Shown: positions 1 to 64,000 of the stretch, one piece after another
Position numbering within the stretch: position 1 is the stretch's first letter
Layout of the letters: every line of letters begins with the position of its first letter
Assembly: GCA_965230295.1 (NCBI GenBank)
Contig: OZ246001.1
Span: 96,001-160,000, forward strand
Length of the DNA stretch: 64,000 bases
From: Marinicella sp.
Lineage (GTDB): Bacteria > Pseudomonadota > Gammaproteobacteria > Xanthomonadales > Marinicellaceae
Reading direction: 5' to 3'
Made by a program: the position numbers and the translations under genes
Notes under the pieces: generated by a model
The model's database searches: none
What the model was told of the DNA's origin: nothing
The model's input: the letters and a program-made list of their open reading frames with translations, nothing else

Positions 1-1215
1 CTTGGCATAACCATCTGTGAAGACATCTGGTATGAAGCTGAACCTGTGGTTTATCAAGCAGAGCATGGGGTGGATTTGTTGGTCAACATTTCAGCATCAC
101 CTTATGCCAGCGGCAAGATTGGCAGTCGAATCAATATGTTACAACGGCGTGCTAAAACCTTTGCTACGCCGTTGGTGTACTGCAATTTGGTGGGTGGTCA
201 AGATGAACTGATCTTTGATGGCACCAGTTGTGCCATTGATGCCGCAGGAGAACTCAAACTGTTGGCACCCTCATTTGATGCGGCCTTTACCTCAGTCAAT
301 TTTGCCAAACCCAACACCCGAATCACTGAACCTGAAGAGCCTTTGGCCGAATTGTACGATGCTCTGGTGACTTGTACCCGCGACTACTTCCAGAAAAATG
401 GCTTCAAAAAAGCCGTGTTGGGCTTGTCAGGTGGGATTGATTCAGCGTTAACCGCCGTGATTGCTGCCGATGCCATCGGCGCAGAAAACGTCACCGGCGT
501 CCTGATGCCTTCTAAATATTCATCAGACCACTCAGTTTCTGATGCACAGCTACTCGCTGATACATTGGGGTTGAACAGCCACGTGGTCCCCATCAAGCCC
601 ATGCACACCACCTTTCATGAGTTTTTGGAACCACTGTTCAATGAAGTCTATGACGACTACTTTCATCGACAAACCGATGAAAACATCCAGGCCAGGATTC
701 GCGGCGTGCTGTTGATGGCTTTTTCCAATAACTCCAATGCCATCTTGTTATGTACCAGCAACAAAAGTGAAACTTCAGTGGGTTACACCACATTATATGG
801 TGACATGGCGGGTGGTTTTGCCCCCATCAAAGACCTGTTTAAACTGCAAGTATATGCCCTGTGTGAATACCGCAACAGCATCGACCCAGCCGGCCCGGTG
901 ATTCCACAAAACACCATCACCAAACCACCATCGGCTGAACTCAGGCCCGATCAAAAAGATTCCGATTCACTGCCAGATTATGAGGTATTGGATGGTATCC
1001 TGGAAAGTTACCTGCATCACCACAAAGATGCTGAACAGATCGCTACCGCAATGGATCAAGACATAGACTTGGTCATCAAGGTGCTGAAAATGGTCGATCG
1101 CAACGAATACAAGCGCCAACAAGCCGCCCCAGGTCCCAGAGTGACCCAAATGGCCTTTGGTAAAGACCGTCGCATGCCCATCACCAACGGCTTTGTGCAT
1201 TCAGGTCCGGGATAA
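1..1215 (+). CDS. nadE: Glutamine-dependent NAD+ synthetase (5' end outside the window)
   Basis: Frame is open from base 1 (LGITICEDIW, nitrilase-domain Cys motif). Also SGGIDS, ENIQARIRG, TSNKSE, GYTTLYGD and PPSAELRPDQKD. Confidence 0.95.
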   Translation, partial: LGITICEDIWYEAEPVVYQAEHGVDLLVNISASPYASGKIGSRINMLQRRAKTFATPLVYCNLVGGQDELIFDGTSCAIDAAGELKLLAPSFDAAFTSVNFAKPNTRITEPEEPLAELYDALVTCTRDYFQKNGFKKAVLGLSGGIDSALTAVIAADAIGAENVTGVLMPSKYSSDHSVSDAQLLADTLGLNSHVVPIKPMHTTFHEFLEPLFNEVYDDYFHRQTDENIQARIRGVLLMAFSNNSNAILLCTSNKSETSVGYTTLYGDMAGGFAPIKDLFKLQVYALCEYRNSIDPAGPVIPQNTITKPPSAELRPDQKDSDSLPDYEVLDGILESYLHHHKDAEQIATAMDQDIDLVIKVLKMVDRNEYKRQQAAPGPRVTQMAFGKDRRMPITNGFVHSGPG

Positions 1216-1270
1216 GTAAACTGAAACATCCGGATAACCCAATCAGCATTGAATGAACAGTAAAAATTCT

Positions 1271-1384
1271 GTCATTCTACAGCTTGACTGTAGAATCCAG
1301 GCAGTTGATGCTTCAGCTAGCTGATTACCCATGTATATATAATGATCATATTGCCTGGATGCTGCGATCAAGTCGCAGCATGAC
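1271..1384. repeat. REPIN/palindromic-element-like inverted pair of hairpins
   Basis: GTCAT-TCTACAG(CTTGA)CTGTAGA-ATCCAGGCA at 1271-1303 faces TGCCTGGAT-GCTGCGA(TCAAG)TCGCAGC-ATGAC at 1352-1384. Flanks and loops are reverse complements; each stem is self-complementary. Confidence 0.8.
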
Positions 1385-1439
1385 GTATTGATTAATTCAA
1401 CACAAATGGTCAGCACTCTTGTTATAAACTTAAAAAAGG

Positions 1440-2111
1440 ATGAATGAAACCATACAACAAAACATGACGGCTTACACCCTGGTCTTCGGTCTCACCGCAG
1501 ACCCCATTCACAAGGGCCATAAACAAGTCATTATCAACAGCTTTGCCTACGCCCGAATGCATGGCATCGAAATCAATAAGTTCTTGCTGGTACCCACCTA
1601 CCAGCCCAACCTGATTGCTGGCAAACAACAACCCAGAACAGCTTACCAGCATCGATACAGGATGTGTGAACTGGTGACCAATGAAATGATTAAGTACTTT
1701 AACTACCCTGTTGAAGTGTCTGATATTGAAAAACAATTGTATTTAAAAAGCAACAAGAAAAGTTACAGCTACGACACCCTAAAGGCCATTTCGGACCACA
1801 ACAAACTGTTCGTCCTCAGTGCCGATCATTTTGCCGGCCGTTGGCCTAAATTCAGAAAATGGCACCGCTGGCAAACGCTGGTCAAAGAAAATGGGCTGCT
1901 GATCCACCAAAGACCTGGCCATGGCATCAATGCCACCTTCATCCAACAACTTAAAACCATTAACCCAGCGATCCACTTGGTCAAAAATTTACCGGCAGTG
2001 GACGTCTCATCAACTCAGATACGACAAACCATAAATACAAATGCCAAACAAAATCAGCTGATTGATGAAGCAGTTTACCAATACATAAAACAATATGGCA
2101 TGTACCAATAA
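1440..2111 (+). CDS. Nicotinate/nicotinamide-nucleotide adenylyltransferase-like protein (divergent NadD)
   Basis: FGLTADPIHKGH (HxGH motif), SYSYDTL and VSSTQIR motifs; adjacent to nadE. Confidence 0.75.
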   Translation: MNETIQQNMTAYTLVFGLTADPIHKGHKQVIINSFAYARMHGIEINKFLLVPTYQPNLIAGKQQPRTAYQHRYRMCELVTNEMIKYFNYPVEVSDIEKQLYLKSNKKSYSYDTLKAISDHNKLFVLSADHFAGRWPKFRKWHRWQTLVKENGLLIHQRPGHGINATFIQQLKTINPAIHLVKNLPAVDVSSTQIRQTINTNAKQNQLIDEAVYQYIKQYGMYQ

Positions 2112-2171
2112 CATGGAACTGCCGCCCACATTCCAGGTCTGAACATTCTATTAATACCAAGGAGCGGCCAC

Positions 2172-2624
2172 ATTAAAGCAACCAAAGTCATCATCATTGC
2201 ATCACTTGTTCTTTTGTTTTTTGGCATGACATTCACAAGAATTACCATAGGCTCCATCAGCAAAGCCAAATACAAAGAAACCCAAATCATGTTGAAAAAG
2301 TGGGCCCAAGCAGCCCTAGAGCACCAAGCAGATACAGGATCACTGCCTTCGCAACTCGTTCACTTAGTAAATGACACAGGCACCACTGGTTGGCGAGGTC
2401 CTTACATGAAATCGAAAGACTTGATCGATCCATGGGACTTGACTTATACCTATGAAGTGGACCATTCCACTGGTACGATGATGTTGTGTTCACTGGGGTC
2501 AAATCGCGCACTGGGTGGTAAAGATATGGCCACTGATGTGACCTTGCTGGTCAAAAACGCTGAAATGGTGTATCAATATGATCGATTTTGCTGTCTTGTA
2601 AACCATCCATTAAAAAGTAATTAA
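2172..2624 (+). CDS. Type II secretion pseudopilin GspG-like protein
   Basis: WRGPY...DPW..TY.Y and SLGSN..LGG motifs of the GspG C-terminal domain. Frame is open upstream of the track start (2214); AAGGAG lies 7 nt before an ATT at 2172, which restores an N-terminal hydrophobic helix. Confidence 0.7.
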   Translation: MKATKVIIIASLVLLFFGMTFTRITIGSISKAKYKETQIMLKKWAQAALEHQADTGSLPSQLVHLVNDTGTTGWRGPYMKSKDLIDPWDLTYTYEVDHSTGTMMLCSLGSNRALGGKDMATDVTLLVKNAEMVYQYDRFCCLVNHPLKSN

Positions 2625-2627
2625 AGC

Positions 2628-3059
2628 GTGTTGCAGAGGATATTGAGTGTATTCTTCATACTCACCACCATTTTAATAGCAGTGGGGTGGCAGGCCAGTA
2701 ACCCCCCACATTGCAGCTATCAAATGAAAAGTGTTATTGATCTGAAAGAATTGGTTGAAGCCAGTTTAGAACATCGCTTAGACACCAATCACTATCCAAA
2801 TAACCTCTTTGACTTGGCCTTTGAGCCTTCGAACAAAGGCTGGTGGCTAGGACCTTATATCAAAGAAAAGGACATCTTAGATCCATGGGGCGAACCTTAT
2901 CATTATTTAGTTGACCCTGCGAACCATACAATCATCATCTATACCTTGGGCTCTGATCACGTTGTTGGCGGTCAAGACCAAGCCAGCGACTTGATAATTT
3001 TAGCCAAGGGCTCAGATAAAATGGTGTTCAGCCAAGCGTTTAAACCCATGACAAAATAA
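2628..3059 (+). CDS. Second GspG-like pseudopilin paralog
   Basis: WLGPYIK...DPWGEPYHY...TLGSDHVVGG motifs; N-terminal hydrophobic segment. Confidence 0.75.
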   Translation: MLQRILSVFFILTTILIAVGWQASNPPHCSYQMKSVIDLKELVEASLEHRLDTNHYPNNLFDLAFEPSNKGWWLGPYIKEKDILDPWGEPYHYLVDPANHTIIIYTLGSDHVVGGQDQASDLIILAKGSDKMVFSQAFKPMTK

Positions 3060-3106
3060 TCGAAATTTACTATCAGTTAACAATATAGCTGATTTATAAT
3101 AATTAG

Positions 3107-4294
3107 ATGGACAGATATCTGGCAAAACCAACCTATACATTGCCGTTACTCATGATCATTTTTTTCTTGACGGCATGTTCCTCTTCATCTCGAGTAAATC
3201 TTAAAAATAATTATACCGAACAAGATTTGTTTCATGACAACTTGATGGGTGAGCCACCCAAGTTATTAACACTTAAAGAAGTGTTTGAACTGACTCCGGA
3301 ACAAAAAGAACATTTTACCCGCAAGTACCACAGTTTTAGATACCGGGATTTGTCTGACAGCCAGCGCATTTATGAGTTTTTAAAAGACCAGCTTGATTCG
3401 TTTAACTTTCATTCGGACACATTGATTGCCACCGAGGCCATGGCGCAAAACTCTGGTAACTGTTTGTCGCTGGCAATACTGACCAAAGCCCTGGCACAAA
3501 TAACCAATGTAGGGGTCAATTATGAACTGGCCAGAACGCCACCGGTTTTTCAAAGAGAAGGCGACTTGCTACTCAGTTCGCAACACATACGGGCGGTCAT
3601 ATTTGACAAAAACTCCAGGAACGCCAAGCAATTCATCAAACCCAACCTGAAAATTAAGGTTGATTACTTCTCTACAATAGGCTCTCGCATGTTAAGGCGG
3701 GTTAACAAAGAAGAGTTTTATGCCATGTTTTACAGCAACCGTGCTGCAGAGGCGATGGTCGATAACCAATTTAAAAAGGCATACTGGCATTTGAAAGAAG
3801 CCCTCAGACATGACAATGACAATGTCATAGCAATCAACATTCTGGGGGTGATATACAGCCGCCTTGGCCATAAAGAATATGCTGAAAGGGTTTTTCAATA
3901 TGGCCTCTCAACAGGAAAAAATCAACTGGAATTACTCAACAATTACCACAACCTGTTGGTTCAACTGAACCGCCATGAAGATGCCGCACTGATTGCCAAG
4001 AAACTTGAAAACTACGATGACCCAGATCCATTTAAATGGATTGATTTGGCCAATGCTGAAATGCGGGAAACCAATTACAACAAAGCCTTACTGTTGTTTG
4101 AAAAAGCAGCTGAAAAAGCCAATTACTTACATCAACCGTACGCTGGCATAGCCCAAGCAAACTTTCAATTAGGCAGAACCAACCGAGCCATTAAAGCCAT
4201 GAAACTGGCCATTAAAAACTCTCATCGACATCAAACAACATCGATATATCAAGCGAAATACGATCAAATGATTTCCATACAAAACACCCCTTAG
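3107..4294 (+). CDS. TPR-containing lipoprotein with transglutaminase-like N-terminal region
   Basis: Lipobox FLTAC; GNCLSLA motif with a downstream His; C-terminal TPR-like helices. Confidence 0.7.
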   Translation: MDRYLAKPTYTLPLLMIIFFLTACSSSSRVNLKNNYTEQDLFHDNLMGEPPKLLTLKEVFELTPEQKEHFTRKYHSFRYRDLSDSQRIYEFLKDQLDSFNFHSDTLIATEAMAQNSGNCLSLAILTKALAQITNVGVNYELARTPPVFQREGDLLLSSQHIRAVIFDKNSRNAKQFIKPNLKIKVDYFSTIGSRMLRRVNKEEFYAMFYSNRAAEAMVDNQFKKAYWHLKEALRHDNDNVIAINILGVIYSRLGHKEYAERVFQYGLSTGKNQLELLNNYHNLLVQLNRHEDAALIAKKLENYDDPDPFKWIDLANAEMRETNYNKALLLFEKAAEKANYLHQPYAGIAQANFQLGRTNRAIKAMKLAIKNSHRHQTTSIYQAKYDQMISIQNTP

Positions 4295-4367
4295 CGATAA
4301 ACAATCGCCACGACATTACTGCTACAATAGCCACCAGTTTTTAAGCCAAACTGGAGACCCATACACC

Positions 4368-4955
4368 ATGCAGCACATCATCTGTACCAGCAACCACATC
4401 GTTGAGAATGCACTTTCAGGGGAAGGTTTCATAAAAACCAATGACCCAATATTTAATTTAAATCACCTCTGGATTGGCCCCAGACCTCATTTGGAAGAGG
4501 ATGAAAACTTCAAACAAATTATTCCCTATGTGATCCTTTCACATCAAGGGAAAATTGCGGTTTATCAACGCACCAGAAAAGGCGGGGAAAGTCGCTTGCA
4601 CAACCAGAATTCCATTGGTTTTGGCGGCCACATTGATGCATTTGATTTGGCCTATGATGACGATGGTACCATCAACCTAGATCAAACCATCGAAACCTCT
4701 GCACAGCGAGAAATTGATGAAGAATTGATTGTTTCCGAGGTTGTCAGCAAAACCCAGTTGGGTTACATCCTAGACAACAGCAACCCGGTTGGGCGTGTCC
4801 ATATCGGCGTGGTTGAACGCTGGGAACTGGCTTCTCCAGAGGTACGCAGCAACGAAGATGAAATAGAAGTGTTGGGCTTGTTTGAATTGGACCAGTTGAA
4901 AAAGATGACCAATACCATGGAAAACTGGAGCGAACACATCGTCAAAGGCTTATAA
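4368..4955 (+). CDS. NUDIX-fold predicted phosphoesterase (YmaB-like)
   Basis: EEDENFKQIIPY, SIGFGGHID, REIDEEL and VGRVHIG motifs; RBS GGAG. Confidence 0.8.
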   Translation: MQHIICTSNHIVENALSGEGFIKTNDPIFNLNHLWIGPRPHLEEDENFKQIIPYVILSHQGKIAVYQRTRKGGESRLHNQNSIGFGGHIDAFDLAYDDDGTINLDQTIETSAQREIDEELIVSEVVSKTQLGYILDNSNPVGRVHIGVVERWELASPEVRSNEDEIEVLGLFELDQLKKMTNTMENWSEHIVKGL

Positions 4956-5003
4956 AGTACTGTTATCAGAGCATATACATTAAACCAACTCCATAATCCC
5001 ATT

Positions 5004-5220
5004 CATTTCGACTCACTCAGTACAGGGCATGTCGAAGCTGCGGTTTGCCAGAATTACTATGTTCCAAATTTCAGTTCATTTCGGCTCCGCTCAATGAACG
5101 TTACCGTTGGCTGAGCATTTCGACTTAGTCTGAACTTTGCACAGTTCATTTCGACTCCGCTCAATGAACGGCCCGCTGGCTGAGCACTTCGGCCCGCTCA
5201 GTACTGGCTTAGTCGAAGCC
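5004..5220. repeat. Cluster of REP-like TTCG(A/G)C..CGCTCA palindromic repeats
   Basis: CAGTTCATTTCG(G/A)CTCCGCTCAATGAACG at 5072-5100 and 5142-5170 (70-nt period), plus related half-units near 5004-5037 and 5186-5220. Confidence 0.75.
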
Positions 5221-7266
5221 AGTGTCTTGAGTGGGTTTTTCAGCTGTTTTTCGGTATTGATCAAACCAAGCCAAAATACTGACCACCTTAGCCACCAAAT
5301 TACTTGGGCGACTGGCAATGCCATGACTCGCTCCGGGAATTCTGACCATGGCTGATTCCACTTTTTGCAGTTTCAATGCAGCATAGTATTGCTCGGACTC
5401 TGCGATGGGTGTCCGAAAATCTTCTTCACCGGTTAACAACATGGTGGGAGTCGTGACATTACCAACATAAGACAACGGTGAGCGTTTGAAGTAACTGTCT
5501 GGATCTTCCCATGGCTTACTGTTAAACCAATACTTGTAGAAAAACCCCGGGTTGTCTGCATAAAGCACAAAACTGGTCCAATTGATCACAGGTTTGGCCA
5601 CCACCGCTGCTTTGAAGCGATCTGTTTTGCCGATGATCCATGAGGTTAAGACCCCGCCTCCGCTGCCACCTGTGACAAACAACTGTGCTTCATCAACAAA
5701 ACCTTTTTCAATGGCTGCATCCACCCCAGACATCAAATCATGGTAGTCGTTGTTCGGGTAATCATGGTGAATGATGTTGGCAAATTCCTGGCCATAGCCT
5801 GTGCTGCCACGAGGGTTGGCATACAACACCACATAGCCGGCCGCTGCAAACAATTGCACTTCGGCAGAAAACACCGAACCATAACTGGCAAATGGGCCGC
5901 CATGGATTTCCAGGATTAACGGGTATTTTTTATTGGGATCAAAATCAGGAGGTGTGACCAACCAGCCTTGTATTTTACGCTGATCAACTGATGACTCCCA
6001 CCACAACTCTTCTACTTGCCCGGTTTTTTTGTACGCAAACAAGTCATCATTGACCCTGGTTATCCTATTAGATTTGCCATGCGCATAAGTGGCCAAATCG
6101 GCTGGATGATCCGGACCGCCTAAAGTATAAGCAACCCGGTCATTATTCGAAACAGAGAAAGCAGCCGAGTTGTAAGGTCTGCCCAATGACAAACCACCCA
6201 TTTGTTCAACAATGGGTTTAACTTGTCCATTGAGCTTGAGGTAGGCCAACTTGCCATCACCCTGATCGGTGTATTGCACGTACAAACCTTGAGAGTTATC
6301 GGCCCATGCCATGGATTGAATAGACCGGTCTAATTGGCCAGAGATCAAACGCTCATTTTCACCCTCAACATCCATCACATACAGCTTCCTGACCGTGTGC
6401 CCCTGGAATGTGTCGTCAAACCCCATATAAGCCAGCCATTTTCCATCTGGTGACAATTGAGCATTGGCATCTGGACCGAATCGTTCGGTCAGTGCCGTGA
6501 CCGACAAGTCGGTTAAATCCAACCGGTAAACTTCCGCATTTAAGGGTTCAAATTCATGGTTTTCATGTAAATTGGCGGTAAAAAATATAGACTTGTTGTC
6601 TTTTGACCATATTGGAGCCCCGTGGTTGTGGTCAGTAAAGGTTAACTGCCTGGGCGTACCCCCATCAATCGGAAGGGTGAACAATTGGTTATGCCCCGGT
6701 TTGATATAACCTCGACCGTCTCTGCGGTAAGTCATGTCATCGATATAGATGGGTGGAGAATTCCACTCTGCCCCTTTGGGTTTAGCTGGCATTTTAACCA
6801 ATGAAGATTTGGCTTTCGGTACAAACTGCGTGAACACCAGGTGCTTGTCGTCATGTGACCAAGCCACATTGCCCGGTGGACGTGCCGTGTTGGTTAATGC
6901 CATGCTGTCCCGGCTATTCAACCACATCAAATACAACCTGGTCTTATCATCTGCATGGTTGGATAAATAGACTATTTTCTTTCCATCATTAGACCACCTG
7001 GCACCATAAGCATTGTGATTACCCACCGTCAAAGGTCGGTTGTTACTGCCGTCAAAATTGACCAACCATAAATTTGACAGGTTTTTATCAGTCATCACAT
7101 CTTTGAAATTCCGGGTATAGATGATGCGTTTTCCATCAGGAGAAATCTGTGGATCAGAAACATATTCCAAATTGAATACATCCAATGTCTCAAGATGGTC
7201 AACAGGTTGGCTGTTAATGTTGGTTGAAAAGAATAAAAAGCAGGTGATGACAGTAATCAATTTCAT
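5209..7266 (-). CDS. Secreted S9-family (prolyl oligopeptidase / acylaminoacyl) peptidase
   Basis: Signal peptide from MKLITV (7266), beta-propeller repeats, IHGGP, catalytic GGSGGG, GEEDFRTP and ASHGI. Confidence 0.93.
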   Translation of the reverse strand: MKLITVITCFLFFSTNINSQPVDHLETLDVFNLEYVSDPQISPDGKRIIYTRNFKDVMTDKNLSNLWLVNFDGSNNRPLTVGNHNAYGARWSNDGKKIVYLSNHADDKTRLYLMWLNSRDSMALTNTARPPGNVAWSHDDKHLVFTQFVPKAKSSLVKMPAKPKGAEWNSPPIYIDDMTYRRDGRGYIKPGHNQLFTLPIDGGTPRQLTFTDHNHGAPIWSKDNKSIFFTANLHENHEFEPLNAEVYRLDLTDLSVTALTERFGPDANAQLSPDGKWLAYMGFDDTFQGHTVRKLYVMDVEGENERLISGQLDRSIQSMAWADNSQGLYVQYTDQGDGKLAYLKLNGQVKPIVEQMGGLSLGRPYNSAAFSVSNNDRVAYTLGGPDHPADLATYAHGKSNRITRVNDDLFAYKKTGQVEELWWESSVDQRKIQGWLVTPPDFDPNKKYPLILEIHGGPFASYGSVFSAEVQLFAAAGYVVLYANPRGSTGYGQEFANIIHHDYPNNDYHDLMSGVDAAIEKGFVDEAQLFVTGGSGGGVLTSWIIGKTDRFKAAVVAKPVINWTSFVLYADNPGFFYKYWFNSKPWEDPDSYFKRSPLSYVGNVTTPTMLLTGEEDFRTPIAESEQYYAALKLQKVESAMVRIPGASHGIASRPSNLVAKVVSILAWFDQYRKTAEKPTQDTGFD

Positions 7267-7468
7267 GTTGGTTTCAAGAGTTATGTGAAGTCTCAGTATA
7301 CGATTTTGGCACAGGCTCAGCAAATGCACCAAAAGTAATTATTTTCACCCCAAAAGCGAAGGTGGCTTCGTTCGCCAAATTCAATGATGAACCATTTGAG
7401 TTTAAAAGCTATTCTTTATGTTTTCCCCACCTGACTTTAGGGGTTATCCAAAGTGGGTTTTCTGCTTA

Positions 7469-7990
7469 TCAGACCCTGTCTTTTTGTTCGTAAGGGTTGA
7501 TGATATTTTTCGCTATATATTGACCAAACACATAACCCAAATATACAACCACAAACCAAACCCAAACTGAATGCCCCTCAACTTTTTTGATCCAATAAGC
7601 TGGCCAAGTGATGGCCGTGATGAAATTCATCAATGAGTTGATGAAGAAATTCACCACATCACCAACACCCAATGATGACAAGGTGGCCATCACCGTTTCT
7701 TCGCTGGTCATGAAATCAACAATTTCCCAGAACTCAACAACAACATAAGTTAATACTGCCATCACACCATAGAAGCCACCACCAAAATCAACCCACTTCG
7801 ACATCATGACCCTTTGCAACGACCATTTTTGCTTTTTCATGTCCTGTTTGATTTGTTTCATACCTGCTTTGTCTTTATTTTCAATGACTGCAACAGAATC
7901 ACTGCCTTTTTCCTTCAGCAACAAGTAAAACAAAACAAAACTAACCAGGCCAGTACTGACAAATGCCAGCATTAATTTCAAGTACACCAT
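7469..7990 (-). CDS. Hypothetical membrane protein
   Basis: 173-aa ORF with several hydrophobic helices and FGGGFYG; follows the cpcT-like gene by 9 nt. Confidence 0.7.
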   Translation of the reverse strand: MVYLKLMLAFVSTGLVSFVLFYLLLKEKGSDSVAVIENKDKAGMKQIKQDMKKQKWSLQRVMMSKWVDFGGGFYGVMAVLTYVVVEFWEIVDFMTSEETVMATLSSLGVGDVVNFFINSLMNFITAITWPAYWIKKVEGHSVWVWFVVVYLGYVFGQYIAKNIINPYEQKDRV

Positions 7991-7999
7991 ACTGTTTAC

Positions 8000-8647
8000 C
8001 TAGCGATCTGCATCGCTTGTGTTGACTCGGTCAAAAACATATGGACCAGCAGTGGCGCCCCAAACTTGTTCATCGTTGACATCAAAACCTTGGTCCCAAC
8101 TGGTAATGGCAGATGTTGAAATTTCTACCACAGATGTGGCATATGTGGCACCTCGCAGCTGACTCAGACAGTCTTTTTCAACAGTACTGCCCGTGTAATT
8201 GTTTGTGCCTTTTAAATTCAAAATCACGGCACAACCCGTACGCAATTTCAAATCAACAGGTGACAGGCCATTCAATAATGCAGGGGTTTCATAGCCCCCA
8301 ATGACGGCTTTTGGATCTGGTAATTCATACACTGCACTGCTGAATCGACCATCACCTAAAGCGGTCACATGGTAAACGCGTTGTCGGTATGGCTTGTCAG
8401 GTTGGCTACCGACAGCTTGTTCTACATACAACCATTTACCATGGGTATCAGCAAGCCAAATGGGCTTCATCTTTAAACTGATGTGAAAATATCGATCATC
8501 TTTTAACGATTGTTGGAGGCTGTTGAATTCACCTGACATCAAGTCAATCAGCTTATCTAACTGCGTTTCAGGTTTAACCTGTTTAGATTGACAACCTACC
8601 AAAACAAAGAGCATCAAAAGAGGCGTTAATATTTGCTTGAACTTCAT
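8000..8647 (-). CDS. CpcT/CpeT-family chromophore-lyase-like lipoprotein
   Basis: Lipobox LVGC; LYVEQA, PYRQRVY, GCAV, SWDQGFD and QVWGA..GPY motifs of CpcT/CpeT. Confidence 0.85.
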   Translation of the reverse strand: MKFKQILTPLLMLFVLVGCQSKQVKPETQLDKLIDLMSGEFNSLQQSLKDDRYFHISLKMKPIWLADTHGKWLYVEQAVGSQPDKPYRQRVYHVTALGDGRFSSAVYELPDPKAVIGGYETPALLNGLSPVDLKLRTGCAVILNLKGTNNYTGSTVEKDCLSQLRGATYATSVVEISTSAITSWDQGFDVNDEQVWGATAGPYVFDRVNTSDADR

Positions 8648-8797
8648 GTGCCAGTCCCAAATTAAAGTCCACATTCTAACACTGTTGGCTAAAATAATAC
8701 TTGTTAATCAAATGATGACGGTAAGTGATGTCATGAATGAAAAAACATTCACATCCCTGTGAATTTAAAGACCTTTCGTGCTAACTCAATGACTATG

Positions 8798-9856
8798 TCA
8801 TGCCCATTTTATGGTATACAGCTCGTATACATTTTTTGGCCTGGTTTCATCACCACCCACATCTGATGTTTTGTGTTCCTTCACTTGCTTAACCGGAAAC
8901 ACAGGACCTTTGTCTCCTGACGGCTTCAGCTCATCAATATTGAATTCTATGGTATGGTGATGCTCTTTAAAGATATCTGGCTGAATGGTGCCCACCATAT
9001 CACCTGAAATGGTTGACCCCTCACCCAAAGGACATCGGTCATCCGCATTGGGATCAGTGCCTGCCCCATTGTCCCATGAACGCATGAAATAACCCCTGAC
9101 ATCAGGTAATAAAGATCGGTCATTTACACCCACTCCAAATCGACCATTCAATACTGAATTTAAACGGGTCATCTGATCTGAGAGCTCTATCGGTGATTTG
9201 CATAATGACAATTGGGTTGCCGGGGGATTGGCGGTGGCTATCAATTGTTGGGTTTGGCCGATGACCCCATCAATCATACATGGTAAATTTTCTACTGCCA
9301 CATGGCCAATGTTGGCATAAATTTTACTTATTTTAATCACCGCAGCATTGGAACTGCTTTGCAGTTGAAAAGTCAATTCATTGGCTTTCGCATCAATGAA
9401 TAATTGTAATTCGATCACCATTTCATTGGCTGCCTCGCTGATCCTCACTTCTGAAGAAGCGCTGATGCCATCTGTAAGAATGGCACTTACCTGACTGCCA
9501 GCTGTGACATCAAGATGGATGCATGCAGTTACCGTTTGGTTGCGCAGGACTTGTTGCCACCTGGGAAACTCATGCAAAGCCTGTTTAAAAACCATCTTTG
9601 CACCATCATTGCTGGTTGTAATGACCAATTGATCTTCTTCAAAACCAATGTTCCCGGTGCCCCCGCTGTCTTGATATTGATAACCATCTGGCACGCCATA
9701 ATTTCGATTGGCTCCTTCACCTTCAGCATTGCTGAAATACCTGAAGTCATGGTTATAGACCAAGTTTTTTTGATTCACGGCCATGATTAAATGGTGGAGT
9801 TCGTGGTCATGAAAGTTTCGCCTGTAATCACTCAACATAGTCGTCCACCACTTCAT
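8798..9856 (-). CDS. Protein with C-terminal phage tail-collar/tail-fibre-like domain (start may be 9784)
   Basis: LPDVRGYFMRSWDNG.G.DP, VGTIQPD.FKEHHH and terminal GGDETRPKNV..Y.IK match the collar/short-tail-fibre pattern. N-terminal region is beta-rich (NLVYNHDF). Confidence 0.7.
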   Translation of the reverse strand: MKWWTTMLSDYRRNFHDHELHHLIMAVNQKNLVYNHDFRYFSNAEGEGANRNYGVPDGYQYQDSGGTGNIGFEEDQLVITTSNDGAKMVFKQALHEFPRWQQVLRNQTVTACIHLDVTAGSQVSAILTDGISASSEVRISEAANEMVIELQLFIDAKANELTFQLQSSSNAAVIKISKIYANIGHVAVENLPCMIDGVIGQTQQLIATANPPATQLSLCKSPIELSDQMTRLNSVLNGRFGVGVNDRSLLPDVRGYFMRSWDNGAGTDPNADDRCPLGEGSTISGDMVGTIQPDIFKEHHHTIEFNIDELKPSGDKGPVFPVKQVKEHKTSDVGGDETRPKNVYELYTIKWA

Positions 9857-11516
9857 GTCCTACACCGACCAACAAATTTGTTAATTCATTCAGGTATTGG
9901 GTTTTGGATTGCGAAAGTAACCGCTCAGAATTCTTATACCGGTTGTAAGCTTCCCCTGTTTTTAAGCATTCGCCTGCAGGTTCCACCACCCTTGGCCCTA
10001 TGGGTGAGGTTGCCTCAGCGTATGAACTCGGTTGTGAATTCATGAATGCAGCCCATTGTGTCCATGGTGCCAAATAGATTTCCCAACTGAATTTGTCTGA
10101 GCCATCTACTTGAATGCTGGTTTCGAGATAACTTGGGTAACTGATGGGTCGATCCACATCGAAATAAAGCACCTTTTTGATTTTGGGTTTGTATTCCAAA
10201 TTTGGAAAGCAGGCCCACATATCAACGAGCATCCCATTGATGGTCAAAATCAAACCATCTGACGATGCATCCACTTCGCCGGTACACATGTAACACGGCT
10301 TCAATGATGAAACCAATGAGATGTGCATTTTCTTGTAATGGCTGTATATGAGTTTGATTTGAATGTCAGTGGCATCAAATTCATAAAAATCACAAACCCC
10401 TGCAAACCACACAGCTCCTGAATATGCCAATTGTTTATTGGCATTATCCACAGCATCCAAACTCAGTAACAACCGCGTTTCTGCATGCCCTGATTTAACT
10501 TTACCTTTGATGTTCAGAGCCGTACACAGTTTCATCATCTCTGCCACTGAAGGGTCTACTCGTTTATCAGATATGAACAACGAAGCACCAATGTTGTAGT
10601 TATTGGTCGACAATGATTTGGCCTGATATTCGGGTGGTTCAACGCCCCATGACGGGTTCCATCTGGGCATGATGGGGTCATAGGCATACTCGCGATCCAT
10701 CACCGCCTTGATGACCGAGCCTGTCGCTTGCTTCAGACCCTTGTATCGGGGTGCTCCCATTCCTTGATCAACATTCTTTTGCATATCGACAATGGTGTCC
10801 CAAACCACCAATTGGTTGTAATTTTGAATGATGGCATACGAACTGGCTTGACCAGAATCTTTAACGGGCAAATCCAGCAACAAGAACCATGGATCAGTCG
10901 CATTGACCACGTTTCCGGGAGCTGGTATTGGGTTGTTGATGACCAGATTTGCATTGATCACCCAGTCTTTGGTTTGCGGCATGCCCGGTTGTTGCTGATA
11001 GAAGATTGCATACTGGTTGTCCATTTTTATGGTACTCAAAAGTTGAGTATTTAGTTTGGTATTGGTTTGCTCTTCTATGGTCCATATATTCAAACCTGAA
11101 TCCGCCGCATCACTGGTGAATATACTGGAGTGATTGACATAGAATAAAGGCCATAGGCTGTAAACCAATTGAGCCATGAGCTCCTCAGAATCCAGACTTT
11201 TGTCACAAAACATATCAGTCACTTTGAGCCCTATGTCTTTGGCATACATGATGTAGGCATGTAAAACACTGGGAAAAAAACCACTCATGATCAACTGTGA
11301 TGGGTCTGGTATTTCACATTTCAGATAACACCCCTCTTTAACACTGATGTGCTCAACCCCCAACATGGCAGTGTTTAGGTCTTGATTGTCATCAGTTTTA
11401 CTGGATTTATTTTGTGTTGAATTGGCTTTGGTCGCTGCCTTATTGCTTGCTTTTTTCTTACTGCTTACATTGGTATTGGTCTCACCTCTGCCATACAGGT
11501 ATATAAATTTTGACAT
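9828..11516 (-). CDS. 562-aa protein with zinc-dependent nucleic-acid deaminase motif (TadA/Bd3614-like fold)
   Basis: NIGASLF strand, GHAE (10479-10490) and SSLKPCYMC (PCYMC at 10284-10298); RBS GAGGT. Confidence 0.65.
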   Translation of the reverse strand: MSKFIYLYGRGETNTNVSSKKKASNKAATKANSTQNKSSKTDDNQDLNTAMLGVEHISVKEGCYLKCEIPDPSQLIMSGFFPSVLHAYIMYAKDIGLKVTDMFCDKSLDSEELMAQLVYSLWPLFYVNHSSIFTSDAADSGLNIWTIEEQTNTKLNTQLLSTIKMDNQYAIFYQQQPGMPQTKDWVINANLVINNPIPAPGNVVNATDPWFLLLDLPVKDSGQASSYAIIQNYNQLVVWDTIVDMQKNVDQGMGAPRYKGLKQATGSVIKAVMDREYAYDPIMPRWNPSWGVEPPEYQAKSLSTNNYNIGASLFISDKRVDPSVAEMMKLCTALNIKGKVKSGHAETRLLLSLDAVDNANKQLAYSGAVWFAGVCDFYEFDATDIQIKLIYSHYKKMHISLVSSLKPCYMCTGEVDASSDGLILTINGMLVDMWACFPNLEYKPKIKKVLYFDVDRPISYPSYLETSIQVDGSDKFSWEIYLAPWTQWAAFMNSQPSSYAEATSPIGPRVVEPAGECLKTGEAYNRYKNSERLLSQSKTQYLNELTNLLVGVGHEVVDDYVE

Positions 11517-11531
11517 TTGAATAACCTCATT

Positions 11532-11585
11532 TTTGATGATGAATCAGAACGCCCTGCACCCATCATCAAACATGTGTGCAGGACG
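11532..11585 (-). promoter_or_regulatory. Predicted H-type pseudoknot or alternative-pairing RNA element before the deaminase RBS
   Basis: Two interleaved 10-bp helices: 11576-11585 pairs with 11550-11559 (one G-U); 11561-11570 pairs with 11532-11541 (perfect). Confidence 0.55.
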
Positions 11586-11595
11586 TATGGTTAAA

Positions 11596-12210
11596 TTAAT
11601 TGTTGGGTAATACGCTCCAAGTATTACTGCCATTCAATTCAACATTCATGACTTTGGTTCCTTTGTACTGAAGTTTCAAAGCGTTGTCTGTCACTTTGGT
11701 GATATCAATCACTTCACCTTCTTCAAAGTTACCGAAAATCAACCAATAGGTAGGTTTTGGTGTGAAAATTACTTTCATATTAGGCTGTGAAGGCACATAA
11801 AAAGCACCTTTGCCGGACATGCCAATACCCACACTGGCATCATTCGATACCACTCGTTTGGTTTGGTCGATGTACAAATTACCTTCATAGTCACCCTGTG
11901 ATGCATCACTGAATGTGTATGCGCCATCTGCATAATTAAAATTCACATGATTCAATGTACTTAAGTTGGCATTCCAGGACTGGCTTGATTTAACAATGGT
12001 TCCAGGCTCTAGATCAGTGGTTTTTGACCAAACAAAACTGTAATCAATGCCCCATTCGAACTCTAAATGCGATGTGGGATGTGCTGGTTTTGCGAGCCAA
12101 GCCAATGTGGTGATACCAGGCACATTGACATCCGGCAATTCTTGAAATATACAGAAGCTACCAGTTTGTGTAGAGTTGTTTTGTACGTTTAATTTATAAA
12201 TATCAGTCAT
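11596..12210 (-). CDS. RhiA-like (rhizosphere-induced protein A) beta-rich protein
   Basis: Pattern Y.L...N.S...G.FC.FQ..P......LAW......P......F.W..DY.FVW...LEPG, plus GIGMSG and F.P.P.YW..FG.F..GEV.D, recalled as RhiA-like. RBS GAGGA. Confidence 0.6.
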   Translation of the reverse strand: MTDIYKLNVQNNSTQTGSFCIFQELPDVNVPGITTLAWLAKPAHPTSHLEFEWGIDYSFVWSKTTDLEPGTIVKSSQSWNANLSTLNHVNFNYADGAYTFSDASQGDYEGNLYIDQTKRVVSNDASVGIGMSGKGAFYVPSQPNMKVIFTPKPTYWLIFGNFEEGEVIDITKVTDNALKLQYKGTKVMNVELNGSNTWSVLPNN

Positions 12211-12392
12211 CTTAAAATTCCTCGTGTAATTAGTGTTTATTTAAATTAAGAACATTTTCTGAATGCTTTTGATGTCTTGATGACTTCCCCTCAAAATGAT
12301 CAACCGTTGTGAGGTATTTCAAATTACATTCAATGTTATTTAATGTTCATGTTTATTATATTTATTTGAATATTTGAATAACTTTTCAAACG

Positions 12393-13214
12393 TCATTTGA
12401 AACTTTGATTATGTAATTTTCGGTATTGTTTAGGGCTCATGCCGGTGATGGATTTGAAAGTGGTGGAAAAATTTGCTGCATTCTCATACCCGACTTCAAA
12501 GCAAATGGATTGGATGTTGATGTTGCTCCACTTCAGTAAATTTCTGGCTTTAACTATTCGGGCATTCCTCAACCATGAATAGGCACCTACTCCTAGTTGG
12601 TTTTTAAAAGCAATTGCCAATGAGTTTCTGTTGGTACCAAGAAACCGACAGAGGTCATCTAAAGATGAATAACTGGGCATGTTGTTCATTAAATAATGGC
12701 AGGCAGATTTCACCAAAGCCTGTTCTTTGTTTTGGGTTGTTTGATTCAGTTGCTCTTGCTCTTCGAAAATTTTCAAACTACAAGCAGCCGCATACAGTAA
12801 ATACAAATTGGTTCGGTGAACCAGTTCGACACTGCTTATTGATGTGGTGATGTAGTCATAGACTTGTTTGGCGAAAAGCCTGTCTTTTGCAGAGTTAACA
12901 TCCTTCATGATAGCAACTATCAGCATATTGGATTGTTTGATTTTCATCACTTGATCTAACAAGCCTAAATCACTGCTGCAATCTACATAAACCAGTTTAT
13001 TTCGTTCGAAGAGATTGGCGCTGAGATCCTGATTGTTTTCCGCGACAGTGACACGATAACCTTTCTCACTCAGCGTCGACTCAACCTTCTTGATGGGAGG
13101 GTTTAAATGACTGATTACCAGTAAGATGTCTTTGCCAATGTTTTTCTTGATGGTACTTTTGCAAATGTTTTCTTCTATGTATCGATTGATGATGTCGCGT
13201 TCTTTACTGATCAT
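12393..13214 (-). CDS. AraC-family transcriptional regulator with degenerate receiver-like N-terminal domain
   Basis: C-terminal LGTNRNSL..AFK and EVGYENAANFSTTFK..TG.SPKQYR; N-terminal alpha/beta region with DYI..SI...EL. Confidence 0.85.
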   Translation of the reverse strand: MISKERDIINRYIEENICKSTIKKNIGKDILLVISHLNPPIKKVESTLSEKGYRVTVAENNQDLSANLFERNKLVYVDCSSDLGLLDQVMKIKQSNMLIVAIMKDVNSAKDRLFAKQVYDYITTSISSVELVHRTNLYLLYAAACSLKIFEEQEQLNQTTQNKEQALVKSACHYLMNNMPSYSSLDDLCRFLGTNRNSLAIAFKNQLGVGAYSWLRNARIVKARNLLKWSNINIQSICFEVGYENAANFSTTFKSITGMSPKQYRKLHNQSFK

Positions 13215-13648
13215 GATTCACTTCAAACATGCATGTAGTTACTTCAATTTTTTCTGTGTTGAATACTTTTTAATATATAAAAGAACAACACCTCGCATCT
13301 TTTGGATACATCAGACTTTGATTTGAATTTGTAATTACAGGTACATTTGTTGAATCACATTCATTTTGATCAATCCGTAATCAAGTATATGAAAATCTGT
13401 CAGTTCGATATAGATCTGACAAATCAACACCAGCCGCCAATGGCGGAAAACCCCCTATATGATTGATATTTATGAACAAATAAACCTGAAAGACAGTACA
13501 TTGATGTGCGTGATGCACACTCAACTTTCTGTATCCCCCTAATAACACAGTGTAAGGAATAAATTTTCGACAGCAAGCATTATTGCAATATTTGACTTTA
13601 TATATGTGTGGTTATGAACAATTTGATTCGTGCAATCAGCACGTTATT

Positions 13649-14314
13649 TTAATCAGCATCTGAATTTTCATCGAACCCTTCGATTTGCTTATAGATGATT
13701 AAAGAATAAATAACCGGTACCAGACCAGCCGCAATGACTGCCGATATCATAAAAGAGAATGGCCATTTTAAAAACCCACCCAAAACAGTCAATAACCCTG
13801 CAATTACAAAGACCCAAGAACCCATTCGGTGTGTTTTATACCATACTTTATCTGAAGCCAAAGTCCATGGCGTCCTGATACCCAGGAAGAAGTTTCTTGG
13901 CACCTTGCTTAAGTAATTACCAATGATAATAAATAAAGCCCCCATCCCAACGAAAACCCATTGATTCATGTCAATTTCACGATTCATTCCTGCTTCGAAA
14001 GACAGCACCATGATTCCTAAGTAAAACAACGCCATAACCAAAACAATGATTTCATAAGCCTTCTTGGCTTGATCTAATTTAAACCCTTTGGGAGCAATTT
14101 TTGGCAACAGCAACAATAAGATGCTCGAAAACAAGGAAATCATCGGCATAAGGTAAACCCCCCATGGCTTATTCATATAACCATCAACTTCACCATGGAT
14201 GTTCCAATGACTGGGAATCTTTTCTGGTAATTTAGGTTCATAAACAAAGGCCACCAACCATGTGATGGCAACCACTGTGATCAGTGAAAATAAAATTTTA
14301 TTGTTCTTCATCAT
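13649..14314 (-). CDS. SdpI-family (DUF1648) membrane immunity protein
   Basis: LPEKIPSHWNIHGEVDGY and GNYLSKVPRNFFLGIRTPWTL...VW.KTHR motifs. Confidence 0.9.
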   Translation of the reverse strand: MMKNNKILFSLITVVAITWLVAFVYEPKLPEKIPSHWNIHGEVDGYMNKPWGVYLMPMISLFSSILLLLLPKIAPKGFKLDQAKKAYEIIVLVMALFYLGIMVLSFEAGMNREIDMNQWVFVGMGALFIIIGNYLSKVPRNFFLGIRTPWTLASDKVWYKTHRMGSWVFVIAGLLTVLGGFLKWPFSFMISAVIAAGLVPVIYSLIIYKQIEGFDENSDAD

Positions 14315-14591
14315 GTTCTCGGTTCAATAATCGGTTCATCAATATCAACAGTTCTTCCATGACACTGAGATTGAGGGTGTATATCCTTTGTTGTCCCTGT
14401 CTTCTGACCCTCACCAATTCTGCGTTTTTAAGGATATTTAAATGGTGTGATAATGTGGCACCGCTGAAATCGAAATGGGCTTTTATTTCTGCAACAGACA
14501 TTTCTCCTTGCTTTAACAAATTCAATATTTTTCGCCTCTGGATATCAGCTATGGCGGAAAATAACGATTCTTGTTTGGCTGTTTCTTGCAT
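14298..14591 (-). CDS. ArsR/SdpR-type autorepressor
   Basis: FSAIAD..RRKIL.LL, TLSHHL.ILK.AELV and R.GQ...Y.LN motifs; overlaps the sdpI-like start. Confidence 0.9.
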   Translation of the reverse strand: MQETAKQESLFSAIADIQRRKILNLLKQGEMSVAEIKAHFDFSGATLSHHLNILKNAELVRVRRQGQQRIYTLNLSVMEELLILMNRLLNREHDEEQ

Positions 14592-14627
14592 ATTATTTAG
14601 ATTATCATCTAATTATCTATCTGTCAA
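14592..14627 (-). promoter_or_regulatory. Sigma70 promoter with overlapping inverted-repeat operator for the arsR-sdpI operon
   Basis: Minus strand TTGACA-N17-TAATCT-N7-ATG; palindrome TTAGAT-N4-ATCTAA at 14597-14612 covers the -10 box. Confidence 0.7.
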
Positions 14628-14637
14628 TTGAATTATA

Positions 14638-15012
14638 ATGAATTCGAATGGGTTGAAGCAGCCTGAATTCAATCATGAATTTGTGTTTGCATGGGCCTCA
14701 CAGTCATCACATGAAATTATGGATACAGTTAATCTTTACGGCGAATTCCTCACCCTGTTTTTATCACTGATCATTGCAGGAACTGGTCTAAATTTAGCCT
14801 TACAAAAACCAAGCAACAAAACTTATCGGCTGGGTGATAAAGACGTGTCCAGGCAAAAAGTTCATACCGCTGGAATGTTGGCCCTATTGGGTATTGTTAT
14901 CCAAGTGGTGTCAGACAGCATAGGAGCTTTGAATGGAAAAGAGTTGTTGTTGGATGAAAAAATCATTGGCGCATATGCCTTTGCATTGGCCGTAATGATC
15001 ATGAAAAAGTAA
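14638..15012 (+). CDS. Small hypothetical membrane protein (start may be 14719)
   Basis: About three hydrophobic segments; fills the intergenic gap. Confidence 0.5.
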   Translation: MNSNGLKQPEFNHEFVFAWASQSSHEIMDTVNLYGEFLTLFLSLIIAGTGLNLALQKPSNKTYRLGDKDVSRQKVHTAGMLALLGIVIQVVSDSIGALNGKELLLDEKIIGAYAFALAVMIMKK

Positions 15013-15173
15013 CCCCAGTCATGGACAACATAAACCAATAAATCAGCAGACTTGAACAGCATCAATCAATCATCGACAGCTTACTGAATAGCAGTTAGAA
15101 TAATATGATAATAAATTGCCGGAACAACCAGGCTTTATCCAGGCCTACCCGGCCAACAGCAAGAGGAGCAATC

Positions 15174-15584
15174 ATGAATAAAGACGTTAAAATTGCAGCA
15201 ATGGTTATTGCAGCCATTATTTTAATTGCCATCATCGACAGCCCAAGCAACAGTTCATCAAGAGCTCAGCTGGCTTCAGGCAGCAGTTCGTCAGATAACA
15301 AGTCAAATCATAGTCAATCAAGCTCGACTTCTGCAGAAAAGTCCTGTTATCACAATGGGATTGAACTCAAAGGCAAGGTTCAATTTGTAGACTCATTTCC
15401 AGACCTCAAAATTAAATTCGTCAGTTCTTTTGCAGACATCAATGTTGAATTTGTTTCATCATTTCCGGATGATTGTGGCCAATGGCAAGAAGTGACCTCA
15501 TTTCCAGACTTCACCGTACAAGTGGTTGACTCATTCCCTGACATAGAAGTGAAGAAAGTCAGTTCATTTCCAGGCATGAACTGA
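15174..15584 (+). CDS. Membrane-anchored protein with V.SFPD repeats (probable 7(1) septoil-knot domain)
   Basis: RBS GAGGAG, N-terminal hydrophobic helix, Ser-rich linker, then C..NGI.L.GKV, six SF(P/A)(D/G) units and CGQWQ. Confidence 0.7.
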   Translation: MNKDVKIAAMVIAAIILIAIIDSPSNSSSRAQLASGSSSSDNKSNHSQSSSTSAEKSCYHNGIELKGKVQFVDSFPDLKIKFVSSFADINVEFVSSFPDDCGQWQEVTSFPDFTVQVVDSFPDIEVKKVSSFPGMN

Positions 15585-15678
15585 CAACAAAGCAGTACTG
15601 TTTACTCAGCAGAGGACTTGTCAGGCAACAAACAAAGCCCAATAGCCAGAGTCACAAAATATTGATTGAGAATTTAAC

Positions 15679-17619
15679 ATGAAAACAAGTTATCCCGTGA
15701 ATCCCAAGTTCGCACACACCGCCATTTGCGACAACACCAAATACCTTAAAATGTATCAGCAAAGCATTGATTCAAATGAAGATTTTTGGGCTGAACATGG
15801 CCAAAGACTGGACTGGTTTACACCATTCACTCAAATCAAAGACGTCTCTTATTCCAAGGATGACTTGCACATCAATTGGTATGCCGACGGCGAATTGAAT
15901 GTCAGTTACAACTGCATCGACAGACATTTAGCAACCAAAGGCAATCATACTGCCATCATCTGGGAAGGTGACAATCCTGAAGAGTCCAAACACATCAGTT
16001 ATGCTCAACTGCATCAGGAAGTTTGTCAATTTGCCAACACCTTAAAAAAATTAGGTGTGGTGAAAGGTGATCGCGTTACCTTGTACATGCCCATGATACC
16101 CGAAGCGGCTTATGCCATGCTGGCCTGTGCTCGAATTGGCGCCATTCATTCTGTGGTCTTCGGTGGATTTTCTCCAGATGCATTGGGTGACCGCATCATC
16201 AACTGTAAGTCGAAACTGGTGATCACCGCAGACCGTGGAATCAGGGGCAACAAAGCCATTCCCTTAAAAGCCAATGTCGACCAAGCTGCAAACAAGCCAG
16301 GGGTCAAAGACCACCTTGAATCTGTATTGGTGATCAAAACATCCGACCATGATGTAGATTGGCAAAATCATGATCATTGGTACCATGAAGTCAGTGCTGA
16401 TGTGGGTTCAGATTGCGAAGCCATACCACTCAATGCAGAAGATCCTTTGTTCATTTTATATACTTCAGGATCGACTGGTCAGCCCAAAGGCGTTTTGCAC
16501 ACATCGGGGGGTTACCTGGTTTACGCTTCAATGACCCATGAATATGTATTTGACATACACCCAGGCGACATTTATTGGTGCACCGCTGATGTGGGTTGGA
16601 TCACTGGTCACAGTTATGTGGTTTATGGACCATTGGCCAATGGTGGCACCACTTTGATGTTTGAAGGGGTGCCCAATTACCCTGATTTCAGCCGCTTCTG
16701 GCAAATTTGTGACAAACACCAGGTTAACGTGTGTTACACCGCCCCCACCGCCATCAGGGCTTTGATGAAAGAAGGTGATGACCCAGTTAAATTGACAGCC
16801 AGGAAGTCTCTACGGGTACTTGGCACTGTCGGTGAACCCATCAACCCAGAAGCATGGAAATGGTACCATGAAGTGGTTGGTGATGAACGCTGTCCCATTG
16901 TGGATACCTGGTGGCAAACAGAAACGGGTGGTATCATGATCACCCCTTTACCTGGTGCCACAGATCTCAAACCGGGCTCTGCCACCCGACCATTTTTTGG
17001 TATCAAACCTGCTTTGTTAGACAATGAGGGTCAAGAATTGTCAGGCGTCAGTGCCGGCAACTTGGTCATCACAGACTCATGGCCAGGCCAAATGCGCACT
17101 GTATTTGGAGACCATGACCGATTTTATGCCACCTATTTTGCCGCCTTTGACAACGTCTACACCACAGGAGATGGTGCCAGGCGTGATGAAGACGGTTATT
17201 ACTGGATCACTGGTAGAACCGATGATGTGCTGAATGTTTCCGGCCATCGCATGGGTACTGCTGAAGTAGAAAGTGCTTTGGTTGCGCATGCAGGCGTGGC
17301 CGAAGCTGCGGTGGTGGGTTATCCGCATGAAATCAAAGGCCAAGGCATTTATGCCTATGTCACGTTGGTTAATGGGGTCAGTGAAAGTGAGGATCTCAGG
17401 TCTGAATTGGTACAATGGGTGCGCAAAGAAATTGGACCCATTGCCACTCCAGATAAAATTCAATGGGCTCCGGGTTTACCTAAGACACGCAGCGGTAAGA
17501 TCATGCGCAGAATATTGCGCAAAATCGCCGCCAATGAACACCATGACCTTGGCGACACATCAACATTGGCCGAACCAGAAGTGGTGACCAACTTGATCAG
17601 TAACCGCTTGAACAGGTGA
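15679..17619 (+). CDS. acs: Acetyl-CoA synthetase
   Basis: [31 protein letters not shown] and [12 protein letters not shown]. Confidence 0.97.
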
Positions 17620-17887
17620 TAAGTAAACTGTGTACGCTGCTATTCACCACCCAAATTCCTTCATATTCATCCAACATTTAACACCCTCATTCATTGTTGG
17701 ACAAAAGGTCACTTGTGGATATCTGAAGACCCTAGTGATGAGCGCATTGTTCATAACTTGAACCATTAGCCGAACCATCAAGCGAACCATTTAAAGGAAT
17801 GTTCTTGGGGCTTCATTCTGGGAAATGGTCTGACAGGTCTTCATATTTGCTGCGCAAATAAACCGACCTTTACAGACTATTGTCTGA

Positions 17888-18015
17888 GCAGTTGTTTCGC
17901 ACTGCATGTCTGTTCCTGACAAAAGTGAAAACGACTGCTTACATGGATGTAAGTATGCAGCGATAGCAGGCAGGAATTGTTCCCAACAATTCTCTGCATT
18001 CACCCCGTCCTGGGG
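17888..18015. repeat. Multi-hairpin palindromic intergenic element
   Basis: GCAGTTGTTT/AAACGACTGC, CTTACA-TGGA-TGTAAG, GAATTGTT-CCC-AACAATTC and CCCC-GTCCT-GGGG. Confidence 0.55.
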
Positions 18016-18059
18016 ATCGATGCGGTAGCTGCCGAGGCGAACATGACTTACTACCTCGC

Positions 18060-18252
18060 ACGCACTGCGGCATTCAAATCGGGCTTCTTTATCTTCGATA
18101 AAACCGCCCAACTTTCATTGCCTGTGCTATAACGCCATTCACATAAGGCTTATTGACTTCGTCAAACCGCCATGATTTCATTCACGCGCTACGGCATTCT
18201 AGGCAGGCTTCTTCATCTTCGATGAAACCGCCAACCTTTCATCACCTGCGCT
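18060..18252. repeat. Three tandem units of about 62 nt with covarying hairpins
   Basis: Each unit reads ..CATTC...GGCTT-stem(TTC)stem-A(A)CCGCC...TTTCAT; the stems are TTTATC/GATAAA, TTGAC/GTCAA and TTCATC/GATGAA. Confidence 0.75.
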
Positions 18253-18351
18253 GCCTAACCGGCTCGGCGAGTCAGGCTGCTCAGCAGCTTTCTATTGATC
18301 CATGTTTTTGAATGTGATAATATTCAATATTTACTGAATTTATTATATTTT

Positions 18352-18798
18352 ATGAATTTTATTGAACATATGGCTAGATTCTTCGATGAAATTGGCCAAG
18401 GTTCTATGAGTGGAAGGGTCTTTGGTCATTTATTGGTTTGTCAGCCACCTAAACAAAGAGCTGTTGATATTCAAGAAGCCACAGGTGCATCAGCCGGTAC
18501 GGTGCACGGCATATTGAAGTCTTACGTGTCAGCAGGATTGGTCCAAAGGAACAGCGAAGCTGGAAGTAAAACGATGTGGTATGAAATCACCCAGGATGCC
18601 TTTATTTCAATGCTCACTGCTCGCTTGGAAATGATCAAAAAAATGGTTCATTTGGCTGATCTTGGCCTGTCAGAATACTCTGCGGATCACTCAAAAAATC
18701 ACAGACTGGAATCAATGAAAATCTGTTATGAATATTTTGAACAAGCCTTTCCGGCAATGATAGCAAACTACCGCAAAAGTATACTTAAAGATGAATAA
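18352..18798 (+). CDS. GbsR/MarR-family transcriptional regulator
   Basis: FIE.MA.FF...G...MSGRVFG.LL motif, HTH (DIQEATGASAGTV) and a C-terminal RLE.M helix. Confidence 0.8.
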   Translation: MNFIEHMARFFDEIGQGSMSGRVFGHLLVCQPPKQRAVDIQEATGASAGTVHGILKSYVSAGLVQRNSEAGSKTMWYEITQDAFISMLTARLEMIKKMVHLADLGLSEYSADHSKNHRLESMKICYEYFEQAFPAMIANYRKSILKDE

Positions 18799-19405
18799 TC
18801 AAGTCTTTTTTATAGCCATGTTGACTTGGTTGATTTGCCAATCATTGGCCGTAATCATGCTTCGTTTGGGATTTAAACACATCCATCACAATTTCCTCAG
18901 CAAAGTGGGCAAATTAGCTCACCAACAAAAAATGAAAGCTTTGGTTAAATATTGGCCATTGAATCAGATCATCCCTGCACTACACCGCAATAAAAAAGGG
19001 TTATGTCAATTGATACTGACCGTTTTGATCGCATTGAAAAGCCTCATGTGTTTTGTTTTTGGGCCTGTCATGCTTTTATGGCTGCCCTTGGCTGCCTATG
19101 CGGTTCCTGCCATCATCTCAGCACATCGAACTGAAAATAAAAAATTGACTGAATGGGTCAGCCGAATTTCTATTTGGCAAGTCACCAGCCACTCCCTGGC
19201 TGCAACTGCAGGTACTCTGTTGATTTTTGCTTGGTGGAATGATAACACTGACATCATAGTTGGGGATATGACGTTCATCATGACAATGATTGTGTTCATC
19301 AGTGCTTCAATCATCAGTGCCTTTGTGGCCGGTAAGCTAGAAGCCAAGATGTTAATGTACTTGTATGCAATGAATTTTTTAGGTGAACTGAAAAAAGCCG
19401 ATTGA
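18791..19405 (+). CDS. Hypothetical membrane protein
   Basis: Multiple hydrophobic helices; overlaps the regulator stop codon. Confidence 0.65.
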   Translation: MNNQVFFIAMLTWLICQSLAVIMLRLGFKHIHHNFLSKVGKLAHQQKMKALVKYWPLNQIIPALHRNKKGLCQLILTVLIALKSLMCFVFGPVMLLWLPLAAYAVPAIISAHRTENKKLTEWVSRISIWQVTSHSLAATAGTLLIFAWWNDNTDIIVGDMTFIMTMIVFISASIISAFVAGKLEAKMLMYLYAMNFLGELKKAD

Positions 19406-19568
19406 ACCAACACCCTGGTTCATTTTCACCATTGGATTATTGAGTCCAAAAGACTTTCATACAGTCATGTCATATAACTGATTGATCAATGCACCAGATG
19501 AAATCCCTGAAGCATTCCTTTGGAGATTTTGATACACTCGAACCAGTCCGTTATATTGTGAGAGTCGC

Positions 19569-19841
19569 ATGCCTAGTGATAACAACGCAGCAGATAACAA
19601 CCATGCTGAATATTGGAAAGCCAACCTCAAACTCATGGCCGTGTTATTGACCATTTGGTTTTTGGTTTCATTTATTTGCGGTATCCTGTTAGTCGATCAA
19701 TTGAACCAAATACAATTTGCCGGCTTTAAATTGGGTTTTTGGATGGCTCAACAAGGCTCCTTGTATGTCTTTCTTATACTGATTTTCATTTATGTTCGAC
19801 GCATGAACACATTGGACAAAAAATTTGGTGTAGAAGAGTAA
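19569..19841 (+). CDS. DUF4212 small membrane partner of sodium:solute symporter
   Basis: YW.ANL, GFKLGFWMAQQGS and LDKKFGV motifs. Confidence 0.9.
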   Translation: MPSDNNAADNNHAEYWKANLKLMAVLLTIWFLVSFICGILLVDQLNQIQFAGFKLGFWMAQQGSLYVFLILIFIYVRRMNTLDKKFGVEE

Positions 19842-19848
19842 ATAAGTC

Positions 19849-21591
19849 ATGGATCTAAAAACCTTAACCACAACAGTCGTATTCGCTTCCTTTCTTTTAT
19901 ACATCGCCATTGCCATCTGGTCAAAAGCCAAAAGTACCGGCGATTTTTATGTGGCTGGAAAACATGTCAATCCCGTGGCCAATGGCATGGCCACTGCCGC
20001 AGACTGGATGTCAGCCGCATCATTCATCTCTATGGCCGGTATCATCGCATTCGTCGGATATGATGCCTCTGTTTATTTGATGGGGTGGACCGGAGGATAT
20101 GTTTTATTGGCCCTGTTGTTGGCACCCTATTTAAGAAAATTTGGCAAATTCACTGTGCCTGAATTCATTGGTGAGCGCTATTATTCCAAAACTGCCAGAA
20201 TTGTCGCCGTAATTTGTTTGATCATCATTTCATTCACCTATGTGGCTGGCCAAATGCGCGGCGTAGGTATAGTATTCTCACGGTTTTTAGAGGTGGAAAT
20301 CATCACTGGCTTGATGATTGGCATGGGCATTGTGTTTTTCTATGCAGTACTTGGTGGTATGAAAGGCATTACCTACACGCAGGTGGCCCAATATTGTGTG
20401 TTGATATTTGCTTATATGGTTCCAGCCATTTTTATTTCCATTCAAGCCACAGGCAACCCGATCCCACAACTGGCTTTTGGCAGTGAAGTGACAGGTGAAA
20501 GCATTTCATTGCTCAGCAAACTGGACGGTTTGGTCCAATCTTTAGGCTTTACTGCATTCACTGAAGGCTCTAAAAGTACCGTTGATCTATTCTTCATCAC
20601 TGCAGCCTTGATGGTCGGTACTGCTGGCCTGCCGCATGTGATTGTGAGATTCTTTACAGTTCCTAAGGTCTCTGATGCCAGAAAATCAGCCTTTTGGGCC
20701 CTATTTTTTATTTGTATCCTTTACACCACAGCTCCAGCAGTGGGCGCTTTGGCCAAGTTAAATTTAATCGAAACCATTCAACCAGGTCCAGTGGGTTCAA
20801 ACGCGGGCAATTTACTCTATGAACAAAAACCTGACTGGTTCGCCACTTGGGAGAAAACCGGTTTACTCTCCTTCGAGGATAAAAATGGTGATGGCAGAAT
20901 TCAATATTACAATGATCAAAACCTGGAATTTGAACCCATCGCACAAAGGTATGGCTGGGCAGGTAACGAGCTGACTGTTGATCGCGACATCATGGTCTTG
21001 GCCAATCCGGAAATTGCTCAGTTACCCAATTGGGTCATTGCCTTGATCGCTGCAGGCGGCATTGCTGCGGCATTGTCTACCGCTGCAGGATTGTTGTTAG
21101 TCATCTCGGCCGCCATCTCACATGACTTGGTCAAAGGTGTCTTTGCGCCCCATATTTCAGAAAAGAAAGAATTGCTGACAGGCAGGATTGCCGCTGCATT
21201 TGCCATCATGGTGGCAGGATACCTCGGTGCCAACCCGCCTGGGTTTGTCGCCCAAGTGGTGGCGCTGGCGTTCGGTTTGGCGGCTTCCTCTTTGTTCCCT
21301 GCTATCTTGATGGGCATTTTCAGCAAAAGAACCAACAAAGCGGGAGCCATTTCTGGAATGATTGTGGGTATTTTGTTTACCCTCAGCTACATCATATTCT
21401 TTAAGTTCATCCACCCGGAAATGAACAATGCCGACCATTGGTGGTTTGGCATTTCGCCAGAAGGTATTGGCACATTGGGCATGGTTTTGAATTTTATGGT
21501 CGCCATTACAATCAGCAAACTCACCGCTCCACCACCCTCAGCAGTACAAGATTTGGTTGAATCAATCCGTGTACCCAAATCAATGGCCTGA
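19849..21591 (+). CDS. actP: Sodium:solute symporter, ActP-like (probable acetate permease)
   Basis: NGMATAADWMSAASF, GGMKGITYTQVAQY and GTAGLPHV motifs; near acs and DUF4212. Confidence 0.85.
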   Translation: MDLKTLTTTVVFASFLLYIAIAIWSKAKSTGDFYVAGKHVNPVANGMATAADWMSAASFISMAGIIAFVGYDASVYLMGWTGGYVLLALLLAPYLRKFGKFTVPEFIGERYYSKTARIVAVICLIIISFTYVAGQMRGVGIVFSRFLEVEIITGLMIGMGIVFFYAVLGGMKGITYTQVAQYCVLIFAYMVPAIFISIQATGNPIPQLAFGSEVTGESISLLSKLDGLVQSLGFTAFTEGSKSTVDLFFITAALMVGTAGLPHVIVRFFTVPKVSDARKSAFWALFFICILYTTAPAVGALAKLNLIETIQPGPVGSNAGNLLYEQKPDWFATWEKTGLLSFEDKNGDGRIQYYNDQNLEFEPIAQRYGWAGNELTVDRDIMVLANPEIAQLPNWVIALIAAGGIAAALSTAAGLLLVISAAISHDLVKGVFAPHISEKKELLTGRIAAAFAIMVAGYLGANPPGFVAQVVALAFGLAASSLFPAILMGIFSKRTNKAGAISGMIVGILFTLSYIIFFKFIHPEMNNADHWWFGISPEGIGTLGMVLNFMVAITISKLTAPPPSAVQDLVESIRVPKSMA

Positions 21592-21800
21592 AGATAAATA
21601 GCCATGCTTCTTCTGGCATGATTTCTGTTGAATAAATTCAAGCCTCAATAGAAATGATACATGTGTTATTTAAGCCCCTTTTCCAGCAGCCAATGGTTTG
21701 TTATCCTCATTACAGCCTCAAATGTCTGACACTGCTGTCGAATGGTTGGTTTTGATGGATGCACCTCCACCAAAACCAACTGGTCATTGACATGCTATAG

Positions 21801-22817
21801 TTACCCTGACTTTTTATTGCTCGAATCCATCCTGTTGTGACTGACTTGCTTGAAACCCATCAAAACAATGAACAACAGCAACAACAGCCCAGTATATAAA
21901 TTCAAGACAGGAACAGGTTGAGCTGTTACCGGGCCAGAGCCAAAAGTCAATTGGGCCTGACCTGATGGACTGGTTGCCAAAGCCGAGTTGAACATGCTCT
22001 GTGCGTTGATGGCTCCAGTTATATCAGCTTGCAACACCCTGATCACAAAAGGATCTGGAGAAAAATCAGGCACAGGCTCAACTGATATGAAGGCTCGATG
22101 CCCTACAGATAAATCCCGCAATGGGCTGATGAAGTCTTGTCCAGGAAACGGCAACCCTTCTCCCAACCCTGAAGTTGGGCCTGGTCCGTCACTGTCAGCC
22201 TCATTGGCCAGCCTAAATGACCCGGTTGATATATTTTGATCTAAGCCAACATCGTAGACCCAACCTTGATAGATCCATCCTTCGGGCAGATCAACCAGTG
22301 ACAAGCCTGCTGTCAGTGTAACCAATCCAGACATATACCAAATACCATTTTCTAGTGAGCTGCCTTTGTCACCTGTTGGGTTTGCCAATGTAAATTGACC
22401 CAAAACCCCTGTTAAGTCGTCAGATATTGCATTGGGATGCCCGATGCTTAAAGAAGCAACACCCGCAGTGATCGTCCCGGCCAACAGCCTTGAATCTGCT
22501 GGTTCCGGCTGTGGATCCGGATTGGATTCAATGGTAACCATAACGACTGTGGCCTGTTCCGCAATTTGATCTTCAACACTGAATGTATCTGGACTTAAGG
22601 AGCCCGTTTCATTGACTGAAAAGGTTCCCACTGATACGGGAGCGTCGTCAACCACAACCCAAGCCTCATAACTGGCTTCCATGCCCAAGTCAACCAGACC
22701 ATTGATGTTCAATTCCAGTTCAGCGGCACTTAATCGTGACATGATGAAACCGGTCAGAACCACCCAATAAATGAACCCAACAATTAATCGATTCCTCGCT
22801 ATAGTTGAAGCCTTCAT
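21801..22817 (-). CDS. Secreted protein with RskA-like repeated domain and IPTL-CTERM-like anchor
   Basis: YEAWV and YQGWV twin domains, PFPGQDF; C-terminal VPVLN + TM helix + basic tail. Confidence 0.7.
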   Translation of the reverse strand: MKASTIARNRLIVGFIYWVVLTGFIMSRLSAAELELNINGLVDLGMEASYEAWVVVDDAPVSVGTFSVNETGSLSPDTFSVEDQIAEQATVVMVTIESNPDPQPEPADSRLLAGTITAGVASLSIGHPNAISDDLTGVLGQFTLANPTGDKGSSLENGIWYMSGLVTLTAGLSLVDLPEGWIYQGWVYDVGLDQNISTGSFRLANEADSDGPGPTSGLGEGLPFPGQDFISPLRDLSVGHRAFISVEPVPDFSPDPFVIRVLQADITGAINAQSMFNSALATSPSGQAQLTFGSGPVTAQPVPVLNLYTGLLLLLFIVLMGFKQVSHNRMDSSNKKSG

Positions 22818-24412
22818 TGTGCAATCGCTCCAAATCCATTTTTAAAGATCAAATCTGCAGGTGTTAAGCCTATCACTTCAATGGCACCAGCATCCAAATC
22901 AGCATCTGTTGACTGATTCCCTGGTAGGCCGACCACCAACTCAACGGATGATCCAAACTGACCAACAGCCAACGCATGTCCATATTGGTCGTTCAAAGCG
23001 TTCGCCGGCCGGTACTCATCACCGTTCAGAGAAACCCCTGAAGCGCTGCCATACAGGACATTAATACCACCGGCTTGGTCCACCATACCAGACCCGTCAA
23101 AACCAATGTCATTGGGGGTCCCAACTATCACGTCATCAAACCCGTCATGATTCAAATCCGCCAGCAACACCACATCACCAAATCGCTCATTATCCGCACC
23201 TGTACCCATGACGTCTGAATTTTCCTGGGTTATGATTTGCGACCCATTCTCGGAAAGTGAAGCGCTGTTGCCATAAAGCACGTTGATGGCTCCATTATCG
23301 ACCAAACCAGCAGCATTGGAGTCTTCTCTCCACACACCAACAACCAAATCCGCAAAACCGTCACCGTTGATGTCACCGGTTGCCAGTGAGTGCCCAAACT
23401 CATCACCTGCTTCAACCAAACCAGCCACAGCTCCAGATTGAGACCTGATGTAGTCATTGGTACTGACACCGGAAACGGTACTGCCTGAGAAGATATGCAC
23501 AATACCAGCTTCATCTTCTCCATCCACTTCTTCGCCCGGCACCCCAACTGCCAAGTCATCAACACCATCACCATCGAAGTCCGCAGCTGCCAAACTCCAC
23601 CCGAATAAATCTCCAGCTTCGGCATCTTCGAGTACATTGAATGAGTTTTGAGTCAAGACTTCACGGTCTTCAACATCAACCCCACTGGATGAACCATAAA
23701 ACACATGCACCTGCCCTTGGTTGGTGTTTTGTCCTACATTGCCTAAATCTTCCAATGGAGTCCCAACGGCAAGATCATCAAAACCATCCGCATCAAAATC
23801 ACCGGCTGCTAAAGATCGACCAAATTGGTCCAAGGCCTCAACATTGGCTGTGGCCTGTGAGCCAGTGTCGGTGTTGATCAACGCATATGAGTCACCAAAA
23901 TTGTCATTTGAACCATAAAATATATTCACTGCCCCAGCATTCAATAGACTGTTACTACTGAACAGGTCTTCTGCAGGTACACCCACCACCAAGTCGTCGA
24001 TACCATCACCGTTAAAATCTCCGGTTACCAGCGTGCGACCAAAAAAATCATTTTCTTCAAGGTCATCAATGCTGGCATCCTGAATCAACAACACCGAATC
24101 GCTGCCTAAGCCTGAAGGGCTTCCAAACATCACCAACACAGCCCCTGAATTTTCTATCAGAACGAATAAATTAAAATCATAAGAAGGTATACCGATGGCT
24201 AAATCAATGAAGCCATCACCATTGTAATCACCATTGGCTAAGGCATAACCAAATTCATCATCTGCTGACGTTTCAAGCCCGCCTAAACCCAGGTTTGAAT
24301 CTAAATCGATCGTCCTGAATTCATCCAATGAGCGATTATGATCTGATAACAAGGCATGAGAAACACCCACAAATGTAACCACCAAAAAGCCTAAACACAT
24401 TATTTTTTTCAT
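22814..24412 (-). CDS. Secreted FG-GAP (integrin-alpha-like) repeat protein
   Basis: Signal peptide; about seven FG..LA.GD(F/Y)NGDG.DDLA.G.P...GAV repeats; C-terminal DLIFKNGF. Confidence 0.9.
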   Translation of the reverse strand: MKKIMCLGFLVVTFVGVSHALLSDHNRSLDEFRTIDLDSNLGLGGLETSADDEFGYALANGDYNGDGFIDLAIGIPSYDFNLFVLIENSGAVLVMFGSPSGLGSDSVLLIQDASIDDLEENDFFGRTLVTGDFNGDGIDDLVVGVPAEDLFSSNSLLNAGAVNIFYGSNDNFGDSYALINTDTGSQATANVEALDQFGRSLAAGDFDADGFDDLAVGTPLEDLGNVGQNTNQGQVHVFYGSSSGVDVEDREVLTQNSFNVLEDAEAGDLFGWSLAAADFDGDGVDDLAVGVPGEEVDGEDEAGIVHIFSGSTVSGVSTNDYIRSQSGAVAGLVEAGDEFGHSLATGDINGDGFADLVVGVWREDSNAAGLVDNGAINVLYGNSASLSENGSQIITQENSDVMGTGADNERFGDVVLLADLNHDGFDDVIVGTPNDIGFDGSGMVDQAGGINVLYGSASGVSLNGDEYRPANALNDQYGHALAVGQFGSSVELVVGLPGNQSTDADLDAGAIEVIGLTPADLIFKNGFGAIAQ

Positions 24413-24590
24413 TCTTTACTCCTATTAAATTCCAGCCTTGAACACACGTTCCTGGCATCAAAAGCATCGTAAATAAATGCCTTCTAAATAGGATGATGAA
24501 ACCCTGATGATTGAATGATGATTAAAGAAAAGCCCCGAACAGCATGAGTTCGGGTTAATAAATTTGCTGACAGACTAGGATCAGTTAACC

Positions 24591-26495
24591 CTAGTTCAGT
24601 TCTGGTTCCAGACCAAATCTTTGGGCAAATTTAAGGTGACGATCTGCAGCTTGCTGCATAATTCCAGCAAATGCAGGATGGCCTCTGACGGCATCCAGCG
24701 CCGGGTCTCTCAAAAAATAAGCGTAAGCAAAGAAACCATGATCCACTGCCGCTTGGAACTGACTGATCGCATTCTCTTGATAGCCCGACAAGGCATAAAG
24801 TTGAGCCAGTTTATATGCCATTTCACCATCAAAATGTTGCTGTTGTTGACGTTGCTTTACCATATCATCGATCACTGTTTTGGCTGCTTGAGGTCGATCA
24901 TCAATGATGTGGTACAAAGCAGTGGAAAATTGACCAAATAGATCATTGGGCGTGCGTTCATAGACCGCTTTTAACAATGGCTTGGCTTGCTCTTTACGAT
25001 CGGACAACACCAAATTCAGCCCACGATAATAATCATGATAGGCATTACCCGGCTCTGCCAATAAACTCAGGTGTTCATCAAAGTGGTTCATATACAGCAA
25101 TGAATTGGGTGCTTGGTAAATGGGTTTTTTGCTGTAAAAATAGGGATCAAGTTGCCTGATTTGATTGATGTACTCGATCGCCAATTGCAAGAAACCGGCA
25201 TAGCGTAAAGTATAAATTTTAATGTTAAACATGACCGGGTTACTGGTATCTACATCCTGCACCCACTGATAAGCAGATTCGACTTGGTTGGTTTCCGTTA
25301 ACATGACATTGCGACCTATGGCCAAAGCCTGGTACTTACCAGGAGCCAATTGCTCTACTTTTTCTGCCATGGCCAGTGCTTTGACATAATTGTCAGTGGA
25401 TTGACCACACACATACACCAACTTAAAGTAATGAGCAAACAATTGGAACCAAGCATAGGCAAAGTTGGGATCGTTTTCAGTGGCCTTGATCAAAAGCTGT
25501 TCTGATTGATAAATTTCTTTGCAGGAGTCTTTGCGCATCAGATGATGGGCTTGCAAGATCATCCGGTAGGCTTCAGGGTTGTTGGTTTCATTGTGACCAT
25601 CCATTCTGATGGTGACCCCAGGTTTGATTAACTGGATGATTTCTCGAATGGTGACTCTTTGCTGTTTATACAACTCTTTGAGGTCCTTGCTGGTGGCTGG
25701 ATATGGAAACAAAAAGTCACCCAATGAGAACGGTGTTAATTGTCCTGCGGTATCGACCTTATGTAACACAAAGCTGAGTTTAATGCTGTTTTCGTTGAAC
25801 TGCTCCAGCTTACCTTCAATGATGTGATCTGCCAATGTGGCTCGTTGGATGGCCCACAAATCATGGAATTGATCCTTTAGACTCATCATGTTATCAGGAT
25901 GTATGACCCGCATTTTCAGGTTCAAACCCAATTGAGCTGCCATATGATCAATGATGGAATAGGACAAAACCGATACGGCATCTGTATGCTCAGGCATTTG
26001 CAATGGCATGATGGCAATGACAGGATTTTTAGAAGTTTGAAAAGACGACCCACTGCCTTCGGGTTCGTATGGTTTTAACCAATAAACAGCAACGACCACC
26101 AACAATAAAAACAGCAACCATGTCTGTATCGAATGGCTATGATTGCCGGGTTTTAACATAGGTTTTTTGGCCTTAGGTTTTTCAACAATTTGAACCGGAT
26201 GGATGAATTGGTAACCTTTGCCTCGCACTGTTCTGATAAAACTCTCACTGCTGTTTCTGTCATCCAAAACCTTTCTTAATTCATAAATGGTCCTGGTGAT
26301 AACGTGATCAGTGAGGGTCCTACCTTCCCACAATTGATTGAACATTTCTTCTTTAGAAACCACACGATCACGGTTCCTGATCAGCAACAACAAAGCATCG
26401 AAAACTTGCGGTTCCAGTTCAATGACAACCCCATCTTTCAACAGCCTGACTGTTTCCGGATTGAGTCGAAAGGGGCCAAATTCAAATTGCTTCAT
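24591..26495 (-). CDS. CadC/ToxR-like membrane-anchored winged-helix regulator with TPR region
   Basis: FEFGPFRL, LEPQVFD.L.LL and IRTVRGKGYQF; one TM helix; helical repeat C-terminus ending in DP.LD.VR. Confidence 0.88.
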   Translation of the reverse strand: MKQFEFGPFRLNPETVRLLKDGVVIELEPQVFDALLLLIRNRDRVVSKEEMFNQLWEGRTLTDHVITRTIYELRKVLDDRNSSESFIRTVRGKGYQFIHPVQIVEKPKAKKPMLKPGNHSHSIQTWLLFLLLVVVAVYWLKPYEPEGSGSSFQTSKNPVIAIMPLQMPEHTDAVSVLSYSIIDHMAAQLGLNLKMRVIHPDNMMSLKDQFHDLWAIQRATLADHIIEGKLEQFNENSIKLSFVLHKVDTAGQLTPFSLGDFLFPYPATSKDLKELYKQQRVTIREIIQLIKPGVTIRMDGHNETNNPEAYRMILQAHHLMRKDSCKEIYQSEQLLIKATENDPNFAYAWFQLFAHYFKLVYVCGQSTDNYVKALAMAEKVEQLAPGKYQALAIGRNVMLTETNQVESAYQWVQDVDTSNPVMFNIKIYTLRYAGFLQLAIEYINQIRQLDPYFYSKKPIYQAPNSLLYMNHFDEHLSLLAEPGNAYHDYYRGLNLVLSDRKEQAKPLLKAVYERTPNDLFGQFSTALYHIIDDRPQAAKTVIDDMVKQRQQQQHFDGEMAYKLAQLYALSGYQENAISQFQAAVDHGFFAYAYFLRDPALDAVRGHPAFAGIMQQAADRHLKFAQRFGLEPELN

Positions 26496-26658
26496 TGATA
26501 GGTAGGTGTGGCTGATTTGTTTTTTATAGATTATATTTTAAGCCAAAAAAAACAAAAGATTCATGCTAAAAATTTTAAATTGTATTTATATGACTTTTGA
26601 CAGATAGCAAGCCCTTTATTATATGATAGATTCACTGCACCAAAAAAGAGGATTAAAC

Positions 26659-29600
26659 ATGAATACGAACATCAAATTGATCGCTGTCAGCGTCCTGATG
26701 GTGGTTGCCAGTGGTTGGATCAATCCAGCTCAAGCCAAAACAAAAGACAATAAGAAACACCCGCTATCAAACCTGCCTTTGAGAAACATTGGGCCTGCGA
26801 TGATCTCTGGAAGAATATCAGATTTCGCTTTTCATCCTGATAAAAAACATGAATTCTATGTCGCAACCGCATCCGGTAATTTATGGAAAACCAGCAACAA
26901 CACCATCACATGGAAACCCATATTTGATGGTGAAGGCTCATATTCGATTGGTGTTGTAGAGATTGACCCGAACAACCCGCAAGTATTGTGGGTGGGTTCT
27001 GGCGAGAACAATTCACAAAGAAGTGTGGCCTTCGGTGATGGCGTGTATAAATCAACAGATGGAGGCAAGTCCTGGAAGAACATGGGGCTGAAAAACTCCA
27101 ACCACATTTCACAAATCTGGATCAACCCAGCTGATTCAAATACGGTTTTAGTGGCAGCTCAAGGCCCACTGTGGAGTAACGGTGGCGATCGCGGTTTATA
27201 TAAAACTACCGACGGTGGAGAAAACTGGGATCGAATCTTGGAAATTGATAAATACACGGGTGTCAACGAATTCGTGATTGACCCTGACAACTCAGACAAC
27301 ATCGTTGCCAGCAGTTACCAACGACGACGCCATGTTTGGACCTTGATCAATGGTGGTCCTGGCAGTGGCATCCACAAAACCACCGATGGTGGCAAAACCT
27401 GGAAGGAAATAAAAGCAGGTTTACCCAAAGATCATATGGGCCGGATTGGCTTGGCCAATGCGCCCTCTTCGCCCAAAACGATCTATGCCATTATTGAAGC
27501 CAACAGTGAAGAAAAAGGACTGTACCGTTCGACTGATTTTGGCCAGAACTGGCACAAACAATCCAGTTACATGACCAACAGCCCCCAGTATTACAACGAG
27601 TTGGTGGTTGATCCGCACAACCCAGATCGTTTGTATTCACTGAACACATTCACCAACATATCTGAAGATGCGGGTAAAACATGGAAGCCATTGTCATTGA
27701 AGTTCAGACACGTGGATGACCACGCCTTATGGATAGACCCTGACAATACAGACCACTTGTATATTGGTGGTGACGGCGGGATTTATGAAACTTGGGATCG
27801 TGGCCAAACCTGGCGTCATATTCAGAACTTGCCATTGGGTCAGTTCTACCGCATCCAACCCGACAATGCAGAGCCCTTCTATAATGTTTGTGGCGGCACC
27901 CAAGACAACAATTCTTTGTGTGCACCTTCTCGCACCAATGACATCCATGGCATCACCAATGCTGACTGGCACATCATTTTAGGCGGCGATGGCTATGAAC
28001 CACAATTTGATCCCAATGACCCAAACATCATTTATGCTCAATACCAATATGGTGGCTTGGCCCGGTATGACAGGCGCACCATGGAACGGGTCTACATTGC
28101 ACCACATCCAAAAGACGGTGAAGCCGCCTACAAGTGGAACTGGAACTCTCCGTTGTTGCTAAGTCCTCATCACGACACCAGGCTGTATTATGGTGCAGAG
28201 AAACTGTTCAGATCAGACGACAGGGGCGACAGCTGGCAAATCATCAGCCCGGACCTGACCCAACAAATTGACCGCAATGAATTGAAAGTGATGGATCGGG
28301 TATGGGGTGTGGACACCATCGCCAAAAACGTATCAACATCCAAATATGGCAGTTTGATTGGTATCACAGAATCACCTGTACAAGCAGACTTACTGATGGT
28401 GGGCAGCGATGACGGCATCATCAGTGTCAGTGCAGATGGTGGTGACAATTGGCGGTCAGTGAAAAAATTCTCAGGTGTTCCTGACATGTCATACATCTCA
28501 GATGTGTTGTTCTCTAACCATGATGCCAATGTTGCATATGCAACCATTGATAACCACAAGCGTGGTGATTACAAGCCTTATGTACTGAAAACAAATGACC
28601 AAGGGAAATCTTGGAAGCTCATCAGTAATGATTTGCCCGAGCGCGGGTTTGCTCACACCATTGTTGAAGATCATATAGACCAAAACTTATTGTTTGTAGG
28701 TACCGAGTATGGTGTCTTTTTCAGCCAAAATGGTGGTGGCAAATGGCATGAATTAACCCAGTTGCCTACCATTTCAGTGCGTGATTTAGAAATTCAAAGA
28801 AGGGAAAATGATTTGGTGATTGGCACATTTGGTCGAGGTGTTTACATTCTTGATGACTACACGCCTTTACGTACCAATGTGAGTGCGTTATCAACGGATT
28901 CTGCCACACTCTTCGATGTCAAAGACAGTTGGCTGTATATCCAAGGGGATCAATTTGATGACCGTGAGAAAGGCTCATCAGGCAGTGACTTCTTCACCGC
29001 TCCTAACCCGCCACTGGGGGCCACCATTTCTTATCACTTGAAAGACAGCTTCAAAACCCTGAAAAAACAACGCCGTGCTGCAGAAATAAAAATTGAAAAA
29101 GAAGGCGGTGATACACCCTACCCATCTTGGGATGAATTGCGTGCCGAGGACAATGAAGAGAAGCCCAGTGTTTTTGTGTTGATAGAAGATGACAAAGGCA
29201 ACGTGGTGAAACGGGTTCCGGCTAAAAACAAAGCGGGTTTTCATCGTGTGCAATGGGACATGCGCTACCCTGCCCCAGATCCTGTCAGCCTAAAGAAACC
29301 TGGATTTGTTCCATACTGGGTGTCACCACCGATGGGTCCTTTGGCCATTCCTGGTAATTACCAAGCCACCTTGATGAAACGTCAAGGGGGTGAGTTAACC
29401 GCATTGACTGAAGCCAAACCATTTAAACTGGTTTCTATGGCCAACAGTCCGGAAATATCTGCTCAGCCAGAAAATGTTTTGGCATTCAAAAAACAATTGG
29501 CAGAACTACAGCGCAAAACTGATGGCGCCAACCGCAAAGTCAGCGAAATGGACAACCGCATCAAGCATTTGCTCAAAGCCGTTGATCGCACCGCTGCAGC

Positions 29601-29937
29601 CACTGAAGAGCATGCCAAAGAAATCAGGAATTTGTCTGATCGATTAACGCGATTAAAAGTCAGTTTGCGGGGTGATTCAACCATCGCTTCCAGACAAGAG
29701 CCTGTTCCTTGGTCTATTTCACAACGGGTGGGCAGTTTGTATGGTGGTTTGATTGAATCTCAAGCCAACATTCCAGGCAACTATCAGGATTCTTATCGGG
29801 TAGCCAACGGTAATTTATCCATGGCGCTCAAGGAATTGCACATGTTAGACACTGACCTGAGGGTGTTCGAAGACGACCTCGAAGAATATGGCGCACCCTG
29901 GACTCCAGGCAGGTTACCTACCTTAGATTTGAAATAA
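26659..29937 (+). CDS. Secreted VPS10/sortilin-like BNR-repeat glycosyl-hydrolase-like protein
   Basis: RBS GAGGA, signal peptide, RNIGP...GRI, many S.DGG.TW Asp-box repeats and GGTQDN. Confidence 0.88.
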   Translation: MNTNIKLIAVSVLMVVASGWINPAQAKTKDNKKHPLSNLPLRNIGPAMISGRISDFAFHPDKKHEFYVATASGNLWKTSNNTITWKPIFDGEGSYSIGVVEIDPNNPQVLWVGSGENNSQRSVAFGDGVYKSTDGGKSWKNMGLKNSNHISQIWINPADSNTVLVAAQGPLWSNGGDRGLYKTTDGGENWDRILEIDKYTGVNEFVIDPDNSDNIVASSYQRRRHVWTLINGGPGSGIHKTTDGGKTWKEIKAGLPKDHMGRIGLANAPSSPKTIYAIIEANSEEKGLYRSTDFGQNWHKQSSYMTNSPQYYNELVVDPHNPDRLYSLNTFTNISEDAGKTWKPLSLKFRHVDDHALWIDPDNTDHLYIGGDGGIYETWDRGQTWRHIQNLPLGQFYRIQPDNAEPFYNVCGGTQDNNSLCAPSRTNDIHGITNADWHIILGGDGYEPQFDPNDPNIIYAQYQYGGLARYDRRTMERVYIAPHPKDGEAAYKWNWNSPLLLSPHHDTRLYYGAEKLFRSDDRGDSWQIISPDLTQQIDRNELKVMDRVWGVDTIAKNVSTSKYGSLIGITESPVQADLLMVGSDDGIISVSADGGDNWRSVKKFSGVPDMSYISDVLFSNHDANVAYATIDNHKRGDYKPYVLKTNDQGKSWKLISNDLPERGFAHTIVEDHIDQNLLFVGTEYGVFFSQNGGGKWHELTQLPTISVRDLEIQRRENDLVIGTFGRGVYILDDYTPLRTNVSALSTDSATLFDVKDSWLYIQGDQFDDREKGSSGSDFFTAPNPPLGATISYHLKDSFKTLKKQRRAAEIKIEKEGGDTPYPSWDELRAEDNEEKPSVFVLIEDDKGNVVKRVPAKNKAGFHRVQWDMRYPAPDPVSLKKPGFVPYWVSPPMGPLAIPGNYQATLMKRQGGELTALTEAKPFKLVSMANSPEISAQPENVLAFKKQLAELQRKTDGANRKVSEMDNRIKHLLKAVDRTAAATEEHAKEIRNLSDRLTRLKVSLRGDSTIASRQEPVPWSISQRVGSLYGGLIESQANIPGNYQDSYRVANGNLSMALKELHMLDTDLRVFEDDLEEYGAPWTPGRLPTLDLK

Positions 29938-29948
29938 TCAGCGTTCAT

Positions 29949-29983
29949 GACCACCCATCTCCTCTGATGGGTGGTCTTGCTTT
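29949..29983 (+). terminator. Intrinsic terminator-like hairpin
   Basis: GACCACCCATC-N6-GATGGGTGGTC followed by TTGCTTT, just after the stop codon at 29937. Confidence 0.65.
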
Positions 29984-30012
29984 GCGGTAATTGGCGGTGA
30001 TAAACTGCCGGT

Positions 30013-31392
30013 ATGAGTTATCAAAAAGCATCCACCATTGCCATTTTTTGGGGTCTGGTTGTGTTGGCAGGTTGTCAGTCTTCTAAGCCTGATCTTGCCC
30101 GTCTTTATAAATCCAACAACCACTCAAACATGGAACAACCGCCGGTGATTCTGATTCACGGCATCATGGGCAGTAAGTTGCGACACAGCAACAGTTTCGA
30201 AGAAATTTGGTTTGGTAATTTGGCCAAGCTGTTGTTTTCAAGTTATCAAGCCATCAAGCTGACTTTCAACGGTGACTCCCTAGAGCCCATTACCGATGAC
30301 TTAGAGGCTTTTGAAATTGCAGATCAAGCTGCCGGCACTGACTTTTATCGAGCCATCATTGAAACCCTACAAAATTATGCAGGTTACCAACTCAGCACGC
30401 CTGGCAGCTATGATGAATTGGTTCAAAGGAAACTATATATATTCAACTATGATTGGCGACAAGATAACCAAAAAACGGCCATTAAATTGTCACAATTCAT
30501 CAAAACCATTCAACGAGACCACAACAACCCCAAGTTAAAATTCGATATCATAGCCCATTCGATGGGCGGACTCATTACCCGCTATTACTTGCGTTATGGC
30601 GAAACCGATGTATTGAACAACAATGACTTCCCAATGAACCAGGCGGGGTCAAAAAACGTTCGGAAAGTTATTTTATTGGGCACCCCAAATCTCGGCTCAG
30701 TTGGCTCAGTAAAATCTTTCATTACCGGCCTCAAAGTCGGCTTGCGAAAAGTCCCAACGGAAGTGCTGGTAACCATGCCCAGTGTGTACCAGCTGTTTCC
30801 GCACAGCATCAATGATTGGGTGATTGATCCATCTGGCCAACCACTGGATTACGATGTGTTCGATACCGAAACTTGGCGCCAATTTCAGTGGTCTATCTTT
30901 GACCCCAAAGTACGCAACAGAATCCTTGAAGACTATGAGGATTCCGAGGCAGGAAATGAATACCTGTTGTCCTTAGAAAAATACTTCACCAAACACATTG
31001 AACGTGCGCGCCGTTTTGTTTGGTCACTGACCATTCCTGTTGATTCACCCAGTTACAGTTTGGTGGTGATGGGTGGTGACTGCGAATTAACACCTGCCAG
31101 GATATTACTGGAAGAATCGGATTCGGGAAGGCAAGCCATACGGCTTAAACCCAGCCAAATCAAAAAACCGGTAGCAGGTGTGGATTATGAGTCATTGATG
31201 CTTGAACCCGGTGATGGCACTGTCACCAAAGCCTCACTGTTGGCCAGAGATGCTTTGGATCCCACTATACCCAGACATAGGTACAGTTTCTTCCCTATCG
31301 ATTACCCTTACTTCTTGTGCGAACCTCACTCGACATTGACCTCAAACATCAATTTTCAGGACAACCTTTTGAATATCTTACTCAGCCGTTAA
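30013..31392 (+). CDS. Lipoprotein alpha/beta hydrolase (LCAT/phospholipase-like)
   Basis: Lipobox LAGC; IHGIMGS, YDWRQ, AHSMGG, GTPNLGS and GDGTV. Confidence 0.85.
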   Translation: MSYQKASTIAIFWGLVVLAGCQSSKPDLARLYKSNNHSNMEQPPVILIHGIMGSKLRHSNSFEEIWFGNLAKLLFSSYQAIKLTFNGDSLEPITDDLEAFEIADQAAGTDFYRAIIETLQNYAGYQLSTPGSYDELVQRKLYIFNYDWRQDNQKTAIKLSQFIKTIQRDHNNPKLKFDIIAHSMGGLITRYYLRYGETDVLNNNDFPMNQAGSKNVRKVILLGTPNLGSVGSVKSFITGLKVGLRKVPTEVLVTMPSVYQLFPHSINDWVIDPSGQPLDYDVFDTETWRQFQWSIFDPKVRNRILEDYEDSEAGNEYLLSLEKYFTKHIERARRFVWSLTIPVDSPSYSLVVMGGDCELTPARILLEESDSGRQAIRLKPSQIKKPVAGVDYESLMLEPGDGTVTKASLLARDALDPTIPRHRYSFFPIDYPYFLCEPHSTLTSNINFQDNLLNILLSR

Positions 31393-31420
31393 TTTTTGAT
31401 TTGATGGACACGACGAAGGA

Positions 31421-33232
31421 TTAAAACCACTCGACAGCAAAATCCATACAGGTGGTATCAGAACCAGCCAGCAGCTTAAGTTTCGCTTCAATTTCAGGCA
31501 GTTCATAGGTAAAAAAGTATCGGCATGTTTCAATTTTGCCCTGATAAAATGGTTGCTCAGTTGGGCTTTCTGACACCTGTAACTGTTCCATCGCTACCCG
31601 GGCTTGTTGTAACCACATCCAGGCCACCACCACGTGACCAAATGCATCTAGGTAAATGGTCGCATTGGCCAAATAAGCAGGCACGCCCAGATCTGGAACC
31701 TTCCTCTGCATGGCTTGTGTGGTGCTCCCTAACTGCTGTAAATAACCTGCCAAAACCTCAGCCATGGGAGCCAGTTGTTGTTGCTTACCTGCCTGTTCAA
31801 TACTGGCCATGATTTCATCGAACAAGGCCTGGGCAGAAGCACCCCGGTTTTGAGTCACTTTACGGCCCAAAAGGTCCAAACCCTGAATGCCTTTGGTACC
31901 TTCGTGAATCGGATTCAAGCGGTTATCTCGATACAAGCGTTCAACCGGATACTCTCGGGTGTAGCCATAGCCACCATGAACTTGAATGGCTTGATCATTG
32001 GCCTTAAGTCCATATTCAGATGGCCATGATTTGGCCACAGGCGTTAAAATATCCAACAATGATTTTGCTTTGTCTTCTGCGGCTTGGTCATCCATGTTGG
32101 CTGCAATACGCTGCTGGTCAATCAATTTGGCGCAATACAGTCCCAGTGCCAAACCGCCTTCTGCATATGCCTTTTGTTGCAACAACATCCGTTTCACATC
32201 AGGGTGCTCAATGATGGGAACCATAGCGCTTTGGGGGTTGTTGTCATCCAATGGGCGACCTTGTTTGCGGTCTTTGGCGTATTCCAAGGCATGCAAATAA
32301 CCCGTATATGCCAATGAAGTGGCCCCCATTCCAACACCAATTCTGGCTTCATTCATCATTTGAAACATGTAACTCAAACCTTTGCTTGGCTCGCCCACCA
32401 ATAAACCACGGGCACCACCATTTTCACCAAAGTGCAGAACGGTATTGACCGTACCTCGAAAGCCCATTTTGTGATTGATTCCTGCCAAATTGACATCATT
32501 CCTGTCACCCAGAGAACCGTCTTCATTAACCCAGAATTTAGGCACGATGAACAATGAAATGCCTTTGGTACCAGCTTCTCCACCAGGGATCTTGGCCAAC
32601 ACCATGTGCACAATATTCTCACTCATGTCATGCTCGCCACCTGAGATCCACATTTTGTTACCGGTCACAAGATAACTGCCATCAGCTTGAGGGGCAGCTT
32701 TGGTTTTGATGTCGGCCAATGAAGATCCCACTTGGGTCTCAGATAAGCACATGGTGCCAAAAAACCGGCCCTCAACCAACGGCTTCAAATACAATGCCTG
32801 TTGTTGATCCGAGCCATAGGCACACAACAGGTTGGCCACCCCTGTGGATAACAAGGCATAAGCCGAAGTCGATACATTGGCCGCACCAAAAATAAAAGCC
32901 ATGGCCTGACAAACCACATAAGGTACCTGCATACCACCATATTGACTGTCAAAGGAAGCGGCACTCAAACCAGAGTCGATGAAGGCATCCAAAGCCTGCT
33001 TCACTTCAGGAATGATCTTGACCCGTCCATCCACAAACTCAGGTTCATGTTCATCAACCACAGCAGCATGTGGCTGAAACATTTCTTCAGCCAGCTTTTC
33101 GACCAGATCAATCAGTTGGTCAAAGATGTCTTTAGAGTGTTCTTGATAGCGTTCATACTGGCATAATTTTTCTGCATGAAGCACTTCATAAAGCTGGAAT
33201 GACAGGTCTTTGCGGCTGAAAATATTGGGCAT
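31421..33232 (-). CDS. Acyl-CoA dehydrogenase
   Basis: GTMCLSE..GS, GNKMWISGG, MNEARIGVG, QVHGGYGY and IHEGTKGIQ. Confidence 0.95.
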   Translation of the reverse strand: MPNIFSRKDLSFQLYEVLHAEKLCQYERYQEHSKDIFDQLIDLVEKLAEEMFQPHAAVVDEHEPEFVDGRVKIIPEVKQALDAFIDSGLSAASFDSQYGGMQVPYVVCQAMAFIFGAANVSTSAYALLSTGVANLLCAYGSDQQQALYLKPLVEGRFFGTMCLSETQVGSSLADIKTKAAPQADGSYLVTGNKMWISGGEHDMSENIVHMVLAKIPGGEAGTKGISLFIVPKFWVNEDGSLGDRNDVNLAGINHKMGFRGTVNTVLHFGENGGARGLLVGEPSKGLSYMFQMMNEARIGVGMGATSLAYTGYLHALEYAKDRKQGRPLDDNNPQSAMVPIIEHPDVKRMLLQQKAYAEGGLALGLYCAKLIDQQRIAANMDDQAAEDKAKSLLDILTPVAKSWPSEYGLKANDQAIQVHGGYGYTREYPVERLYRDNRLNPIHEGTKGIQGLDLLGRKVTQNRGASAQALFDEIMASIEQAGKQQQLAPMAEVLAGYLQQLGSTTQAMQRKVPDLGVPAYLANATIYLDAFGHVVVAWMWLQQARVAMEQLQVSESPTEQPFYQGKIETCRYFFTYELPEIEAKLKLLAGSDTTCMDFAVEWF

Positions 33233-33414
33233 GTGATTGATCGCTGGTTAAATGCAATCATTGTAAAAGATTTATGATCTTCACAGCAGACAAAATCAAT
33301 TATTTATTGGGTTGAATCAAGGGCACTTCACTCCTGGCTTCAACATGTCAGCCATTCTTGTTGGCCAGTTTCGTTGGGTGCTTTTACCAAGCGATCTTGA
33401 GTCAGTGGGATTCC

Positions 33415-35286
33415 TTACCAGCCACCACCACCTCCACCGCCTCCGCCACCTCCAGAAAATCCACCGCCTGATGAAAAGCCGCCATCTGATGAGGATGGTG
33501 CAACTGAAGCCGATGAAATGGTGGTCGACATGTCGCTTGACAGGTCACTGAACCCACTGGACATACTGGATATGCTGAAATGACTGTCAGAATACCACCC
33601 AGGACTGTAATCATAACTGGATGGTTCAGTGCCGGATAAACTCAAATGTCTGGCAAAGCGGTCTGACCATTGATTTTCAACACCCAATGCAATGGCAAAT
33701 GGCAGGTATTTTTCAAACAATTCAGAACTCATTTCAGGTGGGTGCATCACGTCTAGCCGATGTTGTTCTGCAGTGGACAGGTACAATTTAAAGCCTTCAA
33801 TGTCATCCATCATGGCTCGACCAAATGGTGTAGGTGCCTTCAATAAGTAAATAAAGAGCCCATTGATCAACAATAAAAAACCTCCCATCATGATCACTTC
33901 GATGGGAAGTGACCTACCCATGCTGTTGAATAAGGTGAAAGAAAAAAATATCACAAACAGTAAATGGCCTATATCCAATGACCCGGAAAATGATTTGTGA
34001 ATGGTAAACACCGCATAACCACCCACGACAAACAACACCCCATAACCGATGAACTGCTCTCCGTTGAATACATTCATATGGATCATCAAGAACATCAAAG
34101 TCAAGACACTGATGCCAATACCAAAATAACCCAACATGCGATTGTCTTTAAAGCATTTGTCTTTGTACTCACTTTTGAGTTTGGCACTGACTTTATTCAT
34201 GGCAGTTTCAATCCTGGAGTCATATTCTTTATCAATGAAGAAACTGTCGCGATGGCGCAGTAAATTTCGCATGATGATTTTTTCACCTGATGACATGACA
34301 GGCCTGGATTGACTGGCCTGTTCCACCTTGGTGATTTGATAACCAGTGCGGTACTTTTTTAAGGTGATGTACCCTTTGACAGCCAGTGAAATTAGAGCTG
34401 CGGTAAAATTTTTATGATTGGTTTTTTCATCCAATATATAACGCATGGCCGCAGGCGACAGGTCTTTGGGCGGATAAAACAAAGGTATGATAACTCCAGC
34501 TTCCGGGTCTCGTCCCACCTGATTCCAGGCCAGAATATAAAACATCACCAGACTCAATAACGCCACAACCATCAACACCCACATCAAGTTATCTCTGAAG
34601 AAATCAATCAACCCATTCTGATTGTCTTGAATGAAACCTTTGGGAATTTCTAAACTGAATGTTAAACCTTGATAGGGCTTCAACTCAGAGGTGCTGCGAA
34701 TGGTGATTTCATTGTCATTGATTTCACTGGTGAAATCTGCACCGGTTTGACCAGCAAACCCTGTCCAGGCTCCGCTGTTAACCATGGCCATGGAAACCCC
34801 ATCCGGCAACCGCACGACTGCAGTTACCTGATTCATGCTGAGTCGCCAGCCATTACCGGTGACATTCCAATAAAAGCGATCATGTTCATCCAGAAACGCA
34901 ATTTGTCTGTTGGTCCGATAGTTTATGGTGTAGGTTTGTTCTCCTCTCGGCACATATGAACTTTTGTTACCGATGTAAACCCTGATTCCATTCTTCATTT
35001 TATTGGTGTGAAAGACTTCCGGGGTACCATTCCTGAGTATTTCCTTGACCTCAAAGTCAACACTGGACTTGGTCATCAGACCCGTTTTATATAATGTTGG
35101 AAAGTCTCGATAGATGCCGCGTTTGATGTTATTGTGCTCTACCTGAACAGTGATGGTTTCTGTAACCAATATTTCACCATCCGCTTGTACAGTGATGTCG
35201 CTGCGAAAGTGTTTGATGTGCTCAACAGCCCCCACAGGCAAGGCCATCAATACCAATGCCCAAAACCCAATAATTTTTTGCCTCAT
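33415..35286 (-). CDS. DUF2207 membrane protein
   Basis: VTETI, YWNVTGNGW and FEKYLPFAIALGV motifs; Gly-rich GGGGGW terminus; follows lemA. Confidence 0.92.
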   Translation of the reverse strand: MRQKIIGFWALVLMALPVGAVEHIKHFRSDITVQADGEILVTETITVQVEHNNIKRGIYRDFPTLYKTGLMTKSSVDFEVKEILRNGTPEVFHTNKMKNGIRVYIGNKSSYVPRGEQTYTINYRTNRQIAFLDEHDRFYWNVTGNGWRLSMNQVTAVVRLPDGVSMAMVNSGAWTGFAGQTGADFTSEINDNEITIRSTSELKPYQGLTFSLEIPKGFIQDNQNGLIDFFRDNLMWVLMVVALLSLVMFYILAWNQVGRDPEAGVIIPLFYPPKDLSPAAMRYILDEKTNHKNFTAALISLAVKGYITLKKYRTGYQITKVEQASQSRPVMSSGEKIIMRNLLRHRDSFFIDKEYDSRIETAMNKVSAKLKSEYKDKCFKDNRMLGYFGIGISVLTLMFLMIHMNVFNGEQFIGYGVLFVVGGYAVFTIHKSFSGSLDIGHLLFVIFFSFTLFNSMGRSLPIEVIMMGGFLLLINGLFIYLLKAPTPFGRAMMDDIEGFKLYLSTAEQHRLDVMHPPEMSSELFEKYLPFAIALGVENQWSDRFARHLSLSGTEPSSYDYSPGWYSDSHFSISSMSSGFSDLSSDMSTTISSASVAPSSSDGGFSSGGGFSGGGGGGGGGGGW

Positions 35287-35290
35287 GCGA

Positions 35291-35869
35291 TCACAGCTTC
35301 ACTTCAGGATTTTCGGCATGTTTTGGATTTTCCAACTCAAAAAACTCGGCTTCTCTGAAGTCATATTTGTTGGCAATCATGTTAGAGGGAAACGATTGTA
35401 CTGCTGTGTTGTACTCACGGACAGCCCCATTGTAATAACGCCTGGCATATTGGATGTCATCTTCAATTTTCTGTAATTGTTGCTGCAGATCAATGAAGTT
35501 CGTGTTGGCTTTCAAATCAGGATAGGCTTCAACTTGTACCATCAGCCCAGACAAGGCATGAGAAAGTTGTCGTTCATCATGACTTTTTTGACCAGGTGTG
35601 GGTTCTGACGCTTGATCTTTACCGCGAGCTGCATTCCTGAGGTTGATCACTTTTTCCAGGGTTTCTTGTTCGTGCTCAGCGTATTTTTTCACCACATTAA
35701 CAATATTTGGAATCAAGTCATAACGGCGCTTTAGCTGCACATCTATGCCACTCCAACCATCCTCAACATGATTTCTTTTTTTAACCAAACGGTTGTAAAG
35801 TGAAACGGCCCAAAACACAATGGCCCCTGCCACCAACAGCAGAAAAAATAAAAAATTTGCTCCTCGCAT
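35291..35869 (-). CDS. lemA: LemA family protein
   Basis: YNRLV, IDVQLKRRYDLIPN, EAYPDLKAN and RRYYN. Confidence 0.95.
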   Translation of the reverse strand: MRGANFLFFLLLVAGAIVFWAVSLYNRLVKKRNHVEDGWSGIDVQLKRRYDLIPNIVNVVKKYAEHEQETLEKVINLRNAARGKDQASEPTPGQKSHDERQLSHALSGLMVQVEAYPDLKANTNFIDLQQQLQKIEDDIQYARRYYNGAVREYNTAVQSFPSNMIANKYDFREAEFFELENPKHAENPEVKL

Positions 35870-35992
35870 GACACGCTCCTGTAAGAATATCTATAGATTA
35901 TAGCGTGAAACCAGGATTGTTGAGTAGTGCCAGAAGTGATATGGGATCACATCGAGAATTTTGAGTGATATACTCTCTGCTTTTGGATATCA

Positions 35993-36598
35993 ATGATGAC
36001 TTGGATAAAAACCATAAAATACCAAGAAGCGAATGGCCAACTGTTGAAGCTGTATGATCAGGTCAAAGGGCCAAAGAACAATGTCGACAACATCATGCTG
36101 GCACATTCTTTAAGGCCACATACCATGCAAGGCCACATGACATTGTACAAATACACCTTGCACCACCCTGCCAATCAAATTGATAAATGGTTTTTGGAAT
36201 GCATTGGTGTCTATGTCAGCATACTGAATCAATGTCAATATTGTGTTGACCACCACTTTCAAGGCATGACCCGATTACTGGATGATCAGACGTTGGCCGA
36301 TCAAATCAAAAGTGAACTCTTAACAAGGGAACATAAGTCGCTGAATAAAAAACAGATATTGGCATTAGATTACGCCAAGACATTGACCAAAGATCCAGCA
36401 GGTTTGTCTGCAAATATGATCACTCAATTGCGATCAGCCGGATGGGATGATGGTGAAATCCTGGAGATCAATCAAGTGGCGTCGTATTTCAATTATGCCA
36501 ACCGCACGGTGTTGGGTTTGGGTGTTCACACAGAAGGTGACATCATTGGCTTGTCACCCAACAATTCAGCTGATTTAAATGATTGGAATCACCGGTGA
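35993..36598 (+). CDS. AhpD/CMD-like peroxidase-related protein
   Basis: HSLRP, N.CQYCVDHH and YFNYANR motifs. Confidence 0.85.
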   Translation: MMTWIKTIKYQEANGQLLKLYDQVKGPKNNVDNIMLAHSLRPHTMQGHMTLYKYTLHHPANQIDKWFLECIGVYVSILNQCQYCVDHHFQGMTRLLDDQTLADQIKSELLTREHKSLNKKQILALDYAKTLTKDPAGLSANMITQLRSAGWDDGEILEINQVASYFNYANRTVLGLGVHTEGDIIGLSPNNSADLNDWNHR

Positions 36599-36617
36599 TG
36601 AGAAGCAATCAGTTGGA

Positions 36618-38126
36618 TTAAACCAAATCGTCAAACATGTCATCATGCACTTCACCATCCCATGGGTGTAGCATCATCAATTCTTTGAGCTTGGCAAATT
36701 GCTCTGGGAACCTGACAATGACGTGGTGTGGTTGTGGTACAGATTTTTTGTCAACAATCAATCCAAATTCGACCTGGCCATTGTAGGACAAAATACTGAT
36801 GCCCATCCCTATGGTGCCGTTTTGCGGTACCCAGAACATGGTTTTATCTACTTTACAACCAGCAATGTATAGAGGCACAGGAGGACCCGGGACATTGGTC
36901 AAAACGGCAGTGGCCTTTTTGGAGAACAGGTTAAGCAACATGTTTTGTGCGGCTTGCGGCGCCAACCCTATCATGCTGAGCAAGCCTAAAGACACCAAAG
37001 CTTGTTTGGATTTCTTTAATTCGTTCATCTCATGGTGGACATATGACAGGCGTTTTAATGGGTTGGATTCAAAAATAGGTAGATTCAAGAACACCAGGCC
37101 AAAATGGTTACCCAATTCTTTGGCATGTTTCAAAGGCCTTAAATTGACCGGTACAGTGGCCCTGATGACTTTACTGTTTGGGTCATCACCACACTCAAGC
37201 ATATATTCACGCAAAGCCCCGGCTAAATTCGAAATCAGTACATCATTCACTGTGGTACCTGTGGCTTTGGCTATGGCTTTGACTTCATCCAACGGAATGG
37301 ATTGGGCCCAGGCCACCCGCTTACGAGTACACAGATCAGATTTATAAACGGTTTCCGGATCATCACTTAAGGTCAAAGCATTGAACAATTCTTCAGCAAT
37401 GTCGACCGAATCCCCCACCCCTTTTTCAATCAAAGAGGGGTCCTGCAAGAGTTTTTTACCCAATTCAGACATGTCACTCATCATTTTCAATGAATGAGCC
37501 CATTGTTTTTTGGCCGGGTTGACTACTTGCTTAAGCAAGCCCAACTTCTGATGCTTTTCTTTGGTACTTTCCTCCACATGAAAGTCCAAACTCTTTTCGC
37601 GGCTGGTGCTGGTCATTGAAAGCAAAACCTGGATCAACGCAATGCCATCGGCATAACAATGGTGAATTCTGGAAACCACCACAGGTCCTTCTTTATAGTT
37701 TTCTACAATGTGAAATGACCACAGGGGTTTGTTTTTATCTAACGGCGTTGAGGCCAGGTTACTGACATAATCCTGGAGCTCTTTGTAATCAGCTTTCCCT
37801 GGTAATGCCACCCGGCGAACATGCGCAGCCATGTCGAAATATTTATCATCTTGCCAATAGGATCCGCTGGCACTTTGGTGAGCCAATTGTCTGAAGCGGC
37901 GGTACTTGAGAAATTTTTTTTCCAATGCTTCGGTGAATTGTTCCAAATCTGGCATGCGATCCAAAAACATCATGCCAGTAATCATCATCAAATTATGCGG
38001 AGACTCCATGCGCAACCAAGCCGTATCTACTTTTCGCATGGGTTCTTTCTTATTGTCAATGTATTGGAACATAGGTAAAAAATTTTTCGTTTTAATTTGA
38101 GCTGCCTTCATTATAATAGAAAGCAT
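36618..38126 (-). CDS. Wax ester synthase / diacylglycerol acyltransferase (WS/DGAT); true start probably 38072 or later
   Basis: HHCYADG catalytic motif, TVNDV, PVNLR, TNVPGP and SYNG. Confidence 0.92.
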   Translation of the reverse strand: MLSIIMKAAQIKTKNFLPMFQYIDNKKEPMRKVDTAWLRMESPHNLMMITGMMFLDRMPDLEQFTEALEKKFLKYRRFRQLAHQSASGSYWQDDKYFDMAAHVRRVALPGKADYKELQDYVSNLASTPLDKNKPLWSFHIVENYKEGPVVVSRIHHCYADGIALIQVLLSMTSTSREKSLDFHVEESTKEKHQKLGLLKQVVNPAKKQWAHSLKMMSDMSELGKKLLQDPSLIEKGVGDSVDIAEELFNALTLSDDPETVYKSDLCTRKRVAWAQSIPLDEVKAIAKATGTTVNDVLISNLAGALREYMLECGDDPNSKVIRATVPVNLRPLKHAKELGNHFGLVFLNLPIFESNPLKRLSYVHHEMNELKKSKQALVSLGLLSMIGLAPQAAQNMLLNLFSKKATAVLTNVPGPPVPLYIAGCKVDKTMFWVPQNGTIGMGISILSYNGQVEFGLIVDKKSVPQPHHVIVRFPEQFAKLKELMMLHPWDGEVHDDMFDDLV

Positions 38127-38153
38127 GAATAAATATACAGCCGTCTGCTGCTA

Positions 38154-39335
38154 ATGGAAGAAACCTTCGACATTGAAATACCGAACTTTACTTTGGGCAA
38201 AGAAATTGGTCGCGGCGGCATGGCGCGAGTCTTTATTGGTGAACAACTTGAGCCCAAAAGACCGGTGGCCATAAAAATTGTGACACCTCAAGGCAACGAC
38301 CCGAAAATCCTGGAAGATTTACAGAAAGAAGGTGATACGGTTGCACAATTTTCCCATCCAAACATCGTGACGGTATTCTCATGTGGTGTGATTGAGCAAA
38401 ATTACTACCTGGCCATGGAAATTCTCGGTGGCGGTGACCTCAAGCAAAAAATCGAATCTGGCATCACCGAATTGGAAGCCTTCAACATCATGCTGGATAT
38501 GGCCAAAGCCCTGGAACATGCACACAAAAGGGGTACATTACATCGAGACATCAAACCAGAAAACATTTTATTTCATGAAGATGGTCAGGCTGTTCTGGTT
38601 GACTTTGGTATTGCCAAAGCTCAAAACACCGTCAGTGAATTCACCCGGGTGGGTGCAGTTGTCGGCACCCCGCATTACATGAGTCCAGAGCGTGCTTTGG
38701 GTAAAACCATTGATGAACGTTCTGATATCTATGCCTTGGGCGTGGTTTTGTATGAAATGTTGATTGGCGAGAAAGTTTTTGAAGGCAGTGATACTTTTGC
38801 CATTTCTTATGCCCATGTGCATGAACCCGTTCCTGATTTACCTGAAGCAAAAGCCAAATACCAAACTTTGTTAAATAAGTTATTGGCAAAGAATCCGGAT
38901 GACCGTTTTCAAACCGCCACCCAATTGGTGGCACAACTTAAAAAATACCTGCGTCGACTGAAACCGGTGACAGATACGACCCATTCTTTTGCGCCGTTAC
39001 CGGACATGGCTGCGAAAAAGAAAACCAGTCTGCTGCCTTTCATCATTACCGGGGTGATTGTTGTGGTGGCTGTGTTGGTTGGTATGCAATTCATGAACAA
39101 CAATGGCACCGCGGTTGATGTCAATTTGGCTGAATTAACACCCAGTCAAAAAGTAGAGCTGTCCAACAAACTTGCAGCAGCCAACAGTTTTTTCAATCAG
39201 GAATTGTTTGACAATGCCGAGAACTTATACATTGATATTTTGACCAATTACAACTGTAAAGAAGAGGATGCACGCGGTCGACTTGAAATCATTAATCCCG
39301 GGAAATTACAAGGCATACTTGACGCATGTGATTAA
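38154..39335 (+). CDS. Hanks-type Ser/Thr protein kinase with TM helix
   Basis: IGRGGMA.V, VAIK, HRDIKPEN, DFGIAK and GTPHYMSPE; TM helix near residue 295. Confidence 0.95.
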   Translation: MEETFDIEIPNFTLGKEIGRGGMARVFIGEQLEPKRPVAIKIVTPQGNDPKILEDLQKEGDTVAQFSHPNIVTVFSCGVIEQNYYLAMEILGGGDLKQKIESGITELEAFNIMLDMAKALEHAHKRGTLHRDIKPENILFHEDGQAVLVDFGIAKAQNTVSEFTRVGAVVGTPHYMSPERALGKTIDERSDIYALGVVLYEMLIGEKVFEGSDTFAISYAHVHEPVPDLPEAKAKYQTLLNKLLAKNPDDRFQTATQLVAQLKKYLRRLKPVTDTTHSFAPLPDMAAKKKTSLLPFIITGVIVVVAVLVGMQFMNNNGTAVDVNLAELTPSQKVELSNKLAAANSFFNQELFDNAENLYIDILTNYNCKEEDARGRLEIINPGKLQGILDACD

Positions 39336-39357
39336 ACAATTCACATCAATTAGATGC

Positions 39358-39387
39358 AAAAAAACCCTGAAATCTCAGGGTTTTTTT
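39358..39387. terminator. Bidirectional intrinsic terminator
   Basis: AAAAAAACCCTGA-AATC-TCAGGGTTTTTTT between convergent genes. Confidence 0.85.
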
Positions 39388-39410
39388 ATGATTAAATTAT
39401 GCGGTTTGTC

Positions 39411-41384
39411 TTATATGTTTTCTGGCAAAAAATAAAACTCACTGCCCTCATGACCGGCGTGCTTCACAGCAGTATATTCCGGGCTTTGTTGGATACCGGA
39501 TAATTTAGATCGCAACCTGACTTGTTGATCCAGGGCTTTGTACAGCCTATATCCTTCCATCACCCCATCATTTTCACGCAATACATCCAATAAAGCAGAA
39601 GCAAAGATTGAATGGCCATCACCACCACTGTCTAACACCGGTTGTAAGCCACCTGAGGTTAACACCGTTCTGGCTTTGACCCTTGAAGTGAACAACAAAT
39701 CATTTTCTTCCACATCTTCAGGAAATGGCCTGATGGAAGAACCTGACATGGTACCTGAGTAACATGAGTCGGCGATCACCATCACATGTTTGGCTTTCAT
39801 ACTGGACATGAATTCACTGATGACATTGTTAGGAATCCAAGTCTTTTTATCATCCAGTTTGGCATCGGTCGGGATCCAATAACCATTTTGACGTTCATCA
39901 ATCAAGCCATGGCCCGCATAATAAACCACCAAATTATCCAGCTTACCCAATTTCTCCTGGTAATCAGCCAAAGCTTGTACAATGGTTAAATGTGAAGCAT
40001 TTTCCAAAACCTGAGTTTTGTATCCATAGTTGTCGCGCAAGACTTTGGCCACTTGTTGTGCATCATTGATAGCAGTGCCCAAATCTTCAAGATCTGCATA
40101 GCTGTTGTTGCCAATGATCAAGGCATGGTAGGTTCCAAGGTCTTGTTGAAAACGCTTGGTAAACAAGTCGGTTAGGTACCTGGGTTTGATTTGTTCCAGA
40201 ATCTGTCTGACCACCACAAATCGTTCAACAGACTTGGATCCATCGTTTTTAACCGCTTCAATGCTGACTGGGGTGTCATCATCTTTCACCAATGGCACAT
40301 CAACACTGAATATGCCGGTATCGGTCAGCTTGTCGGTGATGTTGTTGTTGTTCAAAGTCAAACCGGCCACTTCTTCAGGTGGGTTCACACTGCCCATAAT
40401 TGACATGGAAGTGGCCTCATTATTGGCAATGGGGATACTTCGGATACCACGAGTCAAAAGGATGTCCGGGGTGATCACATTGATACCAAACTGATCGGTA
40501 TTCATGGCGATTTCTTGGCCACTTTCGGCAGCTATTTTCCTCACCAATGTAGACGCCAACTCTTTGCTTTCTTCATTTTGATTGGTTAAATCTTTAACTT
40601 GTTGCTCCAACTTGGCGATTTGACTCTGAACGGCAGGGTCATCTTTCTTGTCCCTGAGCTCAGCCTGCAACCTTTGTAGCTCGGTGTTGGCTGACTTGAT
40701 GTAGTCTTGGGTTTTTTGGTAATTTTCAGAGACATCGGAAAGCTCATTTTTCAAATTTGAAACTTCCCTTTCCAACTGAATTCTTTGGTATTCTTTTTCT
40801 CTTCTGTCACGCAGGTCTTGTTCAGTGACCAATTCTAATTTGGCTTCAGTCACCCCTGCCGCCTGGCGATATAAGTTGATGGCTTTGACCGAATCTTGAG
40901 GAACACCTAAGCCTTTTTCATACAGATTTCCCAAATTTAATTGGGCAGAAGAAAAGCCCTGGTCGGCGGCTTTTTGATACCAGGCTGCTGCTGATTCATA
41001 ATCAGGGGTACCATTGATGCCGCGCTCAAACAGTTCACCCATGTAGTTTTGTGCAGTGGCATCACCACCATCGGCTTGTTGTTTCCACACTTTAGCCACT
41101 GTAGCGAAATTTGATTCATCATATGCCACGTATTCACCACCACGCAAAGCACATTCCTTGGCAGTGAGCTTAGCAGGTTTGCGAGGCGGTACATAGGTGA
41201 AGTTTTGGCCCAACTGTCGGATTTGTGGAGGTAACAAACAATCCACAATGTAAAGCTGATCCGGGGTGATTTGCCCCTCTTTGACCCCTTTTACTTTTTT
41301 CGAACGTTTGGCATTCGCATCGCTGATGATCAGCGAGGTCAGTGCGAAGATAACCAATAGATATTTAAACAAAACGTTTTTCAT
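39411..41384 (-). CDS. Secreted Sel1-repeat, coiled-coil, caspase-like (peptidase C14) protein
   Basis: Signal peptide; Sel1 repeats (AQLNLGNLYEKGLGV); coiled coil; ALIIGN, YAGHG and DSCYSG His/Cys dyad. Confidence 0.9.
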   Translation of the reverse strand: MKNVLFKYLLVIFALTSLIISDANAKRSKKVKGVKEGQITPDQLYIVDCLLPPQIRQLGQNFTYVPPRKPAKLTAKECALRGGEYVAYDESNFATVAKVWKQQADGGDATAQNYMGELFERGINGTPDYESAAAWYQKAADQGFSSAQLNLGNLYEKGLGVPQDSVKAINLYRQAAGVTEAKLELVTEQDLRDRREKEYQRIQLEREVSNLKNELSDVSENYQKTQDYIKSANTELQRLQAELRDKKDDPAVQSQIAKLEQQVKDLTNQNEESKELASTLVRKIAAESGQEIAMNTDQFGINVITPDILLTRGIRSIPIANNEATSMSIMGSVNPPEEVAGLTLNNNNITDKLTDTGIFSVDVPLVKDDDTPVSIEAVKNDGSKSVERFVVVRQILEQIKPRYLTDLFTKRFQQDLGTYHALIIGNNSYADLEDLGTAINDAQQVAKVLRDNYGYKTQVLENASHLTIVQALADYQEKLGKLDNLVVYYAGHGLIDERQNGYWIPTDAKLDDKKTWIPNNVISEFMSSMKAKHVMVIADSCYSGTMSGSSIRPFPEDVEENDLLFTSRVKARTVLTSGGLQPVLDSGGDGHSIFASALLDVLRENDGVMEGYRLYKALDQQVRLRSKLSGIQQSPEYTAVKHAGHEGSEFYFLPENI

Positions 41385-41395
41385 GATTTCACCTG

Positions 41396-44300
41396 TTAAA
41401 ACTCAAATCTGGCACCTATATTGATGGTACCTCGTGTAAACCCTTCTAAGCCGAAGATGCTTCGGTAGTTAATGTAAGCTTGCTTACCGTTGGCGCCAAT
41501 GAACACCAAACCAACACCAGCAGAACCATATGTTCGGTCTGGCTCATCAGTAGCAATGAAGAAAATTTCATCATCCGGCGCATCAATGAATCTGGCTTCA
41601 ACAAAACCACCATCATTTTCTGTTTCCCGACTGAAGTTAAAATCGAACTGTGGTGCCAATACCCCATTTTTCAAACTGATGGCCTTCGATACGCTGGCAC
41701 CCACCGACCAGACCATGCTTTTCACTTCTTGTTCAGCAAATGCAAAATTAAAACCACCTGCTCCAGTCTCCTGGAAGGCATCAATGGTCGTTTTGACATA
41801 CCTGAATGATGCATTGGGTGTGATGTTCCAGGCATTTTTATTGAAGTGGTAACCCATACTCATGGCCACAGAATACTGGTCAGAGTCGGTTTTACCTGTG
41901 GCCACCCGGTCCACAGCTATGTTGTCTAAATTGAAGTTAATTCGCCGGTTTTGTTCAAAGTCAGGATTACCATAACTGACCCTGCCATCCAGGTATAAAT
42001 TATCCTTCAAATAGAATGAACCATATCCTGTGAGGGTGAATCCAGTTGACTTCATCTCGGCTTCACCTTCAATTTCAGAATCAAAATTGGCATAGCCTAA
42101 GGCTAATCCGGCAACTTTGGTTGGGCTGAACCGGTAATCAACACCGGCTGTTAAACCAAATGTATCAAAGTCGAAACCCAGTTCTCGTCCTGTGGTATCT
42201 CGTTCACCCATTGAAATACTGCCATTGACAAATACACCCCATGGAGAGACAAAATCGCTGATGTTACTGGTTGCCGGGTCTTCTTCTGATTCATTCAAAT
42301 AAGCCAACATACCAATTGGAATCGATTCATTGCCATAACGTCCCGTTAGACCCGATACATTGAAACCAGCCCCACCACCGCCTTTTAATTGTGCCAACCT
42401 TGAGTCCACATTGCGGTACTGTGATGTGATGATTTCAGCGGCAGAATTAGATTGACCAGCCACTTCATTGGGGGTGATCTCTTCCATCAGATTGATGATG
42501 TCCCCACCATTTTCAGGTCGAGCCCCAGCAATGAGTTCTTCACAGAGGCCTTCTATGGCCATGAAATAACTCCTTGCACAATAACTCGAAACATTTCTGA
42601 TGGTTTGCATCACCGTGTCACTGGCAGAACTGCCCACCACACCATCAAATATGGCAAATATCTCCTCCTCAGTCGGCGTTCTGGTCACGTCATTGTTGAA
42701 GCTGACCATGTTGTTACCAGGTTGGGTGTCCATCGAATCTGATTCAATAGACGCATTAAGCACGATGGGTTGTGATTGTTGAACGACTTGTTGCGTGTTA
42801 ACCCTGAGGTTTATAGTTGACATATCACCTACTTGGAAGTCGCTGGGGTAGGTGCAATTAACTGCAGTGTTGTTGACTTGACAGGCCCAACCATCGGCAC
42901 TGACTAACTGAACATTCTGAATCAAACCACTGATGCTGGCATTCAATCGTGCATTAACCGCACGATCAGGGCCATTGTTTAAAGCTATGAAAGACAGCTC
43001 AACTGAATCTCCTTGTTGGACTTGTTGTTGACTGACGTTCAATTCCAATGCCAAATCAGCATCTAAATCAGCAACCGTATTGACGGTAATTTGACCTGAC
43101 CCCTGGTTGTTTGAAGGGTCGGGGTCAAATGTGTCGGCTGTCACTTCCACATCATTGAATATGACGCCACTGAACCCAGCAACAAAGGTTCCATCCAACA
43201 GTATCTGCTGAGACTGGTTATTGGGTAAGGCAGCTATTTCACACATCAACGAAGTGTCTAATAAGGTACAGCTGACACCTGCTCCCACTTGTACGTTTCC
43301 AGGAATAAAACCAACAGGCAGTTGGTTGATTATTTCTACATTTTCAGCCGCGTTTGGACCCATGTTAGAGACTTCAATGGTCCATGAGACTTGTTCTGTA
43401 TTGATCACTGTTGAATTATTGGCTTCAACGGTCACAGCCAAATCAGCTCTGGCCACCCCACCAGTCCCATTGACCACATTCACAGGTGCTGAATCTGAAT
43501 CATTACTTGGGTTTTCATCACCGGGTAATGACACAGCGGCATTGTTGGTGAATTGACCGGTGGTATCCGGAGCAATGACATTAAGACTCAACTGCGTGTG
43601 ATTGCCGGAAGTTAAACTGCCATTGAATTGACATGTCACAGAAGTATTACCTTCACAAACCCAACCACTTCCTGAATAACCTTGTAGGACCATACCCTCA
43701 GGTAAATTATCTGTCAAAATGAAGCTGGTTTGGGTTTCACTGCCAACATTAAGCACATCCAACAAGTAGGTTAACGGTTCATTGGTACCCACTTCATTGA
43801 CTGATGCAGTTTTGGTCAAGGACAAATCATTGGCAGCATTACCAAGGACCACCACCCTGTTGTAGGCAGTTTTGAGTACGCCATCAGCATTCACCGCAAC
43901 GTTGCTATCCACTGGGCCAATGAAATCATCCACCTGTAAGCGTACATCGATACTGGAAGACTCACCTTGTAACAAAGTTGAAATGTTGTTACACGTGATG
44001 ATCGGGTTGTCAAAAGTACAGCTGTAGTCATTGCTGCTTACTCCTAACAGGTTAGCTTGCTCGGGTACGGCATAAAAAGCACTGACATTAACGATGTCGA
44101 AACTGCCCGTATTATTGATGGATATGATTTCAGTGTATGGCGTTCCAACTTCTACTTCAGGTGTCGTACTGATGATACTGACAAACACATCACTGGTACT
44201 GAATGCCACAGGTAAACTTTCACTCAATGGCGTACTCAATTCCAGGGCATCAAACGTGGTGTTTAAGGCATAGGTTTGATTGGGAACTGGATTAGCAACC

Positions 44301-47056
44301 GAGGTGGTTTGAATGGTTACATTCACATTACCGCTGGCGGCCAAAGGCGGGGTATAAATACAGCTAACCAAACCTGAATTTTCAGCACAGCTGACTCCAG
44401 GATCCCCGCTGAAACCGTTGTAAGTGAAGCCAGTGGGTATTTGGCTGTCAATTTGGACACCAGTCAAAGTTGCCGTACCCATATTAGAGGCCAAGACGAC
44501 AAAATCGACATCGGCTCCAGGGTCCACAGGACTTGGAACTTGGCTTAAATTCAAAGCACCCATGGCATTCAATAAACTCAGTGTTATTGAGTCATTGACG
44601 GCTGGTCCAATGTTTGTTCCTATAACTTGCATTTGATTGAAAATACTGGTTACAGCTGTGTTACTGGTGGCCGTGACATCCAACACAATCTGAGCAGTCG
44701 CACCTGAGGGCAATGGGTTGTCCAAGGTACAATCTACGATGTCGCCTCCCCCTCTTTGTATCATGATCATCGTACAAGTCCAACCAGTTGCAGTGGTGTT
44801 GTTCAATGAGACATCAATGGGCAGATTGTCAGTGACCTGGATATTCAGGGCATCATTGGGACCGGTGTTTTGTACTTCAAGGACATATTCAAAGTTTTGT
44901 CCGTAGTTTACGGTGGTAATGGGTACACCAGCCACCGATGCCCTTTTAGTAGCGGTTACGGTGGTTACCGTAGGCCCCGTGATCACCACAGTAGGCGCAG
45001 AATCGGTGTTGTTCCCGGTATTGCCATCCGGGTCAGCAACAGTAACAACCGTGGCAGCATTGTTAACATTCGGGCTGGCTGTGGCAGCTGTTACATTGAT
45101 GTCAATGGTGACATCTTCAGCAATCTGGAAAGGCGCCCCACCCGTATCACAACTGACCAAACCTCCTGTGGCCGAGCCATCATGGGTACAACTTACGGGT
45201 GTGCCATTAACAGAAGCCGTCACAAATGAGTCAAAACTGACTTCAGGTGGCAATTGATCTGTAATGACGACATCAACAGGAGATGCTGTTGAAGGTGCTG
45301 GGTTAGATACAGCTAAAAAGTAAGTGAATGTGTCATTGACCGCAAAATTGGTTCCACTGACGGTTTTAACTACCGAGAAATCTGCCGATCCGGCATTGAT
45401 GGTATCAACCTGCCCGTCTGAATTGTTGCTGGTGAATGAGTCGGCAGCACTGAAAATGTCAGCATTGGCAAATGCCCCGGTACCTGTTGGCGTCACAGCC
45501 AAAACTTCCACACTGAAATCATGTGTCGAGAATGATACAAAGGGCGCTCCCGCTCGATCACAACTGATATCACCGCCATTGGGTGAACCATCATGATTAC
45601 AAAACCAGCCAGGCGCATTGGCCAGATTGACATTGGTGAAACTGACTTCAGTGGGTAAATTTATACTGACAGTTGTATCAGAAGGACTGGCTGTAGAGCC
45701 CATGGGGTTATTGACTTGAATCCCATAAAAAATAGAGTCGCCTTGATTGTAAGTCGAACCTGATGAAGTGAACACCAAAGACAAATCTGCATCCCCTGGG
45801 AAAATATCAAAAAATCCATTGGCCACATCATTGGAAGGATTGGGGTCAAAATCACTGGTCACAATCGCAGATGCACCCAGGGTTGTACCAGCAGTAGTGG
45901 CTACGGCCACCACTTCTATGAATGTATTGGTACCGATAGGTACAGGGTTTCCTTGGCTGTCACAAGTCACATCACCGCCAGTTGGCGAACCATCATGGGT
46001 ACATGCCCAACCGGCCGCATTGGTCACTTGTGCCGAATTAAACACCACTTCATTAGGCAATGTAGTCACCACCGTATTGTTGGTGGGTGCAGCAGTTGAC
46101 GCAAACGGATTGTGTAAGGTTAAATCAAGAGTCACCAGATCACCCACAGTATATGTGGTCTGATTGGGGATCAAAGTCAAGTCCAGGTCTGCCGAAGGTG
46201 GCCCAGCCAAGACGACGAAGCCAACCGTATCACTGTTGTTGCTTGGAAAGGGATCGACTTCATCAGCAGATACATCTGCCACATTGGTTTTGGGACCAGG
46301 TTGTGCGTTGATATCAACCGTGGTAGCGATGGTGAAATCCAAGGCGTCCCCTGTTGGTAGGCTCAACACAGTACATTGTATCACTGAGCCAGTATCTACA
46401 CATTCTGGACTTGAACCACCGGGTTCGAAAATGAGGTTGTTAACAATGATGTCATCAGTAATGATTACATTATTGGCATCAGGCCCCAACGCGTTGCTCA
46501 CATTCAGATTAAAATTAATCTGATCTCCTGGATTGACATTGTTAGGGAACCCCGGCGTAATGGATTTGGTGATTTCCAAATCGACACTGCCACCCAAGAA
46601 CTGAATATCAATCAATGCTGTGTTGTCGCTGGTATTGACTTCCACACCACCCACATCACTGACAGTGGCCACAATGGCAGGCATGTAGGTAAAATCTCCA
46701 GGTTGATGGATAATGCCTACCCCTAAAGTGGTGGTACCACCAAAAGCATTGAGGGGGCCCTGATATAGACATGTGTTGAGGTTTTGCAGGTTACTACAAT
46801 CCCAATTGGGATCTCCAGTAATGGTGCCTTCAAAATCCAGCAACGGGTCCTGGAGTTGAATATCAATAAGGATGCCGTCTCCAGCAATTAAATCACCGTC
46901 ATTATTGACATTGAATTCGACAATATGTGCCTGACCATCACCAGGAAACTGGAATGGCGTGTCTGTGTTCATGTTCAAATCAGGCTGAGCCAGTACAACA
47001 GCACTCAACATCAATAAAATGACCGATAACAAGTAACGATGATTCAACTTATTCAT
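41396..47056 (-). CDS. Autotransporter with multiple DUF11 repeats
   Basis: Signal peptide; repeated ADL.L.K...N.GP..A...D.LP...D.NP.NN modules; C-terminal barrel (G.DYRF, terminal ARFEF). Confidence 0.9.
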   Translation of the reverse strand: MNKLNHRYLLSVILLMLSAVVLAQPDLNMNTDTPFQFPGDGQAHIVEFNVNNDGDLIAGDGILIDIQLQDPLLDFEGTITGDPNWDCSNLQNLNTCLYQGPLNAFGGTTTLGVGIIHQPGDFTYMPAIVATVSDVGGVEVNTSDNTALIDIQFLGGSVDLEITKSITPGFPNNVNPGDQINFNLNVSNALGPDANNVIITDDIIVNNLIFEPGGSSPECVDTGSVIQCTVLSLPTGDALDFTIATTVDINAQPGPKTNVADVSADEVDPFPSNNSDTVGFVVLAGPPSADLDLTLIPNQTTYTVGDLVTLDLTLHNPFASTAAPTNNTVVTTLPNEVVFNSAQVTNAAGWACTHDGSPTGGDVTCDSQGNPVPIGTNTFIEVVAVATTAGTTLGASAIVTSDFDPNPSNDVANGFFDIFPGDADLSLVFTSSGSTYNQGDSIFYGIQVNNPMGSTASPSDTTVSINLPTEVSFTNVNLANAPGWFCNHDGSPNGGDISCDRAGAPFVSFSTHDFSVEVLAVTPTGTGAFANADIFSAADSFTSNNSDGQVDTINAGSADFSVVKTVSGTNFAVNDTFTYFLAVSNPAPSTASPVDVVITDQLPPEVSFDSFVTASVNGTPVSCTHDGSATGGLVSCDTGGAPFQIAEDVTIDINVTAATASPNVNNAATVVTVADPDGNTGNNTDSAPTVVITGPTVTTVTATKRASVAGVPITTVNYGQNFEYVLEVQNTGPNDALNIQVTDNLPIDVSLNNTTATGWTCTMIMIQRGGGDIVDCTLDNPLPSGATAQIVLDVTATSNTAVTSIFNQMQVIGTNIGPAVNDSITLSLLNAMGALNLSQVPSPVDPGADVDFVVLASNMGTATLTGVQIDSQIPTGFTYNGFSGDPGVSCAENSGLVSCIYTPPLAASGNVNVTIQTTSVANPVPNQTYALNTTFDALELSTPLSESLPVAFSTSDVFVSIISTTPEVEVGTPYTEIISINNTGSFDIVNVSAFYAVPEQANLLGVSSNDYSCTFDNPIITCNNISTLLQGESSSIDVRLQVDDFIGPVDSNVAVNADGVLKTAYNRVVVLGNAANDLSLTKTASVNEVGTNEPLTYLLDVLNVGSETQTSFILTDNLPEGMVLQGYSGSGWVCEGNTSVTCQFNGSLTSGNHTQLSLNVIAPDTTGQFTNNAAVSLPGDENPSNDSDSAPVNVVNGTGGVARADLAVTVEANNSTVINTEQVSWTIEVSNMGPNAAENVEIINQLPVGFIPGNVQVGAGVSCTLLDTSLMCEIAALPNNQSQQILLDGTFVAGFSGVIFNDVEVTADTFDPDPSNNQGSGQITVNTVADLDADLALELNVSQQQVQQGDSVELSFIALNNGPDRAVNARLNASISGLIQNVQLVSADGWACQVNNTAVNCTYPSDFQVGDMSTINLRVNTQQVVQQSQPIVLNASIESDSMDTQPGNNMVSFNNDVTRTPTEEEIFAIFDGVVGSSASDTVMQTIRNVSSYCARSYFMAIEGLCEELIAGARPENGGDIINLMEEITPNEVAGQSNSAAEIITSQYRNVDSRLAQLKGGGGAGFNVSGLTGRYGNESIPIGMLAYLNESEEDPATSNISDFVSPWGVFVNGSISMGERDTTGRELGFDFDTFGLTAGVDYRFSPTKVAGLALGYANFDSEIEGEAEMKSTGFTLTGYGSFYLKDNLYLDGRVSYGNPDFEQNRRINFNLDNIAVDRVATGKTDSDQYSVAMSMGYHFNKNAWNITPNASFRYVKTTIDAFQETGAGGFNFAFAEQEVKSMVWSVGASVSKAISLKNGVLAPQFDFNFSRETENDGGFVEARFIDAPDDEIFFIATDEPDRTYGSAGVGLVFIGANGKQAYINYRSIFGLEGFTRGTINIGARFEF

Positions 47057-47271
47057 ATCCCTTCTCTCTTTTTAAGCACCTTTCTAGGTTTTTAATTGCA
47101 ATTAAACTATAGATTATTTTGAACATGTATCAATTGTTTTTCAATTGTTTACACGTTTAATTGAATAAATTGTGGCACATATCACAAAAATCTTTCATCT
47201 TTTTTGCTTAGAAGCAATGATTTATGAGCTTCTCGAAGAAATATGGGAACGAATTGATGACTTACCGCTTG

Positions 47272-49002
47272 TTAAGCCAAAACGAAGTTGATTTTAAGCT
47301 GCAAACTGCGCTTATTGCGAAATTCGTTGACCATCATTTGATAACACAGGTGCATTTTTTCATCCATTTCAGCAAACTGATTGGGATGGTGGTTGAAGGC
47401 AATGGCAGCAATTTGTTTGCTTAAATCTGTGGTCTGTAAAGTGAGTTTTGTGTGGTTTTCACCAATCAGTTTTTTTTGCTTAACAATGAACCAATCATCG
47501 AAGACCGGCTGTTCAAAGTGTTGCCCCCAGGGACCAGCCGACTGAATAAGTTCTGCGACCCTTAAGCTCAGATCTTCCACCGCCACCGGTCCATCGCTGT
47601 ACACCACTTGTTGTAGTTGATCAGATGATAAACGTGCACTCACTGCATCACCAAATACCTGCTTAAATACAATCAAATCGCATTGCTTCAATGTCAATCC
47701 TGCAGCCATGGCATGACCACCAAACTTTTTAATCAAGCCAGGGTGAGTTGCATCCACATCAACCAACACATCCCTGATGTGCAGCCCTTGGATGCTGCGA
47801 GCTGAACCTTTGACCCATTCTGAATGTTCACCTTCTTTGGCAAATGCGATCACAGGTCGGTGGGTGAACTCTTTGACTTTTGAGGCCAATAACCCCACCA
47901 CTCCTTGGTGCCAGTTTTCATGAAACAAACACAAGGCATCCGGTAATTCTGCCTGTTTTTTGAGCTCATCAACCACAGAATCAGCAAAGCGTTGCATGTC
48001 GGCTTGGATGGCTTTTCGTTGTTGATTGATCGCCTGTAATTGTTGTGCCAATTGTTTGGCTTCAGCTTGATCATCTGTTAACAACAGATTGATACCGATA
48101 CTCATGTCTTCCAAACGTCCTGCCGCATTGAGTCTGGGTGCGATGTAAAAAGCCAAGCTGTCAGCATCGGCGTGGTCTTGGTTTGAACCAGCCACCTGAA
48201 ACAATGCTGAAATCCCTATGACACATCGATGGCTCTTAATCCGTTGTAAACCGGCATTTACCAGTATCCGGTTGTTGACATCCAACGGCACCAAATCCGC
48301 AACCGTGCCCAGTGCCACCAAATCCAATAATTGAGCCAGATTGGGGGCAGCCGAACCTTGGGTTTCAAACCAATGTTCTTCATCCAACTGCTTTCTGATC
48401 GCCGCCATCAGGTAAAACGCCACTCCCACACCTGCAAGAGACTTGCTTGGAAACTCATCACCGGCACAATTCGGGTTGACTATGGCATCTGCTGGTGGCA
48501 GCTTATCTGGTGGTAAATGGTGATCGGTGATGATCACTGACATACCCAAGGCTTTGGCCTTGGTAACACCATCAAAAGATGATATACCGTTGTCAACAGT
48601 GATCACAACTTCGGCCTTCATTTGTTCCAGTTCATCAACCAACTCTGTGGTTAATCCATAACCGTACTCAAAGCGATTGGGCACCAAGAAATTCAAATGT
48701 TGGGCACCCATTTGACGCAAGGCCCTGATAACCAATGCAGTGGCAGTGGCCCCATCGGCATCAAAATCTCCAACAACCACGATCTGTTGTGGTGTTTTGA
48801 TGGCATTAACCGCTACATCAGCAGCTTGATCCAGGCCTTTGAAACCGGCAGGTTGGTGGAGTTGGTTTAAGCGGTAATCAACTTGATCATGGTGAAGTAT
48901 GCCACGGGCCAAATAAAGGCGTTTTATCAAGTGATGTAGGTGCTCAGCACCTGGTATATCATGTTCTGGAACGGCCCTACGGATAAGTTTCGCTTTGGCC
49001 AT
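47272..49002 (-). CDS. recJ: ssDNA-specific exonuclease RecJ
   Basis: GDFDADG, TVDNG, TDHH, PRLNAAGR and GGHAMAAG. Confidence 0.97.
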   Translation of the reverse strand: MAKAKLIRRAVPEHDIPGAEHLHHLIKRLYLARGILHHDQVDYRLNQLHQPAGFKGLDQAADVAVNAIKTPQQIVVVGDFDADGATATALVIRALRQMGAQHLNFLVPNRFEYGYGLTTELVDELEQMKAEVVITVDNGISSFDGVTKAKALGMSVIITDHHLPPDKLPPADAIVNPNCAGDEFPSKSLAGVGVAFYLMAAIRKQLDEEHWFETQGSAAPNLAQLLDLVALGTVADLVPLDVNNRILVNAGLQRIKSHRCVIGISALFQVAGSNQDHADADSLAFYIAPRLNAAGRLEDMSIGINLLLTDDQAEAKQLAQQLQAINQQRKAIQADMQRFADSVVDELKKQAELPDALCLFHENWHQGVVGLLASKVKEFTHRPVIAFAKEGEHSEWVKGSARSIQGLHIRDVLVDVDATHPGLIKKFGGHAMAAGLTLKQCDLIVFKQVFGDAVSARLSSDQLQQVVYSDGPVAVEDLSLRVAELIQSAGPWGQHFEQPVFDDWFIVKQKKLIGENHTKLTLQTTDLSKQIAAIAFNHHPNQFAEMDEKMHLCYQMMVNEFRNKRSLQLKINFVLA

Positions 49003-49022
49003 CAGTCAATATGCTGCATGAT

Positions 49023-49499
49023 TCAGAGGTATTGGATAGATTCAATGAAATAAACCATGTCACCACCCGGGGCCTGCACTTCCACCTCATCGTCTTCACT
49101 TTTACCAATCAAAGCCCTGGCAATGGGAGAACTGATAGAAATCTTACCTGCATCAATATCAGCTTCAGCATCACCGACGATCTGATAGGTCACATGATCG
49201 CCACTTTCTTCTTCTTCCAAAACCACAGTGGCACCAAAAACCACCTTATCACCTACATTGAGGCTGGACACATCGATGATTTGGGCATTGCCAATAATAC
49301 CTTCCAATTCAGCAATGCGACCTTCCGTGAATGACTGCTGTTCGCGCGCTGCATGGTATTCGGCATTTTCTTTCAAATCACCATGGGCACGTGCTTCTGC
49401 CACTGCATCGATGATTTTTGGCCGTTCTTCAGTTTTCAGTCTTTTTAATTCTGCTTTTAATAAATCAGCACCCTGTTGGGTGATTGGAGCTCTGTTCAT
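49023..49499 (-). CDS. greA: Transcription elongation factor GreA
   Basis: [16 protein letters not shown] and [10 protein letters not shown]. Confidence 0.97.
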
Positions 49500-49542
49500 T
49501 TTTATTCCCTATGGTGAGTTCAGACATCAGCCAAACATCACA

Positions 49543-52500
49543 TTATTGTTCATGTAACTCTTTCAAAGAGTATATTTCTTGTTGATTTAAATAATCATAA
49601 GCTGCAATTGTAGCAGCTGCACCGGCAATTGTAGTGCTGTAGTTTATGCTTTGTTTCAAGGCTTCTTTTCTGATTGAAGCCGAGTCAGCTATGGCTTGTG
49701 CACCTTCGGTGGTGTTGATGATGAAATCGATTTCTTTAGATTTTATCTTATCAACGATATGAGGACGGCCTTCAATGACTTTATTGACGCTTTCACAGAA
49801 CAAACCTGCTTTTCTGAGTAAATGGCAGGTACCATGGGTGGCCACCAACTCAAAGTTCAATGAGCGCAGTTGTTTGGCCAGCGGGATGAGTTTTTCTTTG
49901 TCTGCTTCTCTGACACTGACAAAGGCCTTACCCTGTCTTGGCATATAAATATTGGCGGCCAATTTTGAAGAGGCCACTGCAGCTCCAAAAGACTTTCCAA
50001 TGCCCATCACCTCACCGGTAGAACGCATTTCCGGGCCAAGAATGGGATCAACCCCAGGAAACTTCACAAATGGGAAGACTGGTTCTTTGATGGAGTAATG
50101 GTTCAAGTCCAATCTGGACTGAACGCCCTGTTGTTTCAAACTGATGCCTGCCATACAAAGCGCTGCGATTTTAGCCAACGGCAAACCAGACGCTTTAGAC
50201 ACAAAAGGTACCGTTCTTGATGCCCTTGGGTTAACTTCAAGGATATAAATGTCATCACCCTGAATGGCAAATTGGGTGTTCATCAGTCCGACCACATTCA
50301 ACTCTTTAGCCATCAATTCACACTGGCGTGACAATTCGGCTTGCATCTCTGTTGACAGTGTAAACGGTGGTATACAACATGCCGAGTCTCCCGAGTGAAC
50401 ACCCGCTTGTTCGATGTGCTCCATGATCCCACCAACCATAAAGTCTTTGCCGTCGCAGATGATGTCTACATCAACTTCGATGGCATGATCAAGAAAGCGA
50501 TCCAACAACACTGGCGAATCATTTGAAACTTGTACCGCTTCAGTCATATAGCGTTGCAAGTCTTGTTGCGAATGCACCACCTCCATGGCCCGTCCCCCTA
50601 AAACGTAGGACGGTCTGACCACCAATGGAAAGCCAATGTTGTTAGCCACTTCAGTGGCTTCTTCTGCAGATGTCACTGTACCATTGGGCGGTTGTCTGAG
50701 ATCCAGTTTATCCAGCATGGCTTTGAACTGTTCACGATCTTCGGCTTTGTCAATCGAATCGGGTGACGAACCAATGATCGGCACACCGGCTTGCTCTAAG
50801 GCATTGGCCAAATTCAATGGAGTTTGCCCCCCATATTGGACAATCACACCTTTGGGTTGTTCGATGTCAACAATGGCCAACACATCTTCCAAGGTCAGTG
50901 ACTCAAAATACAAACGATCTGAAGTGTCATAGTCGGTAGAAACCGTTTCCGGATTACAGTTAATCATGATGGTTTCAAATCCGGCGTCTTTTAATGCCAA
51001 TGAGGCATGGACACAACAGTAATCAAACTCAATACCTTGACCTATTCGGTTGGGCCCACCGCCCAGAATCATGATTTTATCTCGATCAGTGGGATTGGCT
51101 TCACAATGTTGTTCAAATGTAGAATAGAAATAGGCAGTTGGTGCTTCGAACTCAGCCGCACAGGAGTCAACCCGTTTGAAAACTGGTTTTACATTCAAAA
51201 ACAATCGGTGTGACCTCACTTCCTGTTCAGAGGTATTCATCAATGTTGCCATTCTGGCATCTGAAAAACCTTCTTTTTTCAGCTGCAACATTTGCGCTTC
51301 TCGAATCGACTCCAGGTTGGTTTCTTTCAAAGCCTCTTCAATCTTAACCAACCGCTCAATGTGGGCCAGAAACCAAGGGTCAATTTTGGAAATCTCATGA
51401 ATCTTTTCAGCATTGAAACCATGTCTGAACCCATCGGCCACATAAAATAAACGTTCTGATGAAGGTTCACGTATTTCTTTGACCAAATCAAAACCATCAG
51501 CCAATTGTTCAGCACTTACTACTGGGTCCAATCCTGACTTGCCTGTTTCCAATCCTCGCAAGGCCTTTTGTAAAGACTCATTGAAAGTGCGACCAATGGC
51601 CATGACTTCACCCACGGACTTCATTTGGGTGCTCAATCGATCCACACTGTTGTTGAATTTCTCAAAGGCAAAGCGTGGAATTTTAGTCACCACATAATCA
51701 ATTGTGGGCTCGAATGAAGCTGGCGTGGCACCGCCAGTGATCTCATTTTTTAATTCATCCAAAGTATATCCAATGGCCAATTTTGCGGCCACTTTTGCAA
51801 TGGGAAATCCAGTCGCTTTAGAAGCCAGTGCCGAAGACCTGGAAACCCTGGGATTCATCTCAATCACAATCATGCGGCCATTGGCAGGGTTGATAGAAAA
51901 CTGGACATTTGATCCTCCGGTTTCAACCCCAATCTTGCGCAGCACTGCCAAGGAAGCATCGCGCATCACCTGATATTCTTTATCGGTTAATGTTTGTGCA
52001 GGTGCAACGGTGATTGAATCCCCGGTGTGAACGCCCATTGGATCTAAATTCTCGATCGAACAAATGATGATACAGTTATCCGCTTTGTCTCGAACCACTT
52101 CCATCTCATATTCTTTCCAACCCAACAAGGACTCTTCCAACAACACTTCTGTGGTCGGTGAAAGCTTCAAACCTTCAGCGACGATGTCTTCAAACTCTTC
52201 CAGGTTATAAGCAATGCCACCACCCGTGCCCCCTAAAGTAAATGAAGGCCTGATGATCACTGGATAACCGATGTTTTGTTGTGCAACTCGAGCTTCATCC
52301 ATGTCATGAACAATGAATGATTTGGCACATTCCAATCCAATGTCTTCCATCGCCACGCGAAACTGTTCACGATCTTCAGCCATGTCAATGGCTTCTCTGG
52401 ATGCTCCAATCATTTCGACACCATATTGTGCCAATACACCTTGGCTGACCAGGTCTAATGAACAGTTCAAGGCCGTCTGGCCACCCATGGTTGGTAACAA

Positions 52501-52755
52501 AGCATCCGGCTTTTCAATCTCAATGATTTTAGCCACGGTCTGCCAGTTGATGGGCTGGATGTAAATACTGTCTGCAGTTTCAGGGTCAGTCATGATGGTG
52601 GCGGGATTGGAATTGACCAGAATCACTCGATAGCCTTCATCTTTCAGTGCTTTACACGCTTGGGTACCTGAATAGTCAAATTCACAAGCTTGGCCAATCA
52701 CAATTGGACCTGCACCAAGAACCAAAATGCTTTTAATGTCAGTTCTTTTACCCAC
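49543..52755 (-). CDS. carB: Carbamoyl-phosphate synthase large subunit
   Basis: GTG start at 52755 gives [29 protein letters not shown]; duplicated ATP-grasp domains; MGS domain. Confidence 0.97.
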
Positions 52756-53932
52756 GGCTTTTCTCCTCTTGCATGGCTGCAATGAACGGTTCAAATAATT
52801 TCTTGGCCTCATGCGGACCAGGGCTGGCTTCCGGATGGCCTTGGAAGCCATAGGCATTTTGTAGCTTGTGGCTGATACCTTGAACACTGCCATCAAACAA
52901 TGAACGGTGTGTCACTTCTAAAACTTCAGGCATGTCTGTTTCGGCCACTGCAAAGTTATGGTTTTGACTGGTGATCATTACCGTTTTGTCCTGACAATTT
53001 TCTACCGGGTGATTGGCACCATGGTGACCAAATTTCATCTTCATGGTTTTGGCACCCAAAGCCAGAGCCATGATTTGGTGGCCCAGGCAAATGCCAAACA
53101 AAGGTATTTTATGTTCGAGGAAAGTCTGACAGGCTGCGACGGCATAATCACAAGCTGCTGGGTCTCCAGGTCCATTAGACAAAAAGACACCATCCGGTCG
53201 CATGGCCATCACTTCAGTGGCTGGAGTTTGTGCAGGTACCACAGTCAACTCACAACCCAGCCCTTTTAAAATACGTAAAATATTGCGTTTCACACCAAAG
53301 TCGTAGCAAACCACTTTATATCGATCATCATTCGGTTCCGGAAATTGGTTGTCAGTCAAATCAAAACAAGCTTGTTGCCATGAATAGGCCGTTTCACAGG
53401 TCACTTCCTTGGCCAGGTCTTTGCCTTCTAATCCCGGAAAATTTTTGGCCATTTCTATGGCTTTGCCTTCATCCAAGTCATCTCCACTCATGATACAACC
53501 ATTTAAGGATCCGTTGAGTCGCAGTAAATTGGTCAGTTCACGGGTATCCAGACCACTGATAGCAACCACATTTTGTGCCTTTAAATAGGCATCAAGTGTG
53601 CTTTCATTGCGCCAGTTACTGGCCACAATTGAGTTGTCCCTGATGATCAAACCTTTGGCATGAATCTTGTCAGACTCATTGTCTGCCTGATTGGTCCCGG
53701 TGTTACCAATGTGCGGGTAAGTCAAGGTGACCATTTGATCTGCGTAAGAAGGGTCAGAAAGAATTTCTTGATAACCCGTCATGGCAGTATTGAACACCAC
53801 CTCAGCTGTTGTATCACCGCGTGCACCCAAAGCGGTGCCATGAAATATGCTGCCATCTTCAAGTACCAAAATGGCAGGACTGCGATGACTGGAAGGAAAT
53901 AAAATTTGATTTAATTTTGACACTTTGCTCAA
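52748..53932 (-). CDS. carA: Carbamoyl-phosphate synthase small subunit
   Basis: [27 protein letters not shown] and FQGHPEA. Confidence 0.97.
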
Positions 53933-53945
53933 CTCTTAAAGGCGT

Positions 53946-53973
53946 AAAAAAAGCTGGCGTGAACCAACTTTTT
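53946..53973 (-). promoter_or_regulatory. Terminator-like hairpin in the carA leader (possible attenuator)
   Basis: Minus strand AAAAAGTTGG-TTCACG-CCAGCTTTTTTT, ending 13 nt before the carA start. Confidence 0.5.
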
Positions 53974-54138
53974 ACTGTTATCGAATTGAAAGCGAATTTT
54001 AACTCAATAATCGCAGAAACACCACAAAGTATGGTTGTTTTTTTCACCCATATTCGCCAGGCCGTCCGGCAATCAAAAATATACACACTTTTTACTTATG
54101 GTCATGATTTAAATTCATCACTCCACTATAATGTTCTG

Positions 54139-55272
54139 ATGCGAATCCATTTGGCCATTTACCATCCACAACATGCGGGCATTTTGAGTGCTGCCATTGA
54201 GTTAAAGGCAGAAAAAGTCATCCTGCTTCACCGCAAAGAAGACGAAATCAGCGGTCTGAAGTCAGCCATTCAATCCAGGGGCATCCATTGTCAAACTCAG
54301 ATCGCCACATTTGACACCCAATTGGCCAGAGAACAAATGGCGGACATTGTGGAAAAGAATCAGCAGGAAGAAATTGCATTCAACGCATCCAGCGGTTACA
54401 ACAAGCTCACTTTACTTGGATTTGAACAGTTCACCGCCTATGGCTACCCGGTATTCCTGGTTGATAAATTCACCGATGAATTGTATTGGTTAAACACCAA
54501 ACAGACTCAAGATGACATCAAAATGGGTCACCACATCAAACTTAAGGAGTACCTTAAGTCCTTCAACACACAAGTGCTAGAACAAGGACAAACCACACCT
54601 GAACCTGAAAACTCGCGAGAATTAACCGGCTGGATCATTTCACAGTTGGGTAAAATGGATAAGTCCATTGCCAGTTTAAACTACATGGCGACCAATGCTG
54701 ATGCCAATCACCGTTACCAACTGAATCATAAAGACTTACAAAACCACCAACTTCAGGTATTATTAGACCGCTTTGAAGCCGCTGGCAAATTAACTGTACG
54801 GGGTCGAAAACTTAAATTCGCTGACAACGAAAGCCGTTTCTACTGCAATGGAGGCTGGTTGGAAAATCATGTCTTTGCTTTGTTGTATGGGATGCGTAAA
54901 AATCGACCACAATTGGCAGACTTGGCCAAAGGCATGACCATTGTAAGAAACCAAGGTAAAGTAAAAAACGAATTGGATGTGGCAGCCATTTGTCACAATC
55001 GACTGCACATCATAGAATGCAAGACACGAAGGTTCAGTCAGAGCAAAGCCGATAAAGCCGCGGCCAATTCAGCCATTTACCGACTTGATACCATCAAATC
55101 AATAACGGGTGGTTTATCAGCACGTGCCATGCTCATCAGCTACCAAACACTGAATAAATACACCATGTCCAGAGCCAAAGACCTGGGCATTTACTGTTGT
55201 TCTCATACCCAGTTGAAGCAACTAGAACAGCACTTATATCAATTCATTGATCAAAACACAGGTAACCAATAA
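54139..55272 (+). CDS. DUF1887 / Card1-like CARF-associated PD-(D/E)xK nuclease-domain protein
   Basis: N-terminal Rossmann-like region with FNASSGYNK; C-terminal GGWLE, NELDV..I..N.LHIIECKT and YRLDT...GG. Confidence 0.8.
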   Translation: MRIHLAIYHPQHAGILSAAIELKAEKVILLHRKEDEISGLKSAIQSRGIHCQTQIATFDTQLAREQMADIVEKNQQEEIAFNASSGYNKLTLLGFEQFTAYGYPVFLVDKFTDELYWLNTKQTQDDIKMGHHIKLKEYLKSFNTQVLEQGQTTPEPENSRELTGWIISQLGKMDKSIASLNYMATNADANHRYQLNHKDLQNHQLQVLLDRFEAAGKLTVRGRKLKFADNESRFYCNGGWLENHVFALLYGMRKNRPQLADLAKGMTIVRNQGKVKNELDVAAICHNRLHIIECKTRRFSQSKADKAAANSAIYRLDTIKSITGGLSARAMLISYQTLNKYTMSRAKDLGIYCCSHTQLKQLEQHLYQFIDQNTGNQ

Positions 55273-55275
55273 AAC

Positions 55276-56301
55276 ATGAACTTCAGAAGTGACAACGAAG
55301 CACCGGTCAACCCAAAAATCATGCAAGCCATCATCGCTGCCAACAATGGATTTGAAGAATCTTATGGCTATGACTCATACAGTGACAAATTCACTTCACA
55401 ATGTCATGAGTTATTTGAAAGCTGGTGTGAAGTGCTGCCCTTATCCACGGGTACAGCGGCCAACTCCATCGCCATGACTTTGGCTTGTCCTCCTTACGGG
55501 TCAATCCTGTGTCACGAACATTCACACCTCAATGCAGATGAATGTGGTGCTCCTGAATTTTTTACTGCTGGGGCTAAATTAATTCCGATGCCGGGAGATC
55601 ACGGTAAAATTGATCTGGCCTATTTAGATCAGTATTTGGCCGGCACAGGTACCCATGGAGAGCATGAGAGCTTACCCAGCGTCATCAGCATCACCCAATG
55701 CACCGAATCAGGCACTGTTTATACATTGGATGATTTGAATAAGTTAAAGGCCATCAAAGAAAAATACCACTTAGCCCTGCACATGGATGGTGCAAGATTT
55801 GCCAATGCAGTGAGCTCACTTGAATGCTCACCCGCTGAAATGACCTGGCAATCCGGCGTGGATATGTTGTCTTTTGGAGCCACTAAAAATGGCGCCATGA
55901 TGGCTGAAGCCTTATTGGTTTTTAACCCCAAGATGACACAACAAATTAAACGCCTGCGCAAAAGATCCGGCCACTTGATCAGTAAAATGCGTTACCTCAG
56001 CGCTCAATTGTGCTGTTATGTTGAAGATGACTTGTGGCTCGAATTGGCCTCTCACGCCAACCAGATGGCCCAACAATTTTACCAAGACACAAAAAACACC
56101 ATTGAATTCATTCATCCGGTTGAGGCCAACGAAGCCTTTTGCCGACTACCAGTAACTGTGATTAACTCTTTACAACAAGCAGGATTTGAATTTCACATTT
56201 GGCCAGGCTCAGATGATGTCATCCGATTGGTTTTTTCCCACGCCACTGAAGCCAATCAAGTCAGCCAGTTGACTGATGCCATCAATGAAAACATGAGATA
56301 A
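55276..56301 (+). CDS. ltaE: Low-specificity L-threonine aldolase
   Basis: FRSDN, TGTAAN, DECGAPEF, LHMDGARFANA and SFGATKNG. Confidence 0.9.
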   Translation: MNFRSDNEAPVNPKIMQAIIAANNGFEESYGYDSYSDKFTSQCHELFESWCEVLPLSTGTAANSIAMTLACPPYGSILCHEHSHLNADECGAPEFFTAGAKLIPMPGDHGKIDLAYLDQYLAGTGTHGEHESLPSVISITQCTESGTVYTLDDLNKLKAIKEKYHLALHMDGARFANAVSSLECSPAEMTWQSGVDMLSFGATKNGAMMAEALLVFNPKMTQQIKRLRKRSGHLISKMRYLSAQLCCYVEDDLWLELASHANQMAQQFYQDTKNTIEFIHPVEANEAFCRLPVTVINSLQQAGFEFHIWPGSDDVIRLVFSHATEANQVSQLTDAINENMR

Positions 56302-56322
56302 AATTGTTAATAAATCGATCTG

Positions 56323-58512
56323 TTAATTGGTCACCAGTTGATAGAAATCATAAAACTTCATGGCGGTCTTGAAATAATAACCCTGAACCTGGTCGCAGCG
56401 CTCTTCTCTCAGTAACTGCAGTTGGGCTTCATTTTCTACGCCTTCTGCAACTGTGACGATGTTTAAGTTCTGGCCCATGGTGATCATGGTCCTGACCAAT
56501 TCCAAATCATCGTTATCCGAATCAATGTCATGAATGAATGATTGATCAATTTTCAAAACATCAACCGGAAAGTTTTTCAAATAAGATAAGGATGAATAAC
56601 CAGTCCCAAAATCATCAATGGCAATGGCAATCCCCATTTTGGTAATTTCACTCAAGATGTACTGGCTGTTTTCAACGTTTTGGATCAAAGTTTGTTCTGT
56701 CAGTTCAAGCTCAAGGTTTTGAGGTGGGAATTGAGTCTCAGTCAAAATGGATTTTAATTTTGTTAAAAATTCCGGGTGCTCAAGTTGTCTGGCTGAGACA
56801 TTGAATGACATGAACAAATCAGCATTGTGTTCGAGTAATTTAACAAACTGCTTACAACTGTGGGTGAGCATTTTCCATGAAATAGGTATGATCAATGAAG
56901 TTTCTTCAAGCAAATCTATGAAGGCAGAAGGCTCCACCAGTTCATTACTACTGCGGTTCCACCGAATCAAAGCCTCGGCACCACTGATTGTGTTTTCAGC
57001 CAAGTTATAGCGTGGTTGAAAATACATTTCGAATTCATTGTTGTCTTTAGCCAAATGCAAACGGGCAATCAACTGAATTCGGTCTTTGGCTTTTTGTTCA
57101 ATTTCAGAATCATAAATGGCAAAGGTGTTACGACCTTCGTCCTTGGCTCGATACAAAGCTGCATCTGCATGTGACAATAATTCTGTCACATTGGATCCAT
57201 GCTGAGGATAAAAAGCCACACCTACACTGCCGGTCAGCCTAATCAGGTGTTCATCAATTTGGATGGGGTATTCCAATGACTTCAAAAACCTTTTAACTAA
57301 ATTCACCACATGCTCAATGGCCATTTCTCCTGGTAGGTAGACCACGAATTCATCTCCACCCATGCGTGCAATCACATCATCATGACGAAATACCCGGTTG
57401 AACAAGATGGGTAACTTCTTCAACATCTCATCACCAACAGCGTGTCCCAAAGTGTCATTGATGTCTTTAAAATGATCCAGGTCTATGAACAGGATGGTGA
57501 ATTTTTGTTGGCTGTTTTTAGAAAACTTGACCCTTTTTTCTATGAAGTTGGTGATGTAATGGCGGTTGGGCAGATGCGTCAAGGTGTCATGATTCGCCAA
57601 ATATTCGAGTTCGAATTGGACTTTTTCTTTTTCACTGATTTCATTGGCCAATTTAGCCGTTTGGTTTTTGGCTTTCTGTTTTGATAACAAGGTCAACATA
57701 AACAACAAAGCAATGATGGCACCAGCAACCGCTATGAAATAAGGCATGGGTGATACGATCAACGCCAAAGAAGCTTCTGTTGGGTAAACTTTAAATATCC
57801 AGCCATTGTTATCGCTGTCTAAATTGAGCTCAAAATATTCCAGATAGGTATTGTCCTCTAACTTTGGGCCATTTAAAAACACCACATCAGTTTCAGAATA
57901 GGCTTTGGTGTAATACCCTGTTGAAATCGGATCACCCAATAAACTATTGATGAATTCCTTAACATGAACTTCGATACCTAAGAAACCATCGTATTGATCA
58001 CCTGTACCGATGGGCTGGAAAATAAACACCACATTTTCTTCATCCAACTTATAGGTCTTGGAAATTTCAGGCTGGTGGGTGTCCCTGGCGGCGATGAGTT
58101 TCAATAACACGTCATTGTCTTTGACAATCTCGGCACCCAGGTTGTGGTGCATCTCATGATTCGACTCAGACCATTGAGTTTGAAAGTCCTTATCCAGCCA
58201 CCAGATTGAATCCACACCTTCAATTCTGGTGATGAAATCTGAGGCATCAGCTCGCCAATTACTTTCTTCCGTTCTGTTGTTGTTAACCCAACGTTCACTC
58301 ATGGCATTCAAATCGGCCAGTAAACTTTGGGTACTTTGCATGATTTTAGCTTCTGTGCGGTTGGCTTGACCCTTGAGGATTTGATTCAAAACATCAATCT
58401 GGGAATAATGCACATAAAATGCAATCGCCATCGACAAACCAAATAACACCAATGAGATAAAGGCCGTTCCAAATTTCGACTGCTGTGGAAGTTGTTGATT
58501 GTGTTCCGTCAA
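56323..58512 (-). CDS. Membrane sensor diguanylate cyclase/phosphodiesterase (GGDEF-EAL)
   Basis: Two TM helices flank a periplasmic domain; intact GGDEF, EAL, DDFGTGYSS and EGVE. Confidence 0.93.
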   Translation of the reverse strand: MTEHNQQLPQQSKFGTAFISLVLFGLSMAIAFYVHYSQIDVLNQILKGQANRTEAKIMQSTQSLLADLNAMSERWVNNNRTEESNWRADASDFITRIEGVDSIWWLDKDFQTQWSESNHEMHHNLGAEIVKDNDVLLKLIAARDTHQPEISKTYKLDEENVVFIFQPIGTGDQYDGFLGIEVHVKEFINSLLGDPISTGYYTKAYSETDVVFLNGPKLEDNTYLEYFELNLDSDNNGWIFKVYPTEASLALIVSPMPYFIAVAGAIIALLFMLTLLSKQKAKNQTAKLANEISEKEKVQFELEYLANHDTLTHLPNRHYITNFIEKRVKFSKNSQQKFTILFIDLDHFKDINDTLGHAVGDEMLKKLPILFNRVFRHDDVIARMGGDEFVVYLPGEMAIEHVVNLVKRFLKSLEYPIQIDEHLIRLTGSVGVAFYPQHGSNVTELLSHADAALYRAKDEGRNTFAIYDSEIEQKAKDRIQLIARLHLAKDNNEFEMYFQPRYNLAENTISGAEALIRWNRSSNELVEPSAFIDLLEETSLIIPISWKMLTHSCKQFVKLLEHNADLFMSFNVSARQLEHPEFLTKLKSILTETQFPPQNLELELTEQTLIQNVENSQYILSEITKMGIAIAIDDFGTGYSSLSYLKNFPVDVLKIDQSFIHDIDSDNDDLELVRTMITMGQNLNIVTVAEGVENEAQLQLLREERCDQVQGYYFKTAMKFYDFYQLVTN

Positions 58513-58585
58513 ATACGCACCTTGATTAATTCCGCGGATAAAAGCTTAGCATGTAGGTACTGACAAAACAAATGATTTAAAATCC

Positions 58586-60469
58586 TCACAAAACTGCCAA
58601 ATCACCTTTGTCTTGCAACCAGGACTTGCGCTCGGAAGCACGTTTTTTTGCCAGCAACATATCCATGATGCCATGCGTGTTGTCTCCTGCAGACACTGAC
58701 AATTGTAACAACCTGCGTGTATCAGGTGCGATGGCACTTTCACGCAGTTGTGCCGGATTCATTTCACCCAGCCCTTTAAAACGAGTCACACTGACCTTTC
58801 CTGTCATCTTTTCTCGTTCAATTTTATGCAATATTTGATCACGCTCACTCTGATCGACGGCATAGAACTTCTTCTTACCCACATCTATCCTGAATAACGG
58901 CGGCATCGCCACGAAAATATGACCTGCCCGAACAACCGGCTCAAAATGACGTAAGAATAAAGCACACAACAGGGTAGCAATGTGTAATCCATCTGAGTCG
59001 GCATCTGCCAATATGATGATTTTGCCATAACGCAATCCAGCCAAATCAGTGCTTCCCGGGTCGACACCAATGGCCACTGCCAAATCATGTACTTCTTGTG
59101 ATGCCATGACTTGAGTCGACTCAACTTCCCATGAATTCAGGATTTTACCACGCAAAGGCATGATGGCTTGAAATTCACGGTCTCTGGCTTGCTTGGCCGA
59201 ACCACCTGCTGAATCCCCTTCCACCAAAAATATTTCTCCTTGCATGGGATCCTGAGAGCTGCAATCGGCCAGCTTACCTGGCAAAGCAGGGCCAGTGGTG
59301 ACTTTTTTTCGCACCACTTGTTTCGCTTTACGTAATCTGTTTTGGGCATTGTTGATGGCTATCATGGCAATCTGCTCAGCCTCTTCAACATTTTGGTTGA
59401 GCCACAGAATCAGCGCATCTTTGATGGTGTTTGCCACATAAGACGCTATTGATCTGGATGACAGCCTTTCTTTGGTTTGTCCAGAAAACTGAGGGTCCTT
59501 CATTTTTGCTGACAACACATAGCTGACCCGGTCCCAGACATCATCAGGTGCCAGTTTTAATCCCCGTGGTAATAAATTATGCGCATCAGCATATTCCCTG
59601 ATGGCTTCCGTCAAACCGGTTCTGAGACCATTGACATGTGTTCCACCTTGTGCGGTCGGGATCAGGTTGACATAACTTTCGGTCACCAGCTCCCCTTGTG
59701 GAATCCAGGTCAAGGCCCAATCAACCGCAAATTCTTCATCATGTTGAGCACCGATAAAACCGGATTCAGGAATCATAACCTCGGCTTCTATTTCATCAAT
59801 CAGGTACTCTTGCAGACCATCTTGAAATTGCCAGGATTCTGAGCTGTTATCCAAGTTGTTCTTAAAGTTTACAGCCAAACCTGAACACAGCACTGCTTTG
59901 GCTTTTAGCAGGTGTTTTAGTTTCTTAACCCCAACTTTTACAGTATCAAAATATTCAGCAGCGGGTGTAAACTGAACTCGAGTTCCTGTGTTTTTTTGCC
60001 CCACTTGACCAACCACTTTTAATTCCGAAACTTTTTCACCATGCTCGAAGGCAATGTGGTGCTCCTTGCCATCACGTTTGATCCAAACGTCCAATCGCTC
60101 ACTCAAGGCATTCACGACTGAGACACCCACCCCATGTAACCCACCTGAGAAAGTGTAATTTTTATTAGAAAATTTTCCGCCTGCATGTAATTTGGCCAAA
60201 ATGAGTTCAACCCCGGAAACACCATGTTCTTCATGAATGTCAACGGGCATACCACGCCCGTTGTCAGAGACCTCAATGCTGCCATCATCATGTAAGGTCA
60301 CATTGATTTTATTGGCATGGCCCTCCAACGCTTCATCCACCGAATTATCCACAACTTCCTGAATCAAGTGATTGGGTCGTGAGGTTTCTGTGTACATCCC
60401 GGGTCTGCGTTTGACCGGATCTAAACCTGATAGAACTTCAATGTCTGAAGATTGATAAGTTTTTGTCAT
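58586..60469 (-). CDS. parE: DNA topoisomerase IV subunit B
   Basis: EVVDNSVDE, GLHGVGVSVVNALS, VEGDSAGGS and RFKGLGEMNP; 627 aa, lacking the GyrB insert. Confidence 0.95.
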   Translation of the reverse strand: MTKTYQSSDIEVLSGLDPVKRRPGMYTETSRPNHLIQEVVDNSVDEALEGHANKINVTLHDDGSIEVSDNGRGMPVDIHEEHGVSGVELILAKLHAGGKFSNKNYTFSGGLHGVGVSVVNALSERLDVWIKRDGKEHHIAFEHGEKVSELKVVGQVGQKNTGTRVQFTPAAEYFDTVKVGVKKLKHLLKAKAVLCSGLAVNFKNNLDNSSESWQFQDGLQEYLIDEIEAEVMIPESGFIGAQHDEEFAVDWALTWIPQGELVTESYVNLIPTAQGGTHVNGLRTGLTEAIREYADAHNLLPRGLKLAPDDVWDRVSYVLSAKMKDPQFSGQTKERLSSRSIASYVANTIKDALILWLNQNVEEAEQIAMIAINNAQNRLRKAKQVVRKKVTTGPALPGKLADCSSQDPMQGEIFLVEGDSAGGSAKQARDREFQAIMPLRGKILNSWEVESTQVMASQEVHDLAVAIGVDPGSTDLAGLRYGKIIILADADSDGLHIATLLCALFLRHFEPVVRAGHIFVAMPPLFRIDVGKKKFYAVDQSERDQILHKIEREKMTGKVSVTRFKGLGEMNPAQLRESAIAPDTRRLLQLSVSAGDNTHGIMDMLLAKKRASERKSWLQDKGDLAVL

Positions 60470-60488
60470 CTTGAATTAATATATCCTG

Positions 60489-61040
60489 TTATTTCCACTT
60501 GATTGAACAGCCCATTGATGGAAACTGTTCACTGTGCACCGATCCTGTTGTGACCATTTCTCGCATGGCCTCAACCAAGTCTTGTCGGAGTTCATTGCTG
60601 TTGTCATTGATACCTGCTGCATTCAAACGACCACGGTATTGTATGATTCCTTGGGCATTCATGCCAAATATATCTGGGGTACAAACAGCACCATAGGCTT
60701 TGGCGACTGCCTGAGACTCATCAAATAAATATGGAAACGGGTAATCCAGTCGTCGGGCAATTTCCTGCATGTTTTCATAGGAATCTTCAGGATAATCTGA
60801 AGGGTCATTAGACATGACAGCCACCACATTCACCCCGAAATCAATCAAGGCCTTTGAGTCAATCACCAGTTGTTTCTGGATGGATTTCACATAAGGACAG
60901 TGGTTGCAAATGAACATCACCACCAAACCCTCTGGCCCCATGGCTTTGGTCATGTCCCAACGCTCACCATCTACCCCGAGCAAATCAAAATCCGGGGCTT
61001 TCACAAATTCAGATTTCGGTGTATATTTCAGTACCATCAT
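60489..61040 (-). CDS. Thioredoxin-like (redoxin) family protein
   Basis: FICNHCPYV, GAVCTPD and SMGCSIKW; RBS CAGGAGG before 61040. Confidence 0.9.
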   Translation of the reverse strand: MMVLKYTPKSEFVKAPDFDLLGVDGERWDMTKAMGPEGLVVMFICNHCPYVKSIQKQLVIDSKALIDFGVNVVAVMSNDPSDYPEDSYENMQEIARRLDYPFPYLFDESQAVAKAYGAVCTPDIFGMNAQGIIQYRGRLNAAGINDNSNELRQDLVEAMREMVTTGSVHSEQFPSMGCSIKWK

Positions 61041-61863
61041 CCCCTCCTGTTTCATCCGTGCTGGCATCATCTGCCGCAAAAATTTCAGTATAAGCCTGGT
61101 ATTGAGCCCCTAGACCAATACCTCCTGCCGTAACGACAAAAAACAACACAATCACATTGACCACCAATGGACTGGCCGCTCCCATGATTGCTGCCACCAT
61201 TGATATCATTAAACTGGCAACCACCACAATCGCAAAAAACAACAACAAAAAGATCAATGTCATGGCCACAAAAGCCCGCCAGGCTCTGACCACACCCATT
61301 GCGCTGAATTTAATGGCAGAGATGGGTTTGGTTTGTTTGAAAATAATCAATGCCGGTGAAAATGCCAAAGCCATGGCCACAGGAATATTAGACAATAAAT
61401 TTAAACAGGCCCTGAACAATGACTCTTTACCTGACATGTTTCTTACCATTTCCTCGGTCAACACCAAAGGCAAATCATACAGCAAAAGAATTTGTTCTTG
61501 CAGGTAATTTAACAGCAGAGTCAACCCTGCAGTCAGCACCCCTAATACAATAAAAGCATTGAAATTTTCTATAACAGGTTGCCATAACTTGGCCAGATTA
61601 TATGCAGCTAAATTGTTGGCCTGTTGACAACATTTCATCATAAATGCAGACACCATGGGGGAGGCAAACACCATCATGATGGTCACAAAATTTGGTGATA
61701 CATTACCGATCAGAACCATCAATACACCGAGCATGATGCAAACAGAGTACCACTGCATTTTGACTTGCTTAAAATACATCACACCCGCATCAAACCAATT
61801 CTTTCCTGACTTCCAAGAAAATTCAGTGTGGGTAAATGGGGGTTTGTTATTATTTGGGTTCAT
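61009..61863 (-). CDS. BPSS1780-like membrane protein
   Basis: G..W...G..YF start, multiple TM helices, FSPALI and Y.AY.EIF. Confidence 0.7.
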   Translation of the reverse strand: MNPNNNKPPFTHTEFSWKSGKNWFDAGVMYFKQVKMQWYSVCIMLGVLMVLIGNVSPNFVTIMMVFASPMVSAFMMKCCQQANNLAAYNLAKLWQPVIENFNAFIVLGVLTAGLTLLLNYLQEQILLLYDLPLVLTEEMVRNMSGKESLFRACLNLLSNIPVAMALAFSPALIIFKQTKPISAIKFSAMGVVRAWRAFVAMTLIFLLLFFAIVVVASLMISMVAAIMGAASPLVVNVIVLFFVVTAGGIGLGAQYQAYTEIFAADDASTDETGGDDGTEIYTEI

Positions 61864-61887
61864 TAAGCTTGGATGTCCTGTATGGGT

Positions 61888-62334
61888 TCATTCAGTGGTG
61901 GCAGAGGATAAACCCTTGATGGCAGCATCCACCGCATACCAACACAATGTGGCCGATTTGATTCTGGATGGAAATTTCTTCACCGTGACCAGCGTATTGA
62001 CTTGACCCAGTGATTCGAACGATTGGTTTTCAGCCTGTTTGTCCATCAGCTGCTTGAATTGTTCAAATGCCTGTTGCCATTCAGACACCGTTAATCCTGT
62101 AGACACTTCTGTCATCATAGATGCTGAAGCCATGGCAATGGCACAGCTTTCACCATCAAAATGAACAGCCATTAGCACACCATCATTGATGGTTAAATAC
62201 ACTTCTACCAAGTCACCACAAACCGCGTTCAAACCTTCCGCATGATGGGTCCACGATTCCGGTTTTCCAAAATTTCTGGGATTCCTGTTGTGTTCTAATA
62301 TGGCTTCTTTGTACAGCTTATTTAAATCTGACAT
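61888..62334 (-). CDS. sufU: SufU/IscU-type Fe-S assembly protein
   Basis: LY.E.ILEH.RNPRN, NAVCGD, CAIAMASAS and FPSRIK.ATL.W. Confidence 0.88.
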   Translation of the reverse strand: MSDLNKLYKEAILEHNRNPRNFGKPESWTHHAEGLNAVCGDLVEVYLTINDGVLMAVHFDGESCAIAMASASMMTEVSTGLTVSEWQQAFEQFKQLMDKQAENQSFESLGQVNTLVTVKKFPSRIKSATLCWYAVDAAIKGLSSATTE

Positions 62335-62335
62335 C

Positions 62336-63538
62336 CTACTCAAACATGGCTTTGGCTTTGAGCAGAGATTCTACCAGAACATCGACCTCTTTTTCAGTAT
62401 TATAAAAAGACAGCGAAGCACGGCAACTGCCAGCCAATCCAAAGTATTGAAAGATCGGCATGGTGCAATGATGGCCTGTTCTCACGGCCACGCCATAATG
62501 GTCAATAATGGTACCAATGTCATGGGCATGGATGCCATCAATCACAAAAGAAAAAACCGGTGATTTATTGGCTGCATTACCTATGATTCTTAGACCCTTA
62601 ACTTGTTGTAGAGCTTGTTCGGCATAGACCCTTAGCTCTTGATCCCGCTGTTGAATTTTATCTAAACCCACTGACTGCATAAAATCAGCAGCAGCACCCA
62701 ACCCGATACCACCAGCAATGTTCGGTGTGCCTGCTTCAAATTTGGCAGGCACAGCATTGTATACAGTCGATTCAAATGTCACTTTGCTGATCATCTCACC
62801 GCCACCATGGTAAGGTGGCATGGCATTGAGGTGTTCGGCTTTGCCATACAACACACCACTGCCAGTTGGACCATACATTTTATGGCCGGATACCGTATAA
62901 AAATCACAGTCCAAGTCCTGTACATCGACTTTGATATGCGGTGTGGCTTGGGCTCCATCGACCAGGACATGTACACCCTTTTGATGCGCAGCAGCCACCA
63001 ATTTTTTGATGGGGTTGATGGTGCCCAAAGAATTTGAAACATGTACCACAGACATGAATTTGGTCTTGTCATTGAGCAACTGATCCAAATCATCCAAAAC
63101 CAGCTCACCTTGGTCATTCATGGGAATGACTTTCAATACAGCACCGGTTTGCTCACAGAGGATCTGCCACGGTACAATGTTTGAATGGTGCTCCAGGTGC
63201 GAGATCAAAATTTCATCACCCGCCTTGATGCGACTTCTGACAAAGGTTTGTGCCACCAGGTTGACTCCTTCGGTACAGCCTCTGACAAAAATCAAATCTT
63301 TAGCGGATGGCACATTGATCAATTGGGCCAGCGATTTCCTGGCCAACTCATACAGTTCGGTGGCTGATTCACTCAGGCTGTGCACCCCACGGTGGATGTT
63401 GGCGTTGTGATTGAGGTAATAATCATTGACGGCATCCAACACCACCTGGGGGCGCTGAGCTGTAGCGGCATTATCCAGATACACCAAAGGTTTCCCATGA
63501 ACCTGGTTGTTCAATCCAGGAAATTGATCTCTCAGCAT
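62336..63538 (-). CDS. sufS: Cysteine desulfurase SufS
   Basis: YLDNAAT, EHHSN, SGHKMYGP, FEAGTP and RTGHHC. Confidence 0.96.
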   Translation of the reverse strand: MLRDQFPGLNNQVHGKPLVYLDNAATAQRPQVVLDAVNDYYLNHNANIHRGVHSLSESATELYELARKSLAQLINVPSAKDLIFVRGCTEGVNLVAQTFVRSRIKAGDEILISHLEHHSNIVPWQILCEQTGAVLKVIPMNDQGELVLDDLDQLLNDKTKFMSVVHVSNSLGTINPIKKLVAAAHQKGVHVLVDGAQATPHIKVDVQDLDCDFYTVSGHKMYGPTGSGVLYGKAEHLNAMPPYHGGGEMISKVTFESTVYNAVPAKFEAGTPNIAGGIGLGAAADFMQSVGLDKIQQRDQELRVYAEQALQQVKGLRIIGNAANKSPVFSFVIDGIHAHDIGTIIDHYGVAVRTGHHCTMPIFQYFGLAGSCRASLSFYNTEKEVDVLVESLLKAKAMFE

Positions 63539-64000
63539 ACCCGTGCCTCTTGTTCGAATGATTCAATCATGATGTCACGGGCTTGCTCAATGTCTACACC
63601 TCGTGATTGTAAATAAAACAATGAGTGCTCATCCAAAGCCCCGATGGTTGACCCATGAGCTGCCACCACTTCGTCAGCATACACTTCCAATTCTGGTTTG
63701 CTGAAAATTTTGGCCTCTTCAGATAACAAGATGTTTTTCAAATCTTGGGCTATTTCAGATTGATCAGCTCCCACAGCAACCAACGCTTTGGCATTGTTGA
63801 AAATTTGTGACCGGTCTTTTGCAATTGATCGGTGTGTCACATCAGATTGGTTATTTTTATAATAATGATTCACTTTAACTAAATCTGATATATTATTGTT
63901 ATTAAATGTTTTATTTATTGATCCAGAGCGGTATTTGCTGTTTTCTGCATTGAAATTAATCACATGATTGTGGTGTTGTAATAATCCACCTATGTGGTGA
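63532..64000 (-). CDS. sufD: SufD Fe-S assembly protein, C-terminal part (start outside the window)
   Basis: KPELEVYADEV.AAHGSTIG and FYLQSRG; frame stays open to the window end. Confidence 0.85.
   Translation of the reverse strand, partial: HHIGGLLQHHNHVINFNAENSKYRSGSINKTFNNNNISDLVKVNHYYKNNQSDVTHRSIAKDRSQIFNNAKALVAVGADQSEIAQDLKNILLSEEAKIFSKPELEVYADEVVAAHGSTIGALDEHSLFYLQSRGVDIEQARDIMIESFEQEARVC

What the first reader, a model, noticed from the sequence alone, without database searches (positions are those of the whole stretch)
9828..11516. Divergent large zinc-deaminase with a low-complexity N-terminal leader
The motif order NIGASLF...ALN...GHAE...SSLKPCYMC matches the TadA/Bd3614-type deaminase core. 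It sits in the C-terminal half of a 562-aa protein with about 300 unexplained N-terminal residues and about 60 residues between HAE and PCxxC. Residues 12-49 are K/N/S/T-rich and probably disordered, as in cargo-loading leaders of injected effectors (inference). It could be a new DNA/RNA-editing enzyme.
Basis: partly seen in the sequence, partly recalled or inferred. Interest (0 to 1): 0.75.

Follow-up and report, generated by a model that had tools for sequence, protein, structure and literature searches.

The report
New zinc-deaminase inside a Rhi-type cassette
A rare 562-residue bacterial protein carries an intact zinc-deaminase catalytic core and sits between relatives of the long-unexplained rhizobial RhiA and RhiB proteins, so a predicted enzyme is now linked to that system.

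Summary
HAE (344-346) and PCYMC (407-411) are invariant in 18 of 18 family members, down to 18% identity. Profile comparison with TadA (hhalign 94%) and structure search both place residues ~256-440 in the cytidine-deaminase (CDA) zinc-deaminase superfamily; the 25 best of 48,161 PDB chains are all deaminases (best Z 7.1).

It is not a Bd3614-family member: it scores 13.5 bits against a 38.5-bit cut-off, and it has HAETR rather than HAExN.

The K/N/S/T-rich stretch is a disordered insertion behind a conserved first strand. It occurs in only 4 of 12 close homologues, so it is not a leader.

The N-terminal ~250 residues form a confident α/β domain with only weak JAB/deaminase-like fold matches.

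The gene is the third of a four-gene accessory island: AraC regulator, RhiA homologue, this protein, extended RhiB/tail-collar homologue. The island is conserved in six other loci and missing between the same flanking genes in a congener.

The family is very rare: 13 clusters among 5.8 billion. The substrate is unknown. A small amino-heterocycle is favoured over nucleic acid, and an injected-toxin role is not supported.

The parts
12393..13214 (-). AraC-family transcription regulator (273 aa), first gene of the island
   Evidence: Pfam HTH_18 9.9e-20 and HTH_AraC 1.1e-14. A homologue (35-72% identity) sits upstream in 4 of 4 related loci whose flank reaches that far.
11596..12210 (-). RhiA homologue (204 aa)
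   Evidence: 141 homologues, all listed ones carrying PF27136, some named 'protein rhiA' or 'rhizosphere induced protein'. tblastn gives 33% identity over 97% to annotated rhiA on Rhizobium plasmids. Reciprocal tblastn from pRL10 RhiA gives 3e-24. Present in 5 of 5 related loci with that flank, at 60-94% identity.
9828..11516 (-). The 562-aa deaminase-fold protein (the finding)
11337..11483 (-). Residues 12-60: K/N/S/T-rich disordered insertion, specific to one lineage
   Evidence: pLDDT below 50. 26 of 38 residues in 12-49 are K/N/S/T. Present only in P0001-P0004.
10752..11336 (-). Residues 61-255 (together with strand 1-11): N-terminal alpha/beta domain ending in a long helix. No metal-binding motif. 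Weak JAB/MPN-like and deaminase-like fold matches.
   Evidence: The model of the equivalent 215 residues of the L003 homologue has pLDDT 92.1 and pTM 0.89. VIA best Z is 4.1, with none at 5 or more. Foldseek best E is 0.042.
10197..10751 (-). Residues 256-440: TadA-like CDA-superfamily zinc-deaminase core, with an insertion of about 35-45 residues between the HAE helix and strand 3
   Evidence: VIA ranks 1-25 are all deaminases, best 2g84_A at Z 7.1. hhalign against a TadA alignment gives 94%, E 1.4e-7, with the three motifs in register.
10479..10487 (-). Codons for H344-A345-E346: predicted zinc ligand and catalytic glutamate
   Evidence: Invariant in 18 of 18.
10284..10298 (-). Codons for P407-C408-Y409-M410-C411: predicted zinc ligands
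   Evidence: P, C, Y and C are invariant in 18 of 18.
9831..10196 (-). Residues 441-562: conserved C-terminal extension (YFDIDxxIxY, PIGPRxVEPAGE, RY)
   Evidence: Y451, D453, D455, Y460, R526 and Y527 are invariant in 18 of 18. The model is of low confidence here.
8798..9856 (-). Extended RhiB-like / phage-tail-collar-like protein (352 aa, or 346 aa from the Met at 9838). Its start overlaps the stop codon of the deaminase gene.
   Evidence: PHROGs tail and tail-collar fibre families, best 5.7e-9. Residues 189-351 are ~30% identical to Rhizobium rhiB, annotated 'tail fiber protein'. Present in 4 of 4 related loci with that flank. In L002, L003 and L004 its start overlaps the deaminase-gene stop by 35, 4 and 1 nt; the L005 start is uncertain.

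Best explanation
The ORF encodes a cytoplasmic, two-lobed enzyme of a previously undescribed, very rare family.

Shown: residues ~256-440 are a TadA-like domain of the cytidine-deaminase (CDA) zinc-deaminase superfamily. The full catalytic set is present and invariant: His344, Cys408 and Cys411 as predicted zinc ligands, and Glu346 as predicted proton shuttle. The domain has an unusual 35-45-residue insertion after the HAE helix and a conserved ~120-residue C-terminal extension.

Shown: residues 1-255 form a separate, well-folding alpha/beta domain without metal ligands. The K/N/S/T-rich stretch (12-60) is a dispensable loop in that domain.

Shown: the gene is the third of a four-gene accessory island that is inherited as a unit: AraC regulator, RhiA homologue, this gene, extended RhiB/tail-collar homologue.

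Inferred: the protein is an active hydrolytic deaminase.

Inferred, less firmly: its substrate is a small amino-bearing heterocycle (a base, nucleoside, nucleotide or host secondary metabolite) rather than DNA or RNA. In this reading the AraC protein senses the compound, the abundant RhiA-type beta-sandwich binds it, and this enzyme removes an exocyclic amine.

Inferred, weakly: the N-terminal lobe is a degenerate deaminase/JAB-like fold that acts as a built-in pseudo-dimer partner, as in two-domain cytidine deaminases.
For: Catalytic motifs: the HAE and PCxxC residues, plus N308, I309, N335 and K337, are invariant in 18 of 18 sequences down to 18% identity.

Fold: VIA-align against 48,161 PDB chains gives 25 of 25 top rows as CDA-superfamily deaminases. 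The best is 2g84_A (Z 7.1, rmsd 4.5, 146 aligned); TadA chains score Z 5.5-5.6. The Foldseek top 10 are all deaminases, best E 0.056.

Profile comparison: hhalign of the domain against 13 TadA sequences gives 94% probability and E 1.4e-7. YNIGASLF aligns with VPVGAVLV, N..HAE with N..HAE, and SSLKPCYMC with VTLEPCxMC.

Pfam: sub-threshold PF14439 hits occur in the query and in 4 of 11 homologues.

Atlas: the nearest named clusters for residues 256-562 are all deaminase families, but scores are 0.83 or below, so these are leads only.

Unit of inheritance: the cassette is conserved in L002-L007 (AraC 4 of 4, RhiA 5 of 5, RhiB-like 4 of 4, counting only loci whose flank exists). In same-genus genome G403 the two flanking genes (window 8000-8674 and 13649-14314) lie 60 nt apart with no cassette between them. 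The family profile was found in 1 of 23 other same-genus genomes.

Small-molecule lean: RhiA homologues (the PSMB family) bind solanidine and salicylic acid (PMC13490719, abstract and passages). The island's regulator is AraC-type. 20 of 21 family members carry a net negative charge, with pI 4.5-5.8. The best structural match is a guanine deaminase.

Not housekeeping TadA: the genome also has a separate 159-aa TadA-like ORF.
Against: No Pfam, NCBIfam or PDB sequence match reaches significance.

All structural Z-scores are below 8, which the tool warns is a middling range.

The full-length model is mediocre (pLDDT 63.7), with pLDDT below 50 across the PCxxC helix (407-436), so the zinc-site geometry was not verified.

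By sequence the closest relatives are TadA-like RNA deaminases, and the Atlas neighbours include nucleic-acid deaminase clades. A nucleic-acid substrate is therefore not excluded.

The small-molecule inference rests on gene context and net charge only.

The resemblance of the N-lobe to deaminase/JAB folds is weak (best Z 4.1, no chain at 5 or more; Foldseek best E 0.042).

The genomic context of the distant subfamily (for example the Azorhizobium caulinodans homologue) could not be examined.
Confidence: 0.55

Rival explanations
1. It is a nucleic-acid (tRNA, rRNA, mRNA or DNA) editing deaminase. The TadA-like core would deaminate adenine or cytosine in a polynucleotide, and the N-lobe and C-extension would supply substrate recognition.
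For: The closest sequence-profile relative tested is TadA (hhalign 94%). PF14439, a branch of the TadA clade, is the only Pfam hit. ABE8e/TadA, ADAT2/3 and ADAR chains are among the VIA hits at Z 4.0-5.6. Atlas neighbours include OTT_1508, APOBEC-like and Toxin-deaminase clusters at scores of 0.79 or below.
Against: The family is acidic: 20 of 21 members carry net negative charge. No RNA- or DNA-binding domain was detected. The neighbours are a small-molecule-binder homologue and an AraC regulator, not RNA-modification genes. The top structural match is a free-base deaminase. TadA was the only deaminase family I compared by profile, so 'closest to TadA' was not tested against other clades.
Confidence: 0.2
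2. It is a secreted or injected deaminase toxin whose low-complexity N-terminal stretch is a loading or secretion leader. RhiA-like or another neighbour would act as immunity, and the tail-collar protein would act as the targeting part.
For: Many bacterial toxin deaminases exist (Iyer et al. 2011, PMC3239186, abstract). The downstream gene has a phage tail-collar-like C-terminus. The island is an accessory element.
Against: The low-complexity stretch is missing from 8 of the 12 A1 homologues that cover the N-terminus and from all 9 distant members. It also follows a conserved strand rather than leading the protein. No PAAR, RHS, LXG or other trafficking domain was found. PADLOC gave no hits. 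None of the 33 window proteins scanned is a T6SS, eCIS or T3SS component. RhiA in Rhizobium is an abundant cytoplasmic protein (PMC2275737, passages). RhiA homologues also occur without this gene. RhiA-like is far more conserved (60-94%) than the deaminase (37-64%), which is unlike a co-evolving immunity pair.
Confidence: 0.07
3. It is a non-catalytic or non-deaminase protein that uses a deaminase-like scaffold, for example a binding or regulatory subunit of a RhiA/RhiB complex.
For: The deaminase-like fold also hosts non-deaminase activities (Iyer et al. 2011, abstract; FdhD and ATIC rows). The model around PCxxC is of low confidence.
Against: All four catalytic residues, together with flanking residues, are invariant across a family as divergent as 18% identity. 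Pseudo-enzymes normally lose such residues.
Confidence: 0.1

Closest known systems
TadA / Tad2 tRNA adenosine deaminases (CDA superfamily)
   Same: The same three motifs in the same order and register (xxGAxL strand; N ~9-11 residues before HAE; hydrophobic strand followed by PCxMC). hhalign probability is 94%. Structural matches score Z 5.5-5.6.
   Different: 562 aa with an extra N-terminal domain and a C-terminal extension, against ~150-180 aa. It has K/L-PCYMC instead of EPCxMC, and a 35-45-residue insertion after the HAE helix. It is an accessory gene (found in 1 of 23 other same-genus genomes searched), and the genome has its own TadA-like ORF.
Bd3614-like deaminases (Pfam PF14439; Iyer et al. 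2011)
   Same: It is the only Pfam model that registers (E 0.075). [quoted passage not shown]
   Different: The score is 13.5 bits against a cut-off of 38.5. The motif is HAETR, not HAExN. The neighbours are rhiA/rhiB-like genes rather than a 23S rRNA methylase (PMC3239186 passages). The HMM cross-hits ordinary TadA, so the hit is not specific.
NE0047-type guanine/ammeline deaminases (PDB 2g84 and relatives)
   Same: Best structural match: Z 7.1, 146 residues aligned, rmsd 4.5. Also the top Foldseek rows.
   Different: 14% identity, no significant sequence match, and a single domain of 189 aa.
rhiABC operon of Rhizobium leguminosarum/johnstonii and mrpAB of Microcystis
   Same: A RhiA homologue is followed on the same strand by a RhiB (tail-collar) homologue, with a dedicated regulator next to them (PMC13133039 and PMC3328848 passages).
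   Different: In pRL10, rhiA and rhiB are adjacent with nothing between them. There is a rhiC, and the regulator is LuxR-type RhiR with an AHL synthase. Here a 562-aa deaminase-fold gene lies between them, RhiB-like has ~190 extra N-terminal residues, no RhiC match was found (E up to 1), and the regulator is AraC-type.
Two-domain cytidine deaminases (E. coli CDA 1af2, Arabidopsis CDA 6l08)
   Same: Both entries appear in the hit lists of both lobes. This fits a tandem of one active and one degenerate deaminase-like domain.
   Different: The N-lobe matches are weak (Z 3.0-3.1). The order is reversed here, with the active domain C-terminal. There is no sequence similarity.

Membership tests
CDA (cytidine/deoxycytidylate deaminase-like) zinc-deaminase superfamily | H/C-x-E motif at the start of the second core helix | tested here: met
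   HAE 344-346 is invariant in 18 of 18. It lies at the start of helix 345-360 of the model, which has pLDDT ~85-91.
CDA (cytidine/deoxycytidylate deaminase-like) zinc-deaminase superfamily | PCxxC zinc-binding motif after the third strand | tested here: met
   PCYMC 407-411 follows strand 397-403. P, C and C are invariant in 18 of 18.
CDA (cytidine/deoxycytidylate deaminase-like) zinc-deaminase superfamily | Three-layer alpha/beta/alpha deaminase fold | tested here: met
   VIA top 25 of 25 rows are deaminases, best Z 7.1. The Foldseek top 10 are all deaminases, but with E of 0.056 or worse. Z is below 8 and the model is of low confidence at 407-436, so the support is moderate.
CDA (cytidine/deoxycytidylate deaminase-like) zinc-deaminase superfamily | Significant sequence-profile match to a member family | tested here: inconclusive
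   No Pfam model reaches its cut-off. Pairwise hhalign against a TadA alignment gives 94% and E 1.4e-7, but that is a single comparison, not a database search.
CDA (cytidine/deoxycytidylate deaminase-like) zinc-deaminase superfamily | Zinc binding and hydrolytic deamination | not testable with these tools
   Needs biochemistry.
Bd3614-like deaminase (PF14439) | Score at or above Pfam's gathering threshold (38.5 bits) | tested here: not met
   13.5 bits, E 0.075. The best homologue reaches 21.3 bits.
Bd3614-like deaminase (PF14439) | HAExN motif in helix 2 (Iyer et al. 2011 table, PMC3239186) | tested here: not met
   The sequence is HAETR, and T347 and R348 are invariant in A1.
Bd3614-like deaminase (PF14439) | Neighbourhood of a 23S rRNA G2445 methylase | tested here: not met
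   The neighbours are RhiA-like, RhiB-like and AraC genes.
TadA (tRNA-specific adenosine deaminase) | Single-domain protein of ~150-180 aa, universal housekeeping gene | tested here: not met
   The protein is 562 aa. The family profile was found in 2 of 61 related genomes, counting the window's own. A separate 159-aa TadA-like ORF is at G000:C1:1195940-1196152.
Polymorphic-toxin / secreted deaminase effector | N-terminal trafficking domain, or a secretion-system or immunity gene context | tested here: not met
   No such Pfam domain. No PADLOC hit. No secretion-system genes among the 33 window proteins scanned. The putative leader is not conserved.
rhiABC-type cassette | RhiA homologue and RhiB (tail-collar) homologue on the same strand in one cluster | tested here: met
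   Reciprocal tblastn with pRL10 RhiA gives 3e-24 and with RhiB gives 3e-11, against the two flanking genes.
rhiABC-type cassette | RhiC and LuxR-type RhiR/RhiI quorum-sensing control | tested here: not met
   RhiC has no match at E up to 1 in the window or in L002-L004. The regulator is AraC-type.

The most novel reading that the evidence does not exclude
This enzyme is the missing catalytic component of a Rhi/Mrp-type host-metabolite response module. The AraC regulator senses an amino-bearing host (algal, sponge or plant) metabolite, the RhiA-like beta-sandwich captures it, and this self-contained pseudo-dimeric deaminase (a degenerate lobe plus an active deaminase-fold lobe) deaminates it. 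That would give the first biochemical activity tied to the rhiAB/mrpAB systems, whose function remains unexplained, and would define a new deaminase clade with a new substrate class.
Probability: 0.22. Interest if true: 0.72.

Novelty: new variant of a known kind. Interest (0 to 1): 0.55.

Why it matters
There are three reasons.

(1) It defines a very rare, undescribed branch of the zinc-deaminase superfamily: 13 clusters among 5.8 billion and 18 representatives among 1.84 billion. Its architecture is new: an N-terminal alpha/beta lobe, a TadA-like core with a large insertion, and a conserved C-terminal extension. New deaminase clades are of practical interest as sources of new substrate specificities.

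(2) It links a predicted enzyme to RhiA/RhiB-type genes. RhiA is still described as a protein of unknown function (PMC2275737). Only in 2026 was a RhiA-family protein shown to bind plant secondary metabolites (PMC13490719). A cassette that carries an enzyme gives a concrete, testable handle on what these systems act on.

(3) It corrects the more exciting but unsupported reading of an injected editing toxin with a leader.

Tried and rejected
- PDB sequence search with the family profile: 0 matches at E up to 10.
- NCBIfam: 0 families. PADLOC: 0. PHROGs: only an E 0.11 hit to an unknown-function family for the deaminase.
- ESM Atlas with the whole protein: no usable hit.
- tblastn of the 562-aa protein against 72,556 plasmids: no match at E up to 0.01.
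- Complex prediction of the deaminase with the RhiB-like protein: score 0.00, verdict 'no answer'. This is evidence neither for nor against binding.
- The look-up of sequencing runs: no RNA holder listed. Read laying was therefore not used and nothing can be said about expression.
- Promoter and terminator scan of 7900-13700: fewer promoter-like sites than in shuffles and no convincing terminators.
- Repeat search across the island borders: no flanking direct or inverted repeats that would mark a mobile element.
- Wider context of RhiA homologues: the second RhiA paralogue in this genome (L011) and those in G241 and G290 have no RhiB-like or deaminase-like neighbour within about 7 kb. The idea that every RhiA comes with an enzyme was therefore dropped.
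- Extended RhiB-like protein in 400 same-class genomes: only the window's own genome plus one weak partial hit. Contexts in Bacteroidota, where that family is common, could not be reached.
- The Cubo et al. 1992 rhiABCR paper (PMC206112) is not held. What is said here about rhiABC comes from later papers and from the pRL10 annotation.
- Literature searches found nothing that describes this family: 'Bd3614' (1 paper); 'RhiA / deaminase / tail collar' (37 papers with 2 of 3 terms, 15 listed, none relevant); 'Marinicella + deaminase' (3 papers, none relevant).
Full report
**Observation.** The ORF at 9828..11516 (minus strand) is open for 562 codons from an ATG. A GAGG Shine-Dalgarno lies 9 nt upstream. 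HAE begins at residue 344 and PCYMC at 407. Residues 12-49 contain 26 K/N/S/T of 38, against 25% in residues 61-562.

**Family and conservation.** A search of 5.77 billion protein clusters found 13 proteins at E ≤ 0.001, the query included. One is named only 'hypothetical protein [Marinicella sp.]'. An exhaustive phmmer search over 1.84 billion representatives found 18, of which 8 were at E ≤ 1e-30.

- In the 13-row alignment A1, HAE is invariant. PCxxC is present in all rows but P0012, a fragment that ends before the motif.
- In the 18-row alignment A2, nine rows are distant members of ~500 aa at 18-22% identity. In A2 the invariant residues include N308, I309, N335, K337, H344, A345, E346, S403, P407, C408, Y409, C411 and G413. 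Also invariant are G79, K93, Y119 and Y126 in the N-terminal part, and Y451, D453, D455, Y460, R526 and Y527 in the C-terminal part.
- The whole ~500-residue body is therefore one conserved unit, and the catalytic residues are under strong constraint.

**Is it a deaminase fold?** Five lines of evidence agree, none strong alone.

- *Pfam.* The only hit is PF14439 (Bd3614-deam) at E 0.075 and 13.5 bits, against a cut-off of 38.5. Four of 11 homologues give the same sub-threshold hit, the best at 21.3 bits.
- *Specificity of that hit.* PF14439 also matches ordinary TadA genes at E ≤ 1e-5 in 195 of 301 genomes, and over the cut-off in only 10. All 20 loci returned encode proteins with HAE and PCxMC; 19 are ORFs of 147-178 aa and one is 450 aa. 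The weak hit therefore means 'TadA-like', not 'Bd3614'.
- *Profile comparison.* I aligned 13 of those TadA sequences (A3) and compared profiles. The full family profile gave 90% probability over the PCxxC block. The domain columns alone gave 94% and E 1.4e-7. With a relaxed alignment threshold, all three motifs fall in register across the long insertion.
- *Structure search.* The AF2 model of the full protein is mediocre (pLDDT 63.7, pTM 0.72; residues 407-436 below 50). Even so, Foldseek's ten best PDB rows are all deaminases, with best E 0.056. VIA-align against 48,161 representative chains gives deaminases in all of the first 25 rows: 2g84_A guanine deaminase at Z 7.1 (rmsd 4.5, 146 aligned, model 227-522), then TadA/ABE8e, ADAT2/3, dCMP deaminases, yeast cytosine deaminase, RibD and the ADARs. 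No Z reaches 8, so this is consistent support rather than strong support.
- *Atlas features.* For residues 256-562, the nearest named clusters are all deaminase families, with scores of 0.83 or below.

Taken together, residues ~256-440 are a CDA-superfamily zinc-deaminase domain with an intact catalytic set. No coordinates are returned, and that segment is of low confidence.

**Not Bd3614, not TadA.** Iyer et al. 2011 (PMC3239186; I read the passages that mention Bd3614) define the Bd3614 branch by an HAExN motif, loss of strand 5, an N-terminal Bd3614N domain and a neighbouring 23S rRNA methylase. Here the motif is HAETR, with T and R invariant in A1. The neighbours are also different. The genome has its own 159-aa TadA-like ORF elsewhere.

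**The 'leader'.** The K/N/S/T-rich stretch follows a conserved first strand (MSKFIYLYGxGET). It is present in P0001-P0004 only. Eight other A1 rows that cover the N-terminus go straight from that strand to the next, as do all nine distant members. The stretch is disordered in the model. It is a lineage-specific loop insertion, not a conserved leader.

**The N-terminal lobe.** I folded residues 1-215 of the L003 homologue, which is 49% identical and lacks the insertion, using a 22-row alignment. The model has pLDDT 92.1 and pTM 0.89. It is an alpha/beta domain (two long hairpin strands, a helix, a strand, helices, then further strands) that ends in a 25-residue helix.

- Fold searches are weak. 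VIA gives a best Z of 4.1 and no chain at 5 or more. Foldseek gives a best E of 0.042.
- Both lists are nevertheless populated by MPN/JAB proteins (RadC, Rpn8/Rpn11, eIF3 subunits, JAMM1, BRCC36, AMSH) and by cytidine deaminases, DddA/DddB and blasticidin-S deaminase.
- According to the abstract of Iyer et al. 2011, JAB belongs to the deaminase-like fold.
- The two-domain cytidine deaminases 1af2 and 6l08 appear in the hit lists of both lobes.

I therefore suggest, tentatively, that the N-lobe is a degenerate deaminase-like domain that serves as an internal dimer partner. The close subfamily keeps 'HAY' and 'WPLFY' at the corresponding helix and post-strand positions. That observation is suggestive only.

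**Context.**

- *Upstream gene (11596-12210).* This is a RhiA homologue. It has 141 homologues; all those listed carry PF27136, a family absent from the local Pfam copy, and some are named 'protein rhiA'. It is 33% identical over 97% of its length to annotated rhiA on Rhizobium plasmids.
- *Downstream gene (8798-9856).* It matches phage tail and tail-collar PHROGs, best 5.7e-9. Its residues 189-351 match Rhizobium rhiB, annotated 'protein rhiB' or 'tail fiber protein', at ~30% identity in 25 Rhizobium plasmids and one other record.
- *Reference operon.* On pRL10 the order is rhiA (231 aa), rhiB (195 aa), rhiC (149 aa), then LuxR-type rhiR, with nothing between rhiA and rhiB. Reciprocal tblastn from those proteins hits the same two window genes. 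RhiC finds nothing.
- *Literature (passages read).* RhiB carries a phage tail collar domain (PMC13133039). RhiA is an abundant cytoplasmic protein of unknown function (PMC2275737). Microcystis mrpA and mrpB resemble RhiA and RhiB (PMC3328848). RhiA-like PSMB proteins bind solanidine and salicylic acid (PMC13490719, abstract and passages).
- *Regulator.* An AraC-type regulator (12393-13214) heads the cluster.

**The cassette is a unit.** Six related loci (one MAG contig and five metagenome contigs) keep the order AraC, RhiA-like, deaminase, RhiB-like wherever the contig reaches. AraC is present in 4 of 4, RhiA-like in 5 of 5 and RhiB-like in 4 of 4.

- The RhiB-like start overlaps the deaminase stop by 11-29 nt in the window, depending on which Met is used, and by 35, 4 and 1 nt in L002, L003 and L004. 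That pattern suggests translational coupling. The L005 start is uncertain.
- In same-genus genome G403 the flanking genes are collinear with the window. The homologues of window 8000-8674 and 13649-14314 lie 60 nt apart there, with no cassette between them.
- The family profile was found in 2 of 61 related genomes (the window's own plus one of 23 congeners).
- In a 401-genome phylum sample it was found in the window's genome only. The two other 'hits' are 17-residue fragments that contain stop codons.
- The rest of the window holds ordinary chromosomal genes and no secretion or injection apparatus.

**Mechanism.**

- *Shown:* the fold, the invariant catalytic residues, the domain layout and the four-gene unit.
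- *Inferred:* an active hydrolytic deaminase.
- *On the substrate:* gene context (an AraC regulator, and a RhiA-type binder whose relatives bind secondary metabolites) points to a small amino-heterocycle. So do the acidic character of 20 of 21 family members, the guanine-deaminase top match, and the lack of any nucleic-acid-binding or toxin-delivery feature. The TadA-like sequence signature keeps an RNA or DNA substrate alive as the main rival.
- *On binding:* a complex prediction with the RhiB-like protein gave no answer and counts neither way.

**Verdict.** This is a new, very rare family within a known superfamily, set in a new variant of the Rhi cassette. Interest is moderate. It is not the injected editing toxin that was suggested, but it is a real and testable link between a predicted enzyme and the unexplained RhiA/RhiB systems.

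Noticed in passing
window 11541-11575 (minus strand), between the RhiA-like stop and the deaminase start: An inverted repeat (CCTGCAC ... GTGCAGG, about a 7-bp stem) lies in the 79-nt spacer after the RhiA-like gene. It has no T-run. It could be a partial terminator or stabiliser that sets RhiA-like expression above that of the downstream genes, in line with RhiA being very abundant in Rhizobium.
   Followed up: no
G000:C1:481818-482420 (locus L011 7819-8454): A second RhiA paralogue in the same genome (211 aa, 52% identity). It stands after a 1185-aa ORF and has no RhiB-like or deaminase-like neighbour.
   Followed up: partly
window 8798-9856, residues 1-188 of the RhiB-like protein: The ~190-residue N-terminal extension, absent from Rhizobium RhiB, is highly conserved (NLVYN, QALHEFPRW). 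It is shared with more than 200 proteins of ~343 aa, many from Bacteroidota and named 'microcystin-dependent protein' or 'phage tail collar domain' protein. No family or fold was assigned. Invariant H299 and H301 in the collar part recall a metal-binding HxH; that resemblance is recalled from memory, not tested.
   Followed up: partly
window 8000-8674 (minus strand): A CpeT/CpcT-family (DUF1001) protein (Pfam 8.5e-47) in a non-photosynthetic-looking gammaproteobacterium, directly next to the island. It is conserved in G403.
   Followed up: no
window 53809-55272 (plus strand): A 487-aa protein with a C-terminal Card1-like endonuclease domain (1.2e-27). It may be a stand-alone signal-activated nuclease. 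A GGDEF-EAL protein lies nearby (56323-58512).
   Followed up: no
window 38154-47056: A cluster of a Ser/Thr protein kinase (38154-39335), a Sel1-repeat plus caspase-domain (Peptidase_C14) protein (39411-41384), and a 1886-aa autotransporter with six DUF11 repeats (41396-47056).
   Followed up: no
window 12393-13214, residues 1-150 of the AraC regulator: The N-terminal half has no Pfam hit at E up to 1, yet it is conserved across the related loci (35-72% identity over the whole protein). Its ligand-sensing domain is therefore of an unassigned type.
   Followed up: no
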